This document shows positions 1 through 53,470 of a stretch of DNA of 53,470 bases, in pieces. Below the pieces are notes generated by a model that saw nothing but the letters and a program-made list of their open reading frames with translations, made no database searches and was not told where the DNA came from. The stretch comes from Octopus sinensis (Eukaryota), in NCBI RefSeq assembly GCF_006345805.1, contig NW_021833920.1, positions 1-53,470 of the forward strand, given 5' to 3'. How positions within the stretch are numbered: the stretch's first letter is position 1; every line of letters begins with the position of its first letter. Both the position numbers and the translations under genes were made by a program.

Positions 1-128
1 AAATCCACTCACAAGGCATGGTCGGCCCGGGGCTATAGCAGAAGACACTTGCCCAAGATGCCACGCAGTGGGACTGAACCCGGAACCATGTGGTTGGTTA
101 GCAAGCTACTTACCACACAGCCACTCCT
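1..128 (-). mobile_element. tRNA-derived SINE, 5' half (window-truncated), with CORE-like motif
   Basis: Minus strand reads AGGAGTGGCTGTGTGGTAAGTAGCTTGC...GGTTCAGTCCCACTGCGTGGCATCTTGGGCAAGTGTCTT. A-box-like TGGCTGTGTGG (113-123), B-box-like GGTTCAGTCCC (70-80), CORE-like CTTGGGCAAGTGTCTT (42-57). Same family as the plus-strand copy at 19710-20090. Confidence 0.85.
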
Positions 129-204
129 TCAACATTTAAGTTTAATTTGTCAAAGTATTTTCGTCGCTACAGGACCGCGACCTGCGGTCTTATAGAAAAA
201 GAAA

Positions 205-208
<4 letters not shown>

Positions 209-242
<34 letters not shown>
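209..242. repeat. (TA)n microsatellite
   Basis: Pure TA run, seen directly. Confidence 0.95.
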
Positions 243-244
<2 letters not shown>

Positions 245-353
245 CATTGTATTTACATCGTTGCGGCTGATATACCCTCCCCCCTTAATCAGGTGTTTTG
301 GGGAAATTTCAAACCTGGGCTCTCATTCCTCAGGTATTTTACGATGTTGCTAA

Positions 354-394
<41 letters not shown>

Positions 395-662
395 TATTAT
401 TATTATTATTATTTTATTATTATTATTATTCATGTCACTGCCTGGAATCGAAGTCGGAATGTTGGGGTTAGTAGCCCGCGCTCTTAACCACTATGCCAAT
501 ATTCCCGTGGACAGATGGCATAGTGATTAAGACACCTGATGTAGGCTGGAGGGCATATCAGCCGAAACGTTGTGTTAAGAACAAACAGATGAGGACACAT
601 ATCCTTCAAATATAAATAATGTAAATAATGTACATATTTCCGCATTTCTTAAATATAGAACT
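245..662. mobile_element. Composite head-to-head (fold-back) element: tRNA-like head + (AAT)n + Penelope-like terminal segment
   Basis: Minus arm has A-box TGGCATAGTGG (488-498), B-box-like CTTCGATTCC (444-453), (AAT)n at ~350-430, then CACCTGATTAAGGGGGGAGGGTATATCAGCCGCAACG (259-295). Plus arm has TGGCATAGTGATTAAGA (516-532), then CACCTGATGTAGGCTGGAGGGCATATCAGCCGAAACG (533-569; 31/37 identical to the minus arm). The CTGANGA...CCGAAAC spacing is typical of Penelope-like pseudo-LTRs. Confidence 0.6.
531..576 (+). ncRNA. Minimal type I hammerhead-ribozyme-like motif (degenerate core)
   Basis: Helix I GACAC(531-535)/GTGTT(572-576); core CTGATGT (536-542, one change from CUGANGA); helix II GGCTG(544-548)/CAGCC(559-563); GAAA (564-567); palindromic AACGTT in place of helix III, with a GUU triplet (569-571). 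Confidence 0.45.
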
Positions 663-664
663 CT

Positions 665-724
<60 letters not shown>

Positions 725-782
725 TATATATAGCATTATTAAATCTCAGAATGAGATTGAAACAGTAATCGCTCGACAATGT

Positions 783-1025
783 AAGCCATCTTAACATGGC
801 TAACCACATAGGGGAGGGGGTGTTACTGTAGCTTTATAGCCCCAGGAGATCTTCGTCTCCAGCTGGCTTTAGACACCATATCAGTGCCCTTGATATGGCA
901 CTGATATGGTGTCTAAAGCGGGCACTGATATGGTGTCTAAAGCCATCTGGAGACGACGATCTCCTGGGGCTATAAAGCTACAGTAACACCCCTCCCCTAT
1001 CTGGTTAGCCATGTTAAGATGGCTT
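783..1025. mobile_element. Fold-back / MITE-like element, ~105-bp inverted arms
   Basis: 783-888 is the reverse complement of 921-1025 with 3 mismatches and 1 indel. The loop contains a second copy of GGCACTGATATGGTGTCTAAAGC (897-919). No clear TSD. Confidence 0.75.
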
Positions 1026-1203
1026 CTATACTTTTATATATATATATATATATATATTGATGTAATACATGTCCTTGTGGAAGTTGTTGTGCGCGGCTGA
1101 AGAAGGCCACAGACATACATTATGCATTGTTATAAATCCGTCTAATAAAGGCCCGAAACATCCTTGGCTGAATCCTTGGCATCATGTTTTTATTTTAATT
1201 AAT

Positions 1204-1240
<37 letters not shown>

Positions 1241-1445
1241 TATATATAACACGCATACTTTGCTGAAAGTGTTCAATACTTCAATTTAAGTTGTATTTTT
1301 CTAATTTATTACGACAGCAGGGACTTCAAGTTTGTCTTGTACCCCATACAACAAATGTTTATAATCCTGGTCGTTTAGTGATTTAGAATTATTATCCGTG
1401 GGTATATCACGGGTACAGTTCAGGAAAATATCACTTCTATAATTC

Positions 1446-1569
1446 ATGTATATATATATATATATTGTGTGTGGTGTGTGTGTGTGTGTGTATATCTTAT
1501 ATATATTTTATATATATATATATATAATATATATATATATTATACCACAACATATATATACACACACAC

Positions 1570-1640
<71 letters not shown>
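1446..1640. repeat. Compound (TA)n/(GT)n/(CA)n microsatellite
   Basis: Seen directly. Confidence 0.9.
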
Positions 1641-1641
<1 letters not shown>

Positions 1642-2242
1642 ACGACCTCGAACACACAAGTGCAAACAAGGGAGTCAGAGAAAGGCAGAATGCCACTTAT
1701 ATCTGAACACTACTATAGAAATATTCCTTTAAAAAAACTTTTCTTCTAATTTTTCTAAATTTAATTATTTAATCGTTACAGTTAAAAAGGTCTCAAAATG
1801 ACCGAAACCGGTACTGAAAGATTCACTATAAAATTATTTTAGCATTTTCTATTTTTGACTTGTTTTTTCATATATATCAACTCGTGTGATCCTTTCCACC
1901 CTTATACATATATATATATATATATATTCAATTCTGGGGGATGTCCGTTTATCTACTGCTATTCCTTGAGGCAAGGCGAATTATTTTTTTTATGTTCGCT
2001 GCCCTCACACTTCTTCGCCAGTTCAAACGTTATGAAGCTTTACGATAGTACAACAAATTTATTGACTGCTATTTCTAATAAACATTGGTGCCTTGTTGAA
2101 CCCCAACTTACTCTCTCTCTCTCACTCTCTTTCTCTCTCTCTCTCTCTCTCTCCCTCTCTCTCTCCTCTACATATATCTCTTATTATAAAAGGCAGATTT
2201 TATCTGCCTCCCTTTGTCAGTTATAGAAATCTACAATATAGG

Positions 2243-2900
2243 ATTTCTTCAATTACAATTTACCTAGCATTTTTAAGAGTAGAATGCATCGGGTCATGCC
2301 AGGTCCAGTTTTTAAAATTTAAACTCCAATTAAGCAAAATTTACAGAAAACTCACATTCTGGTGTGTATGTCAAATGCTTTTCTTAATGTGGTTTACACC
2401 ACACGCACACGCACACACACAGTGTGCAACGAATAAACTGAAAGTAATTCACTGTGTGTGTGTTGACAGGTAGACAATAGAATGCGATGGCGATGGCGAT
2501 GGCGATGTAATATTTGTTTCTGTCTATCACGCTGATAGATACATGAGTAAAATGTATGGCAAGCTAAGAGATAAGAGTGAGTGAAAATGTTCTTGGAAGA
2601 GAGTAAATAGCGACAGAGTGATTTGAGGAAGACTAAACTGAAAGTATTTCTATAAAACGGATCACTCATGCTATCAACATAATTTCTCCCACTTTCTCTT
2701 TGCAAGTGTACCTTAAACCACTACTAAAAAAATAAAAAAAACACAGCAAACAGAAACAAATAAATACATAACGATTTACTCCTCACACAATTTCTTCAAT
2801 TAGAGTTTACCTAAGATTTTTCAAAGTACTCCATTCGGTCATGCCATAACAAATTTCTTTCAATTTCACCCCCAATTAAGACAAAATTCGAGAAAACTCA
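2243..2900 (+). repeat. Pair of diverged ~111-bp direct repeats (2243-2354, 2790-2900)
   Basis: Shared colinear anchors ATTTCTTCAATTA, TTTACCTA, GGTCATGCCA, CCAATTAAG, CAAAATT and AGAAAACTCA. Confidence 0.65.
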
Positions 2901-3815
2901 ATATTTTAACATTTCACTCCGAAAGCATTGATGTACATGTGTGCGTGCGTGAGTGTGTGTGTGTGTGTGTGTCTGTGTTTGATGGGTTGTGCGACACAGA
3001 AAGTGTGGTGTGTAAGTGAAGTGCTTTTGTTAGTGTGTGTAAAGAGACAGAGAGAGTGAAAGACAGAAATAACTGAACTTTTTTTATTCACTTTTTGTAG
3101 TGAGTGACTGAGAGAGAAAAGAGAGAGAGAGGTTATGTATGTATATATGTATGTATGGTTTCAGTGACACACACACACAAAAACACATACCCCAGAAAAA
3201 AAAATGTACTGCTGGTATTTATATATTTCACTACTATTTTGCTACAATGTCATGAAAAAGAAAAAATTTAGGTATGTACAACATATATTATACATTTTTT
3301 CTATTCATTCAACGAAAATAAAAAAATCGAATTCGCCACCCCCTTTTCCCCGTTCGCGTTTGTGTAAAAAAAATTATTATTTAAGTTTTAAAAATTATTT
3401 ACTTTGTTCAAAAAATATTAATATTAATTAATTTTCAAGAATTATTTAGTTTTATTCTGTAAAATAGTAATTAATTCATTTATCTGTAAATCCGCGAGGT
3501 TGTTACTCAGGCACCTAGAAATAGCAGCCAGATTTTTATATTCTAAATAATTTGCAATTTAAAAAAATATATTAATTTTGCGTTATTTAATTTGATAAAT
3601 TCTACGGAATAATTTTGCGCGTTATATACGTTCGCGTTTCTTTAAAAAAAAGTAATTATTTAAGGGCGATCAAATATCGAGTACCTACGTCTGGCTCGCA
3701 CGCGCGAATCCGCGTGTGCGCAACCGGGACCACTCTGCGATACAAGTACCCATATATACATCCATACATACATGTGTGTGTGTGTCTATGTATGTGTATT
3801 AATGTGTGTGTGTTA

Positions 3816-4173
3816 TCTCTATATAAAGCTAAAGTTGTCTGTGTGCGCCACGTTTGGTAACCTTCAACTAACACTATCTCCTCCGAGACCCTGCGGCGCA
3901 AGTTGACCAAAATTGAGAGTATGATAGAAGAAGGGTTGCTCTTCCTTCCGTAGAACATAAAATTCAAATCGGACCATGTTAACACCAACAATTATTTACA
4001 TCAAAAAGATGCTTTTTTCTATGAAAATGCCTATTTTTTACAATTTTTTCACTGCTGTGTCGCCACTTTTCGGTGTATTTCGACCAGAAAAATGTTCACA
4101 AAATATTTACTTTTCAAAATTACAATTCCAGCGGGTCGAAACAAACCCGAGCAACGCCGGGCGATACTGCTAG
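3816..4173 (+). mobile_element. Non-autonomous Helitron
   Basis: A|TC 5' end (3815/3816, TCTCTATATAAAGCTAAAGTTGTCTGTGTG). Subterminal GC hairpin CCCG-AGCAACGC-CGGG (4146-4161), then 8 nt, then the CTAG 3' end (4170-4173) followed by T. No TSD. All are canonical Helitron hallmarks. Confidence 0.8.
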
Positions 4174-4199
4174 TACATATATACATACAAACATATGTG

Positions 4200-4272
<73 letters not shown>

Positions 4273-4276
<4 letters not shown>

Positions 4277-7200
4277 GACGAACAAAAAGACAAACGGGTC
4301 ATTCAAGCCTTCATTCTTCAGTCAGAAGCTGATCCCTCATCGCAGATTTCGGCCGTTCAATTCTGAGATCCGCTCCGAATCAGCCAGCCACAGAAGGAAA
4401 GAATGCAACGCAACAGAGACGAACATGAAACGAAAAATCTTTTTTAGAGACAGTAACGGTTAAAAACATGGATGACACAGGCGCTCAACGGCTTTAACAC
4501 AAAAAGAGAGACACAAAAACAATATCACCAAGCGTGGAAAAATAATTACCTTTTCGGTGATAAGACACATGTTGAACAAGTGGCCGATGGAAACAGAATG
4601 GCTGAGCAAGCAAGTCGCAAGATGGTAAGAGAGAGGAGGGGCTAAGAGAGAGAGGGGACCAAGGAGGGTAGAAGGCGAGGACAGAAGCGGTGACCGAGAG
4701 AGAGAGAGGGAGAGAAGGAATCAAAGAAGAAGCAGTCATCAAGAGAGAGAGGGAGAGAAGGAATCAGAGAGGCTGGGAGGAAAAGGCGCCAAAACAATTT
4801 GGCAACGAAGCAATGGCGAAGGAAAGAAAATAGTTTAAAGACATCGTGCAGGGGTTTTGATATGATAAACATAAAAAAGTTATTATGCACGTACGCTGCG
4901 AAATATATAATAAACCTTTACATAAATAAATAACGTGAAATACACGAAGGGACGAACAAAAAGACAAACGGGTCATTCAAATCCTTCATTCATCAGTCAG
5001 AAGCTGATCCCTCATCGCAGATTTCGGCCGTTCAATTCTGAGATCCGCTCCGAATCGCCAGCCACAGAAGGAAAGAATGAAACGCAACAGAGACGAACAT
5101 GAAACAAAAATCTTTTTTAGAGACAGTAACGGTTAAAAACATGGATGACACAGGCGCTCAACGGCTTTAACACAAAAAGAGAGACACAAAAACAATATTC
5201 ACCAAGCGTGGAAAAATAATTTAACTTTTCGGTGATAAGACACATGTTGAACAAGTGGCCGATGGAAACAGAATGGCTGAGCAAGCAAGTCGCACAAGAT
5301 GGTAAGAGAGAGGAGGGGCTAAGAGAGAGAGGGGACCAAGGAGGGTAGAAGGCGAGGACAGAAGCGGTGACCGAGAGGAGAAGAGGGAGAGAAGGAATCA
5401 AAGAAGAAGCAGTCATCAAGAGAGAGAGGGAGAGAAGGAATCAGAGAGGCTGGGAGGAAAAGGCGCCAAAACAATTTGGCAACGAAGCAATGGCGAAGGA
5501 AAGAAAATAGTTTAAAGACATCGTGCAGGGGTTTTGATATGATAAACATAAAAAAGTTATTATGCACGTACGCTGCGAAATATATAATAAACCTTTACAT
5601 AAATAAATAACGTGAAATACACGAAGGGACGAACAAAAAGACAAACGGGTCATTCAAAGCCTTCATTCTTCAGCCAGAAACAGATACCTCATCGCAGATT
5701 TGGGCTGTTTAATTCTGAGATCCGCTAAGAATCATCCAACCACAGAAGGAAAGAATGCAACGCCACAGAGACGAACATGAAACACACACACACATATATA
5801 GAAATACACACACACATATATAATATATACATACCCACATACATATATATATACATGTATGTAATAAACCTTTACATAAATAAATAATAACATATATATA
5901 TATGTATATATACATACACACACACATATATATACATACACACATACATATATATATATATGTATATAATATACCTTTAGATAAATAAATAAAAAAAAAT
6001 ATATATATATATACATACACACACACATATATATATATATGTATATAATAAACCTTTGCATAAATAAATAATAACGTATATATATATATACATACACACA
6101 CATATATATACATACACACACACACATATATATACATACACACATACATATATATATATATGTATATAATAAACCTTTAGATAAATAAATAATAACATAT
6201 ATATATATATATACATACACACACACATATATATACATACACACATACATATATATATATGTATATAATAAACATTTAGATAAATAAACAATAACATATA
6301 TATATATATATACACACACACATATATATATATATGTATAAAAATAAACCTTTACATAAATAAATAATAACATATATATATATATATACACATACACACA
6401 CACATATATACACATACACACACACATATATATACATGCACACAAAAACATATATATACATACACACACACATATATATATACATACACACACAAACACA
6501 CATATATATACTTACACACACACACACATATATATATACACACACAAACACACACATATATACATACACACACACATATATATATACATACACACACACA
6601 TATATATATATACATACACACATATATATATATACATATATATATATATACATATATACATACATATATACATACATATATATATGTATATATATATATA
6701 TATATATATAATAAACCTTTACATAAAAAATAACGTGAAATACACGAAGGGACGAACAAAAGGACAAACGGGTCATTCCAATCCTTCATTCTTCAGTCAG
6801 AAACTGATCCCTCATCGCAGATTTCGGACGTTCAATTCTGAGATCCTCTCCGAATCAGCCAGCCACAGAAGGAAATAATGCAACGCAACAGAGACGAACA
6901 TGAAACGAAAAATCTTTTTTGGACACCGTAACGGTTAAAAACATGGATGACACAGGCGCCCTACGGCTTTAACACAAAAAGAGAGACACAAAAACAATAT
7001 CATAAGCGTGGAAACATAATTACCTTTTCGCTGATAAGACACATGTTGAACAAGTGGCCGATGGAAAGAGAATGGCTGAGGCAGCAAGTCGCAAGAGGGT
7101 AAGAGAGAGGAGGGGCAAAGAGAGAGAGGGGACCAAGGAGGGTAGAAGGCGAGGACAGACGCAGTGACCGAGAGAGAGAGAGGGGGAGCGAAGGAATCAG

Positions 7201-9745
7201 AGAAGAAGCAGTGATCAAGAGAGAGAGGGAGAGAAGGAATCAGAGAGGCTGGGAGAAAAAGGCGCCAAAACAATTTGGCAACGACGCAATGGCGAAGGAA
7301 ACAAAATAGTTTAAAGACATCGTGCAGGGGTTTTGATATGATAAACATAAAGAAGTTATTATGCACGTACGCTGCGAAATATATAATAAACCTTTACATA
7401 AATAAATAACGTGAAATACACGAAGGGACGAACGAAAAGACAAACGGGTCATTCAAAGCCTTCATTCTTCAGTCAGACACTGATCCCTCATCACAGATTT
7501 TGGCTGTTTAATTCTGAGATCCGCTCCGAATCAGCCAGCCACAGAAGGAAAGAATGCAACGCAACAGGAACGAACATGAAACACACACACTCATATATAT
7601 ACATACACACACATATATGATTGATTGATTGATTGATTGATTCTAGTTTCAGCTTATGAGCTGTGGCCATGCTGGGGCACCGCCATTTGGTGTTGCTACT
7701 TGGTTTCACTTCATGGAGGCTTTCTAGCAACTGCTATTTGGTGCATGAGAGAGTTCGATGCAGCTGCCCTCATCTGCCCCTCCTGGCGTGAAGTTGGTTC
7801 ATCTGGGACACCTGACAGGAAGAGATCCAGCTTCATTTTAAAGACATCTGTATCCACCCCATGCAGGTCTCTCAGGTTCTTCGGGAGGATATTGAAGAGC
7901 TGTGGGCCTCGGAAGCCCAGGCTATCACAGAATCTTGTCCTACATCTTGATGGCAGGTTTCGAGTCCTAGGCACCATGCAGTGGCGCCCAGTTCTGGCAT
8001 TTGCGTAACTCTCGATGCCAAAGTTCAGGACACTTCCCTCCAGGATCTTCCAGATGTATATTATGGCATATCTTTCCCGCCTACGCTCCAGGGAATATAA
8101 TTTTAATCTCTTGAGTCTTTCCAGTAGCTTACATTCTGCATAGAGGCTATCTTCTTTGTGTAGCTTCGTTGGATCGCCTCAAGTTCTGTGATCAACTTGA
8201 CACTGGATGGTGACCATAGCTGAGAGCAATAGTCAAAGTGGCTTAGGACAAGTGTCTTCCAGAGGACCATCATGGTTTCTTGTTCTCTTGTTCTAAAGGT
8301 TCTAAGAATCCATCCAGCCAGCCGTCTACATTTCATTGTCAGTTTAGCAACATGTACATGAAAGGTCGCGTCATCACTCATGTGAATACCCAGGTCACGC
8401 ACTGATTGTGCCTCTGGGATTGCAATCCCTCCGGGTCCAGTGTATTCATTGGGTATTGCATTCAGTTTGCATCTGATAGTATAAAGCTTGAAACTTTCCA
8501 GCATTGAACTGCATGCTATTCTTTTCAGCCCACTTGTATATTCGTCCAGCTCACATTGCAGGTGTTTAGTGTCCTCAGGGTTCTGTATTTCCTGTGAACT
8601 TTTGTATCATCTGCATAACTTGTGATCGTGGCTCTCTGCGTGCTGAGGGCATGTCTGAGAGGGCCATTATGAACAGTAGTGGTCCCAGAACAGTGCCCTG
8701 CGGACCCCGCTCACTATTTGTGTGTTAATGGAGGTGGCCCCATTGGCTACTACCACCTGACTTCTATCCTTCAGAAAGTCATGAAGCCATTCTCCCAGTT
8801 TTCCAACTATGTTGAGATCACGCAGTTTGTGACATATCATTCCATGATCGACTTTATCAAAGGCCTTTGCAAAGTCGAGATATATCACTTCCACATTTGA
8901 GTGGTTGAGCAGCCGTTTCAGCACCCAGTCATAGTGTTGTAGGAGCTGAGTTAAACAGCTTCTCCCTTGTCGGAAACCATGTTGGGTGTCGGGCAGCAAT
9001 CATTCTCTTCAAGGAAGGTGATCAGCTTCCTTCTGACTATTCGTTCCATGACCTTGCTGATGTGTGAGGTCAGAGAGATAGGTCTATAGTTCTTGGCTTC
9101 CGCTCTGCTACCTCCTTTATGAATGGGGCATATTTTACCTTCCTTCAGTTTTCCTGGAAGTTTGCCAGCTGCAAGGAAGCTCTGAAAGAGGAACTGCAGA
9201 GGTCTTGCTAGGACTCTCTTACATGCTTTTAGGAGGATTGCCGGGAATCCGTCGGGGCCAGTAGCTGAGTCTGTTTTCATTTCATCTATAGCCTTGGTTA
9301 CATCGTCTTCCTTTATATCGATGTAATCTATCGTCGCCGCCTCTGATTTTATATCTGCAGTGGTAAAAAAAGTCAGTTGGATTGGTGATTTGGAGATGCC
9401 CAAGGGGTGGAGTGAAAACACTCTTGAATTGCTCATTCAGTATTTCAATTACCCTCATTGGTTTTCCTGTAAGTGTGCCATCCTTTTCGAGGAGTGGCCC
9501 TATTCTACAGTGGACTGTAGCTGTTTCTTTGGCATACCTGTAGAAAGCTCTGGGGTTAGATTTTATGTTTTCTATAGCCCAGGCTTCTTTGTCTGCTCTT
9601 TCTTTTTCATGGGAGAGTTGCAGACATTTTTCGATTTCCAACAGTTTTATTTTTAGGCGGGATTTTCACTGCTTTCAATATATACATACACACATACATA
9701 TATATATATATATGTATATAATAAACATTTACATAAATAAATAAT

Positions 9746-9793
<48 letters not shown>

Positions 9794-9883
9794 ATATATA
9801 CATACACACATACATATATATATATATATGAATATAATAAGCTTTAGATAAATAAATAATAACATAAATATATATATATACAT

Positions 9884-9914
<31 letters not shown>

Positions 9915-11174
9915 ATAAACTTTTACATAAATAAATAACGTGAAATACACGAAGGGACGAATAAAAAGACAAACGGGTCATTCAAATCCTTCATTTTTCA
10001 TTCAGAAACTGATCCCTCATCGCAGATTTCGGCCGTTCAATTCTGAGATCCGCTCCGAATCAGCCAGCCACGGAAGAAAGATGCAACGCAACAGAGCGAA
10101 CATGAACGAAAAATCTTTTTTGGAGACAGTAACGGTTAAAAACATGGATGACACAGGCGCCCTATGGCTTTAACACAAAAAGAGAGACACAAAAACAATA
10201 TCAGCAAGCGTGGAAAAATAATTACCTTTTCGGTGATAAGACACATGTTGAACAAGTGGCCGATGGAAAGAGAATGGCTGAGGCAGCAAGTCGCAAGAGG
10301 GTAAGAGAGAGGAGGGGCTAAGAGAGAGAGGGGACCAAGGAGGGTAGAAGGCGAGGACAGAAGCAGTGACCGAGAGAGAGAGAGAGGGAGAGAAGGAATC
10401 AGAGAAGAAGCAGTGATCAAGAGAGAGAGGGAGAAAAAAATGAATTAGAGAGGCTGGGAGAAAAAGAGGCCAGAACAATTTGGCAACGAAGCAATGGCGA
10501 AGGAAACAAAATAGTTTAAAGACATCGTGCAGGGGTTTTGATATGATAAACATAAAGAAGTTATTATGCACGTACGCTGCGAAATATATAATAAACCTTT
10601 ACATAAATAAATAACGTGAAATACACGAAGGGACGAATAAAAAGACAAACGGGTCATTCAAAGCCTTCATTCTTCAGTCAGAAACTGATCCCTCATCGCA
10701 GATTTCGGCTGTTTAATTCTGAGATCCGCTCCGAATAAACCAGCCACAGAAGAAAAGAATGCAACGCAACAGAAACGAACATAAAACACACAAACACATA
10801 TATATACATACACACACACACATATATATACATACACACATACATATATATATATATGTATATAATAAACATTTACATAAATAAATAATAAAATATATAT
10901 ATATATACATATACACACACACATATATATACATACACACATACATATATATAGATATATGTATATAATAAACGTTTAGATAAATAAATAATAACAAATA
11001 TATATATATATATATACATACACACACATATATATGTATATGTATATAATAAACCTTTAGATAAATAAATAATAACATATATATATATATACACATACAC
11101 ACACATATATATACATACACACATACATATATATATATATGTATATAATAAGCTTTAGATAAATAAATAATAAC

Positions 11175-11205
<31 letters not shown>

Positions 11206-11859
11206 CACACACATATATATATATATGTATATTATAAACCTTTAGATAAATAAATAATAACATATATATATATATGTATACATACACACACACATATATA
11301 TACATGCACACACACACATATATATATATGTATATAATAAACCTTTAGATAAATAAATAATAACATATATATTATATATATATATATACATACACACACA
11401 CATATATATACATACACACATACATATATATATATATGTATATAATAAACATTTAGATAAATAATTAATAACATATATATATAAATATATACAGACTCAC
11501 ATATATATATATATGTATATAATAAACCTTTACATAAATAAATAATAACATATATATATATATATACACATACACACACACATATATACACATACACACA
11601 CACATATATATGCATGCACACACAAACATATATATACATACACACACACATATATATATACATACACACACAAACACACATATATATACTTACACACACA
11701 CACACATATATATACATACACACACAAACACACACATATATACATGCACACACACATATATATATACATACACACACACCATATATATATATACATACAC
11801 ACATATATATATATACATATATATATATACATATATACATACATATATACATACATATA

Positions 11860-11920
<61 letters not shown>

Positions 11921-13027
11921 AACCTTTACATAAAAAATAACGTGAAATACACGAAGGGACGAACAAAAAGACAAACGGGTCATTCCAATCCTTCATTCTT
12001 CAGTCAGAAACTGATCCCTCATCGCAGATTTCGGCCGTTCAATTCTGAGATCCGCTCCGAATCAGCCAGCCACAGAAGGAAATAATGCAACGCAACAGAG
12101 ACGAACATGAAACGAAAAATCTTTTTTGAACACCGTAACGGTTAAAAACATGGATGACACAGGCGCCCTACGGCTTTAACACAAAAAAAGAGACACAAAA
12201 ACAATATCATAAGCGTGGAAAAATCATTACCTTTTCGGTGATAAGACACATGTTGAACAAGTGGCCGATGGAAAGAGAATGGCTGAGGCAGCAGGTCGCA
12301 AGAGGGTAAGAGAGAGGAGGGGCAAAGAGAGAGAGGGGACCAAGGAGGGTATAAGGCGAGGACAGACGCAGTGACCGAGAGAGAGAGAGAGGGAGAGAAG
12401 GAATCAGAGAAGAAGCAGTGATCAAGAGTGAGAGGGAGAGAAGGAATCAGAGAGACTGGGAGAAAAAGGCACCAAAACAATTTGGCAACGAAGCAAAGGC
12501 GAAGGAGAAAAATATTTTAAATATATCGTGCAGGGGTTTTGATATGATAAACATAAAGAAGTTATTATGCACGTACGCTGCGAAATATATAATAAACCTT
12601 TACATAAAGAAATAACGTGAAATACACGAAGGGACGAACAAAAAGACAGACGGGTCATTCAAAGCCTTCATTCTTCAGTGAGAAACTAATCCCTCATCGC
12701 AGATTTCGGCTGTTTTATTCTGAGATCCTCTCCGAATCAGCAAGCCACAGAAGGAAAGAATGCAACGCAACAGAGACGAACATGAAACACACACACACAT
12801 ATACATACATAAACACACACACATATATATACATGCACACGTATATATATATATGTATATAATAAACCTTTACATAAATAAATAATAACATATATATATA
12901 TACATACACACACACATATATATACATACACACATACATATATATATATGTATATAATAAGCTTTAGATAAATAAATAATAACATATATATATATATATA
13001 CACATACACACACACATATATATACAT

Positions 13028-13058
<31 letters not shown>

Positions 13059-13112
13059 ATATATATATATATACATACAAACATATATACATACATATAT
13101 ATATATATACAT

Positions 13113-13155
<43 letters not shown>

Positions 13156-13573
13156 ATAAACCTTTACATAAGAAAATAATAACATATATATATACATACA
13201 CACACACATATATACACATACACACATATATACACATACACACACACATATATATACATGCACACACACACATATATATACATACACACACACACATATA
13301 TATACATACACAAACACACACAAACACACATATATATACTTACACACACACACATATATATATACATGCACACACACATAAATATATACATACACACACA
13401 TAAAAATATACATACACACACATACATATATACATACACACACACATAGATATATATACATACACACACACATATATATATACATACACACATATATATA
13501 TATACATATATATATACATACAAACATATATACATACATATATATATATATATATAGATATATAATATATATA

Positions 13574-13613
<40 letters not shown>

Positions 13614-15498
13614 TATAATAAACCTTTACATAAATAAATAACGTGAAATACACGAAGGGTCGAACAAATAGACATACGGGTCATTCAAAGCCTTCATTCT
13701 TCAGTCAGAAACTGATCCCTCATCGCAGATTTCGGCCGTTCAATTCTGAGATCCGCTCCGAATCAGCCAGACACAGAAGGAAAGAATGCAACGCAACAGG
13801 GACGAACATGAAACACACACACACATATATATACATACACACACATATATATACATACACACATACATATATATATATATATGTATATAATAAACCTTTA
13901 GATAAATAAATAATTACATATTTATATATATATACATACACACACACATATATATACATACACGCATACATATATATATATATATGTATATAATAAGCTT
14001 TAGATAAATAAATAACATATATATATATACACACACACCACATATATATATATATTATATAATAAACTTTTAGATAAATAAATAACATACATATATAATT
14101 ATATATATACATACACACACACATATATATACATACACCCACACATATATACATGCACACACACACATATATATACATACAGACAAACACATATATATAC
14201 ATAAACACACACACACAAACACACATATATATACTTACACACACACACACATATATATATACATACACACACAAACACACATATATATATATATACCACA
14301 CACATATATATATACATACACACACATACACATATACATACACACACATACATATATACATACACACACACACATATATATACATATACATACACACACA
14401 CATATATATATACATACACACATATATATATACATATATATATATACATACATACATACATATATACATACATACATATATATATATAATATATATATAT
14501 AATAATCCTTTATATAAATAAATAACGTGAAATTCACGAAGGGACGAACAAAAAGACAAACGGGTCATTCAAAGCCTTAATTCTTCAGTCAGAATCTGAT
14601 CCCTCATCGCAGATTTCGGCCGTTCAATTCTGAGATCCGCTCCGAATCAGCCAGCCACAGAAGGAAATAATGCAACGCCACAGAGACGAACATGAAACGA
14701 AAAATCTTTTTTGGAGACAGTAACGGTTAAAAACATGGATGACACAGGCGCCCTATGGCTTTGACACAAAACGAGAGACACAAAAACAATATCAGCAAGC
14801 GTGGAAAAATAATTACCTCTTCGGTGATAAGACACACGTTGAACAAGTGGCCGATGGAAAGAGAATGGCAAGTCGCAAGAGGGTAAGAGAGAGGAGGGGC
14901 TAAGAGAGAGAGGGGACCAAGGAGGGTAGTAGGCGAGGACGGAAGCAGTGACCGAGAGAGAGAGAGGGAGAGAAGGAATCAGAGAAGAAGCAGTGATCAA
15001 GAGAGAGAGGGAGAGAAGGAATCAGAAAGGCTGGGAGAAAAAGGCGCCAAAACAATTTGGCAACGAAGCAAAGGCGAAGGAAAGAAAATAATTTAAAGAC
15101 ATCGTGCAGGGGTTTTGATATGATAAACATAAAGAAGTTATTATGCACGTACGCTGCGAAATATATAATAAACCTTTATATAAATAAATAACGTGAAATT
15201 CACGAAGGGACGAACGAAAAGACAAACGGGTCATTCAAAGGCTTCATTCTTCAGTCAGACACTGATCCCTCATCGCAGATTTCGGCTGTTTAATTCTGAG
15301 ATCCGCTCCGAATCAGCCAGCCACAGAAGGAAAGAATGCAACGCAACAGGGACGAACATGAAACACACACACACATATATATACACACACACACATATAT
15401 ATATACATAAACACATACATATATATATATATGAATATAATAAGCTTTAGATAAATAAATAATAACATAAATATATATATATACATACACACACACAC

Positions 15499-15553
<55 letters not shown>

Positions 15554-17410
15554 AACCTTTACATAAATAAATAACGTGAAATACACGAAGGGACGAATAA
15601 AAAGACAAACGGGTCATTCAAATCCTTCATTTTTCATTCAGAAACTGATCCCTCATCGCAGATTTCGGCCGTTCAATTCTGAGATCCGCTCCGAATCAGC
15701 CAGCCACGGAAGGAAAGAATGCAACGCAACAGAGACGAACATGAAACGAAAAATCTTTTTTGGAGACAGTAACGGTTAAAAACATGGATGCCACAGGCGC
15801 CCTATGGCTTTAACACAAAAAGAGAGACACAAAAACAATATCAGCAAGCGTGGAAAAATAATTACCTTTTCGGTGATAAGACACATGTTGAACAAGTGGC
15901 CGGTGGAAAGAGAATGGCTGAGGCAGCAATTCGCAAGAGGGTAAGAGAGAGGTGGGGCTAAGAGAGAGAGGGGACCAAGGAGGGTAGAAGGCGAGGATAG
16001 AAGCAGTGACCGAGAGAGAGAGAGAGGGAGAGAAGGAATCAGAGAAGAAGCAGTGATCAAGAGAGAGAGGGAGAGAAGGAATCAGAGAGGCTGGGAGAAA
16101 AATGCGCCAAAACAATTTGGCAACGAAGCAATGGCGAAGGAAAGAAAATAGTTAAAAACATCGTGCAGGGGTTTTGATATGATAAACATAAAGAAGTTAT
16201 TATGCACGTACGCTGCGAAATATATAATAAACCTTTACATAAATAAATAACGTGAAATACACGAAGGGACGAACGAAAAGACAAACGGGTTATTCAAAGC
16301 CTTCATTCTTCAGTCAGACACTGATCCCTCATCGCAGATTTCGGCTGTTTAATTCTGAGATCCGCTCCGAATCAGCCAGCCACAGAAGGAAAGAATGCAA
16401 CGCAACAGAGACGAACATGAAACACACACACACATATATATACATACACACACACACATATATATACATACACACACACACATATATATACATACACACG
16501 TATATATATATATGTATATAATAAACCTTTATATAAATAAATAATAACATATATATATATATATATACATACACACACACATATATATACATACACACAT
16601 GCATATATATATATGTATATAATAAACCTTTAGATAAATAAATAATAACATATATATATACATACACACCCACATATATATATATGTATATAATAAACGT
16701 TCACATAAATAAATAATAACATATATATATATATATACATACACACACACATATATATACTTGCACACACACACACATATATATACATACACACACACAC
16801 ATATATATACATACACACATATATATATATATATATGTATATAATAAACCTTTAGATAAATAAATAATAACATATATATATATATATACACATACACACA
16901 CATATATACATACACACATACATATATATATATATGTATATAATAAGCTTTAGATAAATAAATAATAACATATATATATATATATATAATATATATATAC
17001 ATACACACACATATATATATATATGTATATTATAAACCTTTAGATAAATAAATAATAACATATATATATATATGTATACATACACACACACATATATACA
17101 CATACACACACATATATACACATACACACACACATATATATAGATGCACACACACACATATATTTACATACAGACACACACATATATATACATACACACA
17201 CACACAAACACACACATATATATATATATATGTATATAATAAACCATGGCATAAAGAAATAATAACATATACATATATATATACATACACACACACATAT
17301 ATATACATGCACACACACACATATATATATATATATGTATATAATAAACCTTTAGATAAATAAATAATAACATATATATATATATACATACACAAACACA
17401 TATATACACA
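4273..17410 (+). repeat. Composite macrosatellite: ~675-bp unit (7 full + 7 truncated ~160-190-bp copies) interleaved with TA/CA microsatellite spacers
   Basis: The anchor AAGGG(A/T)CGAA lies at 4273, 4947, 6747, 9952, 11954, 14539, 15588 (full copies; 666-677 bp to the next anchor) and at 5624, 7423, 10628, 12629, 13655, 15205, 16264 (copies truncated at GAACATGAAAC then ACACAC). Each full unit has an internal ~45-bp GA-rich duplication (GAAGCAGTGA...GGAGAGAAGGAATCAGA). Confidence 0.95.
7618..9677 (-). mobile_element. 5'-truncated CR1-group non-LTR retrotransposon (ORF2 RT domain to 3' end), frameshifted as given
   Basis: Motifs across the minus-strand ORF pieces: [101 protein letters not shown] (after frame correction), YADD (8606-8617), HFDYCSQLWSP, LYSLERRRERY. 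Stop at 7711, short 3'UTR, (ATCA)6 tail at 7618-7641. Confidence 0.93.
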
Positions 17411-18250
17411 TGTACATCAGAACAAGGTAAATACCTAGTTAGTCTGTAGCTTGTGCAGAATCCGGTGCTCCCGTATGTATATCAGAACAAGGTAAATACC
17501 TAGTAAGTCTGTAGCTTGTGCAGAATCCGGTGCTCTCGTAGGTACATCAGAACAGGGTAAATACCTAGTAAGTCTGTAGCTTGTGCAGAATCCGGTGCTC
17601 CCGTAGGTACATCAGAACAAGGTAAAAACCTAGTCAGTCTGTAGCTTGTGCAGAAGCCGGTGCTCCCGTAGGTACACCAGAACAATGTAAATACCTAGTA
17701 AGTCTGTAGCTTGTGCAGAATCCGGTGCTCCCGTAGGTACATCAGAACAAGGTAAATACCTAGTAAGTCTGTAGCTTGTGCAGAATCTGGTGTTCCTGTA
17801 GGTACATCAGAACAAGGTAAATACCTAGTAAGTCTGTAGCTTGTGCAGAAGCCGGTGCTCCCGTAGGTACACCAGAACAAGGTAAATACCTAGTAAGTCT
17901 GTAGCTTGTGCAGAGTCCGGTGCTCCCGGAGGTACATCAGAACAATGTAAATACCTAGTCAGTCTGTAGCTTGTGCAGACTCCGGTTTTCCCGTAGGTAC
18001 ATCAGAACAAGGTAAATACCTAGTAAGTCTGTAGCTTGTGCAGAATCCGGTGCTCCCGTAGGTACATCAGAACAAGATAAATACCTAGTCAGTCTGTAGC
18101 TTGTGCAGAGTCCGGTGCTCCCGTAGTTACATCAGGAAAAGGTAAATACCTAGTAAGTCTGTAGCTTATGCAGAATCCGGTGCTCCCATATGTACATCAG
18201 AACAAGGTAAATACCTAGTAAGTCTGTAGCTCGTGCAGAGTCCGGTGCTC
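17410..18250 (+). repeat. 65-bp satellite array A (~13 units)
   Basis: Unit GTACATCAGAACAAGGTAAATACCTAGTAAGTCTGTAGCTTGTGCAGAATCCGGTGCTCCCGTAG (65 nt). Strand marks relative orientation only. Confidence 0.97.
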
Positions 18251-18904
18251 ATAATATTTTGTTTTGTGTAGGGAGACCACAGTGGACAGCAGTACTCAAG
18301 GTGGGGTCGGGCAAAAGTGGAGAAGAGAAGGATAATAGCGTGGGAATCTCTCGACTGGAAGGTTCTGAGAATCCAGGAACACATTCTGCGGGCCATGTCA
18401 ACTTTGCTGCTTATATGTGTAGCCCAGCTTATGTTGTTGTCCACTGTTACTCCCAAGTCTCTGATGTTGTTGGATGCCATGAGAATTTCTCCAGAAGGAA
18501 GAGAGTATGGGAGTTTTAGAGCGTCCTCCCTTCCAAAGTGGATCAGTTCGAATTTGTCTTCATTTAGCAACATGTTATTCTTTTCCGCCCATTGGACAAC
18601 AGCCAGTAGGTCTGACTGAAGGTTTATTCGGTCATCCACGCCATTGATGACCTTCTGGAGCTTGGAATCATCAGCGAAGGTTCTGATGTTACTGTGTTTG
18701 ATGGTGTCAGTAATATCATTTATGTAGATGATGAAGAGAAGTGGGCCCAACACAGTGCCTTGTGGGACACCACTGCTGACTTTGGCTGGGCTGGATTTGA
18801 CTCCTTCGACTACAACATGTTGGGTTCTGTTAGACAGGAAGCACTTGATCCACTGCAGCAGCTTTCCAGTGACACCAATATTGGACAGTGACACCAATAT
18901 TGGA
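18251..18904 (-). mobile_element. CR1-group LINE RT fragment, truncated at both ends
   Basis: Open frame [29 protein letters not shown]...[21 protein letters not shown]...TFADDSKL...RDLGVTVD...RPHLEYCCPLWSPY. It differs in sequence from the 7.6-9.7 kb copy. The 3' end is replaced by 65-bp satellite. Confidence 0.92.
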
Positions 18905-18912
18905 CACCAATA

Positions 18913-18963
<51 letters not shown>

Positions 18964-19055
18964 ATATATATATGTGTATATATATATATATGTGTATATA
19001 TATATGTGTATATATATATATATATATATGTGTGTGTATATATATGTACATATGG
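18905..19055. repeat. (TA)n/(TG)n microsatellite
   Basis: Seen directly. Confidence 0.9.
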
Positions 19056-19709
19056 TTTCTTCTTGTTAGCTTGGACACTGGCTTTTAACAATAGGTTTCC
19101 CTTATCATGAAAAGTAATTTTTAATCGAAAAAATTTCTAAACGATGAACTTTTATCTTACCTTATGTATTATATATTACTTATTTATATGTTTCCTATAT
19201 ATATATTTTTTAATATCTTTTTATATATCTATATATTTATATATTTCTTTGTATTTTTATATATTTATTATTCTAGATGTTGTAATGTTAAAAAAAAAAT
19301 ATTTTTTTAGTCGCTAAATTATTAATCATTAACTTTTAACCGCGATGGACTGTATTCACACATTTTGTTTATATTTTTCTTATATGCTTGTATTGATGGG
19401 TTGTGTTTCATCATCCGTGATTTTATGCATGTATATTCTATATGAAAGAAAAAGCATTATGTGATTAAATGTTCGAGATATGAAATGTTACGTGGATGAC
19501 CTTATATTTGTTTGTTCTGCAACCATAGTTTAATATAGATGTACATATACATTCATACATACAAGTTCCATTCTAGTAGGTTTCAAGAATATAACACCTT
19601 AATATTTCACCTTTTCTCATATTTTATGCCTAAGACATTTATTTTCTATTCTGGTTTTTATATACCTCTTTCTATTAATACTTTATATTTATATCTATAT
19701 ATATAAATA

Positions 19710-20090
19710 TAAGTAGCTTCATTACGAACCACACGGTTGCAGGTTCAGTCCCACTGCGTGGCGCCTTGGGAAAGTGTCTTCTACTATAGCCTCGGGCCGA
19801 CCAAAGTCTTGTGAGTGGATTTGGTAGACGGATACTGAAAGAAGCCGGTCATATATATATATATATTATATATAATATATATATATATATATATATGGTG
19901 TGTGTGTCAGTGTTTGTCCCCTCAATATCGCTTGACAACCAATGCCGGCGTGTTTAACACGCCATAACTTAGCGGTTCGGCAAAAGAGACGGATAGAATA
20001 AGTACTAGGCTTACAAAGTATAAGTCCTGGGGTCGATTTGCTGGACTAAAGGCGTTGCTCCAGCATGACTGAAAGAAGTAAAATAAAAAT
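19710..20090 (+). mobile_element. tRNA-derived SINE (A-box missing), with internal (TA)n and 3' region
   Basis: TAAGTAGCTT...GGTTCAGTCCC (B-box-like, 19742-19752)...CCTTGGGAAAGTGTCTT (CORE-like, 19764-19780)...GTGAGTGGATTT matches 1-128. It continues through (TA)n (19851-19897) into a 3' region ending GCTCCAGCATGACTGAAAGAAGTAAAA. Confidence 0.85.
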
Positions 20091-20194
20091 CTCTAATATA
20101 TTTTAACCGATACGGGAGCAACAGTTTGAGACGAAGACGCATTTTGTCCAAATGCGGAATGGATAAAACAGCCGATAACTGTAAAGCTGTTCTA

Positions 20195-20417
20195 ATGTTG
20201 CCTGTCTTGTTTCTATCGTTGTTCGCAAAACAAGTTCGTGTTCGATGATTTCGTATTTCATGTTTTCGTTGCCTAAAACGCTGCTGCATATGTGTAGGTG
20301 ATATTGTACATACATGCAAACACATATATACATACACAAACATATATACATACACTTACATACACACACATGCATACATGCACACAGACATATACATACA
20401 GACATGTATACAGACAT

Positions 20418-20450
<33 letters not shown>

Positions 20451-20573
20451 TATACACATACACACCATCACCTCTGAACACATCTTTTTATGTTGCCTGT
20501 CATGTTTTACATGTGTTGCTTTCGTTGTTTGCAAAACAATATCGTTTTCGATGTTATCCTATTTCATGTTTTC
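20195..20573 (+). repeat. Pair of diverged ~75-85-bp direct repeats (20195-20267, 20490-20573)
   Basis: Shared ATGTTGCCTGTC, TCGTTGTT(C/T)GCAAAACAA, TTCGATG and TATTTCATGTTTTC, separated by CA/TA microsatellite. Confidence 0.65.
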
Positions 20574-20689
20574 TAAAACCCGGACCAGACCGGACACGGC
20601 ACGACCGCTCACTGTGGTGTCGTAGCCCTGGACAGTGAGCCCGATGGCGCCCAGAGCGTTGCCCATGGCACTCCATGGACCCTAAGTAA

Positions 20690-20787
20690 GACATGTGTAA
20701 AATTTTATTGAAATTGGTTGTGTAGTTCTCAAGTTTTAGGGAATCAGACGGACAGACACACATTCTCAGTTTTGTATGTATGTATGA
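20690..20787 (-). mobile_element. Helitron-like 5' terminal segment (copy 1)
   Basis: Minus strand starts TCATACATACATACAAAACTGAGAATGTGTGTCTGTCCGTCTG, i.e. TC + AT-rich + (TGTC)n, analogous to the start of the element at 3816. No matching hairpin-CTAG end was found. Confidence 0.5.
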
Positions 20788-21223
20788 CCTGATATATTAG
20801 GTCACTCTTGAGTGCTACTGGTAAAATGTAACCCAGTACAACCTGTTGCATGGTCGGGTCGTCGGCGACTAAACCGGTAACCCCACCAAGCTTGCTTGAT
20901 GAGGAGGGTTTTTATTGGACACCCTACGGGATGAAAAATAAAATCCCTCAAACGGCGGAGGAACACTTGAGAGTCAACGGCCATCCAATAAATGTGTAAT
21001 TTTTTTTGCTTAAGGCTGTATCATACGCGGCGACATAGAAATAATCGGACTGAATACTCGATCGCGCGGTTAAACCATTGGGAGTTAAGGACTCCTAGCC
21101 TTTGTTAGGGTGTCCTTCTAGAAGATAACTCAGGTAACTGGGATAACTCCGACATAAAACCTGCGGCTCAGTGGTTACCGATGATGTTGACTTGTTCTTC
21201 TTTTCGGATTATGGCTGCTGTTG
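20709..21223 (+). repeat. Direct repeat copy 1 (~515 bp) of the pair flanking the satellite block
   Basis: Colinear with 36003-36509, roughly 93% identical by manual count, with one 9-bp indel. Confidence 0.95.
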
Positions 21224-21224
21224 A

Positions 21225-22796
21225 CTAGTAAGTCTGTAGCTTGTGCAGAGTCCGGTGCTCCCGTAGGTACATCAGAACAAGGTAAATACCTAGTAAGTCT
21301 GTAGCTTGTGCAGAGACCGGTGCTCCCGTAGGTACATCAGAACAAGGTAAATACCTAGTAAGTCTGTAGCTTGTGCAGAGACCGGTGCTCCCGTAGGTAC
21401 ATCAGAACAAGGTAAATACCTAGTAAGTCTGTAGCTTGTGCAGAATCCGGTGTCCCCGTAGGTACATCAGAACGAGATAAATACCTAGTATGTCTGTAGC
21501 TTGTGCAGAGTCCGGTGCTCCCGTAGGTACATCAGAACAAGGTAAATACCTAGTAAGTCTGTAGCTTGTGCAGAGTCCAGTGCTCCCGTATGTACATCAG
21601 AGCAAGGTAAATACCCAGTCAGTCTGTAGATTGTGCAGAGTCCGCTGCTCCCATAGGTACATCAGAACGAGGTAAATACCTAGTAAGTCTGTAGCTTGTG
21701 CAGAGACCGGTGCTCCCGTAGGTACATCAGAACGAGGTAAATACCTAGTAAGTCTGTAGCTTGTGCAGAATCCGGTGCTCCCGTAGGTACATCAGAACAA
21801 GGTAAATACCTAGTAAGTCTGTAGTTTGTGCAGAGACCGGTGCTCCCGTAGGTACATCAGAACAAGGTAAATACCTAGTAAGTCTGTAGCTTGTGCAGAG
21901 TCCGGTACTCCCGTAGGTACAACAGAACAAGGTAAATACCTTGTAAGTCTGTAGCTTGTGCAGAGTCCGGTGCTCCCGTAGGTACGTCAGAACAAGGTAA
22001 ATAAATAGTAAGTCTGTAGCTTGTGCAGAGTCCGGTGCTCCCATAGGTACATCAGAACGAGGTAAATACCTAGTAAGTCTGTAGCTTGTGCAGAGACCGG
22101 TGCTCCCGTAGGTACATCAGAACGAGGTAAATACCTAGTAAGTCTGTAGCTTGTGCAGAATCCGGTGCTCCCGTAGGTACATCAGAACAAGGTAAATACC
22201 TAGTAAGTCTGTAGTTTGTGCAGAGACCGGTGCTCCCGTAGGTACATCAGAACAAGGTAAATACCTAGTAAGTCTGTAGCTTGTGCAGAGTCCGGTACTC
22301 CCGTAGGTACAACAGAACAAGGTAAATAACTTGTAAGTCTGTAGCTTGTGCAGAGTCCGGTGCTCCCGTAGGTACGTCAGAACAAGGTAAATAAATAGTA
22401 AGTCTGTAGCTTGTGCAGAGTCCGGTGCTCCCGTAGGTACATCAGAACAAGGTAAATAACTAGTAAGTCTGTAGCTTGTGCAGATTCCGGTGCTCCCGTA
22501 GGTACATCAGAGCAAGGTAAATACCTAGTAAGTCTGTAGCTTGTGCAGAGTCCGGTGCTCCCGTAGGTACATCACAGAAAGGTAAATACCTAGTGAGTCT
22601 GTAGCTTGTGCAGAGTCCGGTGCTCCCGTAGGTACATCAGAGAAAGGTAAATACCTAGCAAGTCTGTAGCTTGTGCAGAATCCGGTGCTCCCACGGGCAC
22701 ATCAGAACAAAGTAAATACCTAGTAAGTCTGTAGCTTGTGCAGAATCCGGTGCTCCCGTAGGTACACCAGAACAAGGTAAATACCTAGTAAGTCTG
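21225..22796 (+). repeat. 65-bp satellite array B (~24 units)
   Basis: Same unit and orientation as array A. Confidence 0.97.
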
Positions 22797-25700
22797 AACA
22801 AGTGGACCGCCAAACCAGATCGATAAAATGACCTAGCGGACCACCAAACCAGATCGATAAAATAACTTAGCGGACCAACAAACGAGATCGATAAAATGAT
22901 ATAGCCGACCCCCAAACGGGATCGATAAAATGACTTTGCGGACCGCTAAACGAGATCGACAAAATGACCAAGCGGACCGCCAAACGAGATAAAATCACTT
23001 AGCTGACGACGAAGCGAGAGAGAAAAAATGACCTAGCTGAGGACGAAGCGAGATCGATAAAATGAATTATTGGACAATCAAACGAGATCGATAAAATGAC
23101 CGAGTGGACCGCCAAACCATATCGATAAAATCACCGAGTGAACCGCCGAACGAGATCGATAAAATGACAGCGGACCGCCAAACGAGTTCGACAAAATAAC
23201 TTAGTGGACCGCCAAACGAGATCCACAAAATGACTTAGCGGTTCGCCAAAGTAGTTCGATGAAATGACTTAGCGGATCGCCAAAATAGATCGATAAATTT
23301 AAAAAGCGGTCCGCCAATCAAAATCGATAAAATGACTTAGCGGACCGCCAAACGAGATCGATAAAATAACTTAGCGGACCGCAAAACGGGATCGATAAAA
23401 TGACTTAGCGGAACGCCAAACGAGATCGACAAAATGATTTAGCGGACCGCCAAACGAGATCGATTAAATGACCGAATGGACTGCCAAACGAGATCGATAA
23501 AATGACTTAGTGGACCGCCAAACGAGATCTCGTTTGGTGGTCCACAAATGACCTAGCGGACCGTTAAACGAGATTGACAAAATGACCTGTCAGACCGCCA
23601 AACGAGATCGATAAAATGAATTAGCGGACCACTAAACGAGAAAGATAAAATGACTTAGCGGACCACCAAACGGGATCGATAAAATGACTTAGCCGACCTC
23701 CAAACTAGATCACGTTTGGTGGTCTGCAAATGACTTAGCGGAGCGTTAAACGGGATCGACAAAATGAACTGGCCGACCGCGAAACGAGATCGATAAAATG
23801 ACCTAGCGGACCGCCAAACGAGATCGATAAAATGAGTTAGTGGACCGCCAAGCGAGATCGATAATATGCATTAGCGGACCACCAACCGAGATCGATAAAA
23901 TGATATAGCGGACCGCTAAACGAGATCGACAAAATGACTTACCGGACCACCAAAGGAGAGCGATAAAATGAATTAGCGGACCACCAAACGAGATCGATAA
24001 AATGAATTAGCTGACCAATAACCTAGATCAATAAAATGACTTAGCGGACCGCCAATCGAGGTGGATAATATGGCCTAGCGGACCGCCAAAAGAAATCAAT
24101 AAAATGAATTAGCGGACCACCAAACGAGATCGATAAAATGAATTAGCGGACCAATAAACTAGATCAATAAAATGACTCAGCGGACCGCCAATTGAGGTGG
24201 ATAAAATGGCCTAGCGGACCGCCAACCGAGATCGATGAAATGAATTAGCGGTTCACCAAACGAGATTGATGAAATGACTTAGCGGATAGCCAAACGAGAC
24301 CGATAAAATGAATCAGCAGACTGCCAAACGAGATCGATAAAATGATATAGCGGGCCGCTAAACGAGCTCGACAAAATAACCTAGCGGACCGCCAAAAGAG
24401 ATCGATAAAATGAATTAGCGGAGCACCAAACGAGATCGATAAAATGAATTGGCGGACCAATAAACTAGATAAATAAAATGATTTAGCGGACCGCCAATCG
24501 AGGTGGATAAAATGGCCAAGCGGACCGCCAAACGCGATCGATGAAATGAATTAGTGGTTCACCAAACAAGATCGATGAAATTACTTAGCGGATCGCCAAA
24601 CGAGACCGATAAAATGAATCAGTGGACTGCCAAACGAGATCGATGAAATGACCTAGCGGACCACCAAACGAGATCGATAAAATGACTTAGCGGACCACCA
24701 AACGAGATCGATAAAATGACTTAGCCTACCGCCAAACGAGATCTCGTTTGGTGGTCCGCAAATAACTTTGCGGAGCGTTAAACGAGATCGACAAAATGAT
24801 CTGGAGGACCGCCAAACGAGATCGATAAAATGACCGAGTGGTCCGCCAAACTGGATCGATAAAATGACAGCGGACCGCCAAACGAGGTCGATAAAATGAC
24901 ATTAGTGCACAGCAAACCGAGATCGATAAAATGACTTAGCAGACGATGAAGCAATATCGATAGAATGACTTAGCGGACCGCCAAACGAGATCCATAAAAT
25001 GACTTAGCAGAAAACAAAACAAGATAGATAAAATGACTTAGCAGACCACAAAACCAGATCGATAAAATGACTTAGAGGACCACCAAACGAGATGGATAAA
25101 ATGACTTAGCTGACCGCGAAACGAGATATCGTTTGGTGGTCCGCAAATGACTTAGCGGAGCGTTAAACGAGATCGAAAAAATGCTCTGGCGGACCGCCAA
25201 ACGAGATCGATAAAATGATTTAGCGGACCCCTAAACGAGACAGACAAAATGAGCTAGCGGACCGCCAAAAGAGATCGATAAAATGAATTAGCAGACCACC
25301 AAACGAGTTCGATAAAATGAATTAGCGGACCAATAAACGAGATCGATAAAATGAGCAAGTGGACCGCCAAACGATATCGATAAAATGACTTAGTAGACCA
25401 CCAAACCAGATCGATAAAATGACATAGCAGATTACGAAACGAGATCGATAAAATGACTTAGTGGACCACCAAAGGAGATCGATAAAATGATATAGCGGAC
25501 CGCTAAACGAGATCGACAAAATGAACTAGTGAACCGCCAAGAGAGAACGATAAAATGAACTAGCGGACCACCAAACGAGATCGATAAAATGAACGAGTGG
25601 ACCGCCAAACTAGATCGATAAAATGTCTTAGCGGACTACTAAACAAGATCGACAAAATGACATAGCGGACCACCAAACTAGATCGAGAAAATGACTAAGT

Positions 25701-28700
25701 GGACCGCCAAAAGAGATCGATAAAAATAATTAGTGGACCACCAAACGAGATCGATAAAATGAAGTAGCGGGGCGCTAAACGTGATCGACAAAATGACCTA
25801 GTGGACCGCCAAAAGAGATCGATAAAATGAATTAGCGGACCACCAAACGAGATCGATAAAATGAATTAGCGGACCAATAAACTAGATCAATAAAATGACT
25901 TAACGGATCGCCAATCGAGGTGGATAAAATGGCCTAGCGGGCCGCCAAACGAAATCGATGAAATGAATTAGCGGTTCACCAAACAAGATTGATGAAATAA
26001 CTTAGCGGATCACCAAACGAGACCGATAAAATGAATCAGCGGACTGCCAAACGAGATCGATAAAATGACTTAGCGGACCACCAAACGATATCGATAAAAG
26101 GACTTAGCGGACCACAAAACGACATCGATAAAATGACCTAGCCGACCGCCAAACGAGATCTCGTTTGGTGGTCCGCAAATTACTTAGCGGAGCGTGTGAA
26201 ACGAGATCGACAAAATGATCGAGTGGTCCGCCAAACGGGATCGATAAAATGACAGCGCACCGCCAAACTAGATCGATAAAATGACTTAGTGGACCGCACA
26301 CCGAGATCGATAAAATGATCTAGCGGACCGCCAAACGAGATCGATAAAATGAGTTAGTGGACCGCCAAGCGAGATCGATAAAATGACTTAGCGAACCACC
26401 AAGCGAGATCGATAAAACGATATTGGGGACCGCTGAACGAGATCGACAAAATGACCTAGCGGACCGCCAAAAGAGATCGATAAAATGAGTTAGTGGACCG
26501 CCAAGCGAGATCGATAATATGCATTAGCGGACCACCAACCGAGATCGATAAAATGATATAGCGGACCGCTAAACGAGATCGACAAAATGACTTACCGGAC
26601 CACCAAAGGAGAGCGATAAAATGAATTAGCGGACCACCAAACGAGATCGATAAAATGAATTAGCTGACCAATAACCTAGATCAATAAAATGACTTAGCGG
26701 ACCGCCAATCGAGGTGGATAATATGGCCTAGCGGACCGCCAAAAGAAATCAATAAAATGAATTAGCGGACCACCAAACGAGATCGATAAAATGAATTAGC
26801 GGACCAATAAACTAGATCAATAAAATGACTCAGCGGACCGCCAATTGAGGTGGATAAAATGGCCTAGCGGACCGCCAACCGAGATCGATGAAATGAATTA
26901 GCGGTTCACCAAACGAGATTGATGAAATGACTTAGCGGATAGCCAAACGAGACCGATAAAATGAATCAGCAGACTGCCAAACGAGATCGATAAAATGATA
27001 TAGCGGGCCGCTAAACGAGCTCGACAAAATAACCTAGCGGACCGCCAAAAGAGATCGATAAAATGAATTAGCGGAGCACCAAACGAGATCGATAAAATGA
27101 ATTGGCGGACCAATAAACTAGATCAATAAAATGACTTAGCGGACCGCCAATCGAGGTGGATAAAATGGCCAAGCGGACCGCCAAACGCGATCGATGAAAT
27201 GAATTAGTGGTTCACCAAACAAGATCGATGAAATTACTTAGCGGATCGCCAAACGAGACCGATAAAATGAATCAGTGGACTGCCAAACGAGATCGATGAA
27301 ATGACCTAGCGGACCACCAAACGAGATCGATAAAATGACTTAGCGGACCACCAAACGAGATCGATAAAATGACTTAGCCTACCGCCAAACGAGATCTCGT
27401 TTGGTGGTCCGCAAATAACTTTGCGGAGCGTTAAACGAGATCGACAAAATGATCTGGAGGACCGCCAAACGAGATCGATAAAATGACCGAGTGGTCCGCC
27501 AAACTGGATCGATAAAATGACAGCGGACCGCCAAACGAGGTCGATAAAATGACATTAGTGCACAGCAAACCGAGATCGATAAAATGACTTAGCAGACGAT
27601 GAAGCAATATCGATAGAATGACTTAGCGGACCGCCAAACGAGATCCATAAAATGACTTAGCAGAAAACAAAACAAGATAGATAAAATGACTTAGCAGACC
27701 ACAAAACCAGATCGATAAAATGACTTAGAGGACCACCAAACGAGATGGATAAAATGACTTAGCTGACCGCGAAACGAGATATCGTTTGGTGGTCCGCAAA
27801 TGACTTAGCGGAGCGTTAAACGAGATCGAAAAAATGCTCTGGCGGACCGCCAAACGAGATCGATAAAATGATTTAGCGGACCCCTAAACGAGACAGACAA
27901 AATGAGCTAGCGGACCGCCAAAAGAGATCGATAAAATGAATTAGCAGACCACCAAACGAGTTCGATAAAATGAATTAGCGGACCAATAAACGAGATCGAT
28001 AAAATGAGCAAGTGGACCGCCAAACGATATCGATAAAATGACTTAGTAGACCACCAAACCAGATCGATAAAATGACATAGCAGATTACGAAACGAGATCG
28101 ATAAAATGACATAGCAGATTACGAAACGAGATCGATAAAATGACTTAGTGGACCACCAAAGGAGATCGATAAAATGATATAGCGGACCGCTAAACGAGAT
28201 CGACAAAATGAACTAGTGAACCGCCAAGAGAGAACGATAAAATGAACTAGCGGACCACCAAACGAGATCGATAAAATGAACGAGTGGACCGCCAAACTAG
28301 ATCGATAAAATGTCTTAGCGGACTACTAAACAAGATCGACAAAATGACATAGCGGACCACCAAACTAGATCGAGAAAATGACTAAGTGGACCGCCAAAAG
28401 AGATCGATAAAAATAATTAGTGGACCACCAAACGAGATCGATAAAATGAAGTAGCGGGGCGCTAAACGTGATCGACAAAATGACCTAGTGGACCGCCAAA
28501 AGAGATCGATAAAATGAATTAGCGGACCACCAAACGAGATCGATAAAATGAATTAGCGGACCAATAAACTAGATCAATAAAATGACTTAACGGATCGCCA
28601 ATCGAGGTGGATAAAATGGCCTAGCGGGCCGCCAAACGAAATCGATGAAATGAATTAGCGGTTCACCAAACAAGATTGATGAAATAACTTAGCGGATCAC

Positions 28701-31700
28701 CAAACGAGACCGATAAAATAAATCAGCGGACTGCCAAACGAGATCGATAAAATGACTTAGCGGACCACCAAACGATATCGATAAAAGGACTTAGCGGACC
28801 ACAAAACGACATCGATAAAATGACCTAGCCGACCGCCAAACGAGATCTCGTTTGGTGGTCCGCAAATTACTTAGCGGAGCGTGTGAAACGAGTTCGACAA
28901 AATGATCGAGTGGTCCGCCAAACGGGATCGATAAAATGACAGCGCACCGCCAAACTAGATCGATAAAATGACTTAGTGGACCGCACACCGAGATCGATAA
29001 AATGATCTAGCGGACCGCCAAACGAGATCGATAAAATGAGTTAGTGGACCGCCAAGCGAGATCGATAAAATGACTTAGTGAACCACCAAGCGAGATCGAT
29101 AAAACGATATTGGGGACCGCTGAACGAGATCGACAAAATGACCTAGCGGACCGCCAAAAGAGATCGATAAAATGAATTAGCTCACCAACAAACGAGATCG
29201 AAAAAATAAATAGCGGACCGCTAAACGAGATCGACAAAATGACCTAGCGAACCGCCAAAAGAGATCGATAAAATGACTTAGCGGACCACCAAACGAGATC
29301 GATAAAATGAACGAGTGGCCCGCCAAACATGATCGATAAAATGACTTAGCGGAACGCTAACCGAGATCGACAAAATGACATAGCGGACCGCCAAACGAGA
29401 TCGATAAAATGAGTTAGTGGACCACCAAACGAGATCGAAAAAATAAATAGCGGAACGCTAAACGAGATCGACAAAATGACCTAGCGAACCGCCAAAAGAA
29501 ATCGATAAAATGACTTAGCGGACCACCAAACGAGATCGATAAAATGACCGAGTGGACCGCCAAACGTGATCGATAAAATTACTTTGCGGACCACGAATCG
29601 AGATGGATAAAATGACCTAGCGGACCGCCAAACAAGATCGATAAAATGAGTTAGTGGACCACCAAACGAGATCGATAAAATGATATAGCGGACCGCTAAA
29701 CGAGATTGACAAAATGTCCTAGCGGACCGCCAAAAGAGATCGATAAAAATAATTAGTGGACCACCAAACGAGATCGATAAAATGAATTAGCTGACCAATA
29801 AACTAGATCAATAAAATGACTTAGCGGACCGCTAATCGAGGTGTATAAAATGGGCTAGCGGACCGCCAAACGAGATCGATGAAATGAATTAGCGATTCAC
29901 CAAACGAGATTGGTGAAATGAGTTAGCGGATCGCCAAACGAGACCGATAATATGAATCAGCGGACTGCCAAACGAGATCGATAAAATGACCTAGCGGACC
30001 ACCAAAAAAGATCGATAAAATGACTTAGCCGACCGCCAAACGAGATCTCGTTTGGTGGTCCGCAAATGACCTAGTGGAGCGTTAAACGAGATCGACAAAA
30101 TGATCTGGCAGACTGCCAAACGAGATCGATAAAATGACCGAGTGGTCCGCCAAACTGAATCGATAAAATGACAGTGGACCGCCAAACGAGATCGATATAA
30201 TGACTTAGTGGACCGCAAACCAAAATCGATAAAATGACTTTGCAGACAATGAAGCGATATCGATAGAATGACATAGCGGACCGCCAAACGAGATCCATAA
30301 AATGACTTAGCGGACAACCAAACAAGATAGATAAAATGACTTAGTGGACCACCAAACGGGAGCGATAAAGTGACTTAGCCGACCGCCAAACGAGATATCG
30401 TTCGGTGGTCCGCAAATGATTTAGCGGAGCGTTAAACGAGATCGAAAAAATGCACTAGCGGACCGCCAAACGAGATCGATAAAATGAATAAGCGGACCGC
30501 TAAATGAGACCGACAAAATTACCTAGCGGACCGCCAAAACAGATCAAAAAAAAGAATTAGCAGACCACCAAACGTCATCGATAAAATGAATTAGAGGACC
30601 AATAAACGAGATCGATAAAAAGATTTAGCGGACCGTTAAACGTGATCGACAAAATGACTCAGTGGACCGCCAAACGAGATCGATAAAATGAATTAGCAGA
30701 CCACCAAACGAGATCGATAAAATGACTTAGCGGACCACCAAACGAGATCGATAAAATGACCTAGCCGACCGCCAAACGAGATCTCGTTTGGTGGTCTGCA
30801 AATGACTTAGCGGAGCGTTAAACGAGATCGACAAAATGATCTGGCGGACCGCCAAACAAGATCAATAAAATGATCGAGTGGTCCGCCAAACGGGATCGAT
30901 AAAATGACAGTGGACCGCCAAACGAGATCGATAAAATGACTTAGTGGACCGCAATCCGAGATCGATAAAATGATATAGCGGACTGCCAAACGAGATCGAT
31001 AAAATGAGTTAGTGGACCGCCAAGCGAGATCGATGAAATGACTTAGCGGACCACCAAACGAGATCGATAAAATGATATAGCGGACTGCTAAACGAGGTCG
31101 AAAAAATGACCTAGCGGACCGCCAAAAGAGATCGATAAAATGAATTAGCGGACCACCAAACGAGATCGATAAAAGGATTTTGCGGACCAATAAACTACAT
31201 CAAAAAAATGACTTAGCGGACCGCCAATCGAAGTGGATATAATGGCCTAGCGGACCGCCAAAAGAGATCGATAAAATGAATCAGTGGACCGCCAAACGAG
31301 ATCGATAAAATGACTTAGCGGACCGCCAATCGAGACGGATAAAATGACCTAGCGGACCGCCAAACGAGATCGATTAAATGAGTTAGTGGACCACAAAGCG
31401 AGATCGATATAATGACTTAGCAGACCACCAAACGATGATCGATAAAATGATATAGCGGACCGCTAAACGAGATCGATAAAAATAATTAGTGGACCACCAA
31501 ACGAGATCGATAAAATGAATTAGCGGACCAATAAACTAGATCAATAAAATGACTTAGCGGACCGCCAATCGAGGTGGATGAAATGGCCTAGCGGACCGCC
31601 AAACGAGATCGATGAAATGATTTAGCGGTTCACCAAACAAGATTGATGAAATGACTTAGCGGATCGCCAAAGGAGACCGATAAAATGAATCAGCGGACTG

Positions 31701-34700
31701 CCAAACGAGATCGATGAAATGACCTAGCGGACCACCTAACGAGATCGATAAAATGACTTAGCGGACCACCAAACGGGATCGATAAAATGACTTAGCCGAC
31801 CGCCAAACGAGATCTCGTTCGGTGGTCCGCAAATGACCTTGTGGAGCGTTAAACGAGATCGACAAAATGATCTGGCGGACCGCCAAACGAGATCGATAAA
31901 ATGACCGAGTGGTCCGCCAAACTGGATCGATAAAATGACAGTGGACCGCCAAACGAGATCGATATAATGCCTTAGTGGACCGCAAACCGAGATCGATAAA
32001 ATGACGTAGCAGACGATGAAGCGATATCGATAGAATGACTTAGCGGACCGCCAAACGAGATCCATAAAATGACTTAGCGGACAACCAAACAAGATAGATT
32101 AAATGACTTAGCGGACCACCAAACGAGATCGACAAAATGACCTAGCGGACCACCAAACAAGATCGATAAAATGAACGAGTGGACCGCCAAACATGATCGA
32201 TAAAATGACCTAGCGGACCGCTAACTGAGACGACAAAATGACATAGCGGACCGCCAAACGAGATCGATAAAATGACTTAGCGGACCGCCAATCGAGACGG
32301 ATAAAATGACCTAGCGGACCGCCAAACGAGATCGATTAAATTAGTTTGTGGACCGCCAAGTGAGATCGATATAATGACTTAGCAGACCACCAAACGAGAT
32401 CGATAAAATGATATAGCGGACCGCTAAACGAGATCGATAAAATGAATTAGCGGACCAATAAACTAGATCAATAAAATGACTTAGCGGACCGCCAATCGAG
32501 GTGTATGAAATGGCCTAGCGGACCGCCAAACGAGATCGATGAAATGAATTAGCGGTTCACCAAACAAGATTGATGAAATGACTTAGTGGATCGCCAAACG
32601 AGACCGATAAAATGAATCAGCGGACTGCCAAACGAGATCGATAAAATGAACGAGTGGTCCGCCAAACGGGATCGATAAAATGATAGCGGACCGCCAAACG
32701 AGACCGATAAAATGACTTAGTGGACCGCAAACCGAGATCGATAAAATGACTTAGCAGACGATGAAGCGATATCGATAGAATGACTTAGCGGACCGCCAAA
32801 CGAGATCGATAAAATGAATTAGCGGACCACCAAACGAGATCGATAAAATGACCTAGCGGACCACCAAACGAGATCGATAAAATGAATTAGCTGACCACCA
32901 AACGTGATCGATAAAATAATTGAGCTGACCTCCATACGAGATCTCGTTTGGTGGTCCGCAAATGACTTATGGGAGCGTTAAACGAGATCGACAAAACGAT
33001 CTGGCGGACCGCGAAACGAGATCGATAAAATGATCTAGCGGACCGCCAAACGAGATCGATAAAATGAGTTAGTGGACCGCCAAGCGAGATCGATAAAAAT
33101 AATTAGTGGACCACCAAACGAGATCGATAAAATGACCTAGCGGACCGCCAAACAAGATCGACAAAATGAGTTAGCGGACCACCAAACGAGATCGATAAAA
33201 TGAATTAGCAGACCACCAAACGGGATCGATAAAATGAATTAACGGACCAATAAACTAGATCAATAAAATGACTTAGCGGACCGCCAATCGAGGTGGATGA
33301 TATGGCCTAGCGGCCGCCAAAGAGGATCGGTGAAATGAATTAGCGGTTCACCAAACGAGATTCATGAAATGACTTAGCGGATCGCCAAACGAGAGCGATA
33401 AAATGAATCAGTGGACTGCCAAACGAGATCGATAAAATGACTTAGCGAACCACCAAATGAGATCGATAAAATGACCTAGCCAACCGCCAAACGACATTTC
33501 GTTTGGTGGTTCGCAAATGACTTAGCGGAGCGTTAAACGAGATCGACAAAATGATCTGGCGGACCGCCAAACGATATCGATAAAATGATCGAGTGGTCCG
33601 CCAAACGTGATCGATAAAATGACAGCAGACCGCCAAACGTGATCGATAAAATGACCTTGTTGACCACAAACCGAGATCGATAAAATGACTTAGCAGACGA
33701 TGAAGCGATATCGATAGAATGAATTAGCGGAACGCCAAACGAGATCCATAAAATGACCTAGCGGACCACCAAACGAGATCGATAAAATGATATAGCGGAC
33801 CACCAAACGAGATCGATAAAATGAATTAGCGGACCACCAAACGAGATCGATAAAATGACTAAGCAGACCACCAAACGAGATCGATAAAATGAGTTAGCAG
33901 ACCGCCAAACGAGATCGATAAAATGACTTAGCGGACCACGAAACTTTATCGATAAAATGACTTAGCAGACCGCTAAACGAGTTCGATAAAATGACTTAGC
34001 GGTTTGCCAAACGAGATCGATGAAATGACCTAGCGGTTCACCAAACGAGATCGATGAAATGTCTAGCGGATCGCTAAACGAGACCGATGAAATAACTCAG
34101 CGCACCACCAAACGAGTTCGATAAAATGACATAGCGGACCGCCAATTGAGACGGATATAATGACTTAGCGGACCGCCAAACGAGATCGATAAATTACTTA
34201 GCGGACCACCGAATGAGATCGATAAAATGAATTAGCGGACCGTCAAACCAGTTCGATAAAATGACCTATTGGACCACCAAACGAGATCGATAAAATGACA
34301 GTGGACCGACAAACGAGTTCAATAAAATGACCTTGGGGACCGCCAAACGTGATCGATAAAATGATCTAGCGGTTCACGAAAGGGGATCGATAAAAAGACT
34401 TAGCGGTTCACCAAACGAGATCGGTAAAATGACTTAGCGGATAGCCAAAATTGATCGATAAAATGAGTTAGCGGTCTGCCAATCGAGACGGATAAAATGA
34501 TATAGTGGACCGCCAAATGAGTCGATAAAATAAATTAGTGGTCCGCCAATCGCGACGGATAAAATGAGCTACAGGACAGCCAAACGAGACCGACGTAATG
34601 ACTTAGCGGACCACCAAACGAGATCGATAACATGACTTTGCGGGACACCAAACGAGATCGATAAATTGACTTAGCGGACAACTAAACGACATCGATAAAA

Positions 34701-35995
34701 TGACCTAGCGGACCACCAACAGAGATCGATAAAATGACATAGCGGACCGTTAAAGGAGATCGACAAATTGAACTAGCGGACCGCCAAACGAGATCGACAA
34801 AATGACTCAGCGGACCGCCAAATGAGATCGATAAAATGAATTAGTGGACCACCAAACGAGATCGATAAAATGACCTAGCAGACTGCTAAACGAGATTGAC
34901 AAAATGATGTAGCGGACCGCGAAACGAGATCGATAAAATGACCGAGTGGACCGCCATACGAGATCGATAAAATGACCGAGTGGACCACCAAACGAGATCG
35001 GTAAAATAACTTAGTGGACCGCCAAACGAGATCGATAAAATGACATAGCGGACTGCCAATCGAGATCGATAAAATGACCTAGCGGTTTGCCAAACGAGAT
35101 CGATGAAATGACCTAGCGGTTCACCAAACGAGATCGATGAAATGACTTAGCGGATCGCTAAACGAGTACGATAAAATGAATTAGCAGACCGCTAAACGAG
35201 ATCAACAAAATGACCTAGCGAACTGCCAAAAGAGATCGATAAAATGAATTAGCGGACTACCAAACGAGATCGATAAAATGAATTAGCGGACCACCAAACG
35301 AGATCGATAAAATGAATTAGCGGACCACCAAACGAGATTGACAAAATGACTTAGCGTACCGCCAAACAAGATCGATAAAATGAGTTAGCGGACCGCCAAA
35401 CGAGATCGATAAAATGACTTAGCGGACCGCCAATCGAGATCGATAAAATGCATTAGTGGACCACCAAACGAGATCGATAAAATGACTTTGCGGACTGCCA
35501 AACATGATCGATAAAATGACCTAGCGGACCGGCAAACGAGATCGATAAAATGAATTAGCGGAACGGGAAACGAGATCGATAAAATGACTTAGCCGACCGC
35601 CAAACGAGATCGATAAAATGACTCAGTTGACAGCCAAACGAGACCGATAAAATGACGTAGTGGACCGCCAAACGAAATCTATGAAATGAATTAGCGGACC
35701 GCCAAACGAGATCGATAAAATGATCTAGTGGTTCGGACGAACGAGATCGATAAAGTGACTTACGGACCGCCAAATGGGATCGATAAAATGAATACGCGGA
35801 CCGCCAATCGCGATCGATAAAATGACTTAGCGGACCGCCAAACGAGATCGATAGAATAACCAGCGGACCGCCAAACAAGATCGATAAAATGACCTAGTGG
35901 ACCGCCAAACCAGATCGATAAAATGACGTAGCGGACCGCTAAAGGAAATCGATGAAATGACGTAGCGGAACGCCAAACGAGATCGATAAAATGAC
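22797..35995 (+). repeat. 34-bp satellite, main array (~385 units) with higher-order structure
   Basis: Consensus AAATGACTTAGCGGACCGCCAAACGAGATCGATA (34 nt); the monomers are divergent. Confidence 0.97.
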
Positions 35996-36002
35996 ATTTG
36001 AA

Positions 36003-36509
36003 TGAAATTGGTTGTGTAGTTCTCAAATTTTAGTGAATGAGACAGACAAACAGACACATTCTCAGTTTTGTATGTATGTATGACCTAATATATAAGGTCA
36101 CTCTTGAGTGCTATTGGTAACATGTAACCCAGTACAACCTGCTGCATGGTCGGGTCGTCGGTGACTAAACCGGTAACATCACCAAGCTTGCTTGGTCAAG
36201 AGGGTTTTTATTGGACACCCTACGGGATGAAAGATAAAATCCCTCAAACGGCGGAGGAACTCTTGAGAGTCAACGGCCATCCAATAAATGTGTAATTTTT
36301 TTTGCTTAAGGCTGTATCATGCGCGGCGACATAGAAATAATCGGACTGAATACTCGATCGCGCGGTAAAACCATTGGGAGTTAAGGACTCCTAGCCTTTG
36401 TTAGGGTGTCCTTCTAGAAGGTAACTGGGATAACTCCGACATAAAACTGCGGCTCAGTGGTTACCAATGGTTTTGACTTGTTCTTCTTTACGGACTATAG
36501 CTGCTGTTG
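36003..36509 (+). repeat. Direct repeat copy 2 (~507 bp); includes a Helitron-like 5' terminus on the minus strand (36003-36083)
   Basis: Colinear with 20709-21223. Confidence 0.95.
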
Positions 36510-36644
36510 CTTATTGAGTGGGATTGACTCAGTGCACAGCCTTTCCTTACTTAAAAAAAAATCTTCTTACACAGGCTTTGCACGATAACAACATTGATTA
36601 AGCTTCGTGCAATGGCCATACACGATAACGAGGGCGCAGCCACC
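36084..36644 (+). mobile_element. Unclassified dispersed repeat with several stem-loops (possible retroelement 5' leader or SINE-like)
   Basis: GC-richer segment GGTCACTCTTGAGTGC...GGGCGCAGCCACC, ending at microsatellite. Its first ~430 bp recur at 20788-21223. The class assignment is inference only. Confidence 0.4.
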
Positions 36645-37519
36645 ATGTATGTATGTATCTTTACTCATATATATATATATACCAATTTATTTTTATATAC
36701 ATACATACATGCGTGCATATAAACATGTGTGTCTGTGTGCACGTGCGTGACTCAAATTGCAACATAGTGCAACGTTCACATTATATTTTTGTGTTTTTAC
36801 AATCAATAATATTAATACGCTAACTTTTTTTGTACGTACCTGTTGTCTGCGTCACATTTCTTTGAAGTGGCAAAGCGAGAGAGAGGAGGAAAAAGAAGAG
36901 CGAGAGAAAAAGAGAGTAAGAGAGAAAAAGAGATTGTGAAAGAGACATCCGTGGTGATGGCGTTCGTATTGTGCTTTTAAATGTTTCAGAGAGGAAGTAA
37001 AAAAGAAAGGAAGAGAGTGAGAGAGAGAGTGAAGAGAGAGTGAGAGTGAGAGAGAATGAAAGAGTGATTTGTGACAGCTTTCGTTTTGTATTTTCAAATG
37101 CTTATTACATCTCAAGAGAAGTAGAGACCCGGGGACATAGACACAGCAAATATTGGCTGTCAGCTTCACTTTTCATTATCACACGAGAATAAAATTAACT
37201 TACAAATGGCTGAGTACTCCACAGCTACAACTCGAGGCGCACACACACATACATATATATATATTCCACTGTAACTAGGTAAATAAAATCTTCGAACAGA
37301 CGGTCAGTAGCGACACCTGCGGGTCTGACAACGCTGCATTGATAAAGGGCAACAACCCTGAAACATGTCTGCAGATATCTGACTAGTAAGGTGAAGCGGC
37401 TGACTTCCCCTGTTCGAAGGTTTGTAATGGACGCAGGTTCGTGTGTCAAATAGCTAGCTAGAGGCGATGGCCTCTTGGAGCTAATTAGTGACAGCTTTAG
37501 TCTTATATTTATAGACTAC

Positions 37520-38011
37520 CAAAGAGTGTGCCGAAAGAGATCAAAGAGGTACGCCGAAAGTGTTCAAAGAGGGTGCCGAAAGAGATCAAAGAGGTATGCT
37601 GAAAGTGATCAAAGAGGGTGCCGAAAGAGATCAAAGAGGGTGCCGAAAGAGATCAAAGAGTGTACCGAAAGAGATCAAAGAGTGTGTCGAAAGAGATCAA
37701 AGAGGGTGCCGAATGAGATCAAAGAGGGTGTCGAAAGAGATCAACGAGGTTGCCGAAAGAGATCAAAGAGGGTGCCGAATGAGATCAAAGAGGGTGCCGA
37801 AAGAGATCAAAGAGTGTGGAGAAAGAGATCAAAGAGGAGTGCCGAAAGAGATCAAAGACGAGTGCTGAAGGAGATCAAAAAGGAGTGCCGAAGGAGATCA
37901 AAGAGGGTGCTGAAAGAGATCAAAGAGGAGTGCCGAAAGCGATCAAAGAGTGCCGAAAGAGATCGAAGATTGTGCTGAAAGTGATCAAAGAGGAGTCCCG
38001 CAAGAGATCAA
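37520..38011 (+). repeat. 22-bp satellite (~22 units)
   Basis: Unit GCCGAAAGAGATCAAAGAGGGT. Confidence 0.95.
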
Positions 38012-39049
38012 ATAAAATGACGTAGCGTTTAACCAAACGAGATTGAGAAAACTATGTAGCATTTCAACAAACGTGATCGATAAAATGACGTAGCGGTTTG
38101 CCAAACGGGATCGTTACAATGACGTAGCGGTTCACCAATCGATAAATTGACGTTGCGGTTTGCCAAACGAAATCGATAAAATGACTTAGTGGTTCGACAA
38201 ACAAGATCGATAAAATGACGTAGCGGCTCGCCGAACGAGATCGATAGAATGACGTAGCGGTTCGCTAAACGATGTTGATAAAATGACGTAGCTGTTCGCC
38301 AAACAAAATCGTTAAAATGACGTAGCGGTTCGCAAAACGGTTTCGAGAAAATGACTTAGCGATTCGCTAAATGAGATCGATAAAAAAACCTAGTGGTTCG
38401 ACAAATGAGTTCGATAAATAGACTTTGGCGTTTGCTAAACAAGATCGATAAAATGACGTAGCGGTTCGCAAAACGTGATCGATAAATTGACGTAGCAGTT
38501 CTCCAAACGAGATCGCTAAATTGACTTTAAGGTTCGACAAACGAGATCGATAAAATAACGCCGTGGATCGCTACACCAGATCGATAAAATGCCGTAGTGG
38601 TTCCCAAACGAAATCGATAAAATGACGTAGTGATTCGCCAAATGAAATCGATGAAATGATGTTTTCGTTCGCAAAATGAGATCGATAAAATGACGTAGCG
38701 GATCGCCAAACGAGATCGATAAAATGACTCGCGGTTCTAAAAACGAGATCGATAAAATGACGTAGCGGTTCGACAAACGACACTGACAAAATGACTTAGC
38801 GGTTTGCCAAATGAGATTGTTAACATGACGTAGCGGTTCAACAATCGAGATCGGTAAATTGACTTGGTTGTTCGCCAAACGAGATCGATGAATTTATGTA
38901 GCTCTTTGTCAAACGAGATCGAAAAATGACTTAGCAATTCGTTAAACGAGATCGATAAAATGACGTAGCCTTTTCGCGATACGAGATATATAAAATGACG
39001 TAGCGTTTCGCTAAACCAGATAGATAAATTGACCTAGTTGTTCGCCAAA
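38012..39049 (+). repeat. 34-bp satellite, second array (~30 units; TGACGTAGCGGTTCG subfamily)
   Basis: Consensus AAATGACGTAGCGGTTCGCCAAACGAGATCGATA; same orientation as the main array. Confidence 0.95.
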
Positions 39050-40830
39050 GGCTGAAAACGTCCTGGGAAGTTCCGAGGTTTTTCTAACTTCCTTGAAAAT
39101 TGGTCGAAAACTTCGTGAAAAATTCCAAGGATTTCATGGAAAGTTCCGAGAAATGGGGAAAATTTGGTCAGAAACTTCCTTGAATGTCCCTAGGATTTCA
39201 TGGAAAGTTCCAAGGTTACCCCGACTTCTTGAAAAATTGGTCGGAAACTTCCGGGAAAGGTCCGAGGAATCCATGGAAAGTTCGGGGGATTCTCTCGACT
39301 TCATGGAAATTAGGTTTGAATCTGCCTGCAAAGCACCGAGGATTTCTTGGAAAGTTTCGGGGAATCCGCAAACTACATAGAAAATTGGTCAGATACTTCC
39401 TGGAAAGTTCCGAGGATTTCTTCGAAAGATCCAAGGATTCCACAACTTCCTGGAAAATTGATCGGAAAGTTCCTGGAATGTTCCGAGGATTTCATGGTAA
39501 GTTCCGATAATTCCCAACTTCCTGGCAAATTGGTTGGAAACTTCCCGGAAAATCCCGAGGATTTCATGGGAAGTTCCAGGGATCCCCAACTTCCTGGCGA
39601 ATTTGTTGTAAACTTCCCGGAAAATCCCTAGGATTTCATGGAATACTCCGGGGATTCCCTAACATCCTGGAAAATTGCTCGGAAAATTCTTGGAAAGTTC
39701 CAAAGATTTCATTGAAAGTTCCGGTTTTTCAGCCAACTTCCTGGCAATTTTCTCGGAAACCTGAAAATTCCCGAGAATTTCATGGAAAGTCCCGGGAATC
39801 TCCCAACTTCCTGAAAAATTGGTCGGAATCTTCCTGGAATATTCCGAGGCTTTCATAGAAAGTTCCGGGGATTTCATGAAACTTTCTGGGGATTCTCTAA
39901 CATCAGAGGAAAGTTCCGAGGATTTCATGGAAAATTCCGGGGATTCGCTCAACTTCTTGGATATTTGGTTGGAAACTTCCTGCAAAGTACCGAGGATTTC
40001 ATGGAAAGTTTTGAGGATTCCCAACTTCCTTGAAATTTGTCCGGAAACTTCCTGGATAATTCCGATGCTTTCACGGAAAGTTCTCTGACTTCCTGGAAAA
40101 TTGGTAGGAAAATTCCCGGAAACTTCCGAGGATTTAACAGAAAGTTCCGGGGATTCCGCCATCTTCCTGTAAATTTTGTCGGAATCTTGAAAATTTCCGA
40201 GGATTTCAAGGAAATTTCCGGGATTCTCCAAGTTCCTGGAAAATTGATCGGAAACTTTCTGGATAGTTCCGAGGACTCCATGGAACCTTCCAGGGATATC
40301 ACAACTTCCTCGGGAATTGGTCGGAAACTTCCTGGAATATTCCGAGGATTTCATGTAAAGTTCCGGGGAACCCCCAACTTCCTGGAAAATTTGTCAGAAA
40401 TTTCTGGAAAGATGCGAGGATTTAGGTGAAAGTTCCAGGGATTCCCATTCACTCCTGCAAATTCGACCGGAAACTTTCTGGAAAGTTTCGAGGACTCCCG
40501 AATCTCCTGGAAATTTTGTGGGAAACTTCATGAAAATTTCCGAGTGTTTCATGGAAAGTTCCGAGGATTCTCCAAGTTCCTGGAAGATTTTTCGGAAGAT
40601 TCCTGGATAGTTCAGAGGTTCCACTAAACATTCCAGTGATCTTCCAATATCCTCGAAAATTGGTCGGAATCTTCCTGGAAAATTCCGAGGCTTTCATTGA
40701 AATTTCCGGGATTCTCCCAACCTTGAAAATTGGTCGGAAAATTCCTGGAAAGTTCCGAGGATTTAACAGAAAGTTCTGGGGATTCCCGTGATTCCTGCAA
40801 ATTTGATCGGAAACCTAGAAAGTTTTCTTG
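39050..40830 (+). repeat. ~72-73-bp degenerate satellite (~24 units) built of three GGAAA-initiated subrepeats
   Basis: Approximate consensus GGAAAGTTCCGAGGATTTCAT-GGAAAGTTCCGGGGATTCCCCAACTTCCT-GGAAAATTGGTCGGAAACTTCCT. The GGATTTCAT-type anchor recurs near 39485, 39557, 39629 and 39702. Confidence 0.85.
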
Positions 40831-41210
40831 GATCATGATTCTAGCAGTCCGTTCACTAACTGTTTGAGTTGTCACGAGCCGACTTATTTGTCACCAAGTG
40901 ACTACTGTTTTTTTTTTCTAGAGGGTTCTTTCTTTTATAACTATCCAGAAGGATAGACATATTGTTGAGAACAATGGGCTTCGTTGGTGTTACTGTGATA
41001 TCTCTATTCTAGCATTTGGTGAAGCAGAAGAGGTTATAAGGGTCAAGTGGTGAAGACATTATTTCGGCCAAGCTAAGGCAATCTGGCAAATGTAAAACTG
41101 CTGTCACAGAAAAACTGTTGCTTTATTGTGAAAAAAGTTCTGTTGAACTATTAATTTAAATTTGGCTATGGTGGATCGAATCCACTTCATACCTGCAAGA
41201 TCCAACAAAT

Positions 41211-44200
41211 GTACAAGACTTACTAGGTATTTACCTTGTTCTGGCGTACCAACGGGAGCACCGGTCTCTGCACAAGCTACAGACTTACTAGGTATTTACC
41301 TTGTTCTGATGTACCTACGGGAGCACTGGATTCTGCACAAGCTACAGACTTACTAGGTATTTTCCTTGTTCTGATGTACCTACGGGAGCAGCGGATTCTG
41401 CACAAGCTACAGACTTACTAGGTATTTACCTTGTTCTGATGTACCTACGAGAGCACCCGATTCTGCACAAGCTAAAGACTTACTAGGTAGTTAGCTTTTT
41501 CTGATGTACCTACGGGAGCACCGGACTCTGCACAAGGTACAGACTTACTAGGTATTTACCTTGTTCTGATGTACCTACGGGAGCACCGGACTCTGCACTA
41601 GCTACAGACTTACTAGGTATATACCTTGTTCTGATGTACCTACGAGCGCACCAGATTCTGCACAAGCTAAAGTCTTACTAGGTATTTACCTTTTTCTGAT
41701 GTACATACGGGACCACCGGACTCTGCACAAGGTACAGATTTACTAGGTATTTACCTTGTTCTGATGTACCTACGGGACCACCGGACTCTGCACAAGCTAC
41801 AGACTTAATAGGTATATACCTTGTTATAATGTACCTACGGGAACACCGGATTCTGCACAAGCTACAGACTTACTAGGTATTTTCCTTGTTCTGATGTACC
41901 TACGGGAGCACCGGACTCTGCAAAAGCTACAGACTTACTAGCTATTTAACTTGTTCTGATGTACATACGGGAGCACCGGACTCTGCACAAGATACAGACT
42001 GACAAGGTATTTACCTTGTTCTGATGTACCTACGGGAGCACCGGACTCTGCACATGATACAGACTGACTAGGTATTTACCTTGCTCTGATGTACCTACGG
42101 GAGCACCGGACTCTGCACAAGATACAGACTTACTAGGTATTTACCTTGCTCTGATGTACCTACGGGAACATTGGATTCTACACAAGGTACAGACTTACTA
42201 CGTATTTACCTTGCTCTGATGTACCTACGGGAGCAGCGGATTCTGCGCAAGCTACAGACTTACTAGGTATTTACCTTGTTCTGATGTACCTACGAGAGCA
42301 CTGGATTCTGCACAAGCTAAAGACTTACTAGGTATTTAGCTTTTTCTGATGTACCTACGGGAGCACCGGACTCTGCACAAGGTACAGACTTACAAGGTAT
42401 TTACCTTGTTCTGATGTACCTACGGGAACACCGGACTCTGCACAAGCTACAGACTTACTAGGTATTTACCTTGTTCTGACGTACCTAAAAGCGCACCGGA
42501 TTCTGCACAAGCTAAAGACTTACTAGGTATTTACCTTTTTCTGATGTACCTACGGGAGCACCGGACTCAGCACAAGGTACAGACTTACTAGGTATATAAC
42601 TTGTTCTGATGTACCTACTGGAGCACTGGTCTTTGCACAAGCTACAGACTTACTAGGTATTCACCTTGTTCTGATGTACCTATGGGGGCACCGGACTCTG
42701 CAAAAGCTACAGACTTACAAGGTATTTACCTTTTTCTGATGTACCTACGGGAGCACCGGTCTCTGCACAAGCTACAGACTTACTAGGTATTTACCTTGTT
42801 CTGATGTACCTACGGGAGCACCGGTCTCTGCACAAGCTACAGACTTACTAGGTATTTACCTTGTTCTGATGTACCTACGGGAGCACCGGATTCTGCACAA
42901 GCTACAGACTTACTAGGTATTTACCTTGTTCTGATGTACCTACGGGAGCACCGGATTCTGCACAAGCTACAGACTTACTAGCTATTTACCTTGTTCTGAT
43001 GTACATACGGGAGCACCGGACTCTGCACAAGATACAGACTGACTAGTTATTTACCTTGTTCTGATGTACCTACGGGAGCACCGGACTCTGCACATGATAC
43101 AGACTGACTAGGTATTTACCTTGCTCTGATGTACCTACGGGAGCACCGGACTCTGCACAAGATACAGACTGACTAGGTATGTACCTTGCTCTGATGTACC
43201 TACGGGAACACCGGATTCTGCACAAGCTACAGACTTACTAGGTATTTACCTTGTTCTGATGTACCTACGGGAGCAGCGGATTCTGCACAAGCTACAGACT
43301 TACTAGGTATTTACCTTGTTCTGATGTACCTACGAGAGCACCGGATTCTGCAAAAGCTAAAGACTTACTAGGTATTTACCTTTTTCTGATGTACCTACGG
43401 CAGCACCGGTTTTGCACAAGATACAGACTTACTAGGTATTAAACTTGTTCTGATGTACCTACGAGAGCACCGGACTCTGCACAAGCTACAGACTTACAAG
43501 TTATATACCTTGTTCTGATGTACCTACGGGAGCACCTGTCTCTGCACAAGCTACAGACTTACTAGGTATTTACCTAGTTCTGATGTACCTACAGGAGCAG
43601 AGGATTCTGCACAAGCTACAGACTTACTAGGTATTTACATTGTTCTGATGTACCTACGAGAGCACCGGATTCTGCACAAGCTAAAGACTTACTAGGTATT
43701 TACCTTTTTCTGATGTACCTATGGGAGCACCGGACTCTTCACAAGGTACAGACTTACTAGGTATTTACCTTGCTCTGGTGTACCTACGGGAGCACCGGAC
43801 TCTGCACAAGATACAGACTGACTAGGTATGTACCTTTCTCTGATGTACCTACGGGAACACCGGATCCTGCACAAGCTACAGACTTACTAGGTATTTACCT
43901 TGTTCTGATGTACCTACAGGAGCAGAGGATTCTGCACAAGCTACAGACTTACTAGGTATTTACCTTGTTCTGATGTACCTACGGGAGCACCGGACTCTGC
44001 ACAAGCTACAGACTTACTAGCTATTTACCTTGTTCTGATGTACATACGGGGCACCGGACACTGCACAAGATACAGACTGACTAGGTATTTACCTTGCTCT
44101 GATGTACCTACGGGAACACCGGATTCTGCACAAGCTACAGACTTACTAGCTATTTACCTTGTTCTGATGTACATACGGGGGCACCGGACTCTGCACAAGA

Positions 44201-47200
44201 TACAGACTGACTAGGTATTTATCTTGTTCTGATGTACCTACGGGAACACCGGATTCTGCACAAGATACAGACTGACTAGGTATTTACCTCACTCTGATGT
44301 ACCTACGGGAGCACCGGATTCTGCACAAGCTACAGACTTACTAGGTATTTACCTTGTTCTGATGTACCTACGAGAGCACCGGATTCTGCACAAGCTAAAG
44401 AGTCACTAGGTATTTACCTTTTTCTGATGTACCTACGGGAGCAACGGACTCTGCGCAAGGTACAGACTTACTAGGTATTTACCCCTTTCTGATGTACCTA
44501 CGGGAGCACCGGACTCTGCACAAGCTACAGACTTACTAGGTATATACCTTTTCTGATGTACCTACGGGAGCACTGGTCTCTGCACAAGCTCCAGACTTAC
44601 TAGGTATTTACCTTGTTCTGATGTACCTATGGGGGCACCGGACTCTGCACAAGCTACAGACTTACAAGTTATTTACCTTGTTATGATGTACCTACGGGAG
44701 CACCGGTCTCTGCACAAGCTACAGACTTACTAGGTATTTACCTTGTTCTGATGTACCTACGGGAGCAGCGGATTCTGCACAAGCTACAGACTTACTAGGT
44801 ATATACCTTATTCTGATGTACCTACGAGAGCACCGGATTCTGCATTGGCTAAAGACTTACTAGGTAGTTAGCTTTTTCTGATGTACCTACGGGAGCACCG
44901 GACTCTGCACAACGTACAAACTTACTAGGTATTTACCTTGTTCTGATGTACCTACGGGAGCACCGGACTCTGCACTAGCTACAGACTTACTAGGTATATA
45001 CCTTGTTCTGATGTACCTACGAGCGCACCAGATTCTGCACAAGCTAAAGTCTTACTAGGTATTTACCTTTTTCTGATGTACATACGGGAGCACCGGACTC
45101 TGCACAAGGTACAGATTTACTAGGTATTTACCTTGTTCTGATGTACCTACGGGACCACCGGACTCTGCACAAGCTACAGACTTAATAGGTATATACCTTG
45201 TTATAATGTACCTACGGGAACACAGGATTCTGCACAAGCTACAGACTTACTAGGTATTTACCTTGTTCTGATGTACCTACGGGAGCACCGGACTCTGCAA
45301 AAGCTACAGACTTACTAGGTATTTACCTTGTTCTGATGTACCTACGGGAGCACCGGACTCTGCACAAGATACAGACTGACTAGGTATTTACCTTGTTCTG
45401 ATGTACCTACGGGAGCACCGGACTCTGCACAAGCTACAGACTTACTAGGTATTTTCCTTGTTCTGATGTACCTACGGGAGCACCGGACTCTGCAAAAGCT
45501 ACAGACTTACTAGCTATTTAACTTGTTCTGATGTACATACGGGAGCACCGGACTCTGCACAAGATACAGACTGACAAGGTATTTACCTTGTTCTGATGTA
45601 CCTACGGGAGCACCGGACTCTGCACAAGCTACAGACTTACTAGGTATTTTCCTTGTTCTGATGTACCTACGGGAGCACCGGACTCTGCAAAAGCTACAGA
45701 CTTACTAGCTATTTAACTTGTTCTGATGTACATACGGGAGCACCGGACTCTGCACAAGATACAGACTGACAAGGTATTTACCTTGTTCTGATGTACCTAC
45801 GGGAGCACCGGACTCTGCACATGATACAGACTGACTAGGTATTTACCTTGCTCTGATGTACCTACGGGAGCACCGGACTCTGCACAAGATACAGACTTAC
45901 TAGGTATTTACCTTGCTCTGATGTACCTACGGGAACATTGGATTCTACACAAGGTACAGACTTACTACGTATTTACCTTGCTCTGATGTACCTACGGGAG
46001 CAGCGGATTCTGCACAAGCTACAGACTTACTAGGTATTTACCTTGTTCTGATGTACCTACGAGAGCACTGGATTCTGCACAAGCTAAAGACTTACTAGGT
46101 ATTTAGCTTTTTCTGATGTACCTACGGGAGCACCGGACTCTGCACAAGGTACAGACTTACAAGGTATTTATCTTGTTCTGATGTACCTACGGGAACACCG
46201 GACTCTGCACAAGCTACAGACTTACTAGGTATTTACCTTGTTCTGACGTACCTAAAAGCGCACCGGATTCTGCACAAGCTAAAGACTTACTAGGTATTTA
46301 CCTTTTTCTGATGTACCTACGGGAGCACCGGACTCAGCACAAGGTACAGACTTACTAGTTATTTACCTTGTTCTGATGTACCTACGGGAGCACCGGACTC
46401 TGCACAAGCTACAGACTTACTAGGTATATAACTTGTTCTGATGTACCTACTGGAGCACTGGTCTCTGCACAAGCTACAGACTTACTAGGTATTCACCTTG
46501 TTCTGATGTACCTATGGGGGCACCGGACTCTGCAAAAGCTACAGACTTACAAGTTATTTACCTTTTACTGATGTACCTACGGGAGCACCGGTCTCTGCAC
46601 AAGCTACAGACTTACTAGGTATTTACCTTGTTCTGATGTACCTACGGGAGCACCGGTCTCTGCACAAGCTACAGACTTACTAGGTATTTACCTTGTTCTG
46701 ATGTACCTACGGGAGCACCGGATTCTGCACAAGCTACAGACTTACTAGGTATTTACCTTGTTCTGATGTACCTACGGGAGCACTGGATTCTGCACAAGCT
46801 ACAGACTTACTAGCTATTTACCTTGTTCTGATGTACATACGGGAGCACCGGACTCTGCACAAGATACAGACTGACTAGTTATTTACCTTGTTCTGATGTA
46901 CCTACGGGAGCACCGGACTCTGCACATGATACAGACTGACAAGGTATTTACCTTGCTCTGATGTACCTACGGGAGCACCGGACTCTGCACAAGATACAGA
47001 CTGACTAGGTATGTACCTTTCTCTGATGTACCTACGGGAACACCGGATTCTGCACAAGCTACAGACTTACTAGGTATTTACCTTGTTCTTATGTACCTAC
47101 GGGAGCAGCGGATTCTGCACAAGCTACAGACTTACTAGGTATTTACATTGTTCTGATGTACCTACGAGAGCACCGGATTCTGCAAAAGCTAAAGACTTAC

Positions 47201-50200
47201 TAGGTATTTACCTTTTTCTGATGTACCTACGGCAGCACCGGTTTTGCACAAGATACAGACTTACTAGGTATTAAACTTGTTCTGATGTACCTACGAGAGC
47301 ACCGGACTCTGCACAAGCTACAGACTTACAAGTTATATACCTTGTTCTGATGTACCTACGGGAGCACCTGTCTCTGCACAAGCTACAGACTTACTAGGTA
47401 TTTACCTAGTTCTGATGTACCTACGGGTGCACTGGATCCTGCACAAGCTACAGACTTACTAGGTATTTACCTTGTTCTGATGTACCTACAGGAGCAGAGG
47501 ATTCTGCACAAGCTACAGACTTACTAGGTATTTACATTGTTCTGATGTACCTACGAGAGCACCGGATTCTGCACAAGCTAAAGACTTACTAGGTATTTAC
47601 CTTTTTCTGATGTACCTACGGGAGCACCGGACTCTTCACAAGGTACAGACTTACTAGGTATTTACCTTGTTCTGATGTACCTACGGGAGCACCGGACTCT
47701 GCACAAGGTACAGACGTACTAGGTATTTACCTTTTTCTGATGTACCTACGGGAGCAACGGTCTCTGCATAAGCTACAGACTTACTAGGTATTTACCTTGT
47801 TCTGATGTACCTACGGGAACACCGGATTCTGCACAAGCTACAGACTTACTAGGTATTTACCTTGTTCTGATGTACTTACGGGAGCACCGGATTCTGCACA
47901 AGCTACAGACTTACTAGGTATTTACCTTGTTCTGATGTACCTACGGGAGCACCGGACTCTGCACAAGCTACAGACTTACTAGCTATTTACCTTCTTCTGA
48001 TGTACATACGGGGCACCGGACTCTGCACAAGATACAGACTGACTAGGTATTTACCTTGCTCTGATGTACCTACGGGAACACCGGATTCTGCACAAGCTAC
48101 AGACTTACTAGCTATTTACCTTGTTCTGATGTACATACGGGGGCAACGGACTCTGCACAAGATACAGACTGACTAGGTATTTATCTTGTTCTGATGTACC
48201 TACGGGAACACCGGATTCTGCACAAGATACAGACTGACTAGGTATTTACCTCACTCTGATGTACCTACGGGAGCACCGGATTCTGCACAAGCTACAGACT
48301 TACTAGGTATTTACCTTGTTCTGATGTACTTACGGGAGGACCGGATTCTGCACAAGCTACAGACTTACTAGGTATTTACCTTGTTCTGATGTACCTACGA
48401 GAGCACCGGATTCTGCATAAGCTAAAGACTTACTAGGAATTTACCTTTTTCTGATGTACCTACGGGAGCACCGGACTCTGCACAAGGTACAGACTTACGA
48501 GTTATTTACCTTGTTCTGATGTACCTACGGGAGCACCGGTGTCTGCACAAGCTACAGACTTACTAAGTATTTACCTTGTTCTGATGTACCTACGAGCGCA
48601 CCGGATTCTGCAAAAGCTAAAGAGTCACTAGGTATTTACCTTTTTCTGATGTACCTACGGGAGCACCGGACTCTGCGCAAGGTACAGACTTACTAGGTAT
48701 TTACCCCTTTCTGATGTACCTACGGGAGCACCGGACTCTGCACAAGCTACAGACTTACTAGGTATATACCTTTTCTGATGTACCTACGGGAGCACTGGTC
48801 TCTGCACAAGCTCCAGACTTACTAGGTATTTACCTTGTTCTGATGTACCTATGGGGGCACCGGACTCTGCACAAGCTACAGACTTACAAGTTATTTACCT
48901 TGTTATGATGTACCTCCGGGAGCACCGGTCTCTGCACAAGCTACAGACTTACTAGGTATTTACCTTGTTCTGATGTACCTACGGGAGCAGCGGATTCTGC
49001 ACAAGCTACAGACTTACTAGGTATATACCTTATTCTGATGTACCTACGAGAGCACCGGATTCTGCATTGGCTAAAGACTTACTAGGTATATACCTTTTCT
49101 GATGTACCTACGGGAGCACTGGTCTCTGCACAAGCTACAGACTTACTAGGTATTTACCTTGTTCTGATGTACCTATGGGGGCACCGGACTCTGAACAAGC
49201 TACAGACTTACTAGGTTTTTACCTTGTTCTGATGTACCTACGGGAGCACCGAACTCTGCACAAGCTACAGACTTACTAGGTATATACCTTGTTCTGATGT
49301 ACCTACGAGCGCACCGGATTCTGCACAAGCTAAAGACTTACTAGGTATATATCTTGTTCTGATGTACCTACGGGAGCACTGGTCTCTGCACAAGCTACAG
49401 ACTTACTAGGTATTTACCTTGTTCTGATGTACCTATGGGGGCACCGGACTCTGCACAAGCTACAGACTTACAAGGTATTTACCTTGTTCTGATGTACCTA
49501 CGGGAGCAAGAGTCTCTGCACAAGCTATAGACTTACTAGGTATTTACATTGTTCAGATGTACCTACGGGAGCACCGGACTCTGCACGAGCTACAGACTTA
49601 CTAGGTATATACCTTGTTCTGATGTACCTACGGGAGCACCGGTCTCTTCATAAGCTACAGACTTACTAGGTATTTACCTTGTTCTGATGTGCCTACGGGA
49701 GCACCGGTCTCTACACAAGCTACAGACTGACTAGGTATTAACCTTGTTCTGATGTACCTAAGGGAGCACCGGATTCTGCACAAGGTACATACTTACTAGG
49801 TATTTTCCTTGTTCTGATGTACCTACGGGAGCACCGGACTCTGCACAAGCTACAGACTTACTAGCTATTTACCTTGTTCTGATGTACATACGGGAACACC
49901 GGACTCTGCACAAGATACAGACTGACAAATTATTTACCTTGTTCTGATGTATTTACGGGAGCACCGGACTCTTCACATGATACAGACTGACTAGGTATAT
50001 ACCTTTTCTGATGTACCTACGGGAGCACTGGTCTCTGCACAGGCTACAGACTTACTAGGTATTTACCTTGTTCTGATGTACCTACGGGAGCACCGGTCTC
50101 TGCACAAGCTACAGACTTACTAGGTATTTACCTTGTTCTGATGTACCTACGGGAGCACCGGTCTCTGCACAAGCTACAGACTTACTAGGTATTTACCTTG

Positions 50201-53200
50201 TTCTGATGTACCTTCGGGAGCACCGGTCTCTGCACAAGCTACAGACTTATTAGGTATTTACCTTGTTCTGATGTACCTACGGGAGCACCGGATTCTGCAC
50301 AAGCTACAGACTTACTAGGTATTTACCTTCTGATGTACCTACGGGAACTCCGGTCTCTGCACAAGCTACAGACTTACTAGTTATTTACCTTGTTCTGATG
50401 TACCTACGGGAGCACCGGATTCTGCACAAGCTACAGACTTACTAGGTATTTACCTTGTTCTGATGTACCTACGGGAGCACCGGTCTCTGCACAAGCTACA
50501 GACTTACTAGGTATTGACCTTGTTCTGATGTACCTACGGGAGCACCAGATTCTGCACAAGCTACAGACTTACTAGGTATTTTCCTTGTTCTGATGTACCT
50601 ACGGGAGCACCGGACTCTGCACAAGCTACAGACTTACTAGCTATTTACCTTGTTCTGATGTACATACGGGAGCACCGGACTCTGCACAAGATACAGACTG
50701 ACAAGGTATTTACCTTGTTCTGATGTACCTACGGGAGCATCGGACTCTGCACAAGATAAAGACTGACTAGGTATTTACTTGCTCTGATGTATCTACGGGA
50801 GCACCGGACTCTGCACAAGATACAGACTTACTACGTATTTACCTTGTTCTGATGTACCTACGGGAGCAGCGGATTCTGCACAAGCTACAGACTTACTAGG
50901 TATTTACCTTTTTCTGGTGTACCTACGAGAGCACCGGATTCTGCACAAGCTAAAGACTTACTAGGTATTTAGCTTTTTCTGATGTACCTACGGGAGCACT
51001 GGATTCTGCACAAGGTACAGACTTACTAGGTATTTACCTTTTTCTGATGTACCTACGGGAGCACTGGACTCTGCACATGGTACAGACTTACTAGGTTTTT
51101 ACCTTGTTCTGATGTACCTACGGGAGCACCGGACTCTGCACAAGGTACAGACTTACTAGGTATTTACCTTGTTCTGATGTACCTACGAGAGCACTGGATT
51201 CTGCACAAGCTAAAGACTTACTAGGTATTTACCTTGTTCTGATGTACCTACGGGAGCACCGGACTCTGCACAAGGTACAGACTTACTAGGTTTTTACCTT
51301 GTTCTGATGTACCTACGAGCGCACCTGATTCTGCACAAGCTAAAGACTTACTAGGTATTTACCTTTTTCTGATGTACCTACGGGAGCACCGGACTCTGCA
51401 CAAGGTACATACTTACTAGCTATTTACCTTGTTCTGATGTACCTACGAGCGCACCTGATTCTGCAAAAGCTAAAGACTTACTAGGTATTTACCTTTTTCT
51501 GATGTACCTACGGGAGCACCGGACTCTGCACAAGGTACATACCAGCTATTTACCTTGTTCTGATGTACCCACGGGAGCACCGGATTCTGCACAAGCTACA
51601 GACTTACTAGGAATTTACCTTGTTCTGATGTACCTACGGGAGCACCGGACTCTGCACAAGCTACAGACTTACTAGCTATTTACCTTGTTCTGATGTACAT
51701 ACGGGAGCACCGGACTCTGCACAAGATACAGACTGACAAGATATTTACCTTGTTCTGATGTACTTACGGGAGCACCGGACTCTGCACATGATACAGACTG
51801 ACTAGGTATTTACCTTGCTCTGATGTACCTACGGGAACACCGGATTCTGCACAAGCTACAGACTTACTAAGTATTTACCTTGTTCTGATGTACCTACGGG
51901 AGCAGTGGATTCTGCACAAGCTACAGACTTACTAGGTATTTACTTTGTTCTGATGTACCTACGAGAGCACCGAATTCTGCATAAGCTAAAGACTTACTAG
52001 GTATTTACCTATTTCTGATGTACCTACGGGAGCACCGGACTCTGCACAAGGTACAGACTTACTAGTTATTTACCTTGTTCTGATGTACCTACGGGAGCAC
52101 CGGTCTCTGCACAAGCTACAGACTTACTAAGTATTTAACTTCTTCTGATGTACCTATGGGGGCACCGGACTCTGCACAAGCTACAGACTTACAAGATATT
52201 TACCTTGTTCTGATGTACCTACGGGAGCACCGGTCTCTGCACAAGCTACAGACTTACTAGGTATTTACCTTGTTCTGATGTACATACGGGTGCACCGGTT
52301 TCTGCACAAGCTACAGACTTACTAGGTATTTACCTTGTTCTCATGTACCTACGGGAGCACCGGATTCTGCACAAGCTACAGACTTACTAGGTGATTTACC
52401 TTGTTCTGATGTACCTACGGGAGCACCGGTCTCTGCACAAGCTACAGACTTACTAGTTATTTACCTTGTTCTGATATACCTACGGGAGCACCGGATTCTG
52501 CACAAGCTACAGACTTACTAGGTATTTACCTTGTTCTGATGTACCTACGGGAGCACCGGACTCTGCACAAGCTACAGATTTACTAGGTATATAACTTGTT
52601 CTGATGCACCTACGGGAGCACCGGTCTCTGCATAAGCTACAGACTTACTAGGTATTTACCTTGTTCTGATGTACCTACGGGAGCACCGGTCTCTGCACAA
52701 GCTACAGACTTATTAGGTATTAACCTTGTTCTGATGTACCTACGGGAGCATCGGATTCTGCACAAGGTACATACTTACTAGGTATTTTCCTTGTTCTGAT
52801 GTACCTACGGGAGCACCGGACTCTGCACAAGCTATAGACTTACTAGCTATTTACCTTGTTCTGATGTACATACGGGAGCACCGGACTCTGCACAAGATAC
52901 AGACTGACAAGGTATTTACCTTGTTCTGATGTACCTACGGGAGCACCGGACTCTGCACATGATACAGACTGACTAGGTATATACCTTTTCTGATGTACCT
53001 ACGGGAGCACTGGTCTCTGCACAAGGTACAGACTTACTAGGTATTTACCTTGTTCTCATGTACCTATGGGGGCACCGGACTCTGCACAAGCTACAGACTT
53101 ACAAGGTATTTACCTTGTTCTGATGTACCTACGGGAGCACCGGTCTCTGCACAAACTACAGACTTACTAGGTATTTAACTTGTTCTGATGTACCTACGGG

Positions 53201-53470
53201 AGCACCGGACTCTGCACAAGCTACAGACTTACTAGCTATTTACCTTGTTCTGATGTACCTACGGGAGCACCGGATTCTGTACAAGCTACAGATTTACTAG
53301 GTATTTCATTGTTCTGATGTACCTACGGGAGCACCGGTCTCTGCACAAGCTACAGACTTACTAGGTATTGACCTTGTTCTGATGTACCTACGGGAGCACC
53401 GGATTCTGCACAAGCTACAGACTTACTAGGTATTTACCTTGTTCTGATGTACCTACGGGAGCACCGGACT
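41211..53470 (-). repeat. 65-bp satellite array C (~188 units, runs off the window end), opposite orientation to arrays A and B
   Basis: Plus strand reads CTACGGGAGCACCGGACTCTGCACAAGCTACAGACTTACTAGGTATTTACCTTGTTCTGATGTAC, the reverse complement of the A/B unit. Confidence 0.98.

What the first reader, a model, noticed from the sequence alone, without database searches (positions are those of the whole stretch)
20709..36509. A 14.8-kb two-satellite block bracketed by ~510-bp direct repeats, like a giant target-site duplication
Seen: 20709-21223 and 36003-36509 are ~93% identical. Both span the same junction between a Helitron-like terminus and an unrelated repeat (CAGTTTTGTATGTATGTATGACCTRATATATWAGGTCACTC), so they are a local duplication and not two independent insertions. 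Copy 1 continues leftward into further sequence and is cut on the right by 65-bp satellite. Copy 2 is cut on the left by 34-bp satellite and continues rightward (CTTATTGAGTGGG...36644). Removing 21224-36002 plus one copy reconstructs a seamless locus. Inference: the satellite block arrived or expanded as a unit with flank duplication (template switching, rolling-circle or eccDNA reintegration), and it could be excised by recombination between the repeats.
Basis: partly seen in the sequence, partly recalled or inferred. Interest (0 to 1): 0.72.

Follow-up and report, generated by a model that had tools for sequence, protein, structure and literature searches.

The report
Local duplication flanking octopus satellite arrays
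In a satellite-rich stretch of an octopus chromosome, a non-coding segment of about 515 bp was duplicated locally and its two copies now sit either side of 14.8 kb of satellite DNA; this is an ordinary rearrangement of repeat-rich DNA, not a new kind of insertion.

Summary
Window 20702-21223 and 35996-36509 are direct repeats, the only two copies in the window. They are 92.4% identical with gaps and 94.5% by substitutions alone. They bracket a 65-bp satellite (21225-22796) and a 34-bp satellite (22804-35995).

The window is octopod: a LINE fragment is 96.8% identical to Octopus sinensis.

New here: the repeat unit starts with TTATTGA, and the same 7-mer recurs 1 bp after copy 2. That 7-mer occurs only three times in 53 kb. 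This marks a microhomology-bounded local duplication and argues against two independent insertions.

The intervening block is not foreign. The same two satellite families flank the neighbouring non-satellite islands in the same order and orientation. The 34-bp satellite derives from the tail of an octopod SINE. It also holds a 2.65-kb internal duplication at 99.5-100% identity, so it is still growing in place.

"Arrived as a unit" and "Helitron-like terminus" are not supported.

I could not test whether the segment is dispersed genome-wide, because no octopod genome could be searched. The mechanism therefore stays inferred. The best guess is replication template switching or unequal exchange, followed by array growth in place. 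Interest is modest.

The parts
20705..20711 (+). m1: 7-bp TTATTGA at the start of copy 1
   Evidence: one of only 3 occurrences in the window
20702..21223 (+). Copy 1 of the ~515-bp repeat (A1). It continues leftward into unique sequence L (20583-20701) and is followed by an orphan A at 21224, then the 65-bp satellite.
20907..21176 (+). Low-divergence core of the repeat: 4 substitutions in 260 columns (1.5%), against 24 in 252 (9.5%) outside it
   Evidence: scan permutation p about 0.01; Fisher p = 5.5e-5
21225..22796 (+). 65-bp satellite array a2 (24.2 units). Same family and orientation as 17412-18250; inverted relative to 41216-53470.
22797..22803 (+). Junction J4: 7-bp filler AACAAGT between a truncated 65-bp unit and the first 34-bp unit
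22804..35995 (+). 34-bp satellite array A (about 388 units), derived from a SINE tail. It contains a near-identical 2.65-kb tandem duplication (about 23751-26514 against 26404-29090) and about 12 palindromic variant units.
35999..36005 (+). m*: TGAATGA, a 5/7 copy of the 7-mer at the start of copy 2
35996..36509 (+). Copy 2 of the repeat (A2). It is preceded directly by 34-bp satellite and continues rightward into unique sequence R.
36511..36517 (+). m2: exact TTATTGA, 1 bp after the end of copy 2
17412..18250 (+). 65-bp satellite array a1, the left flank of the non-satellite island that ends with copy 1
38004..39049 (+). 34-bp satellite array B (GGTTCGCC variant, closer to the SINE), the right flank of the island that starts with copy 2
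19710..20080 (+). Octopod tRNA-type SINE copy. Its tail segment (about 19963-19998) is the progenitor-like sequence of the 34-bp satellite.

Best explanation
A non-coding, non-satellite segment of about 515 bp, in a satellite-rich region of an octopus chromosome (Octopus sinensis or a close relative), was duplicated locally in direct orientation. The duplicated unit is bounded by a 7-bp direct repeat (TTATTGA). The structure reads: L - m - A' - [satellites] - m* - A' - m - R.

The DNA between the copies comes from the neighbourhood. It consists of the 65-bp satellite that also lies left of the island carrying copy 1, followed by the SINE-derived 34-bp satellite that also lies right of the island carrying copy 2, in the same orientation.

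The most likely history has two parts. First, a replication-based or unequal-exchange rearrangement produced a microhomology-bounded duplication, with short pieces of the two flanking arrays copied into, or later inserted at, the junction between the copies. Second, the arrays grew in place by unequal crossing-over to the present 14.8 kb.

Shown: the repeat, its boundaries, the 7-bp repeats, the identity and SINE origin of the satellites, and recent growth of the array in place. Inferred: the order of events and the template-switching mechanism.
For: - Repeat: 92.4% identity, only two copies, same orientation.
- 7-mer: TTATTGA lies at 20705 and 36511 and occurs only 3 times in 53 kb. Copy 2 starts with a 5/7 version. 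Chance of such a boundary match is about 0.02.
- Satellite layout: a1 (17412-18250, +) and a2 (21225-22796, +) belong to one 65-bp family. Mean monomer identity is 0.921 for a1-a2, against 0.906 and 0.910 to the inverted array a3. The 34-bp arrays A and B have the same orientation.
- Timing: the A and B consensus sequences differ at 3 of 34 positions (8.8%), similar to the 9.5% outer divergence of the two copies.
- Growth in place: a 2.65-kb tandem duplication inside the 34-bp array at 99.5-100% identity.
- Regional pattern: the same 'unit - array - unit' layout recurs at two smaller scales. B/B' (about 90 bp, 85% identical) flank an ACAT microsatellite, and the 0.7-2 kb higher-order units at 4174-17411 are separated by AC/AT microsatellites.
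- No copy of the element in 20.5 kb of O. sinensis DNA that holds at least 3 SINE copies.
Against: - Copy number in the genome is untested: no octopod genome could be searched. All external nulls are uninformative, as the SINE controls show.
- Divergence between the copies is uneven (core 1.5%, rest 9.5%). This needs gene conversion or a conserved core, and a conserved core would fit a mobile family.
- If the duplication used the 7-bp microhomology directly, the satellites must have entered within 1-2 bp of the copy junction. That is a coincidence of about 0.5% unless the site is fragile or the events were coupled.
- If everything happened in one template-switching event, the 7-bp repeat itself goes unexplained.
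- Microhomology at the satellite junctions is only 0-3 bp and ambiguous.
- The three 65-bp arrays have no clear diagnostic variants.
Confidence: 0.5

Rival explanations
1. The two copies are independent relics of a dispersed repeat, such as a retroposon or another mobile element. One is cut on its right by the 65-bp satellite and the other on its left by the 34-bp satellite. The shared 515 bp is just the overlap, or the full element.
For: Octopod genomes are rich in repeats, and the islands around both copies are mosaics of LINE and SINE pieces. The uneven divergence with a 98.5%-identical core resembles a family with a conserved core. Another repeat fragment here (18251-18466) has the same boundary in an O. 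sinensis locus, so element ends do abut satellites in this region.
Against: The copies share the 7-8 bases at their left edge, and the same 7-mer follows copy 2; independent insertions would not predict this. There are only two copies in about 11 kb of non-satellite sequence, and none in 20.5 kb of O. sinensis. I found no terminal inverted repeats, poly(A) tail, Pfam domain or Rfam family.
Confidence: 0.2
2. One reading: a pre-formed two-satellite block, for example a reintegrated circle or rolling-circle product, entered the L-A-R locus at a staggered break, and fill-in gave a 515-bp duplication resembling a target-site duplication.
For: The insert sits exactly between two complete copies of the unit. 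eccDNA-mediated spread of satellite arrays is documented in Tribolium and proposed in Drosophila (PMC11610590, read; PMC7403614, listed but not read).
Against: No known insertion process gives 0.5-kb target duplications. The two 7-mers are in direct orientation, which suits annealing rather than opposed nicks. The block repeats the local flanking satellites in their local order, so no outside donor is needed. Most of the block's length is younger than the duplication. The 65|34 junction is a deletion-type join, not a circle-type join (my inference).
Confidence: 0.12
3. Assembly artefact: a mis-join or collapse in a satellite-rich region placed two alleles or paralogues of the segment on one contig.
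For: Long satellite arrays and 100%-identical 2.65-kb internal repeats are where assemblers fail.
Against: The two copies differ at 28 substitutions and 3 indels, so they are not one sequence used twice. All junctions are single and clean, and the window contains no N.
Confidence: 0.08
4. The whole 15.8 kb is one composite element with 0.5-kb terminal direct repeats (LTR-like), inserted at a TTATTGA target and flanked by that 7-bp target-site duplication.
For: An exact 7-mer lies immediately left of copy 1 and 1 bp right of copy 2.
Against: There are no TG...CA termini, no primer-binding site or polypurine tract, and no gag/pol; the interior is pure satellite. LTR elements give 4-6 bp duplications (my knowledge). 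Copy 2 is itself preceded by a 5/7 version of the 7-mer, which a tandem duplication predicts and an LTR structure does not.
Confidence: 0.05

Closest known systems
Microhomology-bounded tandem duplication and complex template-switching rearrangements (FoSTeS/MMBIR type)
   Same: The duplicated segment starts with a short direct repeat and is followed by the same repeat. Extra DNA from nearby templates sits at the junction. The copies are in direct orientation.
   Different: The junction insert is now 14.8 kb of satellite, most of it later growth. Microhomology at the two satellite junctions is weak. The process itself cannot be observed from one sequence.
Tandem duplication by unequal exchange in arrays ('unit - array - unit' higher-order repeats)
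   Same: The window holds clear cases: 0.7-2 kb units separated by AC/AT microsatellites at 4174-17411, and the 90-bp B/B' pair around an ACAT microsatellite.
   Different: In this case the two flanking arrays belong to different families, so a single unequal exchange within one array cannot produce the layout.
SINE-derived satellites (scaled reptiles, PMC10702118; limpet PcH-Sat from Nin-SINE, PMC11121367; both listed, known to me by title and abstract only)
   Same: The 34-bp unit aligns over its full length with the tail of an octopod tRNA-type SINE: 28-29 of 33 positions, z = 9.5-11.
   Different: The unit is a very short piece (34 bp) of the SINE. I found no description of it in cephalopods in the searchable library.
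Satellite arrays with conserved transposon-like flanks, and eccDNA-mediated spread (Tribolium Cast satellites, PMC11610590)
   Same: Arrays are bordered by recognisable non-satellite sequence, and short A/T-rich microhomology lies near the junctions.
   Different: In Tribolium the two ends carry different flank sequences, seen at many loci. Here the same sequence lies at both ends of one locus, and no circle or second locus is known.
Non-autonomous Helitron/Helentron elements carrying tandem repeats (DINE-1 and HINE type; my knowledge)
   Same: The left part of the repeat has a (GACR)n-like run followed by a short palindrome, a layout reminiscent of such elements. Those elements can seed satellites.
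   Different: No Helitron end hallmarks were found. The satellites are unrelated to the element's flanks. In those elements the array lies between two different modules, not between two copies of one module.

Membership tests
Helitron/Helentron terminus | 5'-TC start, 3'-CTRR end preceded by a GC-rich hairpin about 10-20 nt upstream, insertion between A and T without target duplication | tested here: not met
   Read by eye from the sequence, not by a systematic scan. Neither end of the repeat, nor of L-A-R, fits on either strand. The only hairpin near a CTRR (ACCTGATATATTAGGT, then CTGA 17 nt later on the minus strand) is followed by G, not T, and homology continues past it.
Helitron/Helentron terminus | Further copies of the terminus, or a Rep/helicase gene, nearby | tested here: not met
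   No other copy in the window allowing up to 3 mismatches, and no exact match in the 3 loci held at that point. BLAST of the whole element found nothing in the five fetched animal loci. The only coding remnants are RVT_1 fragments.
Target-site duplication of a transposition event | Short duplication (2 to about 20 bp, of a length fixed per family) made by staggered cleavage, flanking one inserted element | tested here: not met
   The duplicated flank is 512-520 bp. The insert is two joined satellite arrays with no element ends.
Microhomology-bounded tandem duplication | The same short direct repeat at the start of the duplicated segment and immediately after its end | tested here: met
   TTATTGA at 20705-20711 and 36511-36517; 3 occurrences in 53,470 bp; random expectation 0.02.
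Template-switching (MMBIR/FoSTeS) rearrangement | Microhomology at each novel junction, and inserted pieces that come from nearby templates | tested here: inconclusive
   The inserted families, their order and orientation match the local flanking arrays. Junction microhomology is only 0-3 bp, or 5 bp if a 9-bp deletion is assumed.
Dispersed mobile-element family | Many unlinked copies with common ends and differing flanks | not testable with these tools
   No octopod genome is searchable. The metagenome and prokaryote scans and the protein library lack octopod non-coding DNA, as SINE controls show.
LTR retrotransposon | TG...CA long terminal repeats, 4-6 bp target duplication, primer-binding site and polypurine tract, gag/pol interior | tested here: not met
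   Ends are AATTGG...GTTGC. The interior is pure satellite, with no primer-binding site or polypurine tract next to the repeats.
SINE-derived satellite (applies to the 34-bp array) | Monomer homologous over its full length to a segment of a SINE present in the same genome | tested here: met
   Both 34-bp variants align with the SINE tail in the window and in O. sinensis, z = 7.3-11.1 against shuffles.
eccDNA-mediated satellite insertion | Circular intermediates carrying the array, and a donor locus with the same internal junction | not testable with these tools
   Needs Circle-seq and the whole genome.

The most novel reading that the evidence does not exclude
The 15.8-kb unit (copy 1 - satellites - copy 2), flanked by an exact 7-bp TTATTGA on both sides, is a mobile composite. 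On this reading it is a satellite-carrying element with 0.5-kb terminal direct repeats that inserted as a whole, and so a vehicle for moving satellite arrays between loci in cephalopod genomes.
Probability: 0.05. Interest if true: 0.75.

Novelty: new member of a known kind. Interest (0 to 1): 0.3.

Why it matters
If the reading is right, this locus records in readable form how satellite-rich DNA is remodelled: a microhomology-bounded duplication whose junction became filled with copies of the two neighbouring arrays, which then grew in place. It also gives a cephalopod example of a satellite born from a SINE tail. This would help anyone annotating octopus repeats or assembling octopus centromere-like regions. 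It does not open a new mechanism, and its main claim still needs a genome-wide copy count.

Tried and rejected
- Satellites derived from the flanks L or R: rejected. Local alignments are no better than shuffles.
- R as a degenerate third copy of the repeat: rejected.
- Structured RNA in the conserved core: z = -1.4 on both strands; no Rfam family at gathering or E-value thresholds.
- tRNA genes: none.
- Coding remnant in the repeat: no Pfam domain in six frames.
- External copies of the repeat, all null:
  - one exact 21-mer in JGI metagenomes gave 0 hits, and the SINE control also gave 0;
  - one exact 27-mer in prokaryote genomes gave 0 hits, while the SINE 17-mer gave 50 hits, close to the roughly 70 chance matches I expect in 596 Gb;
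  - protein-library searches with one ORF and with a six-frame concatenation found nothing;
  - the SINE control found only four clusters of 1-2 members, so the library hardly samples octopod non-coding DNA;
  - exact look-ups of window LINE ORFs found nothing.
- Literature searches for the satellite, SINE and repeat sequences: no hits.
- 22-bp satellite as a derivative of the 34-bp one: not significant, z about 2.
- 65-bp array phylogeny to order events: there are no diagnostic variants beyond one position.
- Phase continuity of the 65-bp array across the island 18251-21224: not continuous; it reads equally as a 29-bp gap or a 36-bp overlap.
Full report
**What is there.** Window 20702-21223 and 35996-36509 are a direct repeat: 92.4% identity over 524 aligned columns, E = 0. 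In detail, there are 28 substitutions in 512 ungapped columns and three indels. It is the only pair of its kind in the window. Copy 1 (A1) runs leftward into unique sequence L. On its right come one orphan base and then a 65-bp satellite (21225-22796, 24.2 units). A 7-bp filler joins that array to a 34-bp satellite (22804-35995, about 388 units), which ends directly at copy 2 (A2). A2 runs rightward into unique sequence R. The 34-bp array has no non-satellite inserts.

**Where the window comes from.** The window is animal DNA, rich in satellites and microsatellites.
- It holds two reverse-transcriptase fragments (Pfam RVT_1). The best named protein match is from Octopus sinensis.
- A fragment at 18251-18466 is 96.8% identical to O. 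sinensis contig VCDQ01000580.1 and shares its left boundary.
- A tRNA-type SINE at 19710-20080, and a partial copy at 1-128, match SINE copies on the same O. sinensis contig at 81-92%.

The source is therefore an octopod, O. sinensis or a close relative.

**Layout of the region.**
- 4174-17411: higher-order units of 0.7-2 kb separated by AC/AT microsatellites.
- 17412-18250: 65-bp satellite a1 (+).
- 18251-21224: a 3-kb non-satellite island (LINE fragment, SINE, microsatellites, L, A1).
- 21225-22796: 65-bp satellite a2 (+).
- 22804-35995: 34-bp satellite A (+).
- 35996-37519: a 1.5-kb island (A2, R, more unique sequence).
- 37520-38012: a 22-bp satellite.
- 38004-39049: 34-bp satellite B (+).
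- 39157-40494: a 73-bp satellite.
- 41216 to the window end: 12.3 kb of the 65-bp satellite, inverted.

**The satellites.** The 34-bp unit aligns over its full length with the tail of the SINE (ACTTAGCGGTTCGGCAAAAGAGACCGATAGAAT): 28-29 of 33 positions match, z = 9.5-11 against shuffles. Variant B (GGTTCGCC) is closer to the SINE than variant A (GGACCGCC). So this is a SINE-derived satellite, a known kind of origin. I found no description of it in the searchable literature. Neither satellite is related to L or R. Inside array A, about 2.65 kb is tandemly duplicated at 99.5-100% identity, while other parts are 81-94% alike. The array is therefore still growing in place, and most of its length is younger than the flanking repeat.

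**The repeat itself.** It is non-coding: stops in all frames, no Pfam domain, no Rfam family, no tRNA, and no significant fold. I saw no terminal inverted repeats, poly(A) tail or Helitron end hallmarks, so 'Helitron-like terminus' remains a recollection, not a result. Divergence between the copies is uneven: 1.5% in a core at 20907-21176 against 9.5% elsewhere (scan permutation p about 0.01). This points to gene conversion between the copies or to a conserved core.

**The boundary signal.** The unit begins with TTATTGA (20705-20711). A2 begins with TGAATGA (35999-36005, 5 of 7). The exact TTATTGA recurs at 36511-36517, one base after A2 ends. This 7-mer occurs only three times in the 53,470 bases. 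Two random 20-bp windows from the unique parts of the window share a 7-mer with probability 0.02. The structure is therefore L - m - A' - [satellites] - m* - A' - m - R. A short direct repeat at the start of a duplicated segment and just after its end is the mark of a microhomology-bounded tandem duplication. It would also fit a single insertion with a target duplication that was later duplicated locally. Two independent insertions would not share these flanking bases.

**Origin of the block.** The block consists of the 65-bp family and then the 34-bp family, both on the + strand. That is the order and orientation in which the same families flank the two islands: a1 on the left and B on the right.
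- Monomers of a1 and a2 are slightly closer to each other (0.921) than either is to the inverted array (0.906 and 0.910).
- The A and B consensus sequences differ at 3 of 34 positions (8.8%), close to the 9.5% outer divergence of A1 and A2.

The simplest history needs no outside donor. The ancestral locus would read: 65-bp array - island (L - m - A' - m - R) - 34-bp array. It underwent a local rearrangement that duplicated m - A' and placed short copies of both flanking arrays between the copies. That needs three novel joins: A'|65, 65|34 and 34|m. The arrays then expanded. The same 'unit - array - unit' layout occurs twice more in the window at smaller scales, so this region is prone to such events.

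**Weak points.**
- If the duplication used the 7-bp repeat directly, the satellites had to enter within 1-2 bp of the copy junction.
- If all joins were made in one template-switching event, the 7-bp repeat is unexplained.
- Microhomology at the satellite joins is 0-3 bp and ambiguous.

The mechanism is therefore inferred, not shown.

**What could not be tested.** The decisive question is whether the segment is dispersed in the genome. Every external route was blind to octopod non-coding DNA.
- The metagenome scan found nothing for the repeat and nothing for the SINE control.
- The prokaryote scan found nothing for the repeat and only chance hits for the SINE.
- A six-frame search of the protein library found nothing. 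The SINE control found only four clusters of 1-2 members, although this SINE is very abundant in octopus genomes to my knowledge.
- The only octopod DNA I could fetch, 20.5 kb of O. sinensis, has at least three SINE copies and no copy of the repeat. That excludes only SINE-like abundance.

**Verdict.** My estimates are:
- local duplication with the satellite block derived from the neighbouring arrays, 0.5;
- two independent relics of a dispersed repeat, 0.2;
- assembly artefact, 0.08;
- one composite element flanked by a 7-bp target duplication, 0.05.

The first, third and fifth readings (0.67 together) all treat the two copies as locally related. This is an ordinary, if tidy, product of satellite-region dynamics. 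The SINE origin of the 34-bp satellite is the most reusable side result.

Noticed in passing
window 22804-35995 and 38004-39049; SINE at 19710-20080: The 34-bp satellite is derived from the tail of an octopod tRNA-type SINE: 28-29 of 33 positions match, z = 9.5-11. The short array B (GGTTCGCC) is closer to the SINE than the long array A (GGACCGCC).
   Followed up: yes
window about 23751-26514 against 26404-29090: A tandem duplication of about 2.65 kb inside the 34-bp array at 99.5-100% identity, with one roughly 34-bp length difference. It is either very recent growth or an assembly effect.
   Followed up: partly
window 23509-33504, about 12 sites (e.g. 23509, 24721, 27374, 31794): Recurrent palindromic variant units in the 34-bp array (GGACCGCCAAACGAGATCTCGTTTGGTGGTCCGC): half a monomer joined to its own reverse complement.
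   Followed up: partly
window 20907-21176: The core of the repeat is 98.5% identical between the copies, against about 90% for the rest (permutation p about 0.01). Gene conversion or a constrained core could explain this; the fold is not significant.
   Followed up: partly
window 20190-20278 and 20488-20576: A direct repeat of about 90 bp (85% identical, 11-bp indel) flanking an ACAT-type microsatellite: the same 'repeat - array - repeat' layout in miniature, just upstream of copy 1.
   Followed up: partly
window 4174-17411: Higher-order tandem repeat. Conserved units (85-95% alike) alternate with AC/AT microsatellites of 0.2-1.1 kb. It is interrupted at 7618-9678 by a LINE fragment with RVT_1 pieces on the minus strand.
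   Followed up: partly
window 18251-18466; L001 1075-1290: A LINE-derived fragment is 96.8% identical to O. sinensis contig VCDQ01000580.1, and homology starts at the same base in both. The 65-bp satellite a1 therefore abuts a natural repeat boundary, not a random break.
   Followed up: partly
window 41216-53470: 12.3 kb of the 65-bp satellite in inverted orientation, running off the window end. Segments of it are up to 99.4% identical to the first 176 bp of the small array next to copy 1.
   Followed up: partly
window 37520-38012 and 39157-40824: Two further satellites, 22 bp and about 73 bp. The 22-bp array joins 34-bp array B at a shared GAGATC motif, but its relation to the 34-bp unit is not significant (z about 2).
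   Followed up: partly
window 18250/18251 and 21224/21225: The 65-bp array stops at monomer position 36 left of the island and restarts at position 1 right of it. This reads equally as a 29-bp loss or as a 36-bp duplication flanking the 3-kb island.
   Followed up: no
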